Part shown: in pieces, positions 1 to 64,000 of the stretch
How the letters are laid out: the number at the start of each line of letters is the position of its first letter
Position numbering within the stretch: position 1 is the stretch's first letter
DNA from: Candidatus Bathyarchaeia archaeon
GTDB lineage: Archaea; Thermoproteota; Bathyarchaeia; Bathyarchaeales; DTEX01
Length of the DNA stretch: 64,000 nt
Reading direction: 5' to 3'
NCBI GenBank assembly: GCA_038817885.1
Contig: JAWAZE010000005.1
Span: 1,097 to 65,096 of the forward strand
The notes under the pieces: generated by a model
What the model was told of the DNA's origin: nothing
Databases searched by the model: none
Seen by the model: only the letters and a program-made list of their open reading frames with translations
Made by a program: the position numbers and the translations under genes

Positions 1-1
1 C

Positions 2-478
2 CCCGAGGGTAAGATCGTGGAGGATCCGAAGGAAGTTTTGGCCAGGAAATGCTCGCTACTGCCACTGGGTGGGCTCGGTGAGGAGTTTAGTGGGCATAAG
101 GGTGCGGGTTTGGCTCTTGTCGTTGATGTGCTCTGCGGCGTATTAACCGGGGCCAATTATGGGATGTTTATTAAGCATACAACTGATAAGGAGAGGGCGA
201 ATGTTGGGCACTTTATGATGGTGCTGGATGTGGACAAAATATCGTTGCTAGACTTCTTCTTGGAGAGGATTGAGAGATATAAGGAGTATATAAAAGGCTT
301 AAGGAGGATTTCTGAGGACGCTGATATATGGATACCCGGTGAGAAGGCTTGGCTAACAATGGAGACGAGGAAGAGGATAGGGATACCAGTCCATAAGAAC
401 ATCCTTAGGGAGATAAGGGAGGAAGGAGAGAAGCTTGGGGTAGAATTTAAGGTTAAGGTGCTCAAGGAGACCGCGTAA
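2..478 (+). CDS. Ldh2-family (malate/L-lactate/L-sulfolactate) dehydrogenase, C-terminal part; 5' end lies outside the window
   Basis: The frame is open from base 2. The motif GHKGAGLALVVDVLCGVLTGA is typical of the Ldh_2 family. Confidence 0.6.
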   Translation, partial: PEGKIVEDPKEVLARKCSLLPLGGLGEEFSGHKGAGLALVVDVLCGVLTGANYGMFIKHTTDKERANVGHFMMVLDVDKISLLDFFLERIERYKEYIKGLRRISEDADIWIPGEKAWLTMETRKRIGIPVHKNILREIREEGEKLGVEFKVKVLKETA

Positions 479-508
479 ACAAGCCTCAAAATACAGTGAT
501 ACATTATA

Positions 509-2593
509 TTGGAGTGTTTTTCCATGGATCTCGAAGAGCTCGCTAACGAGATGATTAAGGCGCAAAGGGACACTGCACTCCAGATTGGCCTCAGAAGATC
601 CATAGATAATTTTTTCCGTTCCATAAACACCATCCTAAGAAATTATTCTATGCTGACGGAGATAGCCGAGTACATAAAATCTGTCAGAGAGAAAGTTTTG
701 GAGAACCTTGAGTATTATGTTGAGAAGGCAATTAAAAACATAAACGCCACTGGCGCACATGCATATTTCGCTGAGAGCAGTGATTCTGCACTAGAAATTA
801 TTGACGGAATTATTGGAGATGGAAGAAAAGTGATCGTTAAGGCTAAGTCAATGGTGACAGAGGAGATAATGCTACGCGAGCACCTCATCGAGAGGGGGCA
901 CGAGGTCTATGAGACGGACATAGGCGAATTCCTCATACAAATATCTAAGGGGAAGCCGATGCACGTTATAGTCCCAGCACTCCACCTAAGCAGAGAATAT
1001 ATAGCTAGCCTAATTGGACCACACCTAGGGTTAAATGTCAATAAAGATGCAACCCATGAGGAACTCGTCTCCAAAATCAGAGACTTTATGAGGGAGAAAT
1101 TTATTAAAGCGGATGTTGGAATAAGCGGCGCAAACGTTATAGCCGCGGACACCGGATCCATCTTTCTCATTCACAATGAGGGAAACATAAATAACATAAT
1201 TACATTACCGCCCACCTACATAGTGGTCGCAGGCGTCGAGAAGATTATGCCGACCTTCAAGGACGCAATGTTACAAGTGATGGTTCAAGCCAGCTATGCT
1301 GGACTTTATCCGCCAACATACGTGAATGTTATCTCAGGCATGAGTAGCACGGCGGATATAGAGTATCATAGAGTCTACGGCGTGCATGGCGCTAAAGAAG
1401 TCCATGTAATACTTTATGACGGTGGGAGAATCAAAGCATCTAAAGACCCGATTTTAATGGAGCAACTGCGCTGCATTAAGTGTGGGCGGTGTCAAATCTC
1501 CTGCCCAATTTGGAGCGTCTGCGGCAACATATGGGGTGGAAAGGTTTATGGCGGGCCGATGGGCATAGGATGGACGGCGATAACCGAGAAAACCGAGACC
1601 TCCGAGGCAATTTCCTGGTTCTGCTTACTCTGTAATGCTTGTAAGGAGTTATGCCCAGTTAAAGTAGATAGCGCAGGGATCTCCAGAAGATTAAGGTCTA
1701 AAAGTATCGAGAGAGGTGTGGTGCCCCCCAAAACCAAGGATATTTTAGAGAACATTTACAAGTACGGGAATCCATTCGGCCTACCCCGCGCAAAGAGGTC
1801 TGAGTGGGCTGGAAACACTGTTCCGCGGTTTAGGAGCGGCGTTGATATCCTCTATTATGTGGGCGACATGGGTTCATTCCATCCGAGGGCTCAGAGGGCG
1901 GCTAATAGCTTAGCTGAGATCCTGCTTTTAGCTGGCGTTTCGTATGGAATTTTAGGTGAGAATGAGATCTGCTCTGGGAGTGAGGCGTATGAGATCGGTG
2001 AGACCGGCCTCTTTGAGGAGATGACTAAACGCAATATAGAGATTTTTGAAGCACTCAGAGTGAAGAAAATTATTACCTTATCTCCCCACTCCTATAACGT
2101 TATGAGGAACTTTTATGGCGATTTTGGTGGAAAGCTCGATGTAAAGCACTATACCCAATTTCTTTGGCACCTTATCGAGGATGGAAAAATAAGATTTAAT
2201 GATGGGGTACATCTTAATAAGACCGTAGCGTATCATGACCCATGCTTCCTAGGCAGATGGAACAATGAGTATGAGGCCCCAAGAAATATTCTAAGATCTA
2301 TTCCAGGCGTCCGCCTCATCGAGTTGGAGCGGAGTAGAGAAAATTCCCTTTGCTGCGGAGGTGGGAGTGGAAACTGTTATGTCGGCTTTGGGTGCGGCCT
2401 CCTCTCCGAAAGCGAATATAATCCTGATAGGGTGAGGGTTAAGGAAGCCTATAATGCTGGCGCAGAGATACTGGCCGTATCCTGCCCATCCTGCCTTATT
2501 ATGCTGGAGGAAGCTGCTAAGGCAGAGGGCTTAGACGGCAATCTCTCTATAATGGATGTCTCTGAGATAGTTAAATTAGCCCTCAGCAGATGA
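509..2593 (+). CDS. Fe-S oxidoreductase, an apparent LutB-like (LUD domain plus 2x4Fe-4S) / LutA-like (CCG-domain) fusion
   Basis: 694 aa. Two ferredoxin motifs are present (CIKCGRCQISCP, CLLCNACKELCP). The C-terminal part has cysteine-rich CCG-type motifs (YHDPCFLGR, CCGGGSG, SCPSC). The start could instead be the ATG at 524. Confidence 0.7.
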   Translation: MECFSMDLEELANEMIKAQRDTALQIGLRRSIDNFFRSINTILRNYSMLTEIAEYIKSVREKVLENLEYYVEKAIKNINATGAHAYFAESSDSALEIIDGIIGDGRKVIVKAKSMVTEEIMLREHLIERGHEVYETDIGEFLIQISKGKPMHVIVPALHLSREYIASLIGPHLGLNVNKDATHEELVSKIRDFMREKFIKADVGISGANVIAADTGSIFLIHNEGNINNIITLPPTYIVVAGVEKIMPTFKDAMLQVMVQASYAGLYPPTYVNVISGMSSTADIEYHRVYGVHGAKEVHVILYDGGRIKASKDPILMEQLRCIKCGRCQISCPIWSVCGNIWGGKVYGGPMGIGWTAITEKTETSEAISWFCLLCNACKELCPVKVDSAGISRRLRSKSIERGVVPPKTKDILENIYKYGNPFGLPRAKRSEWAGNTVPRFRSGVDILYYVGDMGSFHPRAQRAANSLAEILLLAGVSYGILGENEICSGSEAYEIGETGLFEEMTKRNIEIFEALRVKKIITLSPHSYNVMRNFYGDFGGKLDVKHYTQFLWHLIEDGKIRFNDGVHLNKTVAYHDPCFLGRWNNEYEAPRNILRSIPGVRLIELERSRENSLCCGGGSGNCYVGFGCGLLSESEYNPDRVRVKEAYNAGAEILAVSCPSCLIMLEEAAKAEGLDGNLSIMDVSEIVKLALSR

Positions 2594-2834
2594 AAAGACA
2601 ACTTTAACGGTTCTTCGCTAAAAAGTTATAGTTAAATACTTCGCCACCCTCTCTTATTTTAGATGAGGAAGCCGTCCCAGACTGACCGCATGGAATGAGG
2701 ACTCCACGACGGTCTGATACAATCTTCTCTTCTACAATTTATATTTCTATGCGAGGAGAAACTTTAAGTAGTAGTTTCACCATCTTCAAAAGGCAGAATA
2801 AATGTCTAAAGTTTAGGGGAAGGGTGTGTAGAGG

Positions 2835-3146
2835 ATGGAGTATATTTATGCCGCGATGCTGCTCCATAGGGCTGGCAAACCCATAGATGAAGAAAACCTA
2901 ACAAGAGTTCTAAATGCGGCTGGAGTTAATGTCGATCCAATAAGGGTTAAGGCCCTTGTGGCAGCCCTCTCAGAGATAAATATTGATGAAGCCATAAAGT
3001 CTGCACCAACATTCATGCCAATGATGGCTCCAGCAGCCGCCCAACACACAGCCGTAGAGGAGAAGGCGAAGAAAGAAGAAGAGAAGAAAGAGGAGGAGAA
3101 GAAAGAGGAGGAGGCTCTAGAGGGTCTAGCAGCCCTCTTTGGATAA
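2835..3146 (+). CDS. rpl12: 50S ribosomal stalk protein P1 (L12e)
   Basis: [12 protein letters not shown]-terminus, an Ala/Pro hinge, an EEKKEEE acidic tail and a terminal GLAALFG. Confidence 0.9.
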
Positions 3147-3293
3147 ATCTGATGGCGCGGCCGCGATAACCTCTAAAATTCTTAGCACACCTAATTAATG
3201 GAGACTTTTTCACGCAGGTTAAAACGATATGGCAATAACCTTAAAATTATTATAAAAACCTTTAATATTCTGTGAATTGTCTGAGGGAATTCT

Positions 3294-6080
3294 ATGCATT
3301 TTGGCGAGGACGAATATAGATTGCCCTTCTTTCTAGAGAATGGTTATGTTAGGAAGAAGTGTCCACGCTGCGGCGAAATCTTTTGGACGCTGAATCCGGA
3401 TCAGGTGCTATGTGGGGAATCGAACGTTTATGGCTGCGCCGAATACACTTTCATAGGAAATTCTCCAGTAAATAAGCCATACACTCTAGCTGAGATGAGG
3501 GAGGCCTTTCTATCATTCTTTGAGAAGAGAGGTCATATGCGCATTAAACCATATCCAGTCGTTGCAAGGTGGAGGGACGACCTTTACTTCACCAATGCAA
3601 GCATAATAGACTTCCAACCCTACGTTACGGAGGGAATTATTCCGCCGCCGGCAAACCCGCTCGTCATAAGCCAGCCATGCATTAGATTTCAAGACTTAGA
3701 GAACGTCGGCCCAACATTTGGTAGGCACTTAACTATATTTGAGATGGGCGGACACCACGCCTTCAATTACCCAGATAAGGAGGTCTACTGGAAGGACGAG
3801 ACGGTTAGGTATCACCACGAGCTCTTGACTAAAGAGCTTGGCGTCAAACCCGAGCTAATAATCTATAAGGAGGGGATATGGTCCGGCGGCGGGAATGCCG
3901 GCCCAGACGTTGAGAGCATAGTCTGCGGCTTAGAGGTTGCGACCCTCGTCTTCATGAAGTATAAGGTTGTGGGCGAAGAATTTATTGAGCTGCCCATAAG
4001 GACCGTCGATACTGGTTATGGAATTGAGCGCTTCACATGGTTATCTCAGGGAACCCCCAGCTGCTTCCATGCGGTATACGGCGAGCTGCTGAATAAAATA
4101 ATTGGTATGGCTGGTATAGGTGGGGTAGATTATAAACTTATATCAGGCTTCGCTAAAGTATCTGGCTTAATAAGTATATCAAAAACCGTCAGTAGAGTTG
4201 AGAATTGGAGGCGAATAGCTCATAAATTGGGCGTAGATTTTAGTGAGCTACAGAGGATAATAAGTCCTCTAGTTGATGTCTTTGCCGTTGTGGATCATAC
4301 AAAGTGTTTAGCATTCACATTAGCTGAAGGGGTCGTTCCATCAAACGTTGAGGAGGGTTATCTGGCAAGACTACTCATTAGGAGAACATATAGGCTCTTA
4401 AGAAACCTTGGAATTGAAAAAATGATGCCTGAAATAGTTGATATGCAGATATCCTATTGGTCTAGAGACTTCCTGCACCTAAAGGATATGCGCAGTGAAG
4501 TTTTAGAGTTGCTTAAGATCGAGATCGAGAAGTATAAAAACACTTTAGAGAGAGGAAGGGAGATAGTTAAGCGCCTAGTTCGGGAAATTAAGGCGAAAGG
4601 TGAATATGGGATCCCGATTAATAGGCTTGTTGAGCTCTACGACTCACACGGCTTAACGCCGGAAGTGGTGTCAGAAATAGCTTCCTCGGAGGGACTGCAA
4701 ATTAATGTGCCTGAGGGCTTCTATAGTTATGTTGCAGAGAGGCACATCTCATCGGCTAGACCAGCATTTAAGATGGCTGAAGAAATAAAGGACTTAGACA
4801 TAGATGTTTCCGGTCTACCAGAGACTAAGCCACTATATTATGAGGACGCATATATAAAAGAGTTTAAAGCCAACGTTCTCAATGTTCATAAAAATATGAT
4901 CATATTAGATAAGACCGCCTTCTATCCAGAGGGGGGAGGTCAGCCTTCCGATCAGGGATACTTGGAATTTAACGGCGTTAGGGCCAGGGTTTATGATGTT
5001 AAAAAGACCCGTGGGAACATAATAGTTCACTTTGTTGAGGGTTCGGTTCCAAGCAAGGGCTGCGAGGTTAAGGGGGTTTTAGATTGGGAGAGGCGGATCA
5101 GCTTAATGCGACATCACACCGCAACCCACCTACTTATGGGCGCAGCTAGGAGGGTTCTTGGGGAGCATGTGTGGCAGGCGGGCGCGCAGAAGGAGGTTCA
5201 TCAGTCAAGATTAGATATAACCCACCCAAAGAGACTAACAAGAGAGGAGATTAACCGCATAGAGGAGCTAGCTAATGAGGCGGTCATGAGGAGCATGCCC
5301 GTAGAGATCTTTTGGATGCCTAGGGATGAGGCGGAACGCATCTACGGCTTTAGACTATATCAGGGGGGCGTTGTTCCGGGCAGGGAAATTAGGGTTGTTA
5401 AGACAAGTGGCTGGGAAGTTGAGGCTTGCGGGGGGACCCACTGTAAGTCGACGGGCGAGGTGGGCGTGATCAAAATATTGCGGACTGAGAGGATTCAGGA
5501 TGGTGTCGAGAGGATAGTTTTTAGCGCTGGGATACAAGCGATAAGGAGAATCCAGGAGATTGAGACTAAAGTTATTCGTATATCAGACCTAATTAATGCT
5601 CAGGTCGATAAGGTTGACGATGCCTTAGAAAAGTTTCTTAGCGAGTGGAGGGATCTACGCCGTGAAAGAGATCGCCTCATCGAGAGAATTGCTAAAATTA
5701 TGGCTGAAAAATATCTCTCAGAGGCGAGGGAGGTAGGCGGCCTAAAGATAATATCCCAATTAGTTAGCGGCAAGGAAGCTGATGTAGACATGCTTATCAA
5801 AGTCTCAAATGAGATCGTTAAAAATAACCCGGGCGCAATTATTATCCTCGTTCGTCTCGATGCGGAAGCTAGAGCTGTCGTGAAGGTGGGAGATAAGGCT
5901 CTTAAAGCTGGGATACGAGCTTCCGAGATAGCTGAGAGGATAGGATTGATCCTTGGGGGTGGTGGGAGCGGTAAGGCGGATTTCGCCCAGGCGGGGGGAC
6001 TCATGACCGGGAATGCACTTAAAGCTTTAGAGGAAGCTGAGGCAATGATATACAAGATTATTGCTGAGCGTGATGGGTAG
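3294..6080 (+). CDS. alaS: Alanyl-tRNA synthetase (archaeal type)
   Basis: 928 aa with an N-terminal Zn-ribbon-like CPRCG, class II core motifs, the editing-domain motif HHTATHLL...CGGTH, and a C-terminal DHHA1-like GGGGSG. Confidence 0.95.
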   Translation: MHFGEDEYRLPFFLENGYVRKKCPRCGEIFWTLNPDQVLCGESNVYGCAEYTFIGNSPVNKPYTLAEMREAFLSFFEKRGHMRIKPYPVVARWRDDLYFTNASIIDFQPYVTEGIIPPPANPLVISQPCIRFQDLENVGPTFGRHLTIFEMGGHHAFNYPDKEVYWKDETVRYHHELLTKELGVKPELIIYKEGIWSGGGNAGPDVESIVCGLEVATLVFMKYKVVGEEFIELPIRTVDTGYGIERFTWLSQGTPSCFHAVYGELLNKIIGMAGIGGVDYKLISGFAKVSGLISISKTVSRVENWRRIAHKLGVDFSELQRIISPLVDVFAVVDHTKCLAFTLAEGVVPSNVEEGYLARLLIRRTYRLLRNLGIEKMMPEIVDMQISYWSRDFLHLKDMRSEVLELLKIEIEKYKNTLERGREIVKRLVREIKAKGEYGIPINRLVELYDSHGLTPEVVSEIASSEGLQINVPEGFYSYVAERHISSARPAFKMAEEIKDLDIDVSGLPETKPLYYEDAYIKEFKANVLNVHKNMIILDKTAFYPEGGGQPSDQGYLEFNGVRARVYDVKKTRGNIIVHFVEGSVPSKGCEVKGVLDWERRISLMRHHTATHLLMGAARRVLGEHVWQAGAQKEVHQSRLDITHPKRLTREEINRIEELANEAVMRSMPVEIFWMPRDEAERIYGFRLYQGGVVPGREIRVVKTSGWEVEACGGTHCKSTGEVGVIKILRTERIQDGVERIVFSAGIQAIRRIQEIETKVIRISDLINAQVDKVDDALEKFLSEWRDLRRERDRLIERIAKIMAEKYLSEAREVGGLKIISQLVSGKEADVDMLIKVSNEIVKNNPGAIIILVRLDAEARAVVKVGDKALKAGIRASEIAERIGLILGGGGSGKADFAQAGGLMTGNALKALEEAEAMIYKIIAERDG

Positions 6081-8971
6081 TGTCACAGATATCTTGGGAA
6101 GTTATTGAGGAGAAGTGGCGTAGAAAGTGGGAGGAAGCGCATTTATTTGAGGCAGACCCAGATATAAATCGTAAAAAATGCTTTGTAACGTTTCCATACC
6201 CCTACATGAATGGCCCACTGCACCTGGGTCATGGCTTCACCGCAACTAGGGTTGATGTATACGCCAGGTTTATGAGGATGAGGGGCTACAACACGCTTTT
6301 CCCATGGGCTTGGCACTGGACCGGTGAACCAATAGTTGGCGCCTCCCTGAGGATTAAGAGTGGAGATAAAGACCTGATAAGGGCTCTTAGGGAGATAGAT
6401 GGCGTTCCAGAGGAGGATCTTGAGAGGTTTGTTGATCCCATCTACATGGCGAACTATTATACGCGGGAGAGCAGAGAGATTGTTAAAAGGATTGGCTTTT
6501 CAGTCGACTGGCGCAGAGAATTTCATACGACAAGCCATGAGCCGACCTACAGTAAATTTATTGAGTGGCAATACCTGACTTTAAGGGAATTGGGATACGT
6601 TGTTAGGGGGACACATCCAGTTGTCTGGTGCCCATCATGCCAGAGCCCTACCGGGGATCATGATAGACTTGTGGGCGAGGGAGCCTTCCCAGAAGAATAC
6701 GTTTTAATAAAATTCATTTTTGGAGATACGTATCTCCCGGCGGCGACATTTAGACCTGAAACAATTTTCGGCGTGACAAACATATTTATAAACCCTGATG
6801 CAGACTATGTTGAGGCGCTAGTTGACGGCGAGAAATGGATTATAAGCAGAAGCGCAGCAGTCAAGCTCTCGGAGCAGCTGAGAAAAATTGAGATTTTAAG
6901 GGAGTTTAAGGGTAAGGAGATTATAGGCAAATACTTTAAGGAGCCAATAAATGGTAGGGTTCTCCCAATACTCCCTGGGTGGTTCGTCGATCCAGACTCC
7001 GCAACCGGCGTCGTTTATAGCGTCCCAGCACATGCTCCAGCGGACTGGGTCGCTTTAAAGGATCTATTAAATAAGCCGGAGACCTTAAGGGAATATGGAA
7101 TACCGCTTGAAGTTATCAAGAACATTAAGCCGATCTCATTGATCAGCATAGAAGGCTTTGGGGGTTATCCGGCTATAGAAATCGTTGAGCAGATGAACAT
7201 AAAAGATCAATTTGACCCGAGACTTGAGGAGGCAACATCAATAATTTATCGAAAAGAGTTTCATACGGGGGTCCTAAAGCCAATATGCGGTAAATATGCT
7301 GGCATGACTGTTAAGGACGTGAAAGCCCAGATAATAGAGGACTTTAAGAAGATGGGTATAGCCTCCTCAATGTACGATTTACCCCAAAAGGTTATATGCC
7401 GATGTGCAACAAAGTGTCTAGTAAAAATTTTATCGGATCAATGGTTCCTAAAATACTCTGATCAAAAATGGAAGCGTTTGGCCCACGAAGCAATAGACTC
7501 TGCCAAAATATTCCCTGAGAGCGCTAGATCATACTTTCATGAGAAGATTGATTGGCTTAGGGATTGGGCATGTGCCAGGAGGACCGGTTTAGGGACGCCT
7601 CTGCCCTGGGATCCGGAGTGGATAATCGAGACTCTAAGCGACTCAACAATATACATGGCATTCTATACAATAGTTAAGCATATTAGACAGCACAATATTC
7701 GCGCCGAGCAATTAACTAAAGATGTCTTTGATTACATCTTTCTTGGCAAAGGCAGCCCGGAAGATATCTCTAGGAAGACTGGGATAGAAGCGCGGGTTAT
7801 CATAGAGATGAGGAACGAGTTCCTCTACTGGTATCCCGTTGACCTGAGGGTATCGGCTAAGGAGCTCGTTCCAAATCACCTCTCATTCTTCATATTCCAG
7901 CATGTCGCGTTATTCCCATGGGAACTGTGGCCGAGGATGATAGGGGTTAATGGGATGCTAATGATTGAGGGGCAGAAGATGTCTAAGTCTAAGGGGAACT
8001 TTCTAACTCTTAAGGAGGCAATAAACCGCTATGGGGCGGATGTCACCAGGATGACGCTTATCCTCGGCGCCGAGGACATGGATGACCCGGACTGGAGGGA
8101 TGAGAACGCTAGGGGCATGGATACTAAGTTGAGGTCACTTTACACATTAATAAAGCAAATTGCTAGTCTCTCGGGCGGTGAAGAAATTAAGAGTATTGAT
8201 AGATGGCTACTATCGGTCTTGCAGAATAGGGTACGCGCAGTAACCGAGGCTATAGAGAATTTAAAGACGAGGACCGCTGCCGAAATAGCTCTCTATGAGG
8301 TCTGGAATGATGTACGCTGGTACATAAGGCGGAGGGGGAATCTGAATCCAAGTATACTTAGAGAGGTCGCCAACGTATGGATTAGGCTCTTAGCGCCGTT
8401 TACACCGTTTCTCTGCGAGGAATTATGGAGCATACTTGGAAATGAGGGCTTCGTCTCAGTGGCCAAATGGCCAGAATATGATGGAACTAAAATCGATATT
8501 AGGTCTGAGGAGGTTGAGGTTCTGATAAAGAGCCTTCTCGACGATACACAAAATATTATCAGGGTAACCCGTTCGTCGCCGAAGAGGATATATTATTATG
8601 TTGCGGCCCCATGGAAGTGGAAAGTCTACATGAGGCTGCTCGAGGAGTCTTTTTCAAAGAGACTTGATATGAGGGAGGTGATGAAGACGCTTGTGGCGGA
8701 CATAGAGTTAAAGAGTATGGCAAAAGTCCTAGCACCGCTTGTGAGCCGTCTAATAGAGGAGATTAACGCTCTCCCCATTGAGAGAAAACAAAATCTTTTG
8801 AAGGTCGGCATAATAGATGAGTTCTATGAAATAAATGAGGCAAGAGACTTCCTTGAGAAAGAGTTTAATGCCAGTGTGACGGTTTACAAGGAGGACGACC
8901 CAAATAAATATGACCCGAGGGGTAAGGCCCAGCAGGCGAGACCGTTGAAGCCAGCAATATACATTGAGTAG
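6080..8971 (+). CDS. leuS: Leucyl-tRNA synthetase (archaeal type)
   Basis: 963 aa with HIGH-type HLGH and KMSKS motifs. The GTG start overlaps the alaS stop by 1 nt. Confidence 0.95.
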   Translation: MSQISWEVIEEKWRRKWEEAHLFEADPDINRKKCFVTFPYPYMNGPLHLGHGFTATRVDVYARFMRMRGYNTLFPWAWHWTGEPIVGASLRIKSGDKDLIRALREIDGVPEEDLERFVDPIYMANYYTRESREIVKRIGFSVDWRREFHTTSHEPTYSKFIEWQYLTLRELGYVVRGTHPVVWCPSCQSPTGDHDRLVGEGAFPEEYVLIKFIFGDTYLPAATFRPETIFGVTNIFINPDADYVEALVDGEKWIISRSAAVKLSEQLRKIEILREFKGKEIIGKYFKEPINGRVLPILPGWFVDPDSATGVVYSVPAHAPADWVALKDLLNKPETLREYGIPLEVIKNIKPISLISIEGFGGYPAIEIVEQMNIKDQFDPRLEEATSIIYRKEFHTGVLKPICGKYAGMTVKDVKAQIIEDFKKMGIASSMYDLPQKVICRCATKCLVKILSDQWFLKYSDQKWKRLAHEAIDSAKIFPESARSYFHEKIDWLRDWACARRTGLGTPLPWDPEWIIETLSDSTIYMAFYTIVKHIRQHNIRAEQLTKDVFDYIFLGKGSPEDISRKTGIEARVIIEMRNEFLYWYPVDLRVSAKELVPNHLSFFIFQHVALFPWELWPRMIGVNGMLMIEGQKMSKSKGNFLTLKEAINRYGADVTRMTLILGAEDMDDPDWRDENARGMDTKLRSLYTLIKQIASLSGGEEIKSIDRWLLSVLQNRVRAVTEAIENLKTRTAAEIALYEVWNDVRWYIRRRGNLNPSILREVANVWIRLLAPFTPFLCEELWSILGNEGFVSVAKWPEYDGTKIDIRSEEVEVLIKSLLDDTQNIIRVTRSSPKRIYYYVAAPWKWKVYMRLLEESFSKRLDMREVMKTLVADIELKSMAKVLAPLVSRLIEEINALPIERKQNLLKVGIIDEFYEINEARDFLEKEFNASVTVYKEDDPNKYDPRGKAQQARPLKPAIYIE

Positions 8972-8989
8972 CCATCATCCATAATTGGG

Positions 8990-10519
8990 TTATTTGGTCT
9001 TTTCCCTCTTCATAATTAGGTATGCTGAGCAGAGCCACGAAATTGCTGGTAAGAGGATTCCAAGGGAATTTAATGAGAGATTTGCAATTAAAATGTTTAT
9101 AAAAGATAGTATGAGGATAGCTGAGGCAAATATTCTCAGGGCGGCCTCTCGAACCCTTCTACTTCCGTCTAAAAAGATACTCTTTTTTAGACTTCTCTCA
9201 GTTGGCACCCACTCTCCCCTTTTGCCTGTTAAGATCTCAGCTATTGGCGATAAACAACTTAGCACATTATCATACCAGAAAAACGTGAGGCCAAAGATAA
9301 CTCCCAAGTCCATCCTTTTAATTTCCCCTAAAAAATCCCTATATTTAGTGAATAGAAATAAAGCGAGGGGAGATGCTAATAGGATGATCAAAAATGATGG
9401 GATGGGTGAAATCATTAGAGCAATGCATGGAAGAGATGTTAGGATTAGGGCCGAGCACATGAAGCCAGCCATTGAAAGCCAGAACCCATCAATTACTGCT
9501 TTTGGAAGAATTGTGTATGTGAGGAGAGTTAGTGCTAAGCATATTAATCCCAGCGGATATACCAGCGAATAAGCCAGCTGCATAAGCGCCTCAATCTTCT
9601 TAGATAGACTTAGACCACTATGCCTAATGATGGACCACCCATGCTTGATCAAGTTTTGCAGAGGACCTTTAAGATGTCTCTTAAACCTAATTACAGCCGA
9701 GTAATAGCTTGGCGGAACCTCCTCAAAACTTATAGAGTCCTCGCTATAAAGTGCCTCCCACCCTCTAAGCTGAAGCCTATATGCGATGTCTAGATCCTCG
9801 GCGATGGTGTCATCCATCCACCCTCCAACATCCTCTAAAGCCTTTTTTCTAAACATCCCACCATGACCCATAAAACCTATAATCATACCGCATTTAGAGA
9901 GAGACGATTGAAGAGAGTGGGTGAACCAATCATTTATGAAGGCGAGGGTTCTTGTCAGCCAAGATTCTTTCTCATTCAAATATCTCAGACTACCCTGCAC
10001 GAAACCCAATTTTTCATTCGCAAGGAATAATGGTATCGTCTTTTTTAGAAAGTCTGGGGGCAAAACAGAGTCCGCGTCAAGCACCAAAATGAATTCTCCT
10101 CTAGAATTCTTGAGGGCTTCATTTAGAGCTCCGGCCTTATAGCCATCTCTGATATCTCTATGTATGACCTTTATCCTCGGGTAATATCTCCTCTCGTTTT
10201 CCCTAAGTATATTGATGGTTTCATCATTTGAATCGTCGACCACTATTATCTCAAACTTATCAGGTGGATAATTGACCCTTAAACAGCTCTCAAGTAGCCT
10301 TGTAACGATACGCCCCTCATTGTATGTAGGCACTTGAATTGTTACAAAAGGCCATTCCTCGAGGTTAATCATTTTTTTGGGAAGGGTGATGCTGCGACAT
10401 CCCCTCATAATACGTAGGCATGTAAGTATATGATTATTTAGACCAAAGATGCATAGAAGTGAGACTACAAAGGTCAAGGTTGCGGAAGCTGCTAATTGAA
10501 GTGGCATGAGACCTAACAT
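8990..10519 (-). CDS. Membrane glycosyltransferase family 2
   Basis: VTIQVPTYNEG, IIVVDDSND and LDADS motifs with multiple C-terminal TM helices. The ATG at 10519 is preferred over the upstream GTG at 10588. Confidence 0.8.
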   Translation of the reverse strand: MLGLMPLQLAASATLTFVVSLLCIFGLNNHILTCLRIMRGCRSITLPKKMINLEEWPFVTIQVPTYNEGRIVTRLLESCLRVNYPPDKFEIIVVDDSNDETINILRENERRYYPRIKVIHRDIRDGYKAGALNEALKNSRGEFILVLDADSVLPPDFLKKTIPLFLANEKLGFVQGSLRYLNEKESWLTRTLAFINDWFTHSLQSSLSKCGMIIGFMGHGGMFRKKALEDVGGWMDDTIAEDLDIAYRLQLRGWEALYSEDSISFEEVPPSYYSAVIRFKRHLKGPLQNLIKHGWSIIRHSGLSLSKKIEALMQLAYSLVYPLGLICLALTLLTYTILPKAVIDGFWLSMAGFMCSALILTSLPCIALMISPIPSFLIILLASPLALFLFTKYRDFLGEIKRMDLGVIFGLTFFWYDNVLSCLSPIAEILTGKRGEWVPTERSLKKSIFLDGSRRVREAALRIFASAILILSFINILIANLSLNSLGILLPAISWLCSAYLIMKREKTK

Positions 10520-10690
10520 ATTTTTTCGCCACTTCAACCTTTTAGAGAAGCCCCTAATGATCAGGGTACCTGCTTGCGGCGGACGCACCTTCTCTAAGAA
10601 ATCTGATTAAGTCCTCCTCGCCGATAATCGCTCCCGTAGGCACCACTATTATAATTTAGTCCTTTAAATTGCTTTTTAGGTTTTTCGTCT

Positions 10691-11359
10691 TCACCCAACA
10701 TGCTCCCTCAAGGTTCTTTGCCCTCTACCTTCTAGAGCCCTTTTCGCAGTCTTCCAGGACTTTCTCACGAAATCTGGGTATGAGTTATGCTTCTCAATCC
10801 AGTTCCTTAAGAAACTAATAGTTTTTGGATCTGTTGGGTAGCCTGAACCGAAGTCACCATACTTGCGCTTAAGAATCTCTATCTCCCTATCACGCTCAAC
10901 CTTCGCTATTATGGATGCGGCTGAGACAACAGGGTAAGTTTTATCCGCCTTATGCTCAGATATGATCTCAACTTTAAAGGGTAACTCCTCAAGAATATGT
11001 TGCTTAAATCTCTCAGGCAATACATCTGATGCATCAACATAAGCTATGTCCGGCTTAAGCTCACTTATTATCCTCGCCATAATTCGGGCCTCAAGCCTAT
11101 TTAGTCGATTGAACTTCTTCCCCCTTTCAATAACACTATCTATCTCCCATGGCTGAACCTTAATAACACTATAGTTCCTCACGACTCCCAATATTTGTGC
11201 AGCAAGTTCATTGCGTCTCTTTGGGGATAGGGTTTTAGAGTCTCTCACCTTTAATTGGATAAGCTTCTGAAGCCCATCTTCATCGACTAGGACGCCGGCG
11301 ATCACCAAGGGACCTATAACCGGGCCCCGGCCAGCGTCATCGACACCGCATATAAGCAT
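10691..11359 (-). CDS. rnhB: Ribonuclease HII
   Basis: N-terminus ICGVDDAGRGPVIGPLV and internal DSK and ASIIAK motifs; 222 aa. Confidence 0.9.
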   Translation of the reverse strand: MLICGVDDAGRGPVIGPLVIAGVLVDEDGLQKLIQLKVRDSKTLSPKRRNELAAQILGVVRNYSVIKVQPWEIDSVIERGKKFNRLNRLEARIMARIISELKPDIAYVDASDVLPERFKQHILEELPFKVEIISEHKADKTYPVVSAASIIAKVERDREIEILKRKYGDFGSGYPTDPKTISFLRNWIEKHNSYPDFVRKSWKTAKRALEGRGQRTLREHVG

Positions 11360-11368
11360 TATTGATCA

Positions 11369-11920
11369 CTATTCTGACTCTCTAATTTTATCCAGTATCT
11401 CTTCGGATATGATTTTTGGGAGAATATTTCTATTATCCCATCTTACTTCAATTATCTTTACGTCCTCTCTTCGTCTTATCATTTCGGTGAAGGGTGTTTT
11501 AGCCCTCCAATGAATTGTTCCCAAGACAACCTTTTTGCTTTCTAAAGCTCTTAAAAAAGCGTCTTTAAAGGGCTCGGAATATAGCTCCATTGGGCCAACC
11601 TCGTCAATAACCACGACGTCAGCTTCCTTACAGCCATTCAATATAGCTTTTGCGCCAATCCGCTCTAAGTCCTCTAAACAAACTCTATATTTGCCTACTT
11701 GCGGGCCACTTTTATGGGTAACGTGTGCCAGTATACCCTCAACGTTACCTAGGAGATCTATTATTTTGAAGCCAACCCTTACACCATCCTTCAAGATCTC
11801 TTGACTAACCATTCCGCCAACTTTAACATTCTTCTCTCTTAGATAGTCTACAACTCTTAAAACAATCGTTGTCTTTCCCGTTCTCGGCGGCCCAGTCAAG
11901 AAAATGTGCCGTTTACTCAT
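11369..11920 (-). CDS. Nucleoside-triphosphatase, THEP1/NTPase_1 family
   Basis: Walker A GPPRTGKTT, Walker B VVVIDEVG, about 180 aa as is typical for the family. Confidence 0.75.
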   Translation of the reverse strand: MSKRHIFLTGPPRTGKTTIVLRVVDYLREKNVKVGGMVSQEILKDGVRVGFKIIDLLGNVEGILAHVTHKSGPQVGKYRVCLEDLERIGAKAILNGCKEADVVVIDEVGPMELYSEPFKDAFLRALESKKVVLGTIHWRAKTPFTEMIRRREDVKIIEVRWDNRNILPKIISEEILDKIRESE

Positions 11921-11944
11921 AATAAGTAGCTCCTAAATTTAAGA

Positions 11945-12412
11945 TTAAAACTGCTTTAAAACGTCCTCCTTCTCCATTATCGTGCCGCAGTAGTGGCATT
12001 TGAGTTTAAGCGGCTCCTCACTCTCAACATAGAATATAGATTTTACTGGTTCATTCTCACTATTAGATATACACGCCGGGTTAATGCACTTGACAATCCC
12101 ATGAATTATTTGTGGCAGCTTAACCCTCTGTTTCTCGACAACCCTATAATTTCTTATTATGTTGATTGTGGCATGTGGAGCTATGAGCGCTATCTTGTCA
12201 ACTTCTTCTGGCTTTAATTCCCTTCCCTCAATCTTCACAATATCCTTTATCTCGAGCTTCTGGCTTGGAACATTCATGGCGATCGTAATGATGCCCCCAC
12301 TCCGGCCATCAATCCCCAGAATTCTAATAACATTTAAAGCGTGACCTCTCGTTATATGATCTATAACAGTCCCATCCTTAATCTTCGAAACCCTAAGGGT
12401 TTTCTTAGCCAT
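11945..12412 (-). CDS. pyrI: Aspartate carbamoyltransferase regulatory chain
   Basis: [15 protein letters not shown] allosteric domain and a C-terminal Zn domain (CINPACIS...CHYCG). The start is taken at the internal ATG. Confidence 0.85.
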
Positions 12413-12632
12413 CTCATAACACCAAAACAGCTTAACAACATTTATTATAAAAAGCATTTCTAGCATATTCTTTTAAAAGGGTAATGATTTCATTTAAGAA
12501 AACGCGTCAGTCTCAAGACCATTTCCAATTCTCCATAAAATATTTATAGCGGTTAATGTAATGTTGATATCAATGGTGATACACAAAATGTTTCATCCCA
12601 TCTTTCTATCCTTTAAACATTGGATGAGACAC

Positions 12633-13145
12633 ATGGCTTCTGTGCCAAAGGGTTTTTTGCGATATCAGGTACTTGAGCTTTTAAATGAGAGGCCGCTTTC
12701 AGGCTCGGAGATAATGGATGAAATAGAGAGGAGGACATGTGGGGTCTGGAGGCCCAGCCCAGGCTCTGTTTACCCACTTCTCGCCTGGCTCCATGAGAGC
12801 GGCTATATAACTGAGGTTCCTACGCAAGAGGTTGGTATAAGGCGGTACGCCCTTACAGAGAAGGGTAAACAGCTCTTGGAGGGGCAGCGAAGAATGAGGG
12901 AGCGAGCCAGAGGGGGATGGAAGATTTTCGCCCCTCCCCTTCTCTGCACTTTATGGTTACGTATTCCCCCAGAAGAAGCGGAGAAGCTACGAGTGGCTGT
13001 AAGCCATTTTATAAGATCCCTTTTTAACCTTTGCCTGGATCTGGAGACAAAGTTTTCTGGGGATGCCCTCAATGAAGTATTGAGGGTTTTAAATGAAGCC
13101 GCCCAGAGATTTGAAGAGATGGATAGAAAGTTGCTGGGTGAGTAG
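12633..13145 (+). CDS. PadR-family transcriptional regulator
   Basis: wHTH pattern LRYQVLELLNERPLSGSEIMDEIE...SPGSVYPLL..L...G. It lies immediately upstream of the ABC genes. Confidence 0.75.
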   Translation: MASVPKGFLRYQVLELLNERPLSGSEIMDEIERRTCGVWRPSPGSVYPLLAWLHESGYITEVPTQEVGIRRYALTEKGKQLLEGQRRMRERARGGWKIFAPPLLCTLWLRIPPEEAEKLRVAVSHFIRSLFNLCLDLETKFSGDALNEVLRVLNEAAQRFEEMDRKLLGE

Positions 13146-13148
13146 AAG

Positions 13149-14153
13149 ATGGCGGACGATGTTATTAAAGCTGAGGGTTTAACAAAGGTCTTTAATAAGA
13201 ACTTGGTTGCCGTGGATCATGTAAGCTTTAGCGTCAAGGATGGTGAAATATTCGGTCTCCTTGGACCAAATGGCGCTGGAAAAACGACAGTGATCAAAAT
13301 GTTGACAACTGTCCTAAAGCCTACTGAGGGCAGAGCCCTTGTCTTGGGTTATGACATTATTAAGCAGGCAAGCAATGTTAGAAGGGTTATAGGAGTCGTC
13401 CCACAAGATTATACTACAGACGAGGATTTAACAGGATATGAAAATATAATGCTATGCGCAGACTTGTATGGTGTTCCACGAGATATAGCGAAAAAACGAG
13501 CCCTTGAGCTCCTAGAGCTCGTAGAGCTAACGCGCTTTAAGGATAAGAGGGTTGAAACGTATTCTGGTGGTATGCGCCGCAGGCTTGAACTTGCATGCGG
13601 CTTAATCAACAGACCGAAAATACTTTTTCTGGACGAGCCGACATTAGGTCTGGACGTTCAAACGAGGGTTGCGATATGGAATTATATTCGCAGGCTTAAG
13701 GATGAGTATGATATGACGATCTTTATGACGACGCACTATTTGGAGGAGGCCGACAGCCTTTGCAACCGCATAGTAATAATAGATCATGGGAGAATAATAG
13801 CTCTTGACTCCCCAAGCAACCTAAAAGATAGCTTGGGCGGAGATATAATAACTCTGAGTATAAAAGAGAATGTGGATGTCAGCGGCATTATCCGTTCCGT
13901 TGAGAATGTTAAGGATGTTAAATGCGATAATAATATTTATAGGATTAAGGTCTCCTCCGGAGAAGCGACAGCGCCCCTTATAATTGAGGCACTGCGAGGG
14001 GAAGGCTACACAGTGACTAAACTCTCTCTTACAAAGCCAACGTTAGATGAGGTTTACCTTGAGTATACTGGAAGAAGAATGCGCGATACCGAGGGGTCCG
14101 TGGAATCAATCATGAAGCATAGGATAATCATGAGGAGGGCTAGGGCACGGTGA
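13149..14153 (+). CDS. ABC transporter ATP-binding protein (ABC-2/DrrA-like)
   Basis: Walker A GPNGAGKTT, signature YSGGMRRR, Walker B ILFLDEP. Confidence 0.9.
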   Translation: MADDVIKAEGLTKVFNKNLVAVDHVSFSVKDGEIFGLLGPNGAGKTTVIKMLTTVLKPTEGRALVLGYDIIKQASNVRRVIGVVPQDYTTDEDLTGYENIMLCADLYGVPRDIAKKRALELLELVELTRFKDKRVETYSGGMRRRLELACGLINRPKILFLDEPTLGLDVQTRVAIWNYIRRLKDEYDMTIFMTTHYLEEADSLCNRIVIIDHGRIIALDSPSNLKDSLGGDIITLSIKENVDVSGIIRSVENVKDVKCDNNIYRIKVSSGEATAPLIIEALRGEGYTVTKLSLTKPTLDEVYLEYTGRRMRDTEGSVESIMKHRIIMRRARAR

Positions 14154-15091
14154 AAATGCCTGAGGAAAGTACCCCAAGATTCGTCCGAGGTTTATGGGCT
14201 CTAACCGCCAGAGAACTCAAGAAGTGGCTTAATGATCCAGTAATGTTGGCAATGTTTGTCCTCCAACCATTAATATGGATGAGCCTCCTCGGAAAATCCA
14301 TGAACATAAATGCCCTCCTCTCACCACACAACATAGTAAATATGCCAAGTTTAATCCCCATTTCTGGAAGCTATGTCGTGCCCCCACTTCAGGGAATCAT
14401 ATACATTAATGGCACGTGGTTTCAACAAACCCTGTCGAGCGTAGGGTCAGAGGTCATGCGGGGTACATTTGGCGTTACGGATTACTTCAGTTATATGGCT
14501 GTTGGAATGATTTCCATGATAGCTGTCATGACCTCCACTTTTAGCGGAGTCTCAATCGTTTGGGATAGGCGCTTAGGCTTCCTAGATAAGATCCTAAGCA
14601 CACCAGTACCCCGCGCAGCAATAATATTTGCTAAAATCCTCAATGCTTATTTCAGAGCTGTATTTCAGGCAACGGTCATCCTTGCACTCGCATATATACT
14701 TGGATTACAATTAAGCCCAAGATTCACGCTGATTAATATGCTTGGGCTCTACGCTGCAATTTTCTTAGTTAGCGTGGGATTCTCATCAATCTTCTTGGCT
14801 TTTTCAATAAGGTCAACAAGAATGGAGAGGCCGATGCAGTTCATAAATCTGATAATGATGCCATTAATGTTTGCAAGCAATACTTTCTTCCCAGTAAATT
14901 TAATGCCGGGATGGTTGCAGATAATAGTAAAGGTGAACCCACTTACATACCTAACAGATGCCCTGAGGGAGCTAACGATAAGGCAATTAAATATGTCAAA
15001 TCTAATACTAGATTTCACTTACCTGGCGACCTTCGCAGCAATTTTGGCGGCGATAGGCATAATACTCTCATGGAAATACTTAACAGCATAG
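14150..15091 (+). CDS. ABC-2 type transporter permease
   Basis: 4-nt overlap with the upstream ATPase gene; multi-TM protein of ABC-2 membrane-domain size. Confidence 0.8.
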   Translation: MKMPEESTPRFVRGLWALTARELKKWLNDPVMLAMFVLQPLIWMSLLGKSMNINALLSPHNIVNMPSLIPISGSYVVPPLQGIIYINGTWFQQTLSSVGSEVMRGTFGVTDYFSYMAVGMISMIAVMTSTFSGVSIVWDRRLGFLDKILSTPVPRAAIIFAKILNAYFRAVFQATVILALAYILGLQLSPRFTLINMLGLYAAIFLVSVGFSSIFLAFSIRSTRMERPMQFINLIMMPLMFASNTFFPVNLMPGWLQIIVKVNPLTYLTDALRELTIRQLNMSNLILDFTYLATFAAILAAIGIILSWKYLTA

Positions 15092-15253
15092 AGATTTATC
15101 AGATGCCCGCGACCTAAATATTTTGTGAACCCTTATCTCCAGCGTCCAAGGTAAATAAATTATCAAATAGGGGTTATTTTTGGCATAATTTTGAAAAATG
15201 TTTATAAAATTGGTTAAGGGAAATGGAAAATTGCTCCATATGAAGGTGGTTTA

Positions 15254-18100
15254 ATGCTTCAAAAACATGCTAAAATGCTGATAATTTGCCTGTCACTTTC
15301 GCTCATTTTTTCCTTCATCTCTCCATCAATCCAGTTTTCGCGCGCCCAAGAGGCATGGGTCGAGCACGTCACAACGGTAGTAGTCAAGCCGGGGGGTAGG
15401 GCAACCTTTAATATTTCACTTAGGGGAAACGATACATATATTCTTTCGGCAGAGAACCTCCCAGAAGGATGGACTGTAAAATTTTATTACGAGAAAATGG
15501 AGATCTCCTCAATCAGCGTTAGAGAAAATAAAACTGTGACGATAACAATGGTGGTTTCGACCTCCCCAGACACATCTCCAGGAGAATACACCATATATTT
15601 TGTTGCCGAGTCGCCTACAACCTTAACCTATATATTTCTCTCAATAACAATTGAGGTGCGCAGCCCAGAAAGACAAGTAGAGGTCTCGGCGCAATACTCT
15701 TATTTGACGAAAAAGGTTGGTGAGACTTTAACATACCACTTAGCAATAACAAATGTTGGCGAGAAGGACGAGACTTTATTGCTAAAGGCATCCCCTCCGG
15801 AGGGATGGGGTTACCGTTTCCTCCTTCAGGGGGAGACTGTATCAGGACTATATCTAAAAGCTGGCTTCCAACAGCAATTATCGGTTGAGTTTACTCCGCC
15901 AGAGAGAGTGGAAGCTGGCGCTGTTTCATTCTCCATCACAATCTCATCAGATGACGGAGAAATAAGCGATGAGATAACTCTTTACGCAGAGATTCTCCCT
16001 CTAACAAGAGATGTGAAGATAACGTCTTCTTACCAAGAGATCTCCGTTGAGCAAGGCCAATCCTTCTCCATACCAGTCACCATAAGCAATAAAGGCGAAA
16101 AGGACGAAGAACTAATCCTTAGTGCGGACCTACCGGAGGGGTGGAACGGCGCATTCAAAGTGCCGGAGACGGCTGTTAAAGTCAACAGCATTTATTTGAC
16201 GGCTGGCACCCAGAAACAACTGCTCTTTGAGGCTGTTCCAACACGAATTCCGGGTCTAGGAGAGTATACTTTTACGCTCAAAATAGGCTCCGCAGACGGA
16301 CCCATCGGTTCCTCATATAGCTTAAGAGTTATCATCATAAGAGTTACCCAGCCAATATTATCATGCCAATTTCCATCGATGACAACTCGACCAGGCGGCT
16401 CAGCCAACTTCCAAATAAAGCTCACGAACCCCACCTCACTTAGCCAAGCATTTAAGATTCTGGCTAAAGAGTTGCCTTCCGGTTGGAGCGTCAAAGTTAG
16501 GACTGCTGATAAAGAACCCGCTTCGGTAGTTAATGTTGTGGGCGGCTCATCTACAACGCTTTTAGTTGAGGTCTCCGTGCCAAGCGATACTACTAGCGGT
16601 GTATACAACGTCATTTTGGTGGCAGAGTCCCCAGAAATCTCTGAGAGCATAACACTACAGGTAGATGTTCAGGCAGCAAGGGATGTAGAGATCGCACCCC
16701 TTTATCAGGAAGTCTGTGTGGAGCAGGGTCAGCCCCTCTCCATACCAGTCACCATAAGCAATGAGGGAGAATGCTATGAAGAGTTGACTCTAAACGTAGA
16801 TTTGCCGAAGGGATGGATTGGAACATTTAGGATTTCATCTGACGCTGCAGTTGAGGTTGGCAGCATTTATCTAGCGGCTGGAACCTCAAAAACCCTAATT
16901 TTTGAGGCAAAACCAACACGGATCCCAAGTCCCGGGACGTATACTTTTATGCTTAAGGTGCGCTCTGCGGATGGAGTCATCAGCTCTTCCTATGACTTAA
17001 AAGTGAAGGTTGAAAGAGTTTCTCAACCAATACTATTATGCCGGTTCCCGTTAAAATTAACTCAGCCTGGCGGCGTATCTAAGTTCCAAGTGGATCTCAT
17101 AAACCCTACATCCCTTGATCAGGCATTTAAAATTTCGGTTAGGGGTTTGCCCAGTGGTTGGGATGCTAAAGTTAAGACCGCTGAGGGGGAGCTGGTCTCA
17201 ATAGTTAATGTTAGGGGCGGCTCCTCAATAACGCTTGTTACCGAAGTTTCTGTGCCAAGCGATGCTAATACTGGCGTATATGACATTACTTTTACAGCAG
17301 AGTCGCCTGAGCTCTCTGAAAGCATAGAATTATATGTGGAAGTTCAAAGCCCGCTGATCAAGATAAGCTTGAACGCCATCCCACCATATTTAGACGTATA
17401 TAGTGGATCTAAGGCGAAATTTAAGATGCAGGTTTCAAATACTGGCGGAAAAGATGAGCTGCTAAATATTACATCTCTCGGTCTCCCCGAGGAATTTAAG
17501 GTTAAATTTGAAGATTCTGGCGGCAACGAGATAACAGCAGTTTATGTTGAGGCGGGCGCTACAAAAGAGTTTTTTGTTGTCGTCTCAGTTCCAGAAGATA
17601 TAGAGTTGGGCGCCAGAAAGTTTACTATATCTGTATTTAATGCTGAGGTAGAGGAGAAGGCAGATTTAACACTTAATGTTCTAGGCCTTTACAGGATTGT
17701 TATTATGAATACAAACTTTTACACAACTCTCAGCGTTGGCGGTGAGGGAACATTTACACTAAATGTTAAGAATACTGGAAGCATGGAAGTTACTAACGTG
17801 AGGGTTAAATCCGTCTCAGTTCCGGAGGGCTTTACAATAGATATATCGCCGGAATCAATACTCTCACTCAAAGTCAACGAAGAGGGAAGCTTTACCATAA
17901 TTATCAGCTCGGATCCAAACATCAACGCCGGCAACTATTATATAGACTTTAATGTTTTATCAGATCAAACTGAAAAATTATCCTTTACATTAAGGGTTGA
18001 GGTTTTCCAAACTACGAATTGGCTCTTATATGCGGGTATAGGTATTGTTATCGCTCTGGTCTTCCTAGTCTTAATTTATAGAAAATTTGGGAGGAGGTGA
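15254..18100 (+). CDS. Large secreted/surface protein built of repeated Ig-like (NEW3/CARDB-like, COG1470-type) domains with a C-terminal TM anchor
   Basis: N-terminal signal-like helix, recurring PEGW/PSGW and GEYT/GVY motifs roughly every 110 aa, and a C-terminal hydrophobic helix followed by RKFGRR. Confidence 0.7.
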   Translation: MLQKHAKMLIICLSLSLIFSFISPSIQFSRAQEAWVEHVTTVVVKPGGRATFNISLRGNDTYILSAENLPEGWTVKFYYEKMEISSISVRENKTVTITMVVSTSPDTSPGEYTIYFVAESPTTLTYIFLSITIEVRSPERQVEVSAQYSYLTKKVGETLTYHLAITNVGEKDETLLLKASPPEGWGYRFLLQGETVSGLYLKAGFQQQLSVEFTPPERVEAGAVSFSITISSDDGEISDEITLYAEILPLTRDVKITSSYQEISVEQGQSFSIPVTISNKGEKDEELILSADLPEGWNGAFKVPETAVKVNSIYLTAGTQKQLLFEAVPTRIPGLGEYTFTLKIGSADGPIGSSYSLRVIIIRVTQPILSCQFPSMTTRPGGSANFQIKLTNPTSLSQAFKILAKELPSGWSVKVRTADKEPASVVNVVGGSSTTLLVEVSVPSDTTSGVYNVILVAESPEISESITLQVDVQAARDVEIAPLYQEVCVEQGQPLSIPVTISNEGECYEELTLNVDLPKGWIGTFRISSDAAVEVGSIYLAAGTSKTLIFEAKPTRIPSPGTYTFMLKVRSADGVISSSYDLKVKVERVSQPILLCRFPLKLTQPGGVSKFQVDLINPTSLDQAFKISVRGLPSGWDAKVKTAEGELVSIVNVRGGSSITLVTEVSVPSDANTGVYDITFTAESPELSESIELYVEVQSPLIKISLNAIPPYLDVYSGSKAKFKMQVSNTGGKDELLNITSLGLPEEFKVKFEDSGGNEITAVYVEAGATKEFFVVVSVPEDIELGARKFTISVFNAEVEEKADLTLNVLGLYRIVIMNTNFYTTLSVGGEGTFTLNVKNTGSMEVTNVRVKSVSVPEGFTIDISPESILSLKVNEEGSFTIIISSDPNINAGNYYIDFNVLSDQTEKLSFTLRVEVFQTTNWLLYAGIGIVIALVFLVLIYRKFGRR
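16004..17347 (+). repeat. Intragenic tandem duplication, 2 x 672 bp (224 aa two-domain module)
   Basis: The string tccataccagtcaccataagcaat recurs at 16067 and 16739, an offset of 672. The two protein modules are roughly 60 percent identical by eye. Confidence 0.85.
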
Positions 18101-18106
18101 AAGCTT

Positions 18107-19048
18107 GTGGATTATGTTATTGAGACTGAGGGATTAACGAAGATATACCGGTCTGAGGGAAAGATCATAAAGGCCCTAGACCATTTAGACCTAAAGGTTG
18201 AGGGCGGAAAAATCTTCGGCCTCCTCGGACCCAACGGCGCTGGAAAAACGACCCTGATAATGACCCTTATAGGATTGATCATGCCGACAAGCGGATCGGC
18301 AAGGGTCTTAGGTTTCGACATCCTCAAAGATTCAATTGAGATTAGAAAGAGGGTTGGCGTTCTGCCTGAAGGAGCAGACTTCTATGACCATTTAACAGCT
18401 AAGCAGAACCTGCTTTACATAGCGGCCTTGAATGGAATTGATAAGGCTGAGAGGGAGAGGCGTGTTGAGGAGGTTTTGAGGGTCGTTGGTTTAGAGGATG
18501 CTAAAGAAAGGAAGGTTGGAGGCTTCTCCCGTGGAATGAAGCAGAGGTTGGGGATAGCGCAAGCACTACTAAAGAGCCCCGAGCTCCTAATATTTGATGA
18601 GCCGACGGCTGGGTTAGACCCAGAGGCTTCAAGGGCCTTTAAAAACATGGTTCTAAAGCTTAGAGACAAGGGAAAAACTATCATGCTTAGCACCCACCTA
18701 CTCTTCGAGGTCGGCCCACTATGTGATAACATAGCGATAATCAATCGTGGGAGAATAGTATTGCAGGGCAGCGTTAAAGAGCTTGCCGAAAGATTTATAG
18801 CTGAAGAGGGCTACAAAATCCGAGTTCAGGGCAAAGGAGACATTGGAAGACTTACCAATGCTATTCTGAACCTTAAGGACGTAAGAAATGTAAAAGTTGA
18901 TAAAGAGTGCATCTTAATTGAAGCCAGCAAAGATATTAGAGTTGAGGTTAGTAAGTTAGCATCAGCACATGGTGTAGAAATTGTTGCGCTTGAGCTTACA
19001 GTTCCATCCATCGAAGACCTCTTCATGAAGTATTATAAGTGGGAGTGA
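18107..19048 (+). CDS. ABC transporter ATP-binding protein
   Basis: GTG start; Walker A GPNGAGKTT, signature FSRGMKQR, Walker B LLIFDEP. Confidence 0.9.
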   Translation: MDYVIETEGLTKIYRSEGKIIKALDHLDLKVEGGKIFGLLGPNGAGKTTLIMTLIGLIMPTSGSARVLGFDILKDSIEIRKRVGVLPEGADFYDHLTAKQNLLYIAALNGIDKAERERRVEEVLRVVGLEDAKERKVGGFSRGMKQRLGIAQALLKSPELLIFDEPTAGLDPEASRAFKNMVLKLRDKGKTIMLSTHLLFEVGPLCDNIAIINRGRIVLQGSVKELAERFIAEEGYKIRVQGKGDIGRLTNAILNLKDVRNVKVDKECILIEASKDIRVEVSKLASAHGVEIVALELTVPSIEDLFMKYYKWE

Positions 19049-19053
19049 TCGTA

Positions 19054-20010
19054 ATGGCCAGCGCATCCATTATAGCATCGAAAGAATTCTCAGATATTAT
19101 AAGGAGCAAAAGATTCATAATCTTACTATCTATCTTCGTCCTGTTAATGATTGCGGCTGTTACAAGCACATATATTTCGGCAACTCAGGGCATCGCCACG
19201 CCAACAGCTATGCCGAGACGCTTCCTCCTTTCAGTAGCATCAAGCCTAACAGGTATGATGGCCTACTTCGCGCCAATCCTCGGCATAGTCTTAGGCGTAG
19301 ACGCCATATCTGGGGAGAGGGAAAAGGGTACATTGAAAATGGTTCTCGCTCAGCCAGTTTTCAGGGATACATTCATTAACGGGAAATTCCTTGGGACTAT
19401 CGCCGCAATCTCACTGGCTGTATGCGTGGCATTTCTGGTCAATGTTGGGGGAAGCATAATAGCGCTTGGAATAACGCCAACTGATGATGATGCAGCCAGA
19501 CTTCTTCTATTCCTCATTATCTCAATAATTTATGCAATAGCATACTACGGCATAGCAATATTAATATCCACGGTATCTAAGAGGACAACTATCAGCGTCA
19601 TCGCCAGCATTATGATATGGGCGGTCTTCACGTTCATACTGCCCATAATAGCCACGATGGTAGCATTCTCCATAGCCCCAATCCGCATACAACCAGGACA
19701 AAATGTGACAATCACACCAGAATTAATAAGAGAATTTAGAAGAAGAATGGCTGTTACTGAGACGGTAAATATGTTCACGCCAAACTACCACTTTAATAGA
19801 GCCGCTAATAATATCCTCAGGGCTTTTATAGGAGCAGGATTTATGCCGGAGGGAGGAGCTCCAGACCAACCCCCACAACAGGTTATTAGAACTATCTCAG
19901 TAATTGAGAGCCTAGCGATGGTTTGGTCAAACATATTAATAATAGCGCTGATAGCAGCGTTTACATTAATAGCTACGTATATGCTTTTCGTGAGACAAGA
20001 GACAAGGTAA
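19054..20010 (+). CDS. ABC-2 family permease (putative)
   Basis: Multi-TM protein directly after the ATPase gene. ATG at 19054; an alternative GTG lies at 19039. Confidence 0.65.
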   Translation: MASASIIASKEFSDIIRSKRFIILLSIFVLLMIAAVTSTYISATQGIATPTAMPRRFLLSVASSLTGMMAYFAPILGIVLGVDAISGEREKGTLKMVLAQPVFRDTFINGKFLGTIAAISLAVCVAFLVNVGGSIIALGITPTDDDAARLLLFLIISIIYAIAYYGIAILISTVSKRTTISVIASIMIWAVFTFILPIIATMVAFSIAPIRIQPGQNVTITPELIREFRRRMAVTETVNMFTPNYHFNRAANNILRAFIGAGFMPEGGAPDQPPQQVIRTISVIESLAMVWSNILIIALIAAFTLIATYMLFVRQETR

Positions 20011-20038
20011 AAACAAATCCCCACTTTTATTTTTCGTC

Positions 20039-21151
20039 TTACTTGGTTTTTAAGATCTCTATCGCCTTATCTATGCATTGGCGTTTTCTCCTCTGATGAT
20101 CCTTAACGAAGCCCGTTACGATCTTCGCTAGGCGGGCCTTATCTTCGCCGCATAAGATGTTCCCACATTTACAGTCGTTATAGAGTTCTATTACGTCCTT
20201 ATCATCTTCGAAGAAGTGGAAGAGGTATAGGTCGAAGATCGGGCATATCTCCGGGTTTCCACCGAGCTTACGCTGCTCCTCCGCGGTCGGCCGCCCACCC
20301 GTGAAGGCATTAAAAATCTTCTTTCTTATTAACTCTGGCTCCTCATCGAGCGTGAAGTAGCTCATTGGGTCGCGCTTACTCATCTTATAGTTACCATCTA
20401 ACGCCCTTATCAGCCGATGGTATATTGATGAGGGTGGGATAAACTTAAATTTACTATAAAATTTATCTGCAAGGTCTCTCGTGAACCGAATATGCGGGTC
20501 TTGGTCTATGCCGACCGGTACAACTGTTGGCTTTGGTCCTCCGAAGTCCTCGAGCTGGGGCATCAGTATATCTCCAGCCTGTATTAGCGCCGATAAATAT
20601 AGTCCAATGTGCCTCTCACCGTAAATAGCCCTTATTGTCGCTAGGGTTACACCCCTGCTGAAGATTATCGCTAGATCCTTCACCCTATCCTCCTTTGACT
20701 GGCGGTATATATAGCCCCTCTTTATGTCAAATCCTAGGGCTAAGAGGTCCGCAACATTGTTTATGGCTATCCTCTCGCTCTCCTTAAAGGGTATTCCATT
20801 ATCCTCGTAAGATTCTATGTCAGCGATGCAGTAGAAGGCCGTTGCGCCCTGCTGCTGGAAATAGATTATTTCGCGAACAGTCATCAGCGTCCCAAGGTGG
20901 AACTCGCTGGTAGGTTTTATCCCACTCATAACTGCGAAATTCCCTCTGCTCTTCATAACCTCGAGTATGCGCTCAAAGTCCCTATGCCCAAATATGACGC
21001 CCCTACGCATGGCCATGAGTGGGTTGGGTATCTCCGGGAGGAGGGGCTTAAGCGGCTGTATCCCAAACTCTGTGAATAATCTCTCATAATCCTCTATCAA
21101 AGTTGCCCCAAAAGGATCCAGGATGATTCTCTTGTCCCCGTTCTCAGACAA
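20039..21151 (-). CDS. trpS: Tryptophanyl-tRNA synthetase
   Basis: Class Ic enzyme with a KMSKRDP (KMSKS) motif and the C-terminal CKCGNILCGEDKARL pattern typical of TrpRS. TTG start. Confidence 0.8.
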   Translation of the reverse strand: MSENGDKRIILDPFGATLIEDYERLFTEFGIQPLKPLLPEIPNPLMAMRRGVIFGHRDFERILEVMKSRGNFAVMSGIKPTSEFHLGTLMTVREIIYFQQQGATAFYCIADIESYEDNGIPFKESERIAINNVADLLALGFDIKRGYIYRQSKEDRVKDLAIIFSRGVTLATIRAIYGERHIGLYLSALIQAGDILMPQLEDFGGPKPTVVPVGIDQDPHIRFTRDLADKFYSKFKFIPPSSIYHRLIRALDGNYKMSKRDPMSYFTLDEEPELIRKKIFNAFTGGRPTAEEQRKLGGNPEICPIFDLYLFHFFEDDKDVIELYNDCKCGNILCGEDKARLAKIVTGFVKDHQRRKRQCIDKAIEILKTK

Positions 21152-21487
21152 GATGGGCCCCCCTTAAAATATAAGTAAAGCTAAAAGTTTTTCGGCTTAA
21201 ATATTTGCATGAAGGCCGCTTTAATTTTAGAGTTAATGCCATTCCAAGGCATACACCCTTCTCGGTCTGATGCCTCCCCTCTGAATCATCAAGAAATGAT
21301 CTTAGTGTAAGAAGCAATATATATGATTTTAGTGATAGCGGAGGAGAGATATACGAAATTTATCTGCTTCACCACCCTCCCAGAATAACTATTTTTTAAT
21401 TAGCTAATGAAAAATGGTATAAGCGCTAAAGTGGTGATTTAGAGCTACCCATTTGAAGGAGAGTTAATAGCGTTTAATGGAGCTATC

Positions 21488-21934
21488 TTGAATGGGTGGG
21501 GTATCTTGAGGACACATTTAGTAGAGTTACCTGTTAAGAGTAAAGAGAGAATGCAGGTTATAAACGTGACAAGTGAGGTAAGCGGCGTTATTGAACGTAG
21601 TGGAATAAAAAATGGGTTCGTTAACATATGGGTTCCACATACGACTGCTGCAATAACGGTTAATGAGCATGACCCAGACTTGTGGGAGGATATTCTTATT
21701 GTAATGGGGAAGATTGCGCCGATAAAAGGAGACTACCGGCACAACGCCAAGTATAAGTGGGTTCCAGGTGAGCAGAACGCACATGCACATATACTAAGCT
21801 CCCTAATCAAACCATTTGTTACAATCCCAGTAGTGGACGGGAGGATGCTGCTTGGTACATGGCAATCAGTACTATTCATCGAGATGGATGGGCCCCGATC
21901 ACGCACTATTCAGATACAGATAATTGGTGAATAA
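21488..21934 (+). CDS. YjbQ/UPF0047 family protein (secondary thiamine-phosphate synthase-like)
   Basis: Motifs VPHTTAAITVNEH and GTWQSVLFIEMDGPR. The start codon is uncertain (TTG). Confidence 0.8.
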   Translation: MNGWGILRTHLVELPVKSKERMQVINVTSEVSGVIERSGIKNGFVNIWVPHTTAAITVNEHDPDLWEDILIVMGKIAPIKGDYRHNAKYKWVPGEQNAHAHILSSLIKPFVTIPVVDGRMLLGTWQSVLFIEMDGPRSRTIQIQIIGE

Positions 21935-22016
21935 AGATAAAGATTAAGGATATGGTTTTCCGGCAAAACAGCAAAGGTTATTTAAATTTGTGAGGACATA
22001 AAGTAATATCCGTGAT

Positions 22017-22583
22017 TTGAATATGGACGTAATGGAGATTATAAAGACCCGTAGATCGATCAGAAAGATCAAGCCTGATCCAGTTGAGGAGGAGAAGTTG
22101 CTAACCGTTTTAGAGGCGGCTCGATGGGCTCCCTCATGGGCCAATACGCAATGCTGGGAATTCATAATCGTTAAGGGCTCTGAGATTAAAAAGAAGTTGG
22201 CTGAGACGCTAACGCCCGGAAATCCCGCTACTGACGCTGTTAAGAACGCTCCAATAGTGATTGCTGCCTGTGCTAAGCTTGGGCTTTCAGGCTTTCTCCG
22301 AGGAAAGCAAGTCACTGAGAAAGGTGACTGGTTCATGTTTGACGTGGCATTAGCTCTCCAAAATCTCGTCCTCGCGGCATGGAGCCTTGGCTTAGGTACT
22401 GTTTATGTCGGTGCCTTCGATGCGAAAAAGGCTGCGGAGGTACTTAACGTGCCGCCTGGAGTCAGCGTTGTAGCACTAGTTCCGCTAGGCTACCCAGCGG
22501 AGATTCCAAAGGAGGCTCCCAGAAGAAAGGATCTTAAAGAATTTGTCTATATCGAGACGTATGGCAATAGGATGCTAACTTAG
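22017..22583 (+). CDS. Nitroreductase family protein
   Basis: IKTRRSIRK, AARWAPSWANTQCWEF and a C-terminal PLGYPA. Confidence 0.85.
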   Translation: MNMDVMEIIKTRRSIRKIKPDPVEEEKLLTVLEAARWAPSWANTQCWEFIIVKGSEIKKKLAETLTPGNPATDAVKNAPIVIAACAKLGLSGFLRGKQVTEKGDWFMFDVALALQNLVLAAWSLGLGTVYVGAFDAKKAAEVLNVPPGVSVVALVPLGYPAEIPKEAPRRKDLKEFVYIETYGNRMLT

Positions 22584-22623
22584 ATTTCGCCTCTGACTAA
22601 CAATAAAATAAGGAGAGTTCTCC

Positions 22624-23325
22624 TCAAATGGATCTAAATTTATTTTTTCTCTTTTCTAAAACACTTAGAAAGTGTCTTACGTCGGCATAAGTTTTCTCGT
22701 ATATATGTGCGCTGTTTGTAAAATCTATGTAGGGGCCAACCTCCACGCCTATCTTTTCAGCTATTCTTTTTTGGAGTTCCGTCATTGCAAGCATGTTCAT
22801 GTGCATTGCTCTAAAGATGTCCCTACTCCTCCAGCACGTATGCATGATGAGCTTTCCACCCCTTACTGTGCACCATATTCTCTGGAGGCATGGCGGGGAT
22901 TCAGCCCACATGTCTCTCTTGGGGACCCAAGTTATCGCCTGCGCCCTCCTCGAAAAATTAGTCTTAAATAACTTTTTGATAATATATTCTATCTGGTTTA
23001 TTCCCTCTGGCGGATAATTAAATAGCCGTTCATGATATGTGTAATGTATCTTCCCATCCTGAAGAGCCCAATCGAGACTCCCCTCTAGAACCTCACTAAT
23101 ATATTTCTCCAATGAGTTCCTTATGGCCGTGAAGACATCACCTTTATGAACTCTAGGTTCAGCAAACGGTTCCTCAACAACCACAAGTAAGCCTAAAATT
23201 TCCTTGCACTTTTCACCATACTCTGTAGGAACTTCAATACCGTCCTCCCAACACTTTATTACGCTTTTCTCCCAAGCCTCAGATACAGTATACGCTCTGA
23301 TCAAAACGCCGTAAGACTCATACAT
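22624..23325 (-). CDS. thyA: Thymidylate synthase ThyA-like (short archaeal form)
   Basis: SRRAQAITW, PPCLQRIW (candidate catalytic Cys), RSRDIF...N and SAHIYE motifs; 233 aa. Confidence 0.7.
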   Translation of the reverse strand: MYESYGVLIRAYTVSEAWEKSVIKCWEDGIEVPTEYGEKCKEILGLLVVVEEPFAEPRVHKGDVFTAIRNSLEKYISEVLEGSLDWALQDGKIHYTYHERLFNYPPEGINQIEYIIKKLFKTNFSRRAQAITWVPKRDMWAESPPCLQRIWCTVRGGKLIMHTCWRSRDIFRAMHMNMLAMTELQKRIAEKIGVEVGPYIDFTNSAHIYEKTYADVRHFLSVLEKRKNKFRSI

Positions 23326-23618
23326 CTTTCATCAGCCACGACAAATTTGATCTAAGCGGATTAGGAATAAGTTTGTTATCATTCATATTGATGCGTAATA
23401 ATCATGTGCATAAATATTAAGTGATTATAATTATTAAATCTTTCCGCTTCACTAAAATTAAAAATCCTTAGCCTTAATAGTCTTCTTGACTTTCATGGAG
23501 TTTAGGTTTCAAAGAGAGAACATAGATCCCCACCCTGGTTCGCATACTTAAATAAATTTAATTGCACGCAGATACATTTTTAAGGATTTTTATAATAAAT
23601 ATATCTTTGGTGAAATCC

Positions 23619-24215
23619 ATGTCTTCCTTCGACGAATTTTGGGAAAGATGGAGAAGGCGGAGGCCTTTCTCAAGCTTCTTTGAAGAAATAGATGAGATGT
23701 TCAGAGAGATGGAGAAAATATTTGAGAGAGAATTTGAAGATCTGGCGAAGAGGGTGCCAAAGGACTTAACGCGCGAGAAGGTTCTGCCAGATGGGACGAG
23801 GGTACATGAGTGGGGTCCATTTGTCTACGGATATAGCATAACGATTGGTCCTGATGGGAAGCCAGAGATAAGAGAGTTTGGTAACGTAAAACCCGGCATC
23901 GGTAGGTTCGGTAGACCATCCATATCCATTAGGGAGGAAAGGGAACCTCTCGTGGATATAATCAGCACTAACGGCGAAATAAAGGTTATAGCCGAGCTGC
24001 CGGGCGTTGAGAAGGAGGATATAAAGTTACATGGCACTGAGACGACGTTAACGATAAGCGTTGATACGCCGCAGCGCAAATACTATAAAGAAGTCAATTT
24101 GCCCGAAAAGGTTGATCCAAAGCAGGCTAAATCAACCTATAAGAATGGTGTGCTCGAAGTAACCTTGCCAAAGAAGAAGGAGACCCCGAGGGGAGAACCG
24201 ATAAGCATAGAATAA
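23619..24215 (+). CDS. hsp20: Small heat-shock protein, Hsp20/alpha-crystallin family
   Basis: C-terminal alpha-crystallin domain (IKVIAELPGVEKEDIKL...YKNGVLEVTLPKK). The start is taken at the internal ATG, about 25 nt downstream of a TATA-like tttataat. Confidence 0.85.
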   Translation: MSSFDEFWERWRRRRPFSSFFEEIDEMFREMEKIFEREFEDLAKRVPKDLTREKVLPDGTRVHEWGPFVYGYSITIGPDGKPEIREFGNVKPGIGRFGRPSISIREEREPLVDIISTNGEIKVIAELPGVEKEDIKLHGTETTLTISVDTPQRKYYKEVNLPEKVDPKQAKSTYKNGVLEVTLPKKKETPRGEPISIE

Positions 24216-24277
24216 TACTTGAATAGAAAGCTAGTATCCTCTCATCCGCTATAAACCCATTTTTTGGTTGGTTAAAG

Positions 24278-25645
24278 TTGAAGATATTGCGAAAAAAGAT
24301 ATTGAAGAAGGTTCAGGAAAGCATTCCATGGCTGGAACATATTCTCAGCGATGAAAATCTCGCCCTAGACATAAATCCACAACCATCAGACATAATCCTT
24401 AAATTTAGACACGGAAGCCACTGTTTACACTGTAGGGGGAGGTGGGCGTTATGCGGAAAGCCGAACTGTCCAGCGCTCGCCAGATTATCCCTCTTCATGA
24501 GGACTAGGAGGCTCGTTGACTCCGAGACGCTATTTGGTTCATCCCCTCCGGGAGCCTTCGTTGGACGCATAGGCTATCCATATGTTTATGCCGGGCCGCT
24601 CGTACCTCCCCTTCTAGGAGATACATCGCTCCTCGATTTTCCAGAGAGATGGGTTGGAAGAACAATTGATGAAATAATTAGATTCAGGACTGAGCTGATC
24701 CGCGGCAAATTTAGAGTTAATGTCAGGAAACCCTTTAACAACCAGCACCTTTTGAGCAGGACCCTCGAGATAGCCCTTTCAAGGGAACCTGTAGATACTG
24801 AGGCCGTTTTCAAGAGAAAGCCCTCTGGAAGTTTTCTATTTGATGATGAGGTCCAGCCTATGGGCCCCTCAGCCCCATTATCTAAGATTGAAGTTGGAAA
24901 TGTTAAAATTGATCATAGGCTTGAGAAGGCATATAATGATGGTGATTTAAAAGCTGAGGAAGCCATATTAAACCTCTATTTAAGCGGCGTTCCAGTATCA
25001 ATGATCCAAAGGGCCTTTAGCCTCGGCGCCTTCGGTATAAAGAAGCAAAGGAGGCTTGTACCTACAAGGTGGAGCATAACTGCAGTCGATTCATTAATAT
25101 CGAAGAGACTAATAGAGGATAAAGTTAAGAGTAATCCTGTGATAAATGAGTACCGCCTCTACACCTTCAGCTATCTAGGAAATAAATTCATTATTCTTAT
25201 GATCCCCTCGAAATGGATGTACGAGTGGATCGAGGCATGGTATCCCGGAACTTTATGGAACCCCGAAGACAGTCACATAGCCATAGGTGGTGACTGGGAA
25301 GGTTATCGTGGAAGAACCACATATGCTTCTCTTGGAGGATGCTATTACGCCGTCAGGCTGGCCGTAGCAGAGCTCCTAGCGAGGGAGGGAAGGCAGGCTG
25401 GCGTAGTAGCAATGAGGGAGATTCGCCCTGACTATATCACGCCCTTAGGCGTATGGATAAACAGGGAATGCGTTCGAGAAGCCCTTAAACATTTTGGCAA
25501 AAGATTTAATACACTTAAAGAAGCCTTAGAGTGTATAAGTACAGGTTTCTCAGTCCCTCTTGAGGAATGGATAAAAACAAGCACCATCTTAAAGAACGAA
25601 CTTTTGCAAGAAAAGATTACAAAATTTTTAGGAGACCTATTTTAA
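24278..25645 (+). CDS. Nre-family (DUF650/DUF651) archaeal DNA-repair-associated protein with a C-terminal PIP box
   Basis: N-terminal Cys cluster CLHCRGRWALCGKPNCP, a size of about 450 aa, and a terminal QEKITKFL (QxxIxxFL). TTG start. Family assignment is from memory of the Nre architecture. Confidence 0.55.
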   Translation: MKILRKKILKKVQESIPWLEHILSDENLALDINPQPSDIILKFRHGSHCLHCRGRWALCGKPNCPALARLSLFMRTRRLVDSETLFGSSPPGAFVGRIGYPYVYAGPLVPPLLGDTSLLDFPERWVGRTIDEIIRFRTELIRGKFRVNVRKPFNNQHLLSRTLEIALSREPVDTEAVFKRKPSGSFLFDDEVQPMGPSAPLSKIEVGNVKIDHRLEKAYNDGDLKAEEAILNLYLSGVPVSMIQRAFSLGAFGIKKQRRLVPTRWSITAVDSLISKRLIEDKVKSNPVINEYRLYTFSYLGNKFIILMIPSKWMYEWIEAWYPGTLWNPEDSHIAIGGDWEGYRGRTTYASLGGCYYAVRLAVAELLAREGRQAGVVAMREIRPDYITPLGVWINRECVREALKHFGKRFNTLKEALECISTGFSVPLEEWIKTSTILKNELLQEKITKFLGDLF

Positions 25646-26143
25646 TAAAATGGTGCACGCAAAATTATATATTAACACATTGACGCCCAGAAAATTTTCA
25701 TTCCATCAACAAATTCCTATAATCTCATACGGCCAGTAGATAGTGTCATGTGAGGTTCGCTGGCAACTGAGATCACATGAGACGAGAACCCCTCAAAATT
25801 TTTGATAAGACGAAGTTAAAGTTCTCTTGAATGACAGAAACATTTTCAATGAACTTCTTCCCACTAGATGTTAAAGTATAAACTCTCTTCCTCCTCTCTT
25901 CGCCCCTGATCAAGCCATCTGATATCTCGAGTAAAATTACCATGTCTATAAAATTCCTTTTTCTGCATAATCTTATTTATGCTGTTTTTGCCATGAAATT
26001 GCTTCATTATATTATCAATATATTTTTATAGAGTTTAAACTTGTTATAATATATCATTTGTATATATTTTTGATATAAAAATAGTTTGGCGCGCGGGCGT
26101 GTATATTGTTGTATTACACATGTATAGGCGTGTATGATAATAA

Positions 26144-26686
26144 ATGTTATTTTTAGTTTTTGCGGAAGTTTTTCCGAGGTGTTTGGTATTGGTTTTATGG
26201 AAATACCTCTTTGGGCTAGCTTCTAAAGACTTAGAGACGTTAAAGAAGAAGAAGCAGGCGTTGGAAGACTTATTATCATCTAATAAGATTTCGCAACAGA
26301 CATATGAGTATCTAAATAAGGATGTGAGCGAAGCCCTGATAAGCATAGAGAAGTATTTGGAGTCCCTTATCTCTAAAATGAAGGGCAGGATAGATGACCT
26401 TGAGAGACAGATAGGTGTCTTGGAAATATTCTTAGCGAATAGCGAGATGATGTATGCTGCTGGCGAGATAGATTATGAGGAATATGAGAAGCAGAGTAGA
26501 GCGCTGATTACGGGAATAGAGTCCATGAAGAGGGAAATATCTGAAATAAAGAGCATATTGAGCCCGCCTACACCAGAATCTATTGTAATGGCTAAATCTG
26601 TGGAAGTCACTGTGGTATCATCTGAAAGTATAACCTCAACCGTCATAGAGCCCCAAATTGCGAAAGAAGCGCTCGAACACACATAA
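26144..26686 (+). CDS. Hypothetical coiled-coil protein with a hydrophobic N-terminus
   Basis: Heptad-like, charge-rich central region and a Ser/Thr/Val-rich tail. No recognisable family; start uncertain. Confidence 0.4.
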   Translation: MLFLVFAEVFPRCLVLVLWKYLFGLASKDLETLKKKKQALEDLLSSNKISQQTYEYLNKDVSEALISIEKYLESLISKMKGRIDDLERQIGVLEIFLANSEMMYAAGEIDYEEYEKQSRALITGIESMKREISEIKSILSPPTPESIVMAKSVEVTVVSSESITSTVIEPQIAKEALEHT

Positions 26687-26783
26687 TCGCCATCTCAAAA
26701 GCTACAGAAATTAGGATAACACCATCCACAGCTTGTTTCTTTTTATCCCCAAATAAGTTTTCAAAAGGGCATTTAGGATAAAA

Positions 26784-27272
26784 TTATTTTAGACTTTCTT
26801 CTTTTCTAATACTTTTGTCCGCCTCTTCTATCTCCATTTTCTTTAAGACTTGGTATCTGCGCAATCTTTCAGCTAACTCAGGATCCCCGAGCGCAAGGAT
26901 CTTAGCAGCCGCTATTGCGGCTCCTTCAGGCTCAATTGTCACAACCGAACCTATTCCACTTGGCACTCTGAGTGAAGAGAATATATCTGCTCCGCCAAAT
27001 TTTTCGGAGTATGGTGGACATGCTATAACCGGCTTTAACGTATTTGCATCAACAAGCGCGCTTAGAGCATTAGATCTCCCAGCGACGGTTATAAAAACTA
27101 TTTTCTTCCCTTCATACTCCCTCAGTATTTCAAGAACCTTTTCAGGGGTTTTATGCGCCGAGGCCACTCTGTATTCATAATCTACTCCTAGAGCGCTAAG
27201 ATACTTTCCAATTTGCTGTGAAAATTCGGCGTCACTTTTTGAACCCATTAATATAATAACTTTCCCCCTCAT
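26784..27272 (-). CDS. purE: PurE, with a class II-like signature
   Basis: VIILMGSKSD, ASAHKTP and VAGRSNALSALV...PVIACPP motifs. Confidence 0.85.
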   Translation of the reverse strand: MRGKVIILMGSKSDAEFSQQIGKYLSALGVDYEYRVASAHKTPEKVLEILREYEGKKIVFITVAGRSNALSALVDANTLKPVIACPPYSEKFGGADIFSSLRVPSGIGSVVTIEPEGAAIAAAKILALGDPELAERLRRYQVLKKMEIEEADKSIRKEESLK

Positions 27273-27306
27273 AGCCCTCAAAAATCTATTTAGCTGGCTT
27301 ATCTAT

Positions 27307-28230
27307 TTAAGGTTGGTTAAAGAAATATGGTCTCCTTCTCTTAACCGCCTCAATGAAGAGCTCCCTTAGACGCTCGTCCTCAGAACCCCCTCTTATCGGG
27401 CCCAGAATATCTACCAGGTTATCGTTTTTGAAGAGGCATGGCTTTAATTTTCCGTCAGAGGTTAGGCGGATTCTATTGCAGTGTAGGCAGAAGTCAGAAT
27501 TATGCATTGGACTAACAAACTCGACCTCGGTGCCATCCCTCAGAACATATTTCCTTCTGTGATGCATCGATCTAACGATGGTTCTGACTGCTTTTTCTTT
27601 AATTCTATCTTCAATGCTCGTGAGACCTATATGATATTTCTCATATATAGCATTTATTTCTGGACTCTCAAACTCTATTATCTGTAGTATCAGGCCGTTT
27701 TCTCTGGCAAACTCTATCATATCATCAACCTCATCTTCATTTATGCCCTTAAGAATAACCATGTTAACTTTAACTGGCCTTAAATCTGATTTTACCGCCT
27801 TAATTATCCCCCTGACAACAGATTCATGCCCATCGACACCAGTTATCATCTTAAATTTCTCGTTATCCAGGGTATCTAGACTTACATTAACTCTCATGAG
27901 GCCGGCCCTCTTCAGATCGTCAACATATTCTTCTAGAAGGAAGCCGTTAGTCGTCATGGAAATATCATTTATCCCCGGCACCTTACTTATTCTGCCCACA
28001 ATCTCAACAATGTCATCCCTTAATAGTGGCTCACCGCCAGTCAACTTAACTTCATTAATGCCCAGTAATGCGGCCACCTTAACTATTCGCTCTATCTCCT
28101 CTGGAAGCATTTCGTAACGAGACTCGCCACCCTCACCCTCTCTATGACAATAAAAACACCTAAAGTTACACCGCTGTGTCACAGAAATGCGAATATTCTT
28201 AACGACCCTCCCAAAGAAGTCTTTAAGCAT
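27307..28230 (-). CDS. moaA: GTP 3',8-cyclase MoaA (radical SAM)
   Basis: CNFRCFYCH radical-SAM motif, a C-terminal second-cluster region (CLHCNRIRLTSDGKLKPC), 307 aa. Confidence 0.9.
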   Translation of the reverse strand: MLKDFFGRVVKNIRISVTQRCNFRCFYCHREGEGGESRYEMLPEEIERIVKVAALLGINEVKLTGGEPLLRDDIVEIVGRISKVPGINDISMTTNGFLLEEYVDDLKRAGLMRVNVSLDTLDNEKFKMITGVDGHESVVRGIIKAVKSDLRPVKVNMVILKGINEDEVDDMIEFARENGLILQIIEFESPEINAIYEKYHIGLTSIEDRIKEKAVRTIVRSMHHRRKYVLRDGTEVEFVSPMHNSDFCLHCNRIRLTSDGKLKPCLFKNDNLVDILGPIRGGSEDERLRELFIEAVKRRRPYFFNQP

Positions 28231-28356
28231 AAACCTGTCTTCCCTTACTTTATTAGTGAATTGAAATATGAAATATTTATTTTAATGTTATGCTTCTTCA
28301 AGGAAGATGTTTAAAAGGAAAATTTATTTTATTCTCAAGTCAAAAGAATATGTGGT

Positions 28357-28434
28357 GGGCCCGTAGCCTAGCCAGGATGGGGCATCGGCCTCCTAAGCCG
28401 AGGGTCGGGGGTTCAAATCCCCCCGGGCCCGCCA
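28357..28434 (+). tRNA. tRNA-Arg(CCU) with genomically encoded CCA
   Basis: Hand-folded cloverleaf. Acceptor stem GGGCCCG/CGGGCCC, anticodon stem tcggc/gccga with loop cuCCUaa, T arm ggggg-ttcaaat-ccccc, discriminator G plus CCA. Confidence 0.9.
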
Positions 28435-28571
28435 TATTTGGCCTATTTAAGAAGCGCGGATCAAAAACTCTTTCAACCGTGTTAAAGGTATAAGTTTCTT
28501 TTTGGCAAGACTTAAATGTTATAAATTTACTTTACTATATTATAGTATTGCAATTATTGGAGGAGGTTGAG

Positions 28572-28856
28572 GTGCATAAAGATCAGGTTATTGGTGCTGC
28601 TCTCCTGGCGGTCTCCATTATAGTCATAATTGTCTATATTTGGCTCGTCTTTTTCCCACCATTAAAGGGCGTAGACCTATTCCTCCTTAAGCTTACTGGC
28701 GCTGTGGCTGTAGCTGGAATATTTGCTATCCTCGGCTGGATAGGCTATACACTTGCAACAACGCCTCCCCCAAAACCTATAGAGGAGATAGAGAAGGAGA
28801 TCGAGAGCGAATTAAAGAAGATTGAGGGCCAAGAGCAGGAGCAAAAACAGTCCTAA
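28572..28856 (+). CDS. Small membrane protein (2 TM, acidic C-terminus), hypothetical
   Basis: The GTG at 28572 is preceded by ggaggaggt. There are two hydrophobic helices and a KPIEEIEKEIESELKK tail. Confidence 0.5.
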   Translation: MHKDQVIGAALLAVSIIVIIVYIWLVFFPPLKGVDLFLLKLTGAVAVAGIFAILGWIGYTLATTPPPKPIEEIEKEIESELKKIEGQEQEQKQS

Positions 28857-29216
28857 AAGAGCGGTGAAGAATCGCTTTTAAGATGCCAAAGAAGAAATAA
28901 AGTTTAGACCAGAAGAGAATATGCTAAGAATTAGCGATTAGTTAATGAAAAAGTTAATGTTCATTAAGACTTACACCTTTTCCCAAAACTTCTTGGTCAT
29001 GCTTTATTCTATTGGAATTAATTCCCATCCCCTCTAAGAAACTTTATTCTAAGCCGTCTTCTCCATATTAACCTAGTGTGATAGCAGCCACTTAAGACCA
29101 CCCATGCTGAGATTAAATGGTTCTATGCAAATAAAATGGTATGATAATCTCCTAACCCTCAAATACATATCGATTTCGGGGGTAAGTATATAGTATGCGC
29201 TAACAAAGTTATTTCT

Positions 29217-30428
29217 ATGAAAATTATTAGAAAATCGCAAGGTCTCTTTTCTTACTTCGGGGGCACCTTCACCTTTCTATGGATAATAATGTTTATAATA
29301 ATTTTCTCTGACTCCCTCTCCTGGCCAGCAGTCCCCTACCTCATTAGGGAGACCCTTCTCGAGGAGACGGCCGTTGTCACTATGCTAGGCCTATTAATCT
29401 CCACCTTCAACCTAATTAAAATAGCCGCAAATATTCTCGGCGCTTTTCTCGGGGATAGGGTTAATAGAGATGTCATAGTTCTTCTCGCACTCATCCTTTT
29501 ACCAGCATCGTTTGCGCTCCTCCTTTTCGCTGCAAATTACCTATGGATTCTCGGATCATATATTCTCTTTGGCATATTTTATGGGATTCTCATGCCGCCA
29601 CTAAACGCGATGGTTGCCGACTCAATCCCAAGAAAATTTAAGGGAACACTATTTGGGGTATTTAATCTCTCTTGGATTCTAAGTCAAATACCCGCTCCAA
29701 TAATAGGTGGTTTACTCTCAAAAACAATATCTTTACGCTTTCCGTTAACGTTATCGCTTACATTATCATTAATTACGCTCGCCTCATTTATAGCACTTAG
29801 GAAAACTTTAGAGGGAATATCTTCACCATACCGACAGGCTCCCGCTCATGGAATAAAAGGTCCTGCAAAGATACCCACCCGAAACTTGCTCCTCCTGTGC
29901 CTCACACAATTTTTCTTTGGCCTAGGGAGCGGAGCTCTCGCGCCGATAATCACGGCATTTCTTATCTATGTTATCGGTGCGTCTCCCGCCGAGATGGGGT
30001 TAGCATACTCCCTCGGTTGGGGGTTAGCAACGGCTATTGCCCAGATCCCAGGCGGAAAACTCTCAGATAAACTTGGGTATAAGCCGGTCATAATAGCGTC
30101 TACGCTGGTAGGTTCGCCCTTAATTCTCCTACTACCCTTCTCTAAGAACCTCATGCATTTTATAAGCGTATCCGCCTTATCAAACATCTTTGGATATCTG
30201 GCCTTACCAGCATTTTCAGCATACACAGCTACTTTGGTAGGGGAGGGTGGTTTAAGCAGAGGGTTTGGGTTAACGTCAGCGTCCTTCAGCATCGGATCAA
30301 TAGCAGGACCAATCATAGGAAGTTTTTTATGGACAATTTCTGAGCCAAATTATTTTCCACCATTTGCCGTATCCACGATATCTCTCCTTTTAATGCTTCC
30401 ATTTATAATTGCCTTGAGAGACGATTAA
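29217..30428 (+). CDS. MFS transporter
   Basis: About 12 predicted TM helices and a GDRVNRD loop motif between TM2 and TM3. Confidence 0.8.
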   Translation: MKIIRKSQGLFSYFGGTFTFLWIIMFIIIFSDSLSWPAVPYLIRETLLEETAVVTMLGLLISTFNLIKIAANILGAFLGDRVNRDVIVLLALILLPASFALLLFAANYLWILGSYILFGIFYGILMPPLNAMVADSIPRKFKGTLFGVFNLSWILSQIPAPIIGGLLSKTISLRFPLTLSLTLSLITLASFIALRKTLEGISSPYRQAPAHGIKGPAKIPTRNLLLLCLTQFFFGLGSGALAPIITAFLIYVIGASPAEMGLAYSLGWGLATAIAQIPGGKLSDKLGYKPVIIASTLVGSPLILLLPFSKNLMHFISVSALSNIFGYLALPAFSAYTATLVGEGGLSRGFGLTSASFSIGSIAGPIIGSFLWTISEPNYFPPFAVSTISLLLMLPFIIALRDD

Positions 30429-30496
30429 AAACTCATCTAAAAACAAAATATTATGGTAGAAAAATCACTTATGGGGGAAATGGGCAAAAGAGAAGC

Positions 30497-31732
30497 TTAG
30501 GTTTTTGCGAACCTCTTTGCGGCCTCCTCAAGGGCTACTACGCCTGGCAGTTTCTTTCCCATCAAGAACTCTATTAGTGCTCCGCCAGCCGTGCTTATAT
30601 AGCTCATTTTATCGGCCAGCCCTAAGCTTTGGACTGCTGCTATACTATGCCCCCCACCTATTAGCGTAAAAGCTTTGGAAGAGGCCATAGCTTTGAAGAG
30701 GGCTTCAGTCCCCTTCTTAAACTCGTCCTTCTCGAATACTCCGGGTGGCCCGCTGAATACTATTGATTTAGCCCTCTTAATAAGCTCTATATACCTCTCA
30801 ATGGTCTTTGTCCCAATATCATATACCGGATGGTTTGTCGGCAGATCTTTCAAAGATATTTCCTTCCTCTTACCCTCAACCTCGATGGCTAAGTCTATAG
30901 GGGTCTCGATCCTCTCAGGGTATTTACCCATCAACTCTCTTATTCCTGGGATAAGGTCAAGCAACTTATTCTTTTCAAGAAGATCCATATTTGGCTTACC
31001 GAGGTCGTATCCTTTAGCTACAAGAAATAGATGGCCAGTTATCCCAGCCGTTAGAACGTAATCCGCAATATTATTATCTAGAACATACTTTGATATTCTG
31101 AGCGAGTCATCGGCCTTAGCTCCGCCGAGTATATAAATACAGGGTTTCTCGGGATTCTCCATAACCCTACTAAGCGCTTTCAGCTCCTTCTCCATGATCC
31201 TACCAGCGGCGCTTGGAAGAAGCACGGTAAAGCCGACTATCGATGCGTGGCTCCTATGGGCTGCCGCAAAAGCATCATTCACGAAAAGGTCAGCAAGCGG
31301 CGTAAGGTTCGCCACTAAATCGGACTTAGCGTGCTCCCCGGGAGGGGCATCCTTAGCCTCCTTTGGAAAGTTTCTAACATTATCTAAGACAAGTATCTCG
31401 CCGTTCTTAAGCTCCTTTATAGCCTTCTTAGCCTTCTCGCCAAAGACGTCATCCACATACTTAACTGGCTTACCTAAAACTCTCTCCAATATTCTGGCAT
31501 GCTGCTCCAGAGGTATAAAGTCCGGGTCACCCGGCCTTCCCTGATGAGCTAATATAACGACCTTTGCGCCCTTCTCAGCCAACTCTTTTATAGTGGTCTC
31601 GCCATGAGCCCTAATCCTTGTATCATCGATTATCTTCTTTGTCTGAGGATCAACCGGTGAGTTAAAATCAACCCTAACGAGAACAACCTTACCTCTAACA
31701 TCAAAATCATCCAGCGTCAGAAACTTTGGCAT
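30497..31732 (-). CDS. pgk: Phosphoglycerate kinase (archaeal type)
   Basis: LVRVDFNSP, AHQGRPG, AHRSHAS and GGGHS motifs; 411 aa. Confidence 0.95.
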   Translation of the reverse strand: MPKFLTLDDFDVRGKVVLVRVDFNSPVDPQTKKIIDDTRIRAHGETTIKELAEKGAKVVILAHQGRPGDPDFIPLEQHARILERVLGKPVKYVDDVFGEKAKKAIKELKNGEILVLDNVRNFPKEAKDAPPGEHAKSDLVANLTPLADLFVNDAFAAAHRSHASIVGFTVLLPSAAGRIMEKELKALSRVMENPEKPCIYILGGAKADDSLRISKYVLDNNIADYVLTAGITGHLFLVAKGYDLGKPNMDLLEKNKLLDLIPGIRELMGKYPERIETPIDLAIEVEGKRKEISLKDLPTNHPVYDIGTKTIERYIELIKRAKSIVFSGPPGVFEKDEFKKGTEALFKAMASSKAFTLIGGGHSIAAVQSLGLADKMSYISTAGGALIEFLMGKKLPGVVALEEAAKRFAKT

Positions 31733-31791
31733 ATTTAATCCTCCCCATTAAATTTTTAATAAAAAATAATGGTATTTAGGGTTTTATTATT

Positions 31792-32823
<1,032 letters not shown>

Positions 32824-32898
32824 CTAAGTTGCATATTTTGATTTTACCTATATATTCTTTTCATGTTAATATTAATTTTTCTGAGAAATTATTTATTT

Positions 32899-33315
32899 TT
32901 AAAGGTTTTTTATCTCCATACCTAAACTCTCAAGACGCTGGGCTATGAACCTCCTGTGGCAATACTTAACATTTCTCTCTTTACATAGGAGTGCGACCGC
33001 CTCTTTTCTGGCAATCTCAATAAGTGTGTTAAGGCCATTCTTAAACCTCTGCGTCTCCATATATTTCTCATAACCACCTCTAACGAAGCCCCCTAAACTC
33101 TCGCCCAGAAAAATATATTTTATCCCATGTCCCTCCAAAATCCTCTCCAAATTCTCCCTATTAAAATCTGCATCACTACTTTTTGGAAAACGCCTAACAT
33201 CAACGACCGTGGTGACACCATTCTCCTTTAGGAGAGCAATGAGCTCAGAGACCGACCGACCTGAATAACCAACAGTATAAACAACCACAGCTATCCCTCC
33301 GCAATTACAGCCCAT
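32899..33315 (-). CDS. DUF488 family protein
   Basis: VYTVGYSGRS...VVDVRRFPKS and a C-terminal CKERNVKYCHR pattern. Confidence 0.7.
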   Translation of the reverse strand: MGCNCGGIAVVVYTVGYSGRSVSELIALLKENGVTTVVDVRRFPKSSDADFNRENLERILEGHGIKYIFLGESLGGFVRGGYEKYMETQRFKNGLNTLIEIARKEAVALLCKERNVKYCHRRFIAQRLESLGMEIKNL

Positions 33316-33391
33316 AATGAGACTAATGGAAATAAATAAGTAAAGTTTTTATCTCGTTATTGATTCAACGGTGAGAATTGGAGGAATTAGT

Positions 33392-34285
33392 TTGAAGATT
33401 GTGGGCGGACCAAGTTCCCTAAACTTGGCCAGAAAAATAAGCGAAATCCTAAATGCCCCACTCATCAATACTAGGATAAAACGTTTTCCTGACGGGGAAT
33501 TTTATTTTAAGTTTGAGGAGAAGGTCTCCGGGGAGCATCTCATAATAGTACAGAGCCTGGAGCCCCCGCAGGACCTACACGCCATGGAGTTGTTTTTAAT
33601 GCTGCATACTGCAAGAGAACTCGGCGCGGAGACGATAAGGGTCTTCATTCCATACCTTGCCTACAGTCGGCAGGATAGGCGGTACCTTGAGGGCGAATGC
33701 TTAAGTTCGGCTGTAATAGCGGAGATCATGGAGAACCTTGGCGCAGACGCCCTATACACTATTGACGTGCATAATGAGAGAGTGCTGAGGATGTATAATA
33801 TCCCAGCCCATAATTTAACGGCCTCCGGTGAAATAGCGAAATACTTTGCTAGGAAAGAATTAAAAGATCCTGTTGTTATAGCGCCCGACAATGAAGACAT
33901 GGCTAAGAGGAGGGCTCAGTACGCTGCCAAGGTGCTTAATTCCGAGTGGGATGCCCTAGAAAAGAGGAGGGATCGTCATACTGGAGAGATAATTACCCTT
34001 TCAAAGGAGCTAAATGTTCATGGTAGGGATGCCGTCATAATAGATGATATAGTGAGCACAGGCAAAACCGCAGCGAACGCCGCAAAAATACTTAAAGAGC
34101 AGGGCGCCAGAAGAGTCTTTGTGGGAGTGTCACATCTCCTACTTATGGAAGATGCCGAGAAAATCATTATGGAGAGTGGAGTTGAAGAAATTGCCGGGAC
34201 TGATAGTGTCACAAATAAGTATGCAAAAATTTCCGTTGCACCAATATTTGTGAGGGCTTTAAAAGGAGAAGTAGAACAAATATAA
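33392..34285 (+). CDS. prs: Ribose-phosphate pyrophosphokinase
   Basis: RFPDGE, YLAYSRQDR and the PRPP loop IIDDIVSTGKT. The TTG at 33392 follows ggagga; an alternative GTG lies at 33371. Confidence 0.9.
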   Translation: MKIVGGPSSLNLARKISEILNAPLINTRIKRFPDGEFYFKFEEKVSGEHLIIVQSLEPPQDLHAMELFLMLHTARELGAETIRVFIPYLAYSRQDRRYLEGECLSSAVIAEIMENLGADALYTIDVHNERVLRMYNIPAHNLTASGEIAKYFARKELKDPVVIAPDNEDMAKRRAQYAAKVLNSEWDALEKRRDRHTGEIITLSKELNVHGRDAVIIDDIVSTGKTAANAAKILKEQGARRVFVGVSHLLLMEDAEKIIMESGVEEIAGTDSVTNKYAKISVAPIFVRALKGEVEQI

Positions 34286-34289
34286 GGTA

Positions 34290-37200
34290 TTATTGCTGCT
34301 CAAGAAAGGCTGAAAGGCTATATTGCTTAGCGCCCTTTCCAATTTCAAATAGCGAATTTATTTCTTCTTTAATTAAAGTTAGGCGCTGAGCATAATATTG
34401 CGACATATTGTATTTTTTAACTAGACGCCAAGCATCTTCCAGGTACTTTTCAATAGCTCCTCTATGAACTGTCAGAGTTAGCTCGCCACCACATTCAGTG
34501 CAAGCGCCCTTAAGTGGTATACGCCTAAAGCGCTTATTACATTTCTTACACCTAAAACTTTGTGTAGCGAAAGCCCTTAAATTCCCGGATATATCGCGAA
34601 GGAAGTGCGTATTTAAGACTATTTCAGCAACCACCCGGGCGTCCACGGCCTTAATCTTCTCAGCTAGAGTTAATTGAGCATTTAATTTATCAGCCATGCG
34701 CTTCAGAGTCTTATACACGCTCTCCCGATTACCACTTTCAATATTTGATGTTGGCACCGTAAACCTAAAGCCCTGAAGGCGCAGCTCGGAGTTAAGCCTA
34801 TGTTTAACGGTATCAATGAGGTTAATCACATCTCTAGCCGGGGTCCCCCTAAAGGTTTCCCTGTAGAATTCGAGGGGATACTTACCTGCAACATCAAATT
34901 CATGCGCCTGTCTCTGAACCTCTTCTGGGAGAACCGCGCGAACAATGAAGAGCGGGGAGTCCATTGTTCCGCCTATCTGATCTGGCAGATACTCTCTGGA
35001 GAAGTTTAGGAGAGCGTCTAAGGCTAGTACTACGCTATCTTCATCTCCATCGCAGTCCCTTCGCTTCGCCGAGTGCCAGAAAGGATGGGCAAAACAGACG
35101 TTTAATTTAGTGAACCCTATTATCCTGCCTAAAATACCAACACACGTATGCGGCGCTATCCCTATGACCATTTTACCGATTAAATCCTGTGGCTTGCTAA
35201 CCTTATAATATGGCGGAAGATCATAGATCCTCTGGAGCAGCTCATCTATAAAATTTGCAACAGCCACAAGATGTTCTGCACATTTCCACGAAATTATAAT
35301 ATCCTGGACTTTAAGCTCACAGATCTGCTCCGGATCACTTAATGGATTACTAAGATAATCATGAGTGTAGCCCAATTCCCGAAGCTTCTCAACTGAGACA
35401 CCTATTTCAGATGGTTTAAAGTGAGTTAGGGGGGCATTGGTCGCATCAAATCTTATAGTACCATCCTTATATACATAAAGGCCATATTTAGCCCTCAAAA
35501 CCCCCTTCTCAATTGGCTCAGGAACGCGCAGCCTGTTTGTTAAACCTTTAACTCCCTTAACCTGCTCAGGTCTAAAGCCAGCTTTCTGACAGGCCCCGTC
35601 GATCAAATCCTTAATAGATATTACTTGTGAGCAAAAACTCTTCGCCTCGACATTACACACTGGACAAATGTTTACGGAGAGACTTCTGCCGCACTTTGGG
35701 CAAACAAGCTTAAGGTTGGTCTCAAGACCACATTCCGAACAGATCCTTCTGAAAGTTGATCTTTGACATTTGGGGCAGATCCTGCTGACCAGTTCAACTT
35801 TAATGGCCCCTCTACTATAAGCCTTCATTAGGTCTCTCTGCGCCCCACCGCTCAAACCGGCTGGGAAGAGAACGTGGACTGGTGGCTTCATCTCGCGTTC
35901 CTTTGCTTTTTCAGGTCTGCCGACTCTAGCGCCTATGAACTTCGGCGCCTTATCTCTAATGGTGATCCTGCTGAGAACCATTAAATTATCTAGGACGGAT
36001 AAATCTTTGGAGATCTCATGCTTCGGATCATGTACTCCAAGGGGGAAGGCGAAGGCGAAGGCATCAGCTCCTTCAATAACTATTTTTCCATTAATGATTT
36101 TATGGGGGACACATATTTCCTCGAGGATCCTTTTTACTTCTGGATCAAGCACGCCATATATTCTGGTTATAAGATCGCCCTCATAAATTATATCTGAGGT
36201 TAGCAGCCACTCCCTAACTTTCTTAAGGTCCTTAACAGTGATGTTAGTCCAGAAGAGCGTGTATGAGGGGTGCAGAGGAACGCCAAGCGACCTGCTCAAT
36301 AATATAGCTTCCCGTATGCTCGGCTTATTACTAAATGGATCATCTAAGAGAGCCTTTAGGGAGGAGGGTGAGAGCCCAGCCCTTAAAGCGGCCTCTTCAA
36401 CGTTCCCATCGAACTCCTTCAAGATTATTTCTCTAAGTTCCTCAGACCAAAACTCCTCAGTATAGCCGGATGGGAGAAGATCCTTGTTATTATAGAGGAA
36501 GTCCCCAAAACTTATTAAAATATCTCCAAGGAAAAGAATTTTCTCGGCATCTCTCTTTACAATCTCTATATTTTCATAAGATACCCTAACAACTGAGCCG
36601 TCCTTCAATTTAACTATTGGCGGCTCAATATAATCCACTGGCATAACAATGCCAGCCTTTCCAGGGGTTTCAATTTTAATCTGTGTTCCACCGGCAAGGA
36701 AGTTCTGGAGAGTTATCATTGTTAGCGGATGAACTCCTACAGCTGAGAGCCCTGTGTTCCTTGATCTACCATAGCGGAGCCTAAACCCGCCCTTCTCTGA
36801 GGGAAAGCATAATATGGGTCTCCCGGCGGGAGCCTCCTCCATAAAACCAGCTGAGGATCTGTTAGCCGCGCTCGCCTTAATCTCTTCAAGCCAATCCCAA
36901 CCCTGGATCCTGAGGTCCCTTACTACGGCGAGAACTTTTGCCGCCCTTCCAATAACCCCATCATTTATAACCCTAAGCGCCCCTCCCCTAACACGATTCG
37001 TTTCTATGCGCGGCAGATTTCGATATAAGGTAACTTCAATTGGGTCCGATGAGGGTCCAGTAACTTCGACCGGAATGCTCTTTAAGACAAATCTAACCTG
37101 CTCATCTGATACATTATATTGGAAGTTGCCGACCTCACGCTCATAGAGGCGCAGTTCCTCGATGAAGCGCTCTATCTCTTCATTAGTGGGCTTATATCTA

Positions 37201-37721
37201 TCTAAGCGTAGTAGCTTACGGATAAAGTCTGCGACAACTGGTGTAAGGGCTGCCTCCGTCCCACCAGCCGAACGTATTGGTCCGGCGAAGTATACTGCGA
37301 GGTACCTTGATCCATCAATATTTGTCTTTATCGCAACTTTAGCAATACCCTCAGTGTATACAGCTGCGGTCACACCCTCCGTCAATATTGCAAGGGCCGC
37401 TCTGATCGCCAAATCCGCCGCCCTCTCCTCACCTAAATCACCAAATTTCCCAAGAACTATTTCCTCAGCTATCTTGAAGGCGGCCCTCTCCTTTGACATA
37501 ACTTTCGTTAGCTCTCTTATTCTATCCGCTATTCCAGGTAGCCCGATGAAGCTCTCAGCGAGGCTGGCTAGATCGCTTACAATCTCTATCTCCGGGTAGG
37601 ACTTTGGATCAATTCCTTTTGCCCTAGCCCTTCTAGTAACTTCATAGAGATCCTCTAAAGACTGAAATAATTTAGTGAAGTATTCTCCATATTCCTGGCT
37701 TATATTGTTTGGGACCTGCAT
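34290..37721 (-). CDS. polC: DNA polymerase II (PolD) large subunit DP2, intein-free
   Basis: About 1140 aa with multiple Zn-finger CxxC pairs and a C-terminal QYSLSAFL PIP box. The ATG at 37721 is preferred, since the 37772 start would overlap the upstream gene by 40 nt. Confidence 0.9.
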   Translation of the reverse strand: MQVPNNISQEYGEYFTKLFQSLEDLYEVTRRARAKGIDPKSYPEIEIVSDLASLAESFIGLPGIADRIRELTKVMSKERAAFKIAEEIVLGKFGDLGEERAADLAIRAALAILTEGVTAAVYTEGIAKVAIKTNIDGSRYLAVYFAGPIRSAGGTEAALTPVVADFIRKLLRLDRYKPTNEEIERFIEELRLYEREVGNFQYNVSDEQVRFVLKSIPVEVTGPSSDPIEVTLYRNLPRIETNRVRGGALRVINDGVIGRAAKVLAVVRDLRIQGWDWLEEIKASAANRSSAGFMEEAPAGRPILCFPSEKGGFRLRYGRSRNTGLSAVGVHPLTMITLQNFLAGGTQIKIETPGKAGIVMPVDYIEPPIVKLKDGSVVRVSYENIEIVKRDAEKILFLGDILISFGDFLYNNKDLLPSGYTEEFWSEELREIILKEFDGNVEEAALRAGLSPSSLKALLDDPFSNKPSIREAILLSRSLGVPLHPSYTLFWTNITVKDLKKVREWLLTSDIIYEGDLITRIYGVLDPEVKRILEEICVPHKIINGKIVIEGADAFAFAFPLGVHDPKHEISKDLSVLDNLMVLSRITIRDKAPKFIGARVGRPEKAKEREMKPPVHVLFPAGLSGGAQRDLMKAYSRGAIKVELVSRICPKCQRSTFRRICSECGLETNLKLVCPKCGRSLSVNICPVCNVEAKSFCSQVISIKDLIDGACQKAGFRPEQVKGVKGLTNRLRVPEPIEKGVLRAKYGLYVYKDGTIRFDATNAPLTHFKPSEIGVSVEKLRELGYTHDYLSNPLSDPEQICELKVQDIIISWKCAEHLVAVANFIDELLQRIYDLPPYYKVSKPQDLIGKMVIGIAPHTCVGILGRIIGFTKLNVCFAHPFWHSAKRRDCDGDEDSVVLALDALLNFSREYLPDQIGGTMDSPLFIVRAVLPEEVQRQAHEFDVAGKYPLEFYRETFRGTPARDVINLIDTVKHRLNSELRLQGFRFTVPTSNIESGNRESVYKTLKRMADKLNAQLTLAEKIKAVDARVVAEIVLNTHFLRDISGNLRAFATQSFRCKKCNKRFRRIPLKGACTECGGELTLTVHRGAIEKYLEDAWRLVKKYNMSQYYAQRLTLIKEEINSLFEIGKGAKQYSLSAFLEQQ

Positions 37722-37732
37722 TCTGATCAACT

Positions 37733-38044
37733 TCACTCGGTATGAATCCTGCAGAGAATGATTGTATTCCATTCTTCTATTGGACGACCCATAAGCCTCT
37801 CATAAGTCTTCTTGGCAATCTCTTTCCTCCTTTCAACACACGCTTTACACTTTCCGTGTCTCATGTCTGAGGGGCCATCGCACTGGCCACAATTTAAGAG
37901 CAGGGATTCGCCTAACCCCCTTAATGTCGTCCAGGCATACTCCCGCTCATCATACTCCGGCTCAAAGTCAGGCCAAATATCATAAATATCTTCTTTACCC
38001 AAAACCTTCTTAAGAGCCTCAAAATATTTCTCAAAAGACGTCAA
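37733..38044 (-). CDS. Hypothetical small protein with a CxxC-x9-CxxC zinc-knuckle
   Basis: 103 aa with CGQCDGPSDMRHGKCKAC. Its start overlaps the stop of the GGGP synthase gene by 4 nt, and it ends 11 nt before the DP2 start. Confidence 0.45.
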   Translation of the reverse strand: MTSFEKYFEALKKVLGKEDIYDIWPDFEPEYDEREYAWTTLRGLGESLLLNCGQCDGPSDMRHGKCKACVERRKEIAKKTYERLMGRPIEEWNTIILCRIHTE

Positions 38045-38829
38045 GGGTTATTCACCTCTTTAAACTTAGCCCTTACCCCCTCCCTTATCCCCTCAATTAT
38101 CTCGTTCAGTTTGCTTCTAACTCTCTCTTCCTCCTTTCCTTCAACTATCGTTCCAGTAACCACTATATCGGCACCGGACTTAACGGCTTCCTTTGCCTGA
38201 GCGCCACTCCTTATACCCCCACCAACAATCAGTTTTATGCTTATTGCCTCCTTAACTACTCTGATCATGCTCGCAGGGACTGGGCGGCTAGATCCTGATC
38301 CAGCTTCAAGATAAACGAACCTCATACCAAAGAACTCAGCGGCAAGTGCATGAGCCGCCGCCAGCTCAGGCTTATTATATGGGATTGGACATGCCTTACC
38401 AATCACCCCAGCCGAGCCGCCCTCGCCAACTATTATATATCCAAGCGGAATCGCCTCTAAACTAAGTTTTTTAATTAGCGGCGCTGCGAGGACCTGAGCT
38501 CCAGATATGAAGTATGGATCGGCTGAATTAAGAAGTGACATAAACCATATTGCATCAGCGTACTCGCTGATGGCAGTTATATTATTTGGAAACAATATAA
38601 CAGGGATGCTTACAGCCTCTTTAACCTGTTTAACGACGCTATTAAGTAAATTCTGGGATACTAGAGTTGTGCCCCCAATCATTATGGCGGATGAGCCTAA
38701 AGCCTCGCTGTCGCCTGATATTGAGGCTGCCGTTTCCAGGTTAACCCTCTCCGGATCAATAAGCGTTATATGGATTGCTCCTTCATTATTAATTCTCTCT
38801 AACAGGTACTTCTCCACTCTACCAACCAT
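38041..38829 (-). CDS. Geranylgeranylglyceryl phosphate synthase (PcrB/GGGPS family)
   Basis: HITLIDPE, a TIM-barrel pattern, and C-terminal GGGIRS...GADIVVTG. Confidence 0.85.
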   Translation of the reverse strand: MVGRVEKYLLERINNEGAIHITLIDPERVNLETAASISGDSEALGSSAIMIGGTTLVSQNLLNSVVKQVKEAVSIPVILFPNNITAISEYADAIWFMSLLNSADPYFISGAQVLAAPLIKKLSLEAIPLGYIIVGEGGSAGVIGKACPIPYNKPELAAAHALAAEFFGMRFVYLEAGSGSSRPVPASMIRVVKEAISIKLIVGGGIRSGAQAKEAVKSGADIVVTGTIVEGKEEERVRSKLNEIIEGIREGVRAKFKEVNNP

Positions 38830-38848
38830 TAATCTACTCCCCTAACCC

Positions 38849-39094
38849 TTAAGCTCCATAAAATTCATCTATAAATTGACAGTACGCATCTACTTCCTTA
38901 AAGTAAGGTTTTACCAGCATCTCCTTCACATATCCACAACTCAGGTTACCGCAACGAATTATTGCCTTCTTCTTCCCCTCACCCCCATCAACAATCTCAA
39001 TCCTAATTGACTGCTTACTACATTTAGGACATATGAAAACCTTAGGTAATTTCTTCTTTGGTATACGTATTACCTTTCTCCGCCTTCTCCCCAT
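38849..39094 (-). CDS. elf1: Transcription elongation factor Elf1 homolog
   Basis: [21 protein letters not shown]...CGNLSCG...[12 protein letters not shown] matches the Elf1 basic N-terminus plus Zn-ribbon pattern. Confidence 0.75.
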
Positions 39095-39236
39095 CTCAAC
39101 TCCACACCAAATAAACAATTAACATATTTAACTCTTTCAGTTCTTAAAAGTTTAGGAGACGGTTGCCTAGGAGGTTTGGAAAATAGTTAATTATTCCTTT
39201 GTATACAAAAATGTATTCAAATAAGGAGGATAAAGC

Positions 39237-39731
39237 GTGATCGAGACCGCGCTGAAAGAGGAAATACAAATTTGGTTAACAAGTCTGAATAAAGACCCGA
39301 TTTTCAAAATGCTACTAAAAAATAGCAATTTAACCAAAGTGCAGGCTGAAACTTTCTTAATAGACATTTTAGCCGAGAAAATAGCCAGCAAAAAATTAGT
39401 TTACGAGGAGAAGGCAAAGCTAAGGTTAATAAAATCAGGTGTAAGCCGCGGATCATTCAATAGAACCTTGGCTCAAGCAAGAAGAAACATAATCAGATCT
39501 ATTTACACTATAATTCTTCTGGGCTATCTAGGCATATTTGATGACCCCCGCTTAGAACCTTACATTGAAATAGCTAATAAAATAAGGGCTTATAGTGAAA
39601 AACATAGAGAAATTTGGGAGACGGGAAAAATAGGAGAGGATCAAATAAAGGTGCTACAAGTCCTCCAAGACGAGATAGAGAAAAGGTTACATCATCTATC
39701 AAAAATGAGGACGCTTTCGGGCAAAACGTGA
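39237..39731 (+). CDS. Hypothetical protein with a putative HTH (sigma70 region-4/Tfx-like segment)
   Basis: GTG start. The segment LTKVQAETFL...SGVSRGSFNRTLAQARRNIIRS resembles an HTH followed by a recognition helix. Confidence 0.4.
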   Translation: MIETALKEEIQIWLTSLNKDPIFKMLLKNSNLTKVQAETFLIDILAEKIASKKLVYEEKAKLRLIKSGVSRGSFNRTLAQARRNIIRSIYTIILLGYLGIFDDPRLEPYIEIANKIRAYSEKHREIWETGKIGEDQIKVLQVLQDEIEKRLHHLSKMRTLSGKT

Positions 39732-39739
39732 CATCACGT
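39726..39739. promoter_or_regulatory. Palindrome ACGTGA-ca-TCACGT overlapping the stop codon of the 39237-39731 ORF
   Basis: Read directly from the sequence. A further acgtcac half-site follows at 39741. Confidence 0.4.
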
Positions 39740-39823
39740 TACGTCACAAAAATTAAAGTCTTATTTGTCAAGAAAATCTTAGAAAAGCATAAATAATTTA
39801 AGCCTTAAACTACTTATAATTAT

Positions 39824-39875
39824 TGTGATTATGAATGTGATTTATACGTGATGTATGAAAATCATGTGATGTGAT
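39824..39875 (+). promoter_or_regulatory. Iteron-like array of five direct (T/C)GTGAT repeats ending 3 nt before the start codon at 39879
   Basis: Copies start at 39824, 39836, 39847, 39865 and 39870, giving spacings of 12, 11, 18 and 5 nt. Confidence 0.45.
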
Positions 39876-39878
39876 GTC

Positions 39879-40568
39879 ATGGATCTCATATTAACATCAA
39901 TTTATGCGATCCTCTTCACGATAACCTCAATCTCTTTACTAATCTACTTTAAGCGGTTTAGGGGCATTAACTTGGAATATATAAGATTGAAAAAGACATT
40001 TGAAGACATAATTTTTAGTTTCAATAGGGATCTCCAGAAAATCGAGGAAAGAATTCAGGAAATTACGAGAAGAATTGAGACAGGGTGGGGGAAAGACAAG
40101 ATGGACGCTCTACTCGCTGACCTTAAAAGCAAAATAGAGGATTTAATCAGTTATAGGGAAAGGGTCTCCACAGAGATTGAAAAGTTAAAAGGAGAAATTG
40201 AAAAATTATCCGCTAAATGTAACGAAATTGAAGTGAAAGTGGAGAGTTTAAAGGTAGCTGCTGGTGATAGGGAGCTAGGGTTTTACGAGGATAAATCTAC
40301 GAGATCTTTCTTACCTAGATTTGTTGAAGGGAGAAGATCCCCTGCCCCCCTAACGGCCACAGAAATGAAAGTTTTGGAGATTCTAGCAGAAGAGGGAGAG
40401 AAGACCGTTCCGGAGATAAAGGAAAGGATTGGCTTAACAAGGGAGCATACCGCGCGCCTAATGAAGAGTTTATATGAGAGAGGATTTGTGGAGAGAAGAG
40501 ATGATAGAATACCATACGTATACCGTTTAGCCAAAGATATGGAGGAGAAGATTAAGAAGAAAGAATAA
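39879..40568 (+). CDS. Membrane-anchored coiled-coil protein with a C-terminal winged-helix (MarR/TrmB-like) domain
   Basis: N-terminal TM helix (LILTSIYAILFTITSISLLIYF), a long heptad region, and LTATEMKVLEILAEEGEKTVPEIKERIGLTREHTARLMKSLYERGFVERR. Confidence 0.55.
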   Translation: MDLILTSIYAILFTITSISLLIYFKRFRGINLEYIRLKKTFEDIIFSFNRDLQKIEERIQEITRRIETGWGKDKMDALLADLKSKIEDLISYRERVSTEIEKLKGEIEKLSAKCNEIEVKVESLKVAAGDRELGFYEDKSTRSFLPRFVEGRRSPAPLTATEMKVLEILAEEGEKTVPEIKERIGLTREHTARLMKSLYERGFVERRDDRIPYVYRLAKDMEEKIKKKE

Positions 40569-40572
40569 CCTT

Positions 40573-40983
40573 CTATAGAGACTTTATAACTTCTCTTAGT
40601 TCCCGTGACATTAGCCTAAAAGATACCTTGTTCCCATTTTTAGTTTTAATCAATATTCCTTTTTCAGCAAATCTGGAAAGATATGTTGATACGGCGCTTA
40701 AGCTAATTGGTTCGCCGACCTCTTTTTCATATAACTCTTGAATATTTCTGGCCGAAAACCATGTTAGCGGAAAATTCTTCTTAACAATAAGCAGTATCTT
40801 ATCCATCTTTGATAGATCCTGTTGATACTCATTAGATGGTTCTGTAATAGGCACGCCGCCGAGCAACTCAACCATATCAAATATCTTTTGAACCTTCTCC
40901 CTAGTAACTCTACCCTCAAAACTTATCGTATACTTATTACCAGATTCGTCGTAAACCTCTACCCTCATCTTCCTTACGGGCAA
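40573..40983 (-). CDS. Hypothetical wHTH protein abutting the replication origin
   Basis: 136 aa. The C-terminal SARNIQELYEKEVGEPISLSAVSTYLSRFAEKGILIK...VSFRL is wHTH-like. Confidence 0.5.
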   Translation of the reverse strand: MPVRKMRVEVYDESGNKYTISFEGRVTREKVQKIFDMVELLGGVPITEPSNEYQQDLSKMDKILLIVKKNFPLTWFSARNIQELYEKEVGEPISLSAVSTYLSRFAEKGILIKTKNGNKVSFRLMSRELREVIKSL

Positions 40984-41188
40984 CTAAACCTTCACCGCTC
41001 GAAGTTTAGAACAATTAATAATTTACTAATTCACAAGTTATAAATTATTCGGTTAATTGTGAGTTCAGAAAAAGCAAAAATTTTCCTCATTTTCTGAAAA
41101 TAAGAAAAATTTTCAAGGATTAATGTTAACAGAATTAACGTTCCGAAGATCTTTTGAAAAGAAAAAGAAATAGATTTCTTTTTCTTTT

Positions 41189-41211
41189 TTCCAGTAGAAA
41201 CGGAGGGGTGG
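41189..41211 (+). repeat. ORB-like origin recognition box
   Basis: ttccagtagaaacggaggggtgg; compare the archaeal ORB core TTCCAnTGGAAA followed by a G-string. Confidence 0.65.
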
Positions 41212-41375
41212 CTTTTAACAAAAGTTAATTTTAAAATATGTCTTAACTAGAAAAGTGGGCTAAAAATATTTAATTATAATTGAAGTTTTAACAGATATTT
41301 CACAGGGAAGTTAATCATCGCTCCATCGAGCTCTTTTCTAAAACCCCGCCAAAACAAGCGGGGGTTCACCAGAGA

Positions 41376-41397
41376 CACCCCATGATTTCCATTGGAA
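41376..41397 (-). repeat. ORB-like origin recognition box (inverted orientation)
   Basis: The minus strand reads ttccaatggaaatcatggggtg. Confidence 0.65.
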
Positions 41398-41604
41398 AAG
41401 GAACACATGCTTCTAAATATCAGTTTTTGATAAATTAAGAGGTGAATTTCCAGTTTTTTAAAAATTCTCATAAAATTCTTCCTAAAACTAATTTTTGAGA
41501 TTATACAAAAAGTTATATAAGTTATGTTAAATATAACTTCTCCCTAATAAAAGTGGGAGATTGTTTTAACAAACAACAAAATAATCTAAATTTATGAGAT
41601 TGTT

Positions 41605-41628
41605 TTCCAGTAGAAATAGAGGGGTAGG
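41605..41628 (+). repeat. ORB-like origin recognition box
   Basis: ttccagtagaaatagaggggtagg; it matches the copy at 41189 in its first 12 nt and in the GAGGGGT core. Confidence 0.65.
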
Positions 41629-41733
41629 AGCCCCCTTTCTTTAGGACTTTTCATTCTTCAATCTATTTTTTTGTATGAGAGCTCTTAATTTTGGTAGCTC
41701 TTTCCTTATTCTTTTGGAGGTTTCCTGTAGGAT

Positions 41734-42972
41734 ATGGAGAAGCAGGTTGACATATTAGATAAAGTGTTCACACATTTTCTTAGAGGTTCTAAAATTTTTA
41801 GGGATAGGGAAGTTTTAAGGCACGATTATGTTCCAGAATATCTCCCGCATAGGGAGGAAGAAATTCTTCGTTTAGGTGAAATTACCGCTCCCACACTTAG
41901 GGGTTCACCATGCTCCAACATTTTTATTTACGGTAAGACTGGTACAGGAAAAACGGCTGTCGTTAGATTCATCTTAAAGAGAATTACTCAAAAAGCCGAG
42001 GAGATCAATTCGCCAGTTAAAGTCTGCTTTGTGAACTGCCGATTAGCCGGGACGGAATATAGGATCCTGGCGGCACTATGTTCAAGTTTCAATGAGAAGG
42101 TCCCCTTCACTGGCCTAGCTGTTGGGGAGATCTTCGACAGGTTCAGAAAAAGCCTGGAAAGTCAGGGAACTATCTTCCTTGTCGCGCTGGATGAAATTGA
42201 TGCACTTGTTAAAATGCGTGGCGACGCATTACTCTACGAGCTCACCAGGATAAATGAGAATCTTAGTAAAAGTAAAGTCTCGATTATAGGCATATCTAAT
42301 GACCTGAAATTTAAAGAGCTTCTTGATCCAAGAGTTTTAAGCACGCTGAGTGAGGAAGAAATGGTTTTTAAACCCTATACTGCTGATGATCTTCAGGACA
42401 TTTTGATGGAGAGGGCTAAAATAGCTTTTTATGATGGCGTTTTAAGCGAGGGTGCCCTTAAGTTATGTGCTGCTCTGGCGGCAGCGGAGCATGGTGATGC
42501 TAGGAGGGCCCTTGATCTCCTAAGAGTTGCCGGTGAGATAGCTGAGCGGAAAGGTGATGCTAAAATTTCAGAGGAGCACGTTAGAGAGGCTCAAAAGAGA
42601 ATAGAACATGATCGGGTTTACGAAAGCATAAAGAGTCTGCCTACACACTCAAAGATAGTTCTCTTAAGCGCTTTTCTGCTCAGTAAATTTGATCCAAATC
42701 GCTCAATGACCGGGGAGATCTATAATCTTTACTCGGAATTATGCGAGCAGGTTGGTATAAGCCCATTAACCCAGAGGAGGGTGAGCGAGCTAATAAATGA
42801 ATTAGATGTTATGGGGCTCCTTAACTCTCGTGTTGTAAGCCTTGGAAGATATGGGCGAACAAAAAAGATAGGTCTAGGTATCCCACGAAAAATTCTCACA
42901 GAAGTTTTCTCCGAAGATGAAATATTTAAAAATATGCTGAGCTACAGGCCTAAATTTTTATCTTCTTCTTAA
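41734..42972 (+). CDS. cdc6: Orc1/Cdc6 replication initiator
   Basis: HREEE, Walker A GKTGTGKT, Walker B LDEID, sensor GDARRALDLLR, and a C-terminal winged helix. Confidence 0.95.
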   Translation: MEKQVDILDKVFTHFLRGSKIFRDREVLRHDYVPEYLPHREEEILRLGEITAPTLRGSPCSNIFIYGKTGTGKTAVVRFILKRITQKAEEINSPVKVCFVNCRLAGTEYRILAALCSSFNEKVPFTGLAVGEIFDRFRKSLESQGTIFLVALDEIDALVKMRGDALLYELTRINENLSKSKVSIIGISNDLKFKELLDPRVLSTLSEEEMVFKPYTADDLQDILMERAKIAFYDGVLSEGALKLCAALAAAEHGDARRALDLLRVAGEIAERKGDAKISEEHVREAQKRIEHDRVYESIKSLPTHSKIVLLSAFLLSKFDPNRSMTGEIYNLYSELCEQVGISPLTQRRVSELINELDVMGLLNSRVVSLGRYGRTKKIGLGIPRKILTEVFSEDEIFKNMLSYRPKFLSSS

Positions 42973-42990
42973 ATTAATCTTACTTTGCTT

Positions 42991-44520
42991 TTAAATAATG
43001 GAAGTAAAATCTATTGGGATAACTTCAAAAGTATTTAGGTTTACTGCCGGGATTATGCCGGGGTTAGGTATGTGTCCCATTTCTTTTTGATACTCCGTCT
43101 GCTCTTGGAATGCTCCTGAATTAACTATGAGGACCCCTCGATATGTACTATATTTCATTAGGTGCACGTGCCCCGCATGGAATACGTCTGGAACATGCTC
43201 TATAACTAAGTGATCGACTCTCTCAGGAGCTATTAAAGTTCTCATGCCATATGTTGGTGCCAAGTGCCTACATTGTAAGAGAACCTTCATAGCCTCGTCT
43301 GGTGATTGGAAGCTCATATTTGGAACAGTCGCTATGATATCATCTAGGCTCCTTCCATGCGTTAAAAGGAAAGTTACGTTATGTAGGCTTATAACTGAGG
43401 GGTCACCTAACATATGGACTCTCCCTATCTCGTAGAGGGGCTCAGCATAGTCCTTAGAGATGGCTGGTTGCGGCAGGGCCCTTCTGGTAGCATCGTGGTT
43501 TCCAGGTATAATAATTATCTCAATATAATCTGGTATTTCTCTGAAGAAATCCGCTGCAGCCTTATATTGCTTGTAGATGTCTTTTATCATAAGCTCATCA
43601 TACTGCTGTGGATATATTCCTACACCATCGACGATGTCACCAGCCACAATCAAATACTTAACATGACCAGCTATCTCTCTGAGACGACTATTGCCAACCT
43701 CCCCCCTTAACCACATTATAAACCGCTTAAATGCCCCCTCCATAAACATCTTGCTTCCAATATGTAGGTCAGATAAGAGCGCTGCGTGAATTGATATAGG
43801 AGATCTATTTGGTTTTCTCATAGGTATGTCTGGTAGCACTATATCTTTCACTATGAGGAGATCATCTCTCCCCCTAACAACGCTCATGCAGATAACTTGG
43901 TCCAAAAGCATTTTTTGGGCTTTTACGTATACCTCACGGCTTTCCGCTGGGACAAAAGCTGTCGCTTGGTTATCTAGATCCTCAACTCTGAAGAAGATTC
44001 CACGTTTGGTCTCACGCTTATCCATGATGATACAAATAATTTTCATTTCAGAGTTTTCGGGAGCCTTTAGGGCATCCGCCAGGGTGCCAGCATCCCTTAC
44101 ATCTATTCGGCTCCTCAATATCTTACTTATCTTCTTAAACCGGCTCCTAAAATATTCTATGCAATCATTAAGGGATCCTGTTGCACTTATTTTATTGGTT
44201 GGATCATCTATAACTTTTAAATCAGCTTCAAATTCTTTTGCATAAGGCTTGAAGAAGGTTTTGCCGCTAACCTCGTAGGCTGCCTTGGAAGCCTTCAGTA
44301 AGCCCCTCTTCTCTATCTCTCCCTCTATGATTTCACGGGTTATAAATAGCGGTTTATCTGAGAGCGCCTTTATTTCCTCAAGCACGCATTTGATAAAGGA
44401 ATTCAGATCAATTTGGCGAGATATGCTCTTTAGAAATTCAAAGGTCTCCCGGTCAACCTGATAGCCGGATTCAATAATTAAAGATATTGCTCTCTTAAGG
44501 CTCTCTTCGCTCTCCGACAT
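42991..44520 (-). CDS. polB: DNA polymerase II (PolD) small subunit DP1
   Basis: 509 aa with calcineurin-like phosphoesterase motifs (SDLHIGS, AGDIVDG, PGNHD, GHVH) after an OB-fold region. Confidence 0.9.
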   Translation of the reverse strand: MSESEESLKRAISLIIESGYQVDRETFEFLKSISRQIDLNSFIKCVLEEIKALSDKPLFITREIIEGEIEKRGLLKASKAAYEVSGKTFFKPYAKEFEADLKVIDDPTNKISATGSLNDCIEYFRSRFKKISKILRSRIDVRDAGTLADALKAPENSEMKIICIIMDKRETKRGIFFRVEDLDNQATAFVPAESREVYVKAQKMLLDQVICMSVVRGRDDLLIVKDIVLPDIPMRKPNRSPISIHAALLSDLHIGSKMFMEGAFKRFIMWLRGEVGNSRLREIAGHVKYLIVAGDIVDGVGIYPQQYDELMIKDIYKQYKAAADFFREIPDYIEIIIIPGNHDATRRALPQPAISKDYAEPLYEIGRVHMLGDPSVISLHNVTFLLTHGRSLDDIIATVPNMSFQSPDEAMKVLLQCRHLAPTYGMRTLIAPERVDHLVIEHVPDVFHAGHVHLMKYSTYRGVLIVNSGAFQEQTEYQKEMGHIPNPGIIPAVNLNTFEVIPIDFTSII

Positions 44521-44684
44521 TACCCTTCAAATGTAGTAGACAATTCTTTATAAATAGTGATTCATATTATGCCAAAAATACATGGATATGAGCATAGCAT
44601 CACAAGTAACATTAATCATGTTTATATTATACTATTCTATAATATGATTTAGATAAATTTCTATCTGCTCAGAAGCGATGCAAA

Positions 44685-45668
44685 ATGTTAGAAGTTCGAA
44701 AAGTACAGATGACCAGAAGCGGAACCTTCTTTATTACACTGCCTAAAGATTGGGCTATACGCAATCGCATACAACGTGGCTCAATCGTTACAAGTTTAAT
44801 AACCCCAGATGATAAGATAATAATTAATCCGAGATATACCGCTGAACCCGCACCAAAAGCAACAACTATCAAGCTTGGCTCCCATATTAGTCGCAACGTC
44901 ATCAGCAAGTATCTTCTTGGCTATGATGTAATTACAATTGAGGCAAAAGATAGAATTACACCTGAGCAAAGGGAGATTATTAAGCAGACATCAAGTCAGC
45001 TTGTAGGGTTGGAGATAATCGAGGAGGATCAAAGCAAGATTGTTATGCAATGCCTTTTAGAGCCCGCAGCTCTCTCCCCAGAGAAAATTCTGCGTCGCGA
45101 GCACTTGATCACCTCAAGCATGTGTAAAGACTCAGTTGTAGCGTTACTTGAAAGAGACATTCATTTAGCCAAGAATGTTATTGCTCGAGATAATGAGGTT
45201 GATAGACTCTATTTTCTATTAGTTAGGGTTTTAAGAACAATTATACAAAATCCAAGTCTCAGCGAGAGTCTCAGCATATACCCGATAGATTGTTTAGATT
45301 ATAGGCTGGTGGCAAGCCTTGTTGAGCTAGTCGCCGATCAATCATCTCAGATGGCCAAATATGCAATTAAATTTAAGGATCTAAAGCTAAATGATGAGAC
45401 ATCAGGGGCTCTAAGTAACCTGCATAAGATTATTCTTGAGACTTTTAATGAGGCGGTTGAATCTTTCATCTCACATAATGTCTCTAGAGCCGCTTCTATA
45501 AGAGATAAGGAGTCAGAGATTAGGGACTTGAGTAATAGGATTGAATCGTTAACGAATGCGTTATCTTTTGAGAGAGCGCAGGATTTAGTTAGAGTGTTAT
45601 CGTTGCTTAATCGCATATACGAGTATAGTGTCGACATATCTGATTTGACGACTTCAAAAGAGTTCTAG
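44685..45668 (+). CDS. AbrB/SpoVT-domain plus PhoU-domain regulator (archaeal phosphate uptake regulator-like)
   Basis: N-terminal VQMTRSGTFFITLPKDWA (SpoVT/AbrB) followed by helical PhoU-like repeats (ARDNEVDRLY). Confidence 0.75.
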   Translation: MLEVRKVQMTRSGTFFITLPKDWAIRNRIQRGSIVTSLITPDDKIIINPRYTAEPAPKATTIKLGSHISRNVISKYLLGYDVITIEAKDRITPEQREIIKQTSSQLVGLEIIEEDQSKIVMQCLLEPAALSPEKILRREHLITSSMCKDSVVALLERDIHLAKNVIARDNEVDRLYFLLVRVLRTIIQNPSLSESLSIYPIDCLDYRLVASLVELVADQSSQMAKYAIKFKDLKLNDETSGALSNLHKIILETFNEAVESFISHNVSRAASIRDKESEIRDLSNRIESLTNALSFERAQDLVRVLSLLNRIYEYSVDISDLTTSKEF

Positions 45669-45683
45669 CTGTAATATTATCTC

Positions 45684-46004
45684 TTAAAATATCTCTTTCT
45701 CGCCAATTTTCCTGAAGATTTTTCCCCTAACCTTTATTGTCGGCATATCTATTTCTTCTGGACCCTTCTCAATAGTTCTTCTCTTTACGGTTTCTCCGCA
45801 AATGCCTTGTGGAAGCAGGCGCCTAACCATACACATGGCATAGTTGCAGTTTATAGGATTGCATGGCTCCTCCGTTAATCGGCACCACGGGCTTTTTCCA
45901 TGAAAGGTTAGAAAGCCCTTTCCGCACCTAAATTTATTGCACTTAGAAGAACATTTTTTCGTCTCAGACAATGTGGACACAACCTGAACGGGAAGGTCTC
46001 TCAA
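45684..46004 (-). CDS. Hypothetical cysteine-rich protein
   Basis: 106 aa with 9 Cys in the central 60 residues. No family recognised. Confidence 0.4.
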   Translation of the reverse strand: MRDLPVQVVSTLSETKKCSSKCNKFRCGKGFLTFHGKSPWCRLTEEPCNPINCNYAMCMVRRLLPQGICGETVKRRTIEKGPEEIDMPTIKVRGKIFRKIGEKEIF

Positions 46005-46110
46005 CAGACCTCATATAGCTTCTTAAATTTTGGTTATAAACAATTACACTAATAAACTTTTCTTTAATTTCATATTTAATTCAAAAGTGATGGGTAATCA
46101 AATAAGTGCT

Positions 46111-47043
46111 TTATTTCTTTGGAAGGAACTCCTCAACTACTAATTTAGCAAGCCTTATTTTATCCTCTAAGGTCCTCATTATAGTATCAGTTGAAATCAC
46201 TTTTATTCCAAGACTCTCTATTTCATCCTTCTCTCCCTCGTCCGCGCGGTCTATTATGAAGGCGCTTAGAAAATCTCTATATAAATATGCTACTGAATAT
46301 GCTGAGACCTCTAACCCAAGCCCCCTCATCAACTTGTCTGCAGGGCCCTTTATCGGCATCCCTGACACTATTGGGCTTATGGCTACTTTATGGGCCCTAC
46401 TAGCTCTTAGAGATTCCCTTACACCTTTAATAGATAATATTGTACCTATGCTCACAATTGGATTGCTTGGGCATATAATTATTAATTCGCTGTTAAGTAT
46501 CGCTTCAATAACACCATCAGCAGGCTTAGCGGTCTCAACTCCCAAGTATTTTACTCCTAAAACCTTATCTTTAGCTTCCCTCTTAACTAGGTACTCTTGG
46601 AAGTGCATTAATCCAGCATCGGTTTCAATCCACGTCTCAAATTTATCGTCTGTCATTGGAATTATATTAGTCCTCACACCCAAGCTTCTACATATCTCTT
46701 TCGTCGCCTGGGAGAGCTTTAGACCCCTCTTTAAGAGAAGTGTTCTATGAATGTGTGTTGCAAGGTCCCTATCGCCTAAATTGAACCACGTTTCATAACC
46801 ATATTTCCGCAGCATCTCTAAACAATAAAATGTGTCGCCTCTTATACCCCAACCCTTCTCCTCATCAACTATGCCAGCTAAAGTGTAAGTGATTATGTCA
46901 AGGTCTGGTGAAATATGTAGCCCATAAAGTTCTATGTCATCTCCAGTATTAACAATAGCAACTAACTTCTCTTCGGGGATCACCCTAACGAGTCCTGAAA
47001 GAAATTTTGCGGCACCCACACCACCAGCTAAAGCCGTTATCAT
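46111..47043 (-). CDS. cofD: 2-phospho-L-lactate transferase CofD (F420 biosynthesis)
   Basis: ITALAGGVGAAKFL, NTGDD and ISPDLD motifs. With the start at 47043 the gene abuts the stop of the upstream gene. Confidence 0.85.
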   Translation of the reverse strand: MITALAGGVGAAKFLSGLVRVIPEEKLVAIVNTGDDIELYGLHISPDLDIITYTLAGIVDEEKGWGIRGDTFYCLEMLRKYGYETWFNLGDRDLATHIHRTLLLKRGLKLSQATKEICRSLGVRTNIIPMTDDKFETWIETDAGLMHFQEYLVKREAKDKVLGVKYLGVETAKPADGVIEAILNSELIIICPSNPIVSIGTILSIKGVRESLRASRAHKVAISPIVSGMPIKGPADKLMRGLGLEVSAYSVAYLYRDFLSAFIIDRADEGEKDEIESLGIKVISTDTIMRTLEDKIRLAKLVVEEFLPKK

Positions 47044-47678
47044 AGGCTTATGCCCCAACAATCCTTAAAGGCTATTTCCTTAAGTAGCTTTCTGGGCGGG
47101 GGCTCAGGGCCCTCGGCCGGATAGCCAACCGTTATTAAGGCTTGGGGTTCAACGTCGCTGGGCATTCTTAAAATTCTTCTAACGGTCTTTTGACAGAAGA
47201 GGGGTGCACAGAACCAGCATGCGCCCAACCCCTCGGCATGAGCAGTCAAAAGGATGTTCTGTATAGCGGCAGCTAAGCTTTGCGTCGCCATTAAATGCTC
47301 AAACCTCTGCCTCCGCTTATCAGGATACCTTTGCATATCCCTCATGGTCATCGCGGCAACTATTAAGACTGGTGTCTCAGAAAAACGCTTAATAGACTCT
47401 TTAACCAGTCTTTTTGAGTCTTCTGGGGGGACACCATCCTTCCTAAGATCCCTCAGCCAGTCTGAGGCCATTGCTTCAGCCAACTTTCTCTTCACCTCTG
47501 GATCAATTATTACTATAAAGCGCCAGGGTTGAGCATTATGAGCTGATGGGGCCCACCTAGCAGCGTCAATTAGCCTTAAAATAAGATCGTGGGGGACGCT
47601 TTTAGATAAAAATGATCTTATGCTCCTTCTACCCTTAATAATATTTTCCAAGAGATCATTCTTTAACAGCATTATCAC
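47040..47678 (-). CDS. Nitroreductase-family protein coupled to cofD (FbiB C-terminal-domain-like?)
   Basis: RRSIRSF and AARWAPSAHNAQPWRF motifs, TVGYPA at the C-terminus; directly abuts cofD. Confidence 0.7.
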   Translation of the reverse strand: MIMLLKNDLLENIIKGRRSIRSFLSKSVPHDLILRLIDAARWAPSAHNAQPWRFIVIIDPEVKRKLAEAMASDWLRDLRKDGVPPEDSKRLVKESIKRFSETPVLIVAAMTMRDMQRYPDKRRQRFEHLMATQSLAAAIQNILLTAHAEGLGACWFCAPLFCQKTVRRILRMPSDVEPQALITVGYPAEGPEPPPRKLLKEIAFKDCWGISL

Positions 47679-47723
47679 CAGAATATTGGGATAAGAAAAC
47701 CTGGGAAAAAAATATTTTGGGAA

Positions 47724-48356
47724 TTAAAGGTCCAAAATTGGTATTTTTGCGCGCCTCTTAATGGCCTCTGCCACTACGTAGCCTAGAGGAATAATGTAGA
47801 GTGCTAGCGTAGCGTTAAATATTGCGATGAGCGGCATGAGGAGACGTATAGCTTCTTCAGTGCAGCTATATCCGAATGGTGGAGGATACCGGAGGAACGC
47901 CCAGTTAACAAAGCTCATTATAGTAACCCTAAATATGATGCCAAGCGCGGTTAGAACTAAAATCGCTGTTAGAATGGCTCTATGTTTTAAGTTGTTTGTC
48001 AGGCGTTTGCCCAGCCACATGCCCAATAGCATACTAACTATTGCAGTGAAATTATAGAGGGGCCCGGTAGGTAGCATTCCTGGAAATACCGCTAAGAGCA
48101 CAAGCATGTTTATAAAAGCGATGAAGACCCCAGCCAGGAAACCGAAGAAAAAGAATGCTGCGACTATTGGGGCCTCCCATACTTGATATATTAAGAATGG
48201 TGCATAAGGTGCTGGAAACTTTACTGGTGAAAGATTTAGTGCTATTGTAAGCGCTACGAAAACCGCTATGAAGGCAGTTCTCCTCGCTCCCAAAATAGTA
48301 TTCTTTTTTAGTCGCATTATATAATCACCTTTTTTGGAAAAATATAAAAGTTTCAC
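47724..48356 (-). CDS. Integral membrane protein, ECF-transporter S-component-like
   Basis: 5-6 TM helices, about 200 aa. The N-terminal pattern RRTAFIAVFVALTIALN resembles substrate-capture S components. This is a weak call. Confidence 0.4.
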   Translation of the reverse strand: MKLLYFSKKGDYIMRLKKNTILGARRTAFIAVFVALTIALNLSPVKFPAPYAPFLIYQVWEAPIVAAFFFFGFLAGVFIAFINMLVLLAVFPGMLPTGPLYNFTAIVSMLLGMWLGKRLTNNLKHRAILTAILVLTALGIIFRVTIMSFVNWAFLRYPPPFGYSCTEEAIRLLMPLIAIFNATLALYIIPLGYVVAEAIKRRAKIPILDL

Positions 48357-48392
48357 TATTTAAGAGTAACTACCCAAAAATGAGTAAAACTT

Positions 48393-49289
48393 TTAATCTT
48401 TTTGTAGCCATTCCATTATCTGCTTATCTAGGGGCTTCGTTCCTCGTTTTCTTCGCCTAAACTTAAGCGGGTATCCGCCCAATGTTTTATAGGCTATCTC
48501 CGCAAGCCTATCAACCTCTCCCTCTCTAAATTCGCGCCATCTGGGATTATGTCTAAAATCTTTGGGATTAATCCATTCTGGAGAAAAATTATCAAGGTCC
48601 TCTGGCTTCATGCAAATGCATACAGCATTTAGTTCCCGGTGCAGGCTTAGTGGACATGTAAAGATCCTTGTTAGATCCATTTTATTCTCTATTTTTATTT
48701 CACTTTCCACAGATGGTTCCATGAGCTTTTGGAAGATCTTTGCGTTTACATATTCAACTATTGCGTATGCGAGGTCTAGGGGATTATATTTTGCGAGTAA
48801 GTTTTCTGAGAAACTCCTCTCATTTATATGTATATGGCATCCGTTTCCAGACCACTTAATATAAACCGACTCTTTAATCCCCCACTCGCCTAAAAACTCT
48901 ATAATTTCTTTTGCAACTCGAATGGTATCTCTCCAATTTGTCAAGTTGCTGTCAATGTCCCATGTTGGCGTACAGTAGGCTATGTTTTTTGGATCATAGA
49001 TGTCGGAGAAACTATTAATTCTCCTATAAACGTTGGCGGTGGCATAAATAGATCTTACCTTATAATTACTAATTATCCTTAAATCTTCTATCTTCCCAAT
49101 TTTTATCGGCTTCCCCCAAATATATCTCCTTAAGACAAGTTTCCCTGAATTATTTAAGCAGTGTAGGGCTACCCACCTCTCCCTAGCGAAATCCACGACC
49201 TCCCTTTGGACCTCTTTGCGTAAGTAATGCTCATGTATGATATCCATGGAGGCGGCCCTGAGCATGCAATCCACCAACAAGCTCAACAT
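48393..49289 (-). CDS. Archaeo-eukaryotic primase (AEP) superfamily protein, PriS-like but compact
   Basis: Motif I TPTWDIDS (DxD), motif II WSGNGCHIHI (SGxGxH), motif III MDLTRIFTCPLSLH. No Cys/His Zn cluster lies between motifs I and II. The start may be the ATG at 49247. Confidence 0.6.
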   Translation of the reverse strand: MLSLLVDCMLRAASMDIIHEHYLRKEVQREVVDFARERWVALHCLNNSGKLVLRRYIWGKPIKIGKIEDLRIISNYKVRSIYATANVYRRINSFSDIYDPKNIAYCTPTWDIDSNLTNWRDTIRVAKEIIEFLGEWGIKESVYIKWSGNGCHIHINERSFSENLLAKYNPLDLAYAIVEYVNAKIFQKLMEPSVESEIKIENKMDLTRIFTCPLSLHRELNAVCICMKPEDLDNFSPEWINPKDFRHNPRWREFREGEVDRLAEIAYKTLGGYPLKFRRRKRGTKPLDKQIMEWLQKD

Positions 49290-49395
49290 TTTAATTTATC
49301 TATTAAAAGAACCCTTCATAATTTTTAATAATATGTATTCAAGAAGAGATTTATTTAAATAAAACATTTAATGCTTTTAGAGAATTTTCAAAATA

Positions 49396-50160
49396 CTAAA
49401 TGTATTTTTTAAACCATTTTATGGCTAAGCTTATCGCTTTATCTAGGTGCTCCGCCTTTGTGAAGGCGTGATCCGCGCAACTTATTATCTCCAACTTCTT
49501 TGGTTCGCAGGCATTCTCGTAAAGCTTTAGGGCATGATCTACTGGAACTATCTCGTCAGCGCTACCATGAATTATCAGAATAGGGGGCGCCTCCCTCACA
49601 GCCTCCAATAAATTGTATTTCTTTAAATCCTCGTAGAATTTAGCTCTTAGTCTCTTTCCTGAAGGAAGCACATAGTATGCATTTTGCCCGCATACAATTT
49701 TTGTCTCGCCCAGGCTTGAGATAACGTATGGCGTTGAGAGCAGGACGAGCGCTTTTATCCCCTTTTCTTTGGCGGCTATGGCAACCATCCCGCCGAAACT
49801 TGAGCCTATAACACCAATCCTCTCAGTATTAATTTTACCACTTTCTCGTAGAAAGTGGAGGGCGGCCCTATAATCTTCAATCCTATCTGTCAAGGAAGTA
49901 TCCTCAAATAAACCATCACTTCTTTCTTCCCCCTCACCGCACCCTCTAAAATTAAATCTTAAGCATGCATAACCCTCCTTAAAGAGTCTTAAGGCAATAA
50001 TCGGCCATTTACCAGAATCCTTGCTTCCCTCTAAACCATATAAAGTGACTATGCAGGGAGCCCCAACGTAGGGTATATGGAGGTTCCCGCGGATCTTCTG
50101 GCCACCAGCATAGAACTCAACGGAATAAGATTCCAAAAGGTGACCCACTTTGGAAGTCAC
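49396..50160 (-). CDS. Alpha/beta hydrolase (dienelactone hydrolase/S9-like)
   Basis: Nucleophile elbow GSSFGG, a later IHGSADEIV (Asp) and ADHAF (His). Confidence 0.8.
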   Translation of the reverse strand: MTSKVGHLLESYSVEFYAGGQKIRGNLHIPYVGAPCIVTLYGLEGSKDSGKWPIIALRLFKEGYACLRFNFRGCGEGEERSDGLFEDTSLTDRIEDYRAALHFLRESGKINTERIGVIGSSFGGMVAIAAKEKGIKALVLLSTPYVISSLGETKIVCGQNAYYVLPSGKRLRAKFYEDLKKYNLLEAVREAPPILIIHGSADEIVPVDHALKLYENACEPKKLEIISCADHAFTKAEHLDKAISLAIKWFKKYI

Positions 50161-50227
50161 TATTTAATTATGAATCTTTTTTAGGATAAAGAAATTGTGA
50201 AAAACTTTATCTTCGTTTATTGACGCT

Positions 50228-51031
50228 TTATGGAGCCTCAACCTCTTTTCTCTCCACACTCTTCTGTATTCTCTTCGTGACATGTCTGGGCAGAGCTATG
50301 TCCTCTTTCCGCATTTCAACTGGGCCGATTATCGTTAGCCCCCTGCCCGGTAAAATCATTATCTCATGTAGTTGTAGGTTATGGTTTGTCTGTCTCATCT
50401 TCTCGATTAAAATGTATCGCCTTAGAATACCATTTCTGATGAACCTCCGAAACCTTATTATGCCGTCAGATACATGCTCAACGCCCCAACCGAAAGCCTC
50501 AGAGGTTGTTATAGCATATTGTGAAGTTGCCATAATAGTAAAGTCCCATTTTGCTAGAACCTTCTTCACGAAATATGAGTATCTTCTGGCCATTGCGGGC
50601 TTATCAAGCCAGAACGCAGATAAAGAATCTATTACTAGGCGTGCCCTGCCATATCCGAGAGTCTTTTTTGCCTCAATAATCTTATTTATGAGCTCTTCAA
50701 CATCTAGACTTTGAAGTGACCATTCATCCTGCCGCCCCATTAAAGCGTCAATTATTATCATCTTCTTTTCGGCAATTCCCTTTGAGAAATCGAAGCCGAA
50801 CTGGGATGCCTGCCTAATAATCGATTCCCTGCTCTCCTCTGTTGTAACATAAATGCATTTGTCCCCCTCATTAACGCCTTGGGCAATAAAATGTATGCAA
50901 AGTATTGTTTTCCCGGTGCCCGGCTCACCAGTAATAGCTATCATAAAGCCCTTAGGTATTCCGCCCTCAAGCATGGCATCTAATTCTGAAATACCGGTTG
51001 ATAATCGCTCAATGCGCATAAATTTTTTCAA
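50228..51031 (-). CDS. KaiC-like/RecA-superfamily ATPase (single domain)
   Basis: LSTGISELDAMLEGGIPKG, Walker A GEPGTGKT, Walker B LVIDSLS. Confidence 0.85.
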   Translation of the reverse strand: MKKFMRIERLSTGISELDAMLEGGIPKGFMIAITGEPGTGKTILCIHFIAQGVNEGDKCIYVTTEESRESIIRQASQFGFDFSKGIAEKKMIIIDALMGRQDEWSLQSLDVEELINKIIEAKKTLGYGRARLVIDSLSAFWLDKPAMARRYSYFVKKVLAKWDFTIMATSQYAITTSEAFGWGVEHVSDGIIRFRRFIRNGILRRYILIEKMRQTNHNLQLHEIMILPGRGLTIIGPVEMRKEDIALPRHVTKRIQKSVERKEVEAP

Positions 51032-51058
51032 CTCTTAATCGAGTAATGCTTTAAAGGG

Positions 51059-51691
51059 TTAGTAATGGTAGTGTTGGAATAGATTTGGCTTTATATTTAA
51101 ATATACTAATGGCCCCTTCTCTTTAGATAACCTCGTAATTTTTGAGCTAACCATGTTATATATACTTAATGGATCCAGAACTATAAGATCATCTTTATTA
51201 GTTCTCTGTAAGCGCTTCGCAATCTCCTCAACTATTAGATTATCAGCTATGAATTCTGTCATGCAAATCTCGCCATATTCTACAAGCTTTCTAATGGTCA
51301 TACTCCTCAACTCGTTTTTCCAGTCCACTTCTTGCAGTATTCTTCTAGCCTTCTTGAGTCTCTCAATGTGATCCCGTGGCATCTCAAAATTCGTTGAGAG
51401 AATCCTGACGCGCTCTCGCCACTTTTTAAGCCACATGTCAGCCCAAAAATTTAATAGAATTTTGAAGTCTCTCGGGTTATCCTTAAAAATTTCTTCAAGT
51501 CTTCCATAGATCACTTTTGTATTATCGATGTCCATCTTAACCTTTAGCCATGTCTCTAAATCTTTTGAAGCATAAATGATCATCTGATAATCTGTAGTAT
51601 AGGGCTTAAACTGCGGAATAAAAGTCTCAAATTCTTTAACTAGGAACCCAAACAGCTTGCTTCGAAAACCCATCACACTCATTAGATGCAC
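51059..51691 (-). CDS. Hypothetical protein upstream of the KaiC-like ATPase
   Basis: 210-aa ORF with coding-like composition; 27-nt gap to the KaiC-like gene. No recognisable motifs. Confidence 0.4.
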   Translation of the reverse strand: MHLMSVMGFRSKLFGFLVKEFETFIPQFKPYTTDYQMIIYASKDLETWLKVKMDIDNTKVIYGRLEEIFKDNPRDFKILLNFWADMWLKKWRERVRILSTNFEMPRDHIERLKKARRILQEVDWKNELRSMTIRKLVEYGEICMTEFIADNLIVEEIAKRLQRTNKDDLIVLDPLSIYNMVSSKITRLSKEKGPLVYLNIKPNLFQHYHY

Positions 51692-51762
51692 TCACACATT
51701 ATTTTTATATCCTTAACATGAATTTAAAAGTTGCTTGAAGTAGATCTGACTAGCGTTTTTGT

Positions 51763-52677
51763 CTAGCGGAGGTTATCGGGCAAATCAGATAATCTTGGGA
51801 GCCCATCTCTAGCTCCCATCTTTATTAAGCATCTTGAAGCAACAAAGTTTCCTAAGATCCCGCACTCTTTGAGACTTTTCCCTTTAAGAAGTCCGTATAT
51901 GAAGCCAGCGCAGAAAGCATCTCCTGCCCCAGTTGTATCAACAACCTCAACTTTAAATGGCTCTAACAGATGGCTCTCTAAACCATTTGTAACGTAGCAA
52001 CCCCTATCACCCAGCTTAACCGCAACTATCTTCACGCCCTCCTCAAGAAGGATTTCAGCTCCCCTCCTATAATCATCTTCACCAGTTAAGAGGCGCACTT
52101 CACTCTCATTTGGTAAGAGGGCATAGCACTCCTTAATTATCGGTCTGAGACCCCTCAAACCTTTGCGGGCATAAATCGCTCCTGGATCAAGGGTTACTTT
52201 TATATCCCGTGGAAGATTTTCTAAAAGATTTTTCTGCGCCTCAAATGGTGTCTCACCAGCGAATGATGTTAAATGTAGTATTTTAGCGCCCTTTACGTAC
52301 CCTAAGTTAACCTCATTATACTCTAATGTATTGTTTACTCCAGGATCCAGATAGAGAGCCCTATTACCCTTTTTATCCACAAAACCTATAACCGTCCCGC
52401 TCCTACTGCTCTTTGAAACAACCACCCCTCCCACATCTACACCTTCATCTATAAAAGACTTAAGTAAGAGTTTTCCCTCCCTATCCTCCGCGACTTTGCC
52501 AACATAGCCAACTTTTACGCCAAGTCTCGCCAAACCCACGGCAGTATTGGCGGCGGAGCCGCCCGGTGCCTCCCTGAAATCAACTATTATGCTTTCCTCA
52601 TCGGCTCCAGCCAGTCTATCAACCTTATAAAGCTTATCCATGTTTAAGGCGCCGAAGCAAATAACCTCTAGGCTCAT
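51763..52677 (-). CDS. PfkB-family carbohydrate/nucleoside kinase
   Basis: GGSAANTA N-terminal motif and [10 protein letters not shown]-terminal motif. There is a 4-nt overlap with the upstream Ftr-like gene. Confidence 0.85.
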
Positions 52678-53609
52678 GGGAACAGATCCCTCAGATAAAT
52701 TTTATATTTGCCCAATCTGCCGCCATAATTTCCAGCAGAGACTCTAACAACTCCCTTAACCGAGGAAACAGCTTTTATTCCCCTCTTCATAGCCTCTTTA
52801 ACAGCGTTTAGGGTGAGCCCATTTATCACTATCTCCGGGATATATCGCACACCCTCAGGGACCTTTGATTCTGGGCCGAGCTTATTCTTAAGTGAGGGGC
52901 AGTAGGGGTGGTTTGTTGTTGGACCTATATGTGGAAATTTTGTTTCAGGCTTTGATCCTGCCGAGCATATATCGAATGGCGTAACTACTCCTTCAACTTG
53001 GCTTATAGCCCTTAAAGCCTTTTTCCCAGCCTCCAGCACAGCTCTCTTTGTTCGGCACATGTACCAGAAGTTTCCGCCCATGACCCCACGCCCATAACCT
53101 AAATAACGCTCAATTTTAAAGTCTGGAACCATTATTGGGATAATTATCATCTCCCTGCCGTATAAATTCTCAACCCACTCATAGCCGTCGCCGCAGTGTC
53201 CTATAAGCTCCATCGCATTCACCCTACCTATTGGATTCGGGCAGGCGTTGAAGACCGTTGTAAAAGGCTTGACAAGAATATCCTGCCTAACTCTATAAGA
53301 AAACTCTCTGTAAAATCTTCTTACAATATCATCTAAGGTTTTTCTCTCATCTATTCCACTCCAAAATTGTAGTATAACGCCGGGGCGTCTATCCGGGGTC
53401 TCGTCCCTCGGAACCCAACGCTCCACCCCACTCTCTATCCGACCTATCACAGTTGAGGGGGTTGCCGTCGAGTCTTCAGCAGCTTTTTTAAGGGTCCAAG
53501 TATCATCTGCGGTGACAAGTATCCTAAAATAAAGTCCCTCAAAAGTCTCCGCATAGGTATCCTCAATAAATATGTTCAAGTTAATCCCCAATACAGAGAA
53601 ATGGGGCAA
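52674..53609 (-). CDS. ftr: Formylmethanofuran:tetrahydromethanopterin formyltransferase family protein (Ftr-like)
   Basis: [40 protein letters not shown] and VINGL...VKEAM...[20 protein letters not shown] closely follow the remembered Ftr sequence pattern. Confidence 0.8.
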
Positions 53610-53798
53610 AAATAATAATTAATGCTTTTCGGCGCTCCCACTCTAGATGGTTATCCTTCTTTTATTCTCCTCTCGCTCTTCCCTCGCTTTGTTACGTAGC
53701 GCCTTGTCAAGGATATCGCCAAAAGGTCTTCCATAAAAGGAGATACTATCTTTAGTGTTTCCGTCTAAAAATTGTTTCAAAGGAAAACTTATAATATT

Positions 53799-54875
53799 TT
53801 AGCCGAGGGATCCTATGGCCTCCCCTCTGACAGTTTTCCTGAAAGCTGTGCTCTCCTGTATTAGACGCTCCATGTTGCTTGGTGTTATCCTCTCAACCCA
53901 GGGCGCCCTATCTGGGTGAAGTTTTCTAAGGTATTCAAGTAGTGTTAGGTCACAGCAGCCTTCTAATGAAGATATATCCCAGTTTTCCGCCAAGCTGAGT
54001 ACATTTTCTTTACCATTCCTCTTAAACTGCTCAGCTAGCACCGCTAAAATAATTGCGTTATGTGATAGGACCGCTACCTCAGCCTCTCTAATAGCATATT
54101 GATTCCCATTAAATGATATTGTTAGCCCACCGTTCTCTCTGACTAGCCTAAATGACTCTACATCAGTTATACTGTCACCAACGTAAATGACCGATGAAAG
54201 CCTTCCATAAAGTGATGAGACTATCTCCTCAACAGCCCTCGCCTTCTCGTATCCGCCAACTGGGTTTATCTCTTTTAACGCTCGGCCCACCTCCATGTTT
54301 GTTATCTCCTCCCAAAAGATCTCGTCAAGGCGCCTAATAACCCTCTGAGTCTCCAGCGGCAGATCCTCCAGCGATTTAGCACCCGCTGTGACCTCTATCA
54401 TCGGCATACTGGTTATCTCCTCCTTTAATTCCCTTAATCTCTCAATCTCTTCCCGCGGGGTCTCGTACCTATCTATATTTATTCTTGTGCAGTAAACGTT
54501 TTCTTTGGGGAAATCTATAGTTTTGCAGAGGGCTTCTATATATGGCTCATAACTTGTACTCACGATGAAAGATGGCATAATCGATCTAATGTAGCGTAAT
54601 GCCTCGGGGGATCCAGGCATCAACAATAGTGTTTCCCTTGAGAAGCGTCTCATGATCTCGTTGGTCGCGCCATAAGCCTTTAAGAAAGGGATTATAAGCT
54701 TAAGTGTGTCGCCAGCTTTGTATCCCGGCCTCTTAATGATATCCGCCAGAACATCATCATACCTACTTATTATAGTAAAGAGTTTATCGCCATTAGGTAT
54801 AAGCCAGCTCGTGATCTCGAACGCGTTATCGTTCTTTGAAACCGGCCCCTCACAGTCAGTTATGAAGATTGGCAT
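53799..54875 (-). CDS. HAD-like protein (EhaR-like by recollection)
   Basis: N-terminal FITDCEGP (a degenerate HAD motif I) and a later YVGDSITD (motif IV-like). 16-nt overlap with the upstream PurD-like gene. Confidence 0.45.
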   Translation of the reverse strand: MPIFITDCEGPVSKNDNAFEITSWLIPNGDKLFTIISRYDDVLADIIKRPGYKAGDTLKLIIPFLKAYGATNEIMRRFSRETLLLMPGSPEALRYIRSIMPSFIVSTSYEPYIEALCKTIDFPKENVYCTRINIDRYETPREEIERLRELKEEITSMPMIEVTAGAKSLEDLPLETQRVIRRLDEIFWEEITNMEVGRALKEINPVGGYEKARAVEEIVSSLYGRLSSVIYVGDSITDVESFRLVRENGGLTISFNGNQYAIREAEVAVLSHNAIILAVLAEQFKRNGKENVLSLAENWDISSLEGCCDLTLLEYLRKLHPDRAPWVERITPSNMERLIQESTAFRKTVRGEAIGSLG

Positions 54876-56290
54876 CGCGCCCTCCTCCTTAAGGCCTCCA
54901 TGTGCTTTATACTGCGTTCAATATGCTCCCTTGAAGCTATATCATTTCTATGCCATAGTGCTCCACCCTTAATGGTCTTTATACCCTCCATCGCTATCTC
55001 GCGTGCGCTCTGGATATCATCAGCTATTCCCAGAACGGCGACGGCTCTGGAAGATAACGCGTAAGTCTTTCCATCATCACGTAGCTCCATAGAGCCGGGA
55101 TAAATCCTGATATTATCACCATACTTTTCTGAGAGTTTCTCGGCTTCATATAAAATCACTGGCGTTCCTATTTCACCTTTATTGACCAGATGTGGGAAAG
55201 TGTTTATGTATCCGCCGTAGTTTGGCGGAACCTTATAAATTACCACAGCCGCCTTATTTTCAATATCAATGCGGGTTAAGTTTCCCTCAATCATCCTAAA
55301 GCATATTTCGACGAAATCATCCCTCAATAAGGCTAATATCGGTATTATTTCTGGATCCCCAGGTCTACTATTATTCTCTAGTATCATTGGCCCCCTGCCA
55401 GTATGTATGAAGGCTTCGTAGAAGGGCATCCCCCGCAAACTCGGGTTTGATCCTCCACCCTTAAGTCTCTCAAAAATTCTCTCAATTATTCTCTTCTCCT
55501 CCTCCCAATCCTCAGGCCTCATGAATGGTAAGATATAACTCTTGTCTTTATAGGTGCCCATACCGCCAGTATTTGGTCCTCTATCCCCGTCAAAAGCCCT
55601 TTTATAATCTCTTGTTTCAGGTAAGGGGACTATGTGCTTTCCATCGCAGAAGGCTTGGTAGCTCGACTCCTCACCATCTATCTTCTCTTCAACTATGACT
55701 GGCCCAACCTTAAAATTCGCCAGAAAATGCTCTAAAAGATCTTCACGAGTGTTAAAGTGGTCCCCCCAGACCCCCACACCCTTACCCGCCGCTGGCGCAT
55801 CTGGCTTAACGGCCACCTTGTTGTCGAGTTCACCAAGCCACGCATATAAGTCCCTCTTAACATCTTCTATACTACTGTAATCTTTTGGGTTGAACACTTT
55901 AAACCTTGGGTTCGCTTCCGGAACAATCCCTTGAAAGAGGATCCTTTGTAGAACCTTACTTCTTTCGAGGGCATACTCTCTTGTTGGGCATATCATCGGT
56001 ATACCAATGTTATTCTCGATTAAGTCCCTTATTCCCTCAATTATCGGCTTCTCTGGACCAACTATACCAAAATCTATTTCATCTCTATGTTTCTCAGCAA
56101 ACTTGTATATACTGTTAATGTTGAGATCTGGGATGACAACATGCTCTTTAGCCTTACGAAGATTAAAGGGGTTTCTCTGTCTATCAGCGACGTATAGGTC
56201 AACCTTATATTCGCGGCTTTTCATAAAGGCATCAATCATGGCAGCCTCCCTAGAACCATAAGAAACTACAAGGATGCCAACGCGCTCCAT
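54860..56290 (-). CDS. PurD-family ATP-grasp ligase (divergent phosphoribosylamine-glycine ligase-like)
   Basis: AAGKGV, DGEESSYQAF, DYKRAFDGDRGPNTGGMG and NSRPGDPE are PurD hallmarks. The N-terminal GSGGREHA is replaced by SYGSREAA. 476 aa. Confidence 0.75.
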   Translation of the reverse strand: MERVGILVVSYGSREAAMIDAFMKSREYKVDLYVADRQRNPFNLRKAKEHVVIPDLNINSIYKFAEKHRDEIDFGIVGPEKPIIEGIRDLIENNIGIPMICPTREYALERSKVLQRILFQGIVPEANPRFKVFNPKDYSSIEDVKRDLYAWLGELDNKVAVKPDAPAAGKGVGVWGDHFNTREDLLEHFLANFKVGPVIVEEKIDGEESSYQAFCDGKHIVPLPETRDYKRAFDGDRGPNTGGMGTYKDKSYILPFMRPEDWEEEKRIIERIFERLKGGGSNPSLRGMPFYEAFIHTGRGPMILENNSRPGDPEIIPILALLRDDFVEICFRMIEGNLTRIDIENKAAVVIYKVPPNYGGYINTFPHLVNKGEIGTPVILYEAEKLSEKYGDNIRIYPGSMELRDDGKTYALSSRAVAVLGIADDIQSAREIAMEGIKTIKGGALWHRNDIASREHIERSIKHMEALRRRARCQSS

Positions 56291-56395
56291 AAACCATCAC
56301 TAAAAATAATAATTTATTTTTTAATATTAGAAGAATTCCCCAAAATGGATAAGCCTTTTAAGAGGTCACATTAGAAAAGAGTTCTGGAGAAGATT

Positions 56396-57598
56396 ATGAG
56401 CGATCCACCAGCCATAATCGGAGTTGGTAGAACCAGGTTCGGTGAGCATTATGAGTTAGATCCAGAGGATCTAATTGATGAAGCGGGATTAATGGCTCTA
56501 GAGTCCGCTGGGGTTGAGCGTAAAGATTTGAAAGCATGCTATATTTCAGACTATTTGCTTCAACTTACTAATAAAATGGGCTTAGAAGAGGGCTTTATTT
56601 CGCATCTATTAGAGATGAATATGCCAATTGAGAGGCTGCGGTCGTTCAGCTCGGCGCTAATGAACGCTTGTAATGCAATCGAGGCTGGAAAATACGATAT
56701 AGTCCTTGTCGGCGGAATTGAAAAGATGACTGATAGATGGGGTAAAATAAGGGATAATCTTATGCTCTTCATGGACCGCTGGAGCTATTATGCCGGCGGC
56801 ACACCAGAATCGAATCATGAACTCCTCCTCAGGGAATATATTAAAGAGAATAAAATTAACAGAGCTGACCGAGAAAAGCTCATGCTAACTTTAGCGTACA
56901 TCTCCGTTAAAAATCACCGTAACGCTATATGGAACGAGTATGCTCACTTTAGAAAGGAGATCGATGTTGAGAAAGTTTTAGCAGCTAGGAGGGAGGAGCA
57001 TAAGGTTCTTGGGACTTATGATTTCGCCCCAATATCTGATGGAGCAACGGCCTTAGTATTGGCAAGTTCAAGAAAGGCTAAAGAATATGTCGATGAACCA
57101 ATATATGTGCTTGCATCAGCCCTAGCAACAGACTATATCTCCTACCCCTCTAGACCATATAGATCTGGCTTCATGGCAAGCAGAATAGCAATAGAAAAAG
57201 CCCTGAAAATGGCGAATATAAACTTAAACGACATAAAATTACTGGAAGTATATGATCAATCAACTGTGCTTGAGATGATTTCGCTTGAGGATCTTGGATT
57301 TATCGAGAGGGGGACAGCGTGGATGAAACTTTATGAGAACTTTAAGAACTCTAATGGCTACTATGACCTCTCTGGAAAAGAGGTTTATGTGAATACAAAT
57401 GGCGGGTTAAAAGCTGATGGGAACCCCCTTGGCGCAACTGGTGGGGCCCAGATATTTGAGGTCGTTGAGCAACTTAGGGGTAAAGCTGGTCAGAGACAGG
57501 TGAAACCTAATGGTGACCTACTTTACGGCTGTGTTCAGGAAATGGAGGGTTTCGGAACGAAGGTTTATGTCCATATATTGGGGAGGGAGAGGGCGTGA
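56396..57598 (+). CDS. Thiolase-fold protein (SCP2-thiolase-like) apparently lacking catalytic residues
   Basis: The overall pattern matches archaeal thiolases (GVGRTRFGE, YDIVLVGGIEKMTD, PISDGATALVL, NTNGGLKA.G.PLGATG). However, L81, Y286/Q288 and N343 occupy the Cys, HDCF and GHP positions. Confidence 0.8.
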   Translation: MSDPPAIIGVGRTRFGEHYELDPEDLIDEAGLMALESAGVERKDLKACYISDYLLQLTNKMGLEEGFISHLLEMNMPIERLRSFSSALMNACNAIEAGKYDIVLVGGIEKMTDRWGKIRDNLMLFMDRWSYYAGGTPESNHELLLREYIKENKINRADREKLMLTLAYISVKNHRNAIWNEYAHFRKEIDVEKVLAARREEHKVLGTYDFAPISDGATALVLASSRKAKEYVDEPIYVLASALATDYISYPSRPYRSGFMASRIAIEKALKMANINLNDIKLLEVYDQSTVLEMISLEDLGFIERGTAWMKLYENFKNSNGYYDLSGKEVYVNTNGGLKADGNPLGATGGAQIFEVVEQLRGKAGQRQVKPNGDLLYGCVQEMEGFGTKVYVHILGRERA

Positions 57599-59106
57599 GT
57601 AGTGAGCCGATAGAGAGAAGGGTCACTTATATTGGCGATAGGCTTAAGGGCAGTAAGTGCCCATTTTGTGGGAAAAAATATTTTAAGCCAAAAAGGTATT
57701 GCGGAAATTGTGGTAGAAAGAGTCTCGGAAAGATGGAAGAGATAGATTTCTTTTACGAGAAGGGTGTCCTTGAAACATGTACTATTATTAGAGAGCCGAC
57801 AAATAAGTTTATGAAGCTCGCCCCCTTCATATATGGAATAATATACTTTTATGAGGGCAAAGTGAGAGTTCCTGGCAGATTAACTGACATGATCATTAAA
57901 GGTGATAAAGAGGTAGATTTAGATGATCTTGAGGGCAGGGAGGTTGTGCCAAGGTTTAGGCGTAGATGCTCTGTCGGTAAAAGCGATATTATACCAACAA
58001 TTTCCCTAGCCTTTACCTTTGCCGATGAATATTACCCATATCAGCGATATGAGGTGCTCCGCCCAAATAAAGAATATGAAGTCCCGGGAATAGTGGGCTA
58101 TGGCGTATATGTTTCGAGGTTCAGGATTAAGGAAACTAGCTTAGAGCGCTCAGTTCCATTTATAGACGAGGACGCTGTGACGGCTGCTGTTGAGGCTGGA
58201 AAGATGGCGCTGATACATTCTGGCGTGGACAATAGGTTTGTAGGTAAAGTTTATGTTGGCACAGAATCTAATCCATACGCCGTTAACCCAATAGCCTCTA
58301 AAGTCGCACAAGTCTTAAAGCTTGGTGGAGAAGGTACTGATGGAATACAGGAGGTGGATGCGGTTGACACAGAGTTTGCTTGTAAGGCAGCCTCAAGCAT
58401 GTTTAAAGACGCTATCGCTCTAACATATTATCCTAGAGATACAGTAGAGTACGTGATGGTTATCGGTGCCGATAACGCTCAAGCCGCACCTAGATGCGAG
58501 CCGGGCGGAGAATTAGATTATTTTGTTGGTTACGGGGGAGCAGCCTTCATATTTGGTAAGAAGGATGTTATTGCTGAGGTTGAGGGATGGTGCTCCTGTA
58601 CATCTGATACGCCCGACTTCTGGAGGAGGGATTTAGAGCCATACCCGCGGCATGGCGGCCGTTTCACAGGAGAACCAGCATACTTTAAGCACGTTATAAA
58701 GACTGGTAGAAAGCTTATGGAAAAGATGAGCTTGAAGCCGAGTGATATAGACTATTTTGTCTGCCATCAACCCAACCCAACATTTCCAGTGAGGGCGGCT
58801 ACAACATTAGGTTTTAAGCCGGAGCAGTATCTGCCGGGAATATGTGTAACAAAGTTTGGTAATACTTATTCCTCTTCTTCGTTGATAGGCTTAGCTGCGG
58901 TGTTAGATCAGGCTGAGCCGTATAAAAGGATAATGATTGTTAGTTATGGCTCGGGTGCGGGGAGCGACGCCTATATATTCGTGACAACAAATCAAATTAA
59001 AGATAAAAGAGGTAGACAGAAGTTCACTGTTAGGCATCAATCGGAAAATAAATTTATTGAATACGTTGACTACGCAACGTATAGAATGTTTAAGGAAGGA
59101 CTTTAG
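57595..59106 (+). CDS. DUF35 (Zn-ribbon plus OB-fold) fused to HMG-CoA synthase
   Basis: N-terminal CPFCGKKYFKPKRYCGNCG plus an OB segment. The HMGCS core follows with GTES (Glu), EFACKAA (Cys), CHQPN (His) and GNTYSSSS. The GTG start overlaps the upstream stop by 4 nt. Confidence 0.85.
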   Translation: MSSEPIERRVTYIGDRLKGSKCPFCGKKYFKPKRYCGNCGRKSLGKMEEIDFFYEKGVLETCTIIREPTNKFMKLAPFIYGIIYFYEGKVRVPGRLTDMIIKGDKEVDLDDLEGREVVPRFRRRCSVGKSDIIPTISLAFTFADEYYPYQRYEVLRPNKEYEVPGIVGYGVYVSRFRIKETSLERSVPFIDEDAVTAAVEAGKMALIHSGVDNRFVGKVYVGTESNPYAVNPIASKVAQVLKLGGEGTDGIQEVDAVDTEFACKAASSMFKDAIALTYYPRDTVEYVMVIGADNAQAAPRCEPGGELDYFVGYGGAAFIFGKKDVIAEVEGWCSCTSDTPDFWRRDLEPYPRHGGRFTGEPAYFKHVIKTGRKLMEKMSLKPSDIDYFVCHQPNPTFPVRAATTLGFKPEQYLPGICVTKFGNTYSSSSLIGLAAVLDQAEPYKRIMIVSYGSGAGSDAYIFVTTNQIKDKRGRQKFTVRHQSENKFIEYVDYATYRMFKEGL

Positions 59107-59135
59107 CCGCTGGGCTGTAAGGGAATGTAAAAAAT

Positions 59136-59150
59136 GAAAAAGTTTATATT
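59136..59150 (+). promoter_or_regulatory. BRE/TATA-like promoter (gaaaaag tttatatt)
   Basis: A purine-rich BRE-like run followed by a TATA-like octamer, about 25 nt upstream of the first base of a long hairpin at 59174. Confidence 0.35.
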
Positions 59151-59173
59151 CATCTTACCATCTCTATTTAATC

Positions 59174-59405
59174 GCTAACATCAGAGCGGTTAAGTCGAGA
59201 TTAAACCCTCGGCTTTCTGCTTTGGTGTTAGCTCCGCGATACAGGACGAAGAGTAATGCTGAACGAACTAAATACTCCGAAAAAGTTGATTGTGGTGGTA
59301 AATCTTCTCTCTTCTATGGGGACGTCTAGACAATCATATTATTCTTCACCGGAGTTCTATCGTAGTTCATTGTTAAACAGCGTTTTCCGCTCCTGGGATC
59401 GCGGG
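59174..59405 (+). ncRNA. Candidate structured RNA or structured 5' leader (unclassified)
   Basis: Hand-folded. Hairpin 59174-59232 has 16 + 8 bp including 4 G-U pairs. A long-range closing helix pairs 59234-59246 with 59391-59404 (7 + 5 bp). Confidence 0.3.
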
Positions 59406-59429
59406 GAAACATGATGAGAGGAGGGCGAT

Positions 59430-59726
59430 TTGAAGGTGAAAATTAGAGAGCTGAAGGATGGAATGCGCAGAGTTAATATAGTGGCGAAGGTTTTAGAAAT
59501 CTCTGAGCCACGTGAGGTTGTTTCAAGGTTTGACGGTCGTATCTATAGGGTTGCTGACGCGGTTATAAGTGATGATACTGGAACCATAAAACTTTCTCTT
59601 TGGAACGAGCAGATTGAACGCGTAAACGTTAATGATACGATAAAGATTGAGAATGGGTATGTAAGGTCCTTTAAGGGGGAAAAGCAGCTTAACGTTGGCA
59701 AGTTCGGGAAATTAACCGTCCTGTAA
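59430..59726 (+). CDS. Single OB-fold nucleic-acid-binding protein (SSB/RPA-like)
   Basis: 98 aa; the VNIVAKVLEIS...ISDDTGTIKLSLWNEQ...IKIENGYV pattern. TTG start preceded by gaggaggg. Confidence 0.7.
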   Translation: MKVKIRELKDGMRRVNIVAKVLEISEPREVVSRFDGRIYRVADAVISDDTGTIKLSLWNEQIERVNVNDTIKIENGYVRSFKGEKQLNVGKFGKLTVL

Positions 59727-59758
59727 GGCGCGGAAAACAAACGTGTGGAGGTGAAAAA

Positions 59759-60019
59759 ATGCAAAGTGAGAAGAGGGATGAAAGGGGTGGGGAAAGGAGA
59801 TTTAAGAAAGGATATGGAAAACGTTTTCCACCAAAGCCAGTGGAGCTCGGAAAGGAATATGACGTTGAGATTCGGGAAGTCAGTAAAAGAGGGGATGGCG
59901 TAGCCAGAATACAGGGTCTCGTAACATTTATACCTAATGCGAAGCCAGGAGATCGCGTGAGGATTAAGATAACTAGGATAAGTAGAAGATTTGCTGAGGC
60001 CGAAATTGTGGGTAGCTGA
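59759..60019 (+). CDS. TRAM-domain protein
   Basis: Basic N-terminus, then PVELGKEYDVEIREVSKRGDGVARIQGLVTFIPNAKPGDRVRIKITRI. Confidence 0.8.
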   Translation: MQSEKRDERGGERRFKKGYGKRFPPKPVELGKEYDVEIREVSKRGDGVARIQGLVTFIPNAKPGDRVRIKITRISRRFAEAEIVGS

Positions 60020-60085
60020 AGTCGTACATGGTTAACTGAACAGTTTAAGAACCTTCATTATCAATAATAACTTTATTTTCATTAT

Positions 60086-60760
60086 TTATTGAATTATCGT
60101 TCCAACCCTCATCCCGCTAACCGCCAAAAGGACATTTTCCGGATTAAAACCATTAACCACAACAGTTTTAATGCGTTTCTCTCTTAATATGCGAATAGCC
60201 TCCGGGTCTATTATCTGATGTATTCCCGCCCTATGTCTATTCTCAGACAGTATTTTTTCTAGATCATCAAATTTAATTTCATCCAGCTTTTCCGCATCCG
60301 GATATTTTTTCGGGTCCTTTGTAAAGATCCCCTCTTGATCCGTTGCCTTAATAATTAGATCGGCCCCGGCCTCTGAGGCGACTAATGCCGCCACGGCGTC
60401 TGTCGTCATTCCGGGTCTAATGCCACCCATAATGACAATCCCCCTCTCGCTGAGAATTCTTATAGCATCCTTAATAGTTGCTGGAACCTCCCTCCACTGG
60501 TATCCGCCAACCTTCATTGAGAGGGCTTGGGCAAAAAGCCTTGAAACTGATATAGCTAGCTCATCCTGCTCTTGCTCAGATAACCCTAGGGAGCGTGCCA
60601 GCTCAATAAATTCTCTGGCCATCTTACCCCCACCAACCACAACAGCGATCTCGTGTCCCCTAATCCTTAGATCCCTGATTAAATTTGCATATTTATGCAT
60701 TAAGTTCGGGTTCGGGGGAGAAGCTAAAACTGAGCCTCCAACCCTTATAACGAGCCTCAT
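60086..60760 (-). CDS. pyrH: Uridylate kinase (archaeal PyrH)
   Basis: VIRVGGSVL and VVVGGG motifs with an amino-acid-kinase fold pattern. The start is taken at the internal ATG. Confidence 0.9.
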   Translation of the reverse strand: MRLVIRVGGSVLASPPNPNLMHKYANLIRDLRIRGHEIAVVVGGGKMAREFIELARSLGLSEQEQDELAISVSRLFAQALSMKVGGYQWREVPATIKDAIRILSERGIVIMGGIRPGMTTDAVAALVASEAGADLIIKATDQEGIFTKDPKKYPDAEKLDEIKFDDLEKILSENRHRAGIHQIIDPEAIRILREKRIKTVVVNGFNPENVLLAVSGMRVGTIIQ

Positions 60761-60880
60761 CCAGCACACCATGCCTGATAATTTCCTCTCTAATTTTTCT
60801 CAGAGTCTCTAAAAAGCGTTAACCTTTATTTTTCTCCTAAAATCTAAGGTATATTGTCTTACCATGGGCTTGTGAAAAAG

Positions 60881-61717
60881 ATGCTGGAATTAATTTTTCT
60901 TGGAACTGGCGGTGGGCGCTTCGCAACAATAACCCAGAAGAGAAAGACTGGAGGCATAAGAATAATTTCTGGGCAGAATAAGGTTAATTTTCATATCGAT
61001 CCAGGCCCCGGCGCCCTTATATACTCGCTTGAGATGGGCTTAGATCCGCGGAAGATTAGGGCGATCTTTGTCTCACACTCGCACCTAGATCACTCAAATG
61101 ATGCCGAGCCGTTGATAGAGGCTATGAGTGAAGGAACGACGAAGAAACGCGGTTTTCTCGTGGCTTCTAAGAGCGTTTTAAGAGGGAATGAGGTCTGCGA
61201 GAATGCAGTTTCGAGGTATCATCAGGCTATGCCGGAGAAGGTTATTGAAGCGACAGTTAACTCTTCATTTGAAGTTGATGGGATAAATGTTTCTATCTGT
61301 AAGGCTGTCCACTCAGATCCAGATACAGTTGGCTTCCGCTTCGAGGTCAAAGACTTTGGGAACTTTGCATATATGCCCGATTCAGAGCACTTCGGCGATA
61401 TATCAAAGTTCTATAGTGGGCTGAGACTACTAATACTCTCCGTTTTAAGGCCATCTGGCCAGCCCTGGGAGGGCCATATGACTACTGATGATGCCATAAA
61501 AATAATTGAGGAGACAAACCCAGAGATGGCTATAATAACTCATTTTGGCATGCAAATGCTTCTTAAGGGGCCGGAGAGGGAGGCCGAGTTAATAGAGAGG
61601 AGAACCGGTGTATCTACTAGAGCAGCCTTTGATGGGATGCGCATCCTTCTGGGTAAAGAAATAATTATAAGTGGAAAGGCTGGTAGAGGTAGAAACTTAA
61701 CTAGCTTCTTCGGCTAG
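60881..61717 (+). CDS. MBL-fold metallo-hydrolase
   Basis: LGTGGG, the HSHLDH metal motif and a later THFG. Confidence 0.75.
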   Translation: MLELIFLGTGGGRFATITQKRKTGGIRIISGQNKVNFHIDPGPGALIYSLEMGLDPRKIRAIFVSHSHLDHSNDAEPLIEAMSEGTTKKRGFLVASKSVLRGNEVCENAVSRYHQAMPEKVIEATVNSSFEVDGINVSICKAVHSDPDTVGFRFEVKDFGNFAYMPDSEHFGDISKFYSGLRLLILSVLRPSGQPWEGHMTTDDAIKIIEETNPEMAIITHFGMQMLLKGPEREAELIERRTGVSTRAAFDGMRILLGKEIIISGKAGRGRNLTSFFG

Positions 61718-64000
61718 TATGAAGACACCCTCAGAGATCTTCTCGGCACCCTCCTTCTTGGGCTCGCCGAAGACAAGCACTTTAATTTTATGCATTGTCC
61801 TTAAATCGTCTTCGAAGGACTCTAAATCTTTAGGCGCATAAACGACAGCATTAAGCTCCTGGCTTAGCGCAATTTTATGTCTCTTTTTGTACTGCCATAT
61901 GGCGTTATTAAACTCCATGAATTTTGGCAATAGGTTGACTATTGGGTCTCTCCATTCCTCCTTCTCCTCTGGGAAGCGCTGGATATGTATACTTTCTTTA
62001 GAGTAAAGTTCAAGCCATATGGATTCCGTTATGAATGGACATATTGGTGCCAGTAGCTTAAGTATTGTCTCTAAGCACCTATGTAATGTATACCATGCGC
62101 CGCGCTGGAGCTTCCTGTCAAATAATCCATCCTTATTGTACGCCCTTGACTTCACAGCCTCAACATAGTGATCTGCAAAAATATTCCACGTGAAGAGCCT
62201 TATTGCCGTAGCTGCATGGTTGGCGTTAAATTCCTCATAGCCTCTGCGGCTCTCTGCTATGGTCTCATTCAGCTTAGCGAGCATCATCCTATCCAGCGGA
62301 GCCAACTCAAAATAATCGTTTACCTGCGGGAATGAAGATATGAATCGAGCTATGTTCCATAGCTTTGTTAGGAACTTTGAGGTTCCGCGTATCCTCTCAA
62401 ATGAGCATCTAATATCGCCCTTAGTTATGTTCCCCTCTAAGGCAGACCATATTCTGAAGGCCTCGCTGCCGAACATTCTTATAACATCTTGTGGATCGAT
62501 AACGTTTCCAGCGCTCTTACTCATCTTCCTACCATGTTCATCGACGACATGCATGTGTATCCAAACGTTCCTGAAGGGCTCTTCGCCAAAAAGCAGATAT
62601 GACTTTAAGATCGTAAAGTATAGCCAGTTTCTAACTATCTCTTTGCCCTGAGGTCTGAGGGAGCATGGAAAGCTCTTCTTAAAGAACTCTTTGTTCCATA
62701 GGTAACCAAGTATATAAACCTCCGATGTGGCTGAGTCAAACCATGTGTCAAAAGTCCTCTCTTCACCCCTAAACTCCATTCCACCACATTTGGGGCACCT
62801 CTCTATTGGCGACCTCTCCCTCCAAGGTTGATAGTATTTTCCTGGCTCTGGCACATAAATATAACCGCACGCCTTACAGTACCATAATGGTATCTCCGTT
62901 CCATAGTATCTTCGCCTTGATATCACCCAGTCGATATCAATCGAATTAATCCAGTCTATGAGTATCTGCTTACTCTCGGGGGAGAAGAACCGCATTTTAT
63001 CAGCCAAATTAAGTATCCCCTTTTTAAACTCAACCTGCTTCAGATAAAACTCTCTCATTGGAATGAACTCTATAGGGTTCTTTGACCTCCAGCAGACTGG
63101 CCTGCGCTGGACCACCCTCTCCTGCTTGACGAGGAGACCATGGGCATTAAGATCCTCTATTATGCGCATCCTGGCTTCCTCAACCTTTAAGCCAGCGTAT
63201 TTCTCAGCGTTATTGTTCATTTCGCCCCTCTCGTTTATGGCGAAAATGGGTTTTATGCCGAGTTCTCTTAATATTCTGACGTCGCTGTGGTCTCCGAAAC
63301 TGCATATCATGACTAGACCCGTCCCGAACTCCGGCTTAGCGTATGGATGCGGTATTATTGGGACTACATGCCCAAATATTGGGACAATGGCATGTTTTCC
63401 ATCTAGATGTCGGTAGCGCCCGTCGTTTGGGTTATAGAGGACTATTCGGCATGCGCATAAAAGCTCCGGTCTAGTTGTGGCTATAATTATTTCTTCGCCG
63501 CTTTCCTGAACCCTAAACTTTATGTAATTTAGCAGTTTTTCCTCCTCTTCATACTCAACTTCTGCATCAGATATCGTTGTGCGGCATACCGGGCAATAGT
63601 TCGTCACCTTCTCATCCTCATAGATTAGACCCCTCTTCCAGAGCTCTATGAAGGTCTCTTGCGTTAAGCGTCTATACTCCTGGTCATCTGTCTCGTATCT
63701 CCCCCCAATCTTATACTCAAGGTGCCACGAGTTGCAGCTTAAGCCGAGCCGCTTGAATATCTCTAAAGATATGTCCCCACTCTCCTTAAGCAGCTGCTTA
63801 CATTTCTCTATAAATTTTTCCCTCGGAGTTTCATGCATCGTTATACCGAAAGTTTTCTCAGCCTGAACCTCTATTGGCAACCCATTCTTATCTAAGCCGA
63901 TCGGAAAGAGCACGTTGTATCCGGTCATACGTTTATATCGTGCAAATATATCCATCCAAACATAGGTATAAGCCTGCCCTATGTGGATCGGCGTGTTAAC
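61697..64000 (-). CDS. valS: Valyl-tRNA synthetase; N-terminus lies outside the window
   Basis: The frame is open to base 64000. Motifs: RYKRMTGYNVLFPIGLDKNGLP, editing-domain TTRPEL...GTGLVMICSFGDHSD, and KMSKSAGN. Confidence 0.9.
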   Translation of the reverse strand, partial: VNTPIHIGQAYTYVWMDIFARYKRMTGYNVLFPIGLDKNGLPIEVQAEKTFGITMHETPREKFIEKCKQLLKESGDISLEIFKRLGLSCNSWHLEYKIGGRYETDDQEYRRLTQETFIELWKRGLIYEDEKVTNYCPVCRTTISDAEVEYEEEEKLLNYIKFRVQESGEEIIIATTRPELLCACRIVLYNPNDGRYRHLDGKHAIVPIFGHVVPIIPHPYAKPEFGTGLVMICSFGDHSDVRILRELGIKPIFAINERGEMNNNAEKYAGLKVEEARMRIIEDLNAHGLLVKQERVVQRRPVCWRSKNPIEFIPMREFYLKQVEFKKGILNLADKMRFFSPESKQILIDWINSIDIDWVISRRRYYGTEIPLWYCKACGYIYVPEPGKYYQPWRERSPIERCPKCGGMEFRGEERTFDTWFDSATSEVYILGYLWNKEFFKKSFPCSLRPQGKEIVRNWLYFTILKSYLLFGEEPFRNVWIHMHVVDEHGRKMSKSAGNVIDPQDVIRMFGSEAFRIWSALEGNITKGDIRCSFERIRGTSKFLTKLWNIARFISSFPQVNDYFELAPLDRMMLAKLNETIAESRRGYEEFNANHAATAIRLFTWNIFADHYVEAVKSRAYNKDGLFDRKLQRGAWYTLHRCLETILKLLAPICPFITESIWLELYSKESIHIQRFPEEKEEWRDPIVNLLPKFMEFNNAIWQYKKRHKIALSQELNAVVYAPKDLESFEDDLRTMHKIKVLVFGEPKKEGAEKISEGVFILAEEAS

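Follow-up and report, generated by a model that had tools for sequence, protein, structure and literature searches.

A conserved ehaR-ftr2-pfkB module downstream of purD in Bathyarchaeia as a candidate for glycinamide ribonucleotide formylation

A 64,000-nt stretch of a Bathyarchaeia MAG (hereafter the window) carries four linked genes encoding a PurD, a HAD-fold protein related to EhaR, a paralogue of the formyltransferase Ftr and a PfkB-family kinase (Table 1), raising the question of whether the last three together carry out the step that follows PurD in purine biosynthesis, the formylation of glycinamide ribonucleotide (GAR) to formyl-GAR (FGAR). Neither purN nor purT was found in Archaeoglobi, M. 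thermautotrophicus and its relatives, or M. kandleri, although these organisms synthesize purines (PMC3261824), and both genes are reported as absent from ANME-1, Archaeoglobales and Methanobacteriales (PMC9012536). Ftr2 occurs in ANME-1, Archaeoglobales, M. kandleri and M. marburgensis, but ANME-2a and ANME-2b carry PurN as well as Ftr2 (PMC9012536), such that the complementarity between PurN and Ftr2 is not strict. If the role considered here is correct, the module would supply an enzyme step that has been missing in several archaea since 2011.

Table 1. Coordinates of the four genes and of the intergenic regions at the locus (positions in the window).
Feature	Coordinates	Strand	Details
pfkB (PfkB-family, EhaT-like, ribokinase-type kinase)	51763-52677	-	304 aa
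ftr2 (EhaS-like formyltransferase paralogue)	52674-53609	-	311 aa, maximal ORF, TTG start
ehaR-ftr2 intergenic gap	53610-53798	-	189 nt, sequence read directly
ehaR-like gene (HAD-fold protein)	53799-54875	-	358 aa
purD (GAR synthetase)	54860-56290	-	476 aa
purD / thiolase gene divergent intergenic region	56291-56395	.	sequence read directly

Translation of the ORFs bore out the positions, overlaps and motifs that the initial annotation had assigned to these linked minus-strand genes. The purD and ehaR-like genes share 16 nt (54860-54875), and ftr2 and pfkB share 4 nt (52674-52677). The real start of ftr2 is probably a TTG at 53579 (MNIFIEDTY...), since the resulting N-terminus resembles those of homologues such as MNAEIEDTY; this start would widen the gap downstream of ehaR to ~219 nt. 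Direct reading of the gap revealed an AT-rich TATA-like box at ~53610-53625, probably an internal archaeal promoter, and a second such TATA-like, AT-rich box is found 10-35 nt ahead of the ATG of purD. An Rfam scan of positions 51000-57000 returned no family matches at E<=1. As had also been noted initially, C1-pathway neighbours are absent from the window: Pfam screening of 44 ORFs in the window, the four genes among them, turned up none of fwd, mch, mtd, mer and eha. The only loosely related genes in the window encode CofD (46111-47061), a ThyA-like protein (22624-23325) and PRPP synthetase (33371-34285). No other pur genes adjoin the four genes in this window.

Gene neighbourhoods, proposed initially as a check across archaeal genomes, were compared for 80 related species-level Bathyarchaeia genomes (GTDB), with the identities of pur genes confirmed using NCBIfam models. 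Gene order was found to be conserved, the commonest arrangement being >purF >purD >ehaR >ftr2 >pfkB <purQ <purL <purM. Adjacency of purD and ehaR was observed in 76 of the 80 genomes, the remaining four loci being cut by contig ends, and among 66 loci with enough downstream sequence 56 possess ftr2 and 54 both ftr2 and pfkB; in 10 of the 66, ftr2-pfkB does not come after purD-ehaR. Both purD-ehaR and ftr2-pfkB have a median gap of -4 nt (overlapping in 67/76 and 54/58 pairs, respectively); the ehaR-ftr2 gap is variable in length (median 6.5 nt), and the outer flanks of the four genes vary by lineage. BA2-type loci additionally comprise purP, purC, purE and an IMP-cyclohydrolase gene, PurP already covering AICAR formylation. 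With these additions the cluster covers purine steps 1, 2, 4, 5, 6, 7, 9 and 10, and lacks only PurB and step 3, the GAR formyltransferase, whose slot is occupied by ehaR-ftr2-pfkB. This position in relatives makes the module a testable candidate for the missing archaeal enzyme step. The initial idea that an Ftr paralogue formylates the PurD product thus gains strong comparative support, since in most Bathyarchaeia the module is flanked by purD on one side and by purQ/purL/purM on the other.

The PurD protein, which matches NCBI MAG protein QXX99_03230 at 100% identity, contains the GARS_N, GARS_A and GARS_C domains (Pfam) and scores 246 bits against TIGR00877 (cut-off 288). Aligned with Aquifex PurD 2yw2 (E 3.9e-38), it retains the R-E N-loop, AAGKG, GPNTGGMG and SRPGDPE. 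The motifs first read from the sequence, GPNTGGMG and NSRPGDPE, together with SYGSREAA at 56240-56263 (residues 10-17), were recovered in the translation. Its unusual length was likewise upheld: solved PurDs span 412-476 aa, and at 476 aa it exceeds all of them (412-452 aa) bar 7lvo, also of 476 aa. In human GARS, the N-loop Arg-Glu, an Asp, and the Arg, Asp and Glu of R-x-G-D-P-E were assigned to sulfate/acyl-phosphate binding, ribosyl orientation and glycine binding (PMC2978367); these residues and the B-loop AAGK are all kept here. Furthermore, among the 62 loci that extend far enough upstream, 43 have purD immediately after purF, and the neighbouring PurF of related loci also falls slightly below its NCBIfam cut-off (310 vs 350), indicating that sub-threshold scores are a trait of the lineage. 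The gene is therefore most likely the ordinary purD of its lineage, and we rejected the special divergent paralogue that the initial annotation had described. Nothing in the analysis points to its other suggested substrate, a different ribosyl amine.

Ftr2 matches FTR (E 7e-41) and FTR_C (E 9e-58) in Pfam and passes the NF002554 cut-off (341.8 vs 297), but fails that of the fhcD/ftr equivalog TIGR03119 (227 vs 292.6). It is 36-41% identical to characterised Ftr enzymes, compared with 58-68% among those enzymes themselves across three archaeal classes, and retains the catalytic glutamate (PEIVING vs YEIVING). From its sequence, Ftr2 thus looks active yet distinct, outside the tight group of characterised enzymes. 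The kinase (PfkB E 6e-54, Pfam) has ribokinase as its top NCBIfam model (170 bits; cut-off 300), with ribose-1-phosphate kinase models scoring 142 and 122 bits, and T. maritima ribokinase (1VM7) as its nearest structure. It retains DTTGAGD and the N-x-D motif for the ribose diol (GALNMD), with GGK changed to GGS.

The ehaR-like product begins MPIFITDCEGP, with a motif I of D-C-E-G-P in which Glu occupies the D+2 position. HAD profile matches (Pfam and NCBIfam) were weak; its AlphaFold model (pLDDT 96.7) ranked AF1437 (1Y8A) best among PDB structures, followed by SerB, ThrH and MtnX. Compared with ten other main-clade sequences, archaeal and bacterial, HAD motifs I-IV and D16, YDD39-41, N256, N258, R346 and R350 are conserved. 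The suggested link of the FITDCEGP protein to EhaR agrees with the JGI label on its homologues, ‘energy-converting hydrogenase A subunit R’, and this naming is the basis for regarding EhaR as HAD-like.

EhaR-like proteins are recurrently partnered with non-homologous formyltransferases. In some archaeal contigs, their genes lie immediately downstream of a Formyl_trans_N gene of 272-275 aa, the EhaR-like proteins of these contigs falling in a subclade with a Methanomethylophilaceae cluster among its members. One bacterial contig (L089) carries a PfkB-PurN-like-EhaR trio, whose PfkB is 36% identical to the kinase described here. We also identified fusions of EhaR-like proteins with a PurN-like domain (P0302, with a faint PurU match) and with a weakly PurT-like ATP-grasp domain (P0316 and P0327; E 0.008-0.07). 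For the PurN-like partner, PurN is the best NCBIfam model, and 13/13 top PDB matches are GAR transformylases. To our knowledge, neither the organisms of the Methanomethylophilaceae-containing clade nor the bacterium with EhaR, PfkB and a folate-type formyltransferase use methanofuran or H4MPT. Solitary EhaR-like genes with fully intact motifs were also found in A. fulgidus (AF1437), Deltaproteobacteria and one Aenigmarchaeota MAG, suggesting that the family may act on a more general substrate.

Taken together, these findings modestly favour, on comparative sequence evidence, a reading of the locus as a purine-biosynthesis operon in which ehaR-ftr2-pfkB would be a non-canonical module for the conversion of GAR to FGAR, replacing PurN or PurT. 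From this context we infer what is formylated, by which donor, and what the EhaR-like protein and PfkB contribute. PurD would make GAR, and the other three proteins would together carry out the next step. Ftr2 would be the catalyst, with the glycinamide primary amine of GAR (-CH2-NH2) taking the place of the methanofuran aminomethyl group in the Ftr active site, and a C1 carrier would donate the formyl group, most likely N5-formyl-tetrahydromethanopterin or alternatively formyl-methanofuran. Brown et al. considered methanopterin-bound formyl unlikely as a donor (PMC3261824). According to labelling data as quoted in that paper, purine C8 comes from C2 of acetate in M. stadtmanae and not in M. 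smithii (PMC3261824), a pattern that would be compatible with carrier-bound formyl as the donor if its C1 pool has a different origin in each species. Against this reading, a formyltransferase acting simply on GAR would require no kinase or phosphatase. In the sub-model that we prefer, itself tentative and rather doubtful, gene order would mirror reaction order: EhaR would dephosphorylate GAR, Ftr2 would formylate the riboside, and PfkB would re-phosphorylate it to FGAR, spending one ATP and thereby pulling transfer from a low-potential formyl donor. Alternatively, EhaR might be a phosphate-recognising subunit presenting GAR to the formyltransferase.

Other explanations must account for the same arrangement. 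The genes could be ordinary and merely co-located, comprising the housekeeping formylmethanofuran:H4MPT Ftr that serves the Wood-Ljungdahl pathway in archaea, a ribokinase or nucleoside kinase that channels ribose 5-phosphate into PRPP, and a general sugar-phosphate or phosphoserine phosphatase, with supply of C1 units, ribose and glycine explaining their proximity to pur genes and GAR formylation encoded elsewhere. This would agree with the NF002554 score and catalytic Glu of Ftr2, the affinity of PfkB to ribokinases, phosphoserine phosphatases as the nearest structures to the EhaR model after AF1437, and the several lineages in which EhaR-like genes lack formyltransferase neighbours. We nevertheless consider it unlikely, as it leaves unexplained the adjacency and fusion of EhaR-like proteins with non-homologous formyltransferase types and the ftr2-pfkB overlap in nearly all genomes with the pair; moreover, Ftr2 is distant from characterised Ftr, and an Ftr-like/ribokinase-like pair recurs after ehaR in Methanothermobacter despite its separate Ftr.

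Still less probable is that the module frees formate, or formyl phosphate, from carriers for the purine enzymes that depend on formate and ATP, namely PurP and a PurT-like one whose gene lies elsewhere, in the manner of PurU or of the bacterial formyltransferase/hydrolase complex. The Ftr homologue FhcD of that complex works in formate production (PMC6926001), formate is an essential anabolic purine intermediate of unsettled source in Methanothermobacter (PMC10579436), formate-using PurP shares the cluster at BA2-type loci, and P0302 faintly matches PurU. Yet the module lacks an FhcA/FwdA-type amidohydrolase, the ribokinase-type kinase has no part in such a scheme, and step 3 of the cluster would still be without an enzyme; nor do we know of HAD enzymes that hydrolyse formamides. 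Finally, the trio might belong to the energy-converting hydrogenase Eha, as subunits or in its maturation, or might make methanofuran or tetrahydromethanopterin, both of which are bound by the Ftr fold. Its co-transcription with ehaA-R in Methanothermobacter (PMC3087415) and the naming of homologues as EhaR, a KEGG-derived name, would fit this view; it is very improbable given that hydrogenase genes occur neither in the window nor among the neighbours conserved across the 80 loci, that the module is placed in pur clusters, and that EhaR-like proteins and PfkB are paired with folate-type formyltransferases in the bacterial contig and the Methanomethylophilaceae-containing clade.

The proposed GAR formylation module resembles the folate-dependent PurN and the formate- and ATP-dependent PurT in its proposed reaction, its position beside purD and purL/purM, and the pairing of EhaR-like proteins elsewhere with PurN-like and PurT-like domains. 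Ftr2 is, however, unrelated to either in sequence and fold, and the module differs in its proposed donor, a methanofuran- or H4MPT-bound formyl group, and in possessing two conserved accessory proteins. Ftr2 aligns over the full length with Ftr (1FTR, 1M5H, 1M5S) and FhcD (6S6Y) and shares their two-lobe FTR fold and catalytic glutamate, but it carries an insertion around residues 85-100 and is translationally coupled to a kinase, whereas Ftr and FhcD are free-standing or near C1-pathway genes. The EhaR-like protein and AF1437, a structural-genomics protein of unknown function from A. fulgidus, are members of one family (phmmer E 1.7e-32; Foldseek TM-scores 0.81 and 0.92), and AF1437 shares the D-x-E-G-P motif and every other invariant residue. 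With 308 aa AF1437 is the shorter of the two, at 27% identity, and unlike the ehaR-like gene its gene is not beside ftr, pfkB or pur genes.

The closest parallel in gene content is the last part of the eha operon in Methanothermobacter, which, as the initial annotation correctly stated, contains an Ftr paralogue and a ribokinase-like gene: Ftr-like EhaS and ribokinase-like EhaT follow ehaA-R in the order R-S-T (Kaster et al. 2011, PMC3087415), and EhaR-EhaS-EhaT are the last three eha genes (Tersteegen and Hedderich 1999, as cited in Kaster et al. 2011, PMC3087415). Both the three protein types and their order (HAD-like, Ftr-like, ribokinase-like) match those described here, with roles that are putative in either case, and the proposed orthology is based on naming and gene order. 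The Methanothermobacter trio is co-transcribed with the hydrogenase rather than with pur genes, in an organism with a separate Ftr besides EhaS (PMC3087415), whereas the bathyarchaeal module lies behind purD, within the purine cluster in relatives, and without hydrogenase linkage. A precedent for the preferred sub-model is offered by riboflavin synthesis, in which a HAD phosphatase acts on a ribitylamino-pyrimidine phosphate and riboflavin kinase acts later. There, a 5'-phosphate is removed and later restored around a step on an unphosphorylated intermediate, an analogy for the order of events that the sub-model proposes and one that does not imply homology.

The initial annotation had described four co-directional minus-strand genes, and their coordinates were reproduced exactly (see table), together with overlaps of 16 nt between the PurD- and HAD-like genes and 4 nt between the Ftr-like and PfkB genes, and a gap of 189 nt between the two pairs. 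Each motif it had listed was also recovered, namely SYGSREAA at 56240-56263, GPNTGGMG, NSRPGDPE and an N-terminal FITDCEGP. Pfam and NCBIfam searches upheld the four family assignments, with three of the proteins (PurD, Ftr and PfkB) scoring under equivalog cut-offs. A Pfam sweep of 44 window ORFs, including these four, returned no fwd, mch, mtd, mer or hydrogenase genes, bearing out the earlier remark that C1-pathway neighbours are absent; besides purD, the window ORFs also include no further pur genes. The other ORFs encode housekeeping functions (tRNA synthetases, PolD, Cdc6, GAPDH/PGK and PRPP synthetase), along with CofD, MoaA, a ThyA-like gene, a thiolase and a DUF35-HMGCS fusion. A riboswitch in the 189-nt gap was considered and rejected, as Rfam returned no structured RNA match there at E<=1. 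Translation of the Ftr-like protein (Ftr2) more likely begins at a TTG at 53579 (MNIFIEDTY...), which fits the N-termini of its homologues (MNAEIEDTY..., MKAEIEDTY...); with this start, a TATA-like stretch would represent a putative ftr2-pfkB promoter.

Coordinates of the four-gene locus and of other features observed in the window
Feature	Position	Strand	Remark
PfkB kinase	51763-52677	minus	ORF
Ftr-like protein (Ftr2)	52674-53609	minus	maximal ORF, TTG start at 53609
HAD-like protein (EhaR-like)	53799-54875	minus	ORF
PurD-like protein	54860-56290	minus	ORF
Putative ftr2-pfkB promoter	~53610-53625		TATA-like, AT-rich stretch
210-aa ORF	51059-51691		immediately downstream of pfkB; no Pfam match
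Thiolase	56396-57598		4-nt overlap with next gene
DUF35-HMGCS fusion	57595-59106		DUF35-type zinc-ribbon/OB domain fused to HMG-CoA-synthase-like domain
CofD and nitroreductase-family gene	46111-47678		overlapping genes
Thymidylate-synthase-like ORF	22624-23325		233 aa; ThyA profile matched in C-terminal part only

Several of the surrounding features merit description in their own right. The 210-aa ORF is kept beside the module and a KaiC-like gene in the closest relatives, and lies farther downstream in one related locus (L022). Thiolase, DUF35-type and HMGCS-like proteins, the latter two fused here, are three separate proteins in many archaea, where they form the entry complex of the mevalonate pathway. 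The overlap of a nitroreductase-family gene with the gene for CofD, the 2-phospho-L-lactate transferase of F420 biosynthesis, suggests that the organism makes coenzyme F420. The thymidylate-synthase-like ORF could encode a divergent archaeal ThyA whose C1 carrier is not a folate; alternatively, the gene could be truncated.

The PurD-like protein, which is 100% identical to QXX99_03230 of an NCBI Bathyarchaeia MAG, possesses all three GARS domains (N, ATP-grasp A and C), scoring 48.8 bits for GARS_N, 112 bits for GARS_A and, slightly under the cut-off of 34.8, 29.7 bits for GARS_C (Pfam); it does not reach the TIGR00877 equivalog cut-off (246.1 vs 288 bits; NCBIfam). In human GARS, the active-site residues Arg13, Glu14, Asp217, Arg292, Asp295 and Glu297 serve sulfate/acyl-phosphate binding, ribosyl orientation and glycine binding (PMC2978367). 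Alignment identified these residues and the B-loop AAGK as retained in the window protein, within the segments S-Y-G-S-R-E-A-A, DAPAAGKG, RDYKRAFDGDRGPNTGGMG and NSRPGDPE, while the His and both Gly residues of the GxGGREHA loop are substituted. Among related loci, purF lies directly upstream of purD in 43 of the 62 with enough upstream sequence, and purQ, purL and purM lie downstream, an association with purine-biosynthesis genes that the window itself lacks. The PurF adjoining purD in these relatives is likewise sub-threshold (310 vs 350; NCBIfam), and the low PurD score therefore looks like lineage divergence. The initial annotation had regarded the protein as a special, divergent paralogue, a view that must be abandoned: given the pur-cluster context, the retained active-site residues and a PurF that also falls just under its cut-off, the window protein is most likely the normal PurD of its lineage.

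Scanning one genome per GTDB species identified 565 relatives of the EhaR-like protein, of which the best 80 loci, nearly all labelled Bathyarchaeia or Bathyarchaeota, were analysed by tblastn and ORF clustering. The gene neighbourhood, whose conservation the initial annotation had made a check on its hypothesis, proved to be conserved: purD lies directly upstream of ehaR in 76 of the 80 loci, the other four being cut by contig ends. Where enough downstream sequence was available (66 of these best 80 of 565 loci), Ftr2 was found in 56 and both Ftr2 and PfkB in 54, with ftr2-pfkB missing after ehaR in ten. The median gap is -4 nt for purD-ehaR and also -4 nt for ftr2-pfkB, and the genes are translationally coupled. 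Since protein identities across the same 80 loci drop to 53-62% and the outer flanks vary, the linkage is maintained by selection.

Neighbour-ORF clustering of the best 80 of 565 loci also revealed the dominant order >purF >purD >ehaR >ftr2 >pfkB <purQ <purL <purM, with the identities of PurF, PurQ, PurL and PurM confirmed by NCBIfam. BA2-type loci extend this arrangement with PurP (DUF1246 and DUF1297), PurC and PurE. In one of these, the Bathyarchaeota BA2 locus L018, where PurP, PurC and PurE follow farther on, a stand-alone, 218-aa IMP-cyclohydrolase domain gene corresponding to the N-terminal half of PurH (12089-12745, minus strand) lies between ehaR and ftr2. The cluster encodes purine steps 1, 2, 4, 5, 6, 7, 9 and 10, missing only PurB and step 3, the formylation of glycinamide ribonucleotide (GAR) usually carried out by PurN or PurT, and the module lies between the gene for the GAR-forming enzyme and those for the enzymes acting on formyl-GAR (FGAR). 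No PurN-like or PurT-like gene was found among the annotated neighbour families, several smaller conserved families lying outside the scan. Given this position in the pur cluster, and because the other formylation is already covered by PurP, step 3 would be the natural assignment for the EhaR-Ftr2-PfkB trio as a predicted purine-pathway module.

Other arrangements were also identified. In the sub-lineage of the window (loci L001-L009) the four genes are still together and have moved beside the thiolase/HMGCS genes and a KaiC-like gene. In one locus without ftr2-pfkB after purD-ehaR (L023, 3229-4936), the next genes resemble, by eye, a 5'-methylthioadenosine/purine nucleoside phosphorylase and a purine phosphoribosyltransferase. 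In one Bathyarchaeia subgroup (L033, L039, L040, L044 and L060, ~11075-12055), a membrane-anchored protein of ~325 aa, split in L033, is encoded between ehaR and ftr2.

FTR and FTR_C domains span the full length of Ftr2 (Pfam), and its catalytic Glu is kept, PEIVINGL aligning with YEIVINGL of 1FTR. The protein scores 227 against the TIGR03119 equivalog cut-off of 292.6, passes the subfamily model NF002554 (341.8 vs 297), and shares 36-41% identity with three characterised Ftr enzymes that are mutually 58-68% identical. The kinase possesses the PfkB fold, the N-x-D ribose motif (GALNMD) and the DTxGAGD catalytic motif (DTTGAGD); it passes no PfkB equivalog model, scoring 170.6 bits for ribokinase (TIGR02152; cut-off 299.65). 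Searches with PF00551 and the PurT models (Pfam and NCBIfam) gave no match to any of the four proteins, and the proposal of a GAR formyltransferase concerns the function of the module alone, not membership of the PurN or PurT families.

Many homologues of the HAD-like protein are called 'energy-converting hydrogenase A subunit R' by JGI. Its AlphaFold model (pLDDT 96.7) has the Rossmann-like HAD fold with motifs I-IV, and Foldseek placed it closest to AF1437 of A. fulgidus (1Y8A), followed by phosphoserine phosphatases (SerB), ThrH and MtnX. Residues D7, S106-T107, K211 and D234/D238 are conserved in ten other sequences of the main clade, in which the HAD motifs are intact, as are the D-x-E-G-P, STSY and GDSxTD motifs and, in the cap, D16, YDD39-41, N256, N258, R346 and R350, across both archaea and bacteria. 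In place of the canonical D-x-D, motif I reads D-C-E, and the same ten sequences also carry Glu at +2. A D-x-E motif presumably points to methionine-salvage enolase-phosphatase, an identity we rejected because it leaves PurD and the formyltransferase without a role. Solitary EhaR-like genes whose motifs are intact occur in A. fulgidus, Deltaproteobacteria and an Aenigmarchaeota MAG; the AF1437 locus has no ftr, pfkB or pur neighbours, and the gene contexts in Deltaproteobacteria and Aenigmarchaeota, at locus L096 and around the gene for protein P0316 were uninformative. A homology search seeded with AF1437 returned only hits with organism names from the Archaeoglobaceae.

A profile-free search of 1.84 billion representatives identified 646 clusters of EhaR-like proteins, among which the formyl-transfer partner varies. 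In archaeal contigs of an EhaR subclade that includes a Methanomethylophilaceae cluster, the ehaR-like gene directly follows, and overlaps, a Formyl_trans_N gene of 272-275 aa. On a bacterial contig, L089, an overlapping PfkB-PurN-like-EhaR trio occupies 5344-8286, its PfkB and EhaR being 36% and 44% identical to the window proteins, and in protein P0302 a PurN-like domain is fused with EhaR. For the PurN-like partner, PurN is the best NCBIfam model and GAR transformylases make up the top 13 PDB hits; the catalytic residues N-x-H and Asp are kept. Two further fusions on short contigs, P0316 (L097, 3416-6115) and P0327 (L082, 1026-3911), comprise proteins of 899-961 aa in which a divergent ATP-grasp domain of ~550 aa is fused to a complete EhaR-like domain. 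The best NCBIfam models for this domain are PurT, and its PDB matches, weak and collinear over three motifs, are all PurT (E 0.008-0.07) except one at chance level (E 0.33), which weakly suggests a PurT-like domain. Three kinds of formyl-transfer enzyme, unrelated to one another, thus occur as partners of EhaR-like proteins, and two of them are related to known GAR formyltransferases. Closer inspection of the PurN-paired archaeal subclade (P0344, P0351, P0323 and P0367, from metagenome contigs L084, L085, L087 and L088, always directly downstream of the PurN-like gene) revealed loss of the HAD nucleophile Asp (D7) and the motif IV Asp (D234), with other family residues retained. This pattern suggests a retained physical partnership, and the protein looks like a pseudo-enzyme kept as a formyltransferase partner.

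These comparisons substantially strengthen, without proving, the core hypothesis of the initial annotation, in which the PurD product is formylated by the Ftr paralogue; gene identities, conserved order, pur-cluster embedding and partner switching were observed directly, and beyond these we infer the mechanism. Ftr2 would probably move a carrier-bound formyl group onto the glycinamide amine of GAR, which is chemically similar to the methanofuran aminomethyl group. By analogy with the folate-type partners found elsewhere, the donor would more likely be N5-formyl-H4MPT, with GAR occupying the methanofuran site. A passage of PMC6926001 puts formyl transfer from formyl-H4MPT to the furan amine at only +4.4 kJ/mol. 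Labelling quoted in a section of Brown et al. (PMC3261824) derives purine C8 from acetate C2 in M. stadtmanae, not in M. smithii, which is compatible with a carrier-bound donor. The kinase and HAD protein are the weak point of this mechanism. If gene order reflects reaction order, EhaR would strip the 5'-phosphate from GAR, Ftr2 would then formylate the riboside, and PfkB would put the phosphate back, spending ATP to pull the reaction. Such a dephosphorylate-formylate-rephosphorylate model would accommodate both the N-x-D motif of PfkB and the acidic residues in the EhaR cap. We nevertheless consider it rather improbable that EhaR-Ftr2-PfkB constitutes a third, non-homologous FGAR route operating at the nucleoside level, in which an Ftr paralogue, drawing on the methanofuran/H4MPT C1 pool, would formylate dephosphorylated GAR before its rephosphorylation with ATP. 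Alternatively, EhaR may act as a subunit that recognises the phosphate and brings GAR to the formyltransferase.

Three other explanations were weighed. The Ftr may be a housekeeping enzyme, with the kinase and phosphatase acting as supply enzymes, or the module may make formate for PurP. The three proteins may also be hydrogenase or cofactor accessories, in keeping with the JGI name; this is contradicted by the folate-type partners and by the absence of hydrogenase genes, both from the window and from the conserved neighbours in the best 80 of 565 loci. A role in H4MPT or methanofuran biosynthesis was rejected, since the module resides in pur clusters and, elsewhere, EhaR and PfkB accompany formyltransferases of the folate type. 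Formylation of AICAR by Ftr2 was also rejected, as the same clusters include PurP and the amine of AICAR is an aromatic one.

Gene-order evidence joins the problem of the missing GAR formyltransferase to that of EhaR/S/T and names three proteins, so that two old gaps can be tested directly: which enzyme serves as the missing archaeal GAR formyltransferase, and what EhaR/S/T and AF1437-like proteins do. Should the link hold, the trio would represent a previously undescribed enzyme family catalysing a central reaction of metabolism and would show the route of formyl groups into purines in H4MPT/methanofuran organisms. The widespread annotations 'hydrogenase subunit R', 'Ftr' and 'ribokinase' in Bathyarchaeia and methanogens would then need correcting, affecting metabolic reconstructions that count this Ftr as evidence of the Wood-Ljungdahl pathway. 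Were the nucleoside-level route true, purine synthesis would be coupled directly to C1 carriers that serve the Wolfe cycle and the archaeal Wood-Ljungdahl pathway; such a route would also explain the co-transcription of the trio with the anaplerotic hydrogenase Eha in Methanothermobacter and give AF1437-like proteins a function.

Purine-prototrophic Methanobacteriales, Archaeoglobales, Methanopyrus and ANME-1 are without a recognisable step-3 enzyme, a gap made explicit in 2011 and restated in 2022. In the sections of Brown et al. 2011 that bear on this step, purN and purT were not found in two Archaeoglobi, M. kandleri, M. thermautotrophicus and relatives, and an unknown GAR formyltransferase was concluded to exist (PMC3261824). 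Passages of Chadwick et al. 2022 repeat the absence for Archaeoglobales, Methanobacteriales and ANME-1, and separately describe a divergent Ftr2 paralogue in ANME-1, ANME-2a/b, Archaeoglobales, M. kandleri and M. marburgensis (PMC9012536). Every lineage reported without both PurN and PurT carries Ftr2, a pattern that runs in one direction only, since PurN and Ftr2 occur together in ANME-2a/b. No information on PurN or PurT was found in the supplements of the Methanomassiliicoccales genome paper. Our literature search found no paper giving EhaR/S/T a function, describing an Ftr-type GAR formyltransferase, or linking the missing GAR formyltransferase, Ftr2 and EhaR/S/T observations, and no function has been given to the three genes at the end of the eha operon since their first description. 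The initial annotation had described these tail genes in agreement with the JGI naming of EhaR homologues and with the part of Kaster et al. 2011 (PMC3087415) reporting EhaS and EhaT genes co-transcribed with ehaA-R in Methanothermobacter. From that description and naming, the HAD-Ftr-PfkB trio of the window corresponds in type and order to EhaR-EhaS-EhaT of Methanothermobacter, with putative orthology drawn from naming and synteny.

Follow-up and report, generated by a model that had tools for sequence, protein, structure and literature searches.

What fills the gap of 323 nt between an HMG-CoA synthase gene (57595-59106) and an Ssb-like OB-fold gene (start at 59430 or 59436) in the genome of a Candidatus Bathyarchaeia archaeon? 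The gap is part of a stretch of 64,000 nt (GCA_038817885.1 JAWAZE010000005.1:1097-65096), hereafter called the window. A preliminary description held that the gap is not a featureless spacer and listed a BRE/TATA-like promoter, a 59-nt hairpin, a second domain closed by a long-range helix, and a Shine-Dalgarno-like sequence followed by a TTG start at 59430. It proposed two alternatives, a novel ncRNA of about 230 nt and an unusually long, structured 5' leader serving the OB-fold/TRAM genes, with the bacterial cspA thermosensor as a possible parallel. Rfam scans, folding energies relative to shuffled sequence, and conservation and covariation of the helices in relatives were named as checks.

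The leader proved to be the best of these readings; homologous leaders precede TRAM1 or OB genes in related genomes. The explanation favoured here, with somewhat more confidence than doubt, is that the element is a cis-acting 5' mRNA leader of the OB-fold/TRAM operon. In this leader, the hairpin and the long-range helix, termed the clamp, would gate a vestigial ORF coupled to the chaperone genes. The features are listed in Table 1.

Table 1. Features of the leader and of the genes that follow it (window coordinates)
Feature	Coordinates	Strand	Remarks
BRE/TATA promoter gaaaaag-tttatatt	59136-59150	+	TTATAT at 59144-59149 invariant
Predicted transcription start	59173	+	1 base 5' of the hairpin; deduced from the TATA position
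5'-terminal hairpin	59174-59232 (59 nt)	+	16 bp, 2x1 internal loop, 8 bp, 8-nt loop
Clamp 5' arm U-CCGCGAU-A-CAGGA, inside the invariant block UCCGCGAUACAGGACGAA	59233-59250	+	Invariant alignment columns (window clade)
Vestigial upstream ORF, 52 codons + stop	59256-59414	+	AUG homologous to the TRAM1 start codon
Clamp 3' arm UCCUG-GG-AUCGCGG-G	59391-59405	+	Complementary to 59233-59246
Shine-Dalgarno GGAGG (59420-59424) and Ssb-like OB-fold gene	59416-59726	+	Start TTG 59430 or GTG 59436; Pfam PF21473
Standalone TRAM-domain gene TRAM2, last of the unit	59759-60019	+	Pfam PF01938

Promoter and 5'-terminal hairpin

The promoter and the Shine-Dalgarno motif before the TTG lie where the preliminary description had placed them. 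TTATAT and the preceding AA show no variation in 17 aligned relatives, nor in 77 loci in which the leader precedes a further TRAM gene, TRAM1 (TRAM1-type loci). In the window and in TRAM1-type loci alike, 30 nt separate TTATAT from the base at which pairing in the hairpin begins. Archaeal TATA boxes are usually located at about -30 to -23. Owing to this normal geometry and to the TATA box at 59143-59150, transcription is predicted to start at 59173. The conserved promoter is thus predicted to put the 5' end right at the long hairpin. No TATA box dedicated to the OB gene was found after 59405, and the Shine-Dalgarno motif and start codon of this gene are unpaired in the MFE fold of the predicted transcript. 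Gene callers give a length of 96 aa for a protein that is 99% identical to the OB product. The OB-TRAM pair is kept in all relatives.

Folding statistics bear out that the gap is more than spacer. The whole gap folds at -108.4 kcal/mol, compared with -80.9 +/- 5.7 kcal/mol after dinucleotide shuffling (z = -4.8), and none of 100 shuffled sequences folds as well. The effect is specific to the + strand, which is 31 kcal/mol better folded than the - strand, the latter reaching a z of -2.0 only. The hairpin was recovered with the pairs and the loop described previously. Specifically, 59174-59189 pairs with 59217-59232 (16 bp including G-U pairs), and 59192-59199 pairs with 59208-59215 (8 bp). On its own, the hairpin folds at -37.0 kcal/mol, compared with -13.5 +/- 3.0 kcal/mol for shuffled sequence (z = -7.9).

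Across 17 relatives, none of the pairs of the outer stem is broken, while eight of them switch between A-U and G-U. The alternation therefore indicates selection on the + strand RNA and not on DNA. A covariance model, R1, was built from 53 TRAM1-type leaders and contains no sequence of the window clade. It matches the window over its full length at 59168-59249 with 22.7 bits (E = 2-4e-4), and further recovers 15 of the 16 clade relatives and other divergent TRAM1 leaders. No significant match was obtained in about 55 control loci. Covariance-model scores amount to about 95 bits on the plus strand and about 22 bits on the reverse strand. In an unfitted MAFFT alignment of the 53 leaders, 84% of the cells are paired, compared with 27-48% for slid partners. 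An alignment of 101 distinct sequences that was fitted to the model, and leans towards the structure, has 87.5% of its cells paired and double changes in 25 of 26 pairs, with 293 double-change cells versus 109 +/- 8 after shuffling (0/500). RNAalifold recovered just six pairs from plain MAFFT alignments of the TRAM1-type hairpin, which needed a hand-drawn structure and realignment with the covariance model. The hairpin is an RNA-level structure of the + strand that is kept by covariation.

As an inverted repeat overlapping the predicted start site, the hairpin might also act at the DNA level, for example as a palindromic operator. Against this stand the changes from A-U to G-U in the stem, which are mismatches in DNA or on the other strand, and the advantage of the + strand in both folding energy and covariance-model score.

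A second reading of the hairpin concerns transcription attenuation. The apical hairpin and the adjoining U-rich stretch (59192-59225) would pause or terminate the polymerase, and the TRAM and OB proteins would antiterminate their own operon. A terminator scan flags 59192-59215 plus UCUGCUUUGG, and TRAM0076 melts hairpins in 5'UTRs and acts like an antiterminator (PMC6705878). The scan finds one terminator-like site, but 1.2 are expected by chance, and the U-run of the window is interrupted (UUUCUGCUUU). In the wider family, the U-tract is not kept, as many members have GUUCUCAUGG or GUCUUGUGG in its place. This attenuator, which leaves the clamp and the ORF unexplained, is improbable as an account of the element.

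The leader matches no known RNA family. An Rfam 15 scan of the window at the gathering threshold reported only a tRNA elsewhere in the window. The best match of a sensitive scan of 59000-59550 was sn2903, with 17.6 bits and E = 0.31 (gathering score 50), and four related loci gave nothing at E <= 1. RNase P, SRP, C/D, H/ACA, the cspA thermoregulator and riboswitches all stayed below the Rfam thresholds. This agrees with the preliminary description, which had seen no RNase P, SRP, C/D or H/ACA signature. A mobile or repeated element such as a MITE was also rejected. The 64-kb window contains no further copy, and in 176 loci the sole position of the element is the syntenic one, upstream of TRAM1 or OB.

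Relationship to the leader of TRAM1 operons

A search with the HMG-CoA synthase retrieved 80 Bathyarchaeia genome loci. In 16 of these, mostly hot-spring MAGs, the synthase is at least 78% identical to that of the window. These close relatives share the layout of synthase, a gap of 289-333 nt, OB and TRAM. The invariant parts of the window-clade alignment are TTATAT, most of the 3' strand of the hairpin, UCCGCGAUACAGGACGA, the ATG at 59256, and most of UCCUGGRAUCGCGG.

Three distant loci (L028, L055 and L063) have the same promoter, a hairpin of other sequence and UUCCGCGAUAAGGACGAA, followed by a TRAM gene of 92-94 aa. The end of this TRAM1 gene reads ...UUY GCN (A/G)UC GCG GAA, and the OB gene comes next. 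Hence, the 3' arm of the helix corresponds to the last codons of TRAM1 (GUC GCG GAA). The TRAM1 family (MPRRLPEKT...KFA[VI]AEK) has 493 members in the protein collection, and 88 further loci were fetched. In their common layout, the synthase is followed by a Yip1-like gene, the leader, TRAM1, OB and TRAM2. Altogether, more than 100 Bathyarchaeia loci have a 94-aa TRAM1 gene that is preceded by this promoter, the hairpin and the UUCCGCGAU...GGACGAA block. The block UUCCGCGAUAAGGACGAA is found in about 80 other loci, located 8-10 nt upstream of the TRAM1 AUG. In the window, the motif is present once, with 0 occurrences expected by chance.

The window shares the traits of this family. TTATAT is followed about 30 nt downstream by the hairpin, as recovered by R1. 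Directly after the hairpin, at 59233-59250, comes the family block UCCGCGAU-(A/AC)-AGGACGAA. In the family, an AUG lies 5-10 nt beyond this block, which in the window is the ATG at 59256. The motif (A/G)UCGCGG, which precedes the Ssb-like OB gene in the family, is located at 59398-59404. When window-clade gaps were compared with a DNA profile of TRAM1 loci, the alignment ran from the TATA box and stopped at ATGCC, with E values as low as 7e-10. The gap of the window itself is absent from the reported profile matches, but its leader was recovered by the covariance model. Locus L017 is an intermediate: a hairpin resembling that of the window and UCCGCGGUCAGGACGAA directly follow its synthase gene, and an intact TRAM1 N-terminus comes next.

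No intact TRAM1 (MPRRLPEK...KFA[VI]AEK) is present between the arms of the window. The window is therefore regarded as a derived variant of the TRAM1-leader family. A tblastn search for TRAM1 found no remnant in the window interior, the only TRAM match in the window being 59753-60004. Thus, the interior was rejected as a recognisable TRAM1 pseudogene, given that the nhmmer homology ends at ATGCC and tblastn finds nothing. The descent of the interior from TRAM1 is deduced from the flanks and L017 only.

Judging from these shared features, the leader of the window is homologous to that of the Bathyarchaeia TRAM1 operon. The hot-spring lineage of the window has lost the TRAM domain and retains the ancestral AUG and AGGA. 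In most Bathyarchaeia, a complete TRAM gene lies between the two arms of the helix, and this bracketing is the ancestral arrangement. The preliminary description had missed both this bracketing and the open ORF.

The clamp and the frame that it encloses

The preliminary description had proposed a second domain closed by a long-range helix. The closing helix stands, with 59234-59246 pairing with 59391-59404 and an extra pair between U59233 and G59405, while the interior of the domain does not (see below). The sole irregularity of the helix is a 1x2 internal loop, in which A59241 lies opposite GG59396-97. By inspection, neither a bulge-helix-bulge nor a K-turn (L7Ae) motif is present in the clamp, and a GA/AG tandem in register is absent. 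A Shine-Dalgarno-like AGGA is located within the 5' arm at 59243-59246.

Directly after the hairpin, the invariant segment UCCGCGAU pairs with AUCGCGG about 150 nt further 3', and the invariant duplex is UUCCGCGAUAAGGACGAA/GUCGCGGAA. In 77 TRAM1 loci, 93.4% of the clamp cells are paired, compared with 35-62% when the partner is slid. Covariation is weak, with four double-change cells in these loci and a shuffle control that is not exceeded, because both arms are nearly invariant. As a proof of the clamp, covariation was therefore discarded. Individual compensatory changes are found in L081, L154, L110 and L144, as well as in L169 (CAGGACGA/UCGUCCUG), and about 10 TRAM1 loci contain one or two clamp mismatches.

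Codon usage provides the stronger evidence. In TRAM1-type loci, the homologous 3' arm AUCGCGG/GUCGCGG encodes Val/Ile-Ala-Glu and is under strong synonymous constraint. The Ala codon in the arm, the second one, is GCG in 70 of 80 TRAM1 genes, compared with 4 of 80 for the neighbouring Ala and 37 of 268 elsewhere. The Val codon in the arm is GUC in 57 of 64 cases, compared with 138 of 643 elsewhere in the TRAM1 gene. In the window lineage, the helix is longer by five pairs (CAGGA/UCCUG) and now covers the old Shine-Dalgarno-like AGGA. In place of covariation, support for the clamp comes from complementarity, synonymous-codon bias and this extension. Furthermore, the near-invariant sequence of the arms suggests a sequence-specific partner, which is absent from the model proposed below.

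It was also observed that the helix has been lengthened, not decayed, in the lineage whose 3' arm is free of protein-coding constraint.

The interior enclosed by the clamp comprises 144 nt, is barely alignable among relatives and reaches a z of -0.9 when folded alone. With the arms held fixed, its stability in 17 relatives is no better than that of shuffles. Pairing of the AUG is inconsistent among the same relatives, with P(paired) from 0.36 to 0.99. A structured interior domain was rejected on these three grounds.

These results bear on the free-standing ncRNA of about 230 nt, which would be transcribed from the promoter at 59143 and end before the OB gene. The element does have its own conserved promoter, a strong fold with arms that close a domain, and a T5-T6 run in the interior of some relatives. 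Nevertheless, such an ncRNA is very unlikely, because a protein-coding TRAM gene lies within the homologous elements, the interior shows neither structure nor conservation, and no conserved terminator precedes OB. Between its arms, the window lacks a T5 run, OB comes with a Shine-Dalgarno motif but without its own TATA box, and the openness of the ORF points to translation.

The ATG at 59256 is invariant in the window-clade alignment, and 15 of 17 relatives have an ORF of 41-63 codons that begins at this codon. In 13 of the 17, frame 0 contains no stop up to or across the 3' arm, for which the per-sequence chance is 0.02-0.14 (dinucleotide shuffling). Summed over the 17 relatives, frames 0, 1 and 2 contain 7, 66 and 31 stops up to the arm, respectively. 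Among members of the closest subclade, the ATG and the 3' arm are separated by lengths that vary by multiples of three; the exception is L004, which lacks 1 nt within the arm. To test the prediction, eight more loci were obtained via the OB protein. Four duplicated earlier sequences and four were new, including two new subclades. The ORF is open in all four new sequences, with 0 stops compared with 1-4 in the other frames. In total, the ORF is open in 17 of 21 relatives and shortened to 14-44 codons in the remaining four.

The stop of the ORF lies at -29 to +19 nt relative to the OB start. The TRAM1 stop is located 0-25 nt (typically 13-16 nt) before the OB start in 61 loci. The coupling geometry thus seems broadly preserved without the TRAM1 protein. 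With its invariant ATG and AGGA, open frame, unconserved peptide and stop near OB, the ORF has the traits of a leader ORF coupled to the downstream gene, and its translation is predicted.

A functional small protein encoded by 59256-59414, with the RNA features being secondary, would account for the conserved start codon, the open frame in 17 of 21 relatives and the spacing by multiples of three. In the peptide, however, no residue but the Met is invariant, and subclades share 12-25% identity. Codon positions 1, 2 and 3 differ equally often, dN/dS is roughly 0.3-1, and the frame across the 3' arm varies between relatives. No homologue was found in a collection of 5.8 billion proteins, and gene callers do not predict the ORF in the fetched relatives. 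A conserved micro-protein was accordingly rejected, lacking a database homologue, an alignment past the Met and a third-position excess; the small-protein reading is scarcely credible.

The clearly decaying interior would also suit a functionless neutral relic of TRAM1. Yet invariant flanks surround an interior too diverged to be aligned, the helix gained pairs once the gene was gone, and stops are excluded from one frame. Together with the strand-specific evidence on the hairpin, this makes a DNA-level feature or a neutral relic highly improbable.

Proposed mechanism and comparison with known systems

As RNA chaperones, standalone TRAM proteins open hairpins in 5'UTRs (PMC5572242, PMC6705878), and they serve as archaeal cold-shock proteins (PMC5572242). 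A crenarchaeal SSB is described as an RNA chaperone at lower temperature (PMC10684826).

In the favoured cis-acting leader, the 5'-terminal hairpin, stacked on the clamp, would shield and stabilise the 5' end of the transcript. The clamp would compete with initiation on the first ORF. Once loaded, ribosomes would unzip the clamp and translation would be handed to the adjacent OB-TRAM genes, so that translation of the chaperone genes would be set by the ease of clamp opening. This opening probably depends on temperature, on RNA unwinding by the encoded TRAM and OB proteins (autoregulation), or on both. Judged from sequence, such control could run in either direction. The transcription start, the read-through into OB and the translation of the ORF are predictions. 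Several observations weigh against this model. The OB gene has its own unsequestered GGAGG, so that coupling is not obviously required, and four of 21 relatives have a shortened ORF. Moreover, the in silico fold is unchanged between 25 and 70 degrees C, clamp covariation is weak, and about 10 TRAM1 loci are mismatched.

A more specific version of this leader is put forward tentatively, as the less probable claim. Here, the main RNA-chaperone operon of Bathyarchaeia would be regulated by a previously undescribed device, in which the clamp joins the 5' UTR to the 3' end of the first cistron and is stacked on the 5'-terminal hairpin, and which senses temperature or the chaperone activity of the cell. 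The device would matter so much that a meaningless ORF was kept solely as a "ribosome-driven opener" of the clamp when TRAM1 was lost in a hot-spring lineage. If true, archaea would have a functional counterpart of cspA-type autoregulation that is built differently.

The cspA parallel of the preliminary description can be taken literally, as an RNA thermosensor in which alternative folds at low and high temperature switch the translation or stability of the chaperone genes, with no need for an upstream ORF. The chaperone-type genes and the long structured leader with its extreme-5' hairpin, reminiscent of the cspA cold box, fit this reading, and the literature offers an analogy (PMC5378194, PMC5572242). 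In contrast, one and the same MFE fold is predicted between 25 and 70 degrees C, and in silico the helices persist to about 80 degrees C, so that a temperature switch in silico was rejected. There is no Rfam match to cspA, and features of ROSE, fourU or cspA thermometers were not found in this in silico test. The Shine-Dalgarno motif and start codon of OB are not sequestered, pairing being limited to the relic AGGA that belongs to the upstream ORF. The open ORF is left unexplained, and no thermometer-like 5'UTR was reported for the TRAM genes of Methanolobus (PMC5572242). As an account of the element, the thermosensor is therefore an analogy only and unlikely, albeit a little less so than the attenuator. 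For the hairpin, a pure thermosensor or a hairpin-plus-U-tract attenuator is possible.

Compared with the E. coli cspA 5' UTR, the leader shares a long structured region before a small nucleic-acid-chaperone gene, with structure at the extreme 5' end. Autoregulation by an encoded RNA-melting protein is plausible in both. The archaeal leader differs in that it has no homology to cspA in sequence or structure and no predicted temperature-dependent alternative fold. It also has the clamp from the 5' UTR to the 3' end of the first cistron and a predicted spacer ORF, and cspA has neither.

Bacterial 5'-terminal stabiliser stem-loops, such as that of the ompA leader, are stable hairpins near the 5' end without a single-stranded tail. 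The hairpin of the Bathyarchaeia leader is likewise stable and lies within 1-2 nt of the predicted 5' end. Unlike the ompA type, it comprises 24 bp, is unusually long and is stacked on a long-range helix, and its stabilising function is putative. The archaeal decay machinery differs from the bacterial one (aCPSF/aRNase J types).

The "Min Jou" interaction between the coat and replicase genes of phage MS2 is a long-distance pairing that is opened by translation of the upstream cistron. In both systems, an arm of a long-range helix is located in or at the end of the upstream ORF, ribosomes must unzip the helix, and the downstream start lies within coupling distance of the upstream stop, as in other cases of leader-ORF coupling. 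In contrast to MS2, the clamp does not cover the downstream ribosome-binding site and is known from sequence alone. The Shine-Dalgarno-like motif of the upstream ORF itself is covered by the clamp in the window lineage and lies next to it in TRAM1-type loci.

The products of the operon belong to the same protein family as TRAM0076 and the TRAM cold-shock proteins, which unfold 5'UTR hairpins and raise expression (PMC6705878, PMC5572242). In those studies, the action was in trans on the short 5'UTRs (20-60 nt) of other genes (PMC6705878, PMC5572242). On the TRAM genes themselves, no special leader was seen, and the Bathyarchaeia leader is not described there (PMC5572242, PMC6705878). A conserved leader on archaeal TRAM genes was found neither in Rfam nor in the papers retrieved.

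By analogy, the leader would work most like the leader of a bacterial cold-shock gene combined with a device of leader ORF and long-range pairing. It is regarded as a member of neither family, because it has no Rfam match and a different architecture. What appears to be new is a lineage-wide archaeal cis-regulatory leader with an unusual clamp from the 5' UTR to the end of a cistron and a vestigial ORF. A stronger claim depends on experiments.

Archaeal post-transcriptional control is poorly charted, and to our knowledge almost no conserved cis-regulatory mRNA structures are known from uncultured lineages. The leader fronts standalone TRAM and Ssb-like OB genes, whose products are thought to be archaeal stand-ins for bacterial cold-shock proteins. 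Furthermore, one family contains two natural experiments, one with the first gene intact and one in which RNA features and an empty frame survive. A comparison of the two versions allows a test of which parts function as RNA. The locus also cautions annotators that a "structured intergenic RNA" can be the relic of a gene held by a flanking RNA helix. More than 100 Bathyarchaeia assemblies, from sediments as well as hot springs, contain the leader.

Variation of the leader among Bathyarchaeia loci

Loci in other Bathyarchaeia genomes (L-numbers, with their own coordinates) were compared with the window leader, which consists of a promoter, a 5' hairpin and a long-range helix, the clamp. In certain lineages, represented by L083/L084, L109, L124 and L126, a second TRAM gene lies directly 3' of TRAM1, the 94-aa TRAM gene enclosed by the clamp arms in most Bathyarchaeia, and no OB-fold (OB) gene intervenes. 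Since leader and clamp accompany TRAM1 at these loci, the clamp is associated with TRAM1 and not with OB.

OB genes lacking TRAM1, such as those at L036, L042, L065 and L079, retain the promoter block AGCAAGATTTATATG ... CTTTTGCAAGTAAAA, and their leader is only about 70 nt long, with neither hairpin nor clamp. Hence the hairpin/clamp leader was lost or replaced more than once.

An intermediate form occurs in L017, where a hairpin resembling that of the window and UCCGCGGUCAGGACGAA lie immediately 3' of the synthase gene. Downstream of UCCGCGGUCAGGACGAA, the TRAM1 N-terminus appears intact (MPRRSNINPRNTCRRGRRFKR...), TRAM1 being visible as N-terminus only, as the contig stops short of the clamp 3' arm. 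L169 is a divergent member of the window clade, the close relatives without TRAM1 between the clamp arms. Its hairpin has GGU/ACC added at the base, the clamp retains just 6 bp in its shortened outer part and reaches 8 bp in its lengthened inner part (CAGGACGA/UCGUCCUG), and the junction of the two stacked helices (hairpin and clamp) is displaced.

Coordinates of leader forms, upstream genes and repeats
Feature	Locus	Position	Remark
TRAM1, leader and clamp, then second TRAM gene	L083/L084	1501-2060	also L109, L124, L126
Short leader, OB without TRAM1	L036	5812-6007	likewise L042, L065, L079 and similar
Intermediate leader	L017	4560-4787	window-like hairpin, TRAM1 N-terminus
Divergent window-clade leader	L169	428-700	
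Thiolase gene	window	56396-57598	4-nt overlap with HMG-CoA synthase gene
HMG-CoA synthase gene	window	57595-59106	N-terminal DUF35-type module in same ORF
Direct repeat, 51 nt (family D3)	window	41159-41209, 41575-41625	copies 416 nt apart
Direct repeat, 86 nt (family D1)	window	13209-13294, 18173-18258	73% identity, 5 kb apart

The upstream HMG-CoA synthase

The window synthase is fused to an N-terminal DUF35-type module, which comprises a zinc ribbon (zf-ChsH2) and OB_ChsH2_C. Because the full 503 aa were matched at all 80 Bathyarchaeia loci, the fusion is lineage-wide.

Direct repeats in the window

The 51-nt repeat, whose 3' end reads TTTTCCAGTAGAAA[CT][GA]GAGGGGT, possibly represents a promoter or ribosome-binding region duplicated in adjacent paralogues. 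The 86-nt pair seems to represent the conserved Walker-A segment in genes for two paralogous ABC-transporter ATPases.
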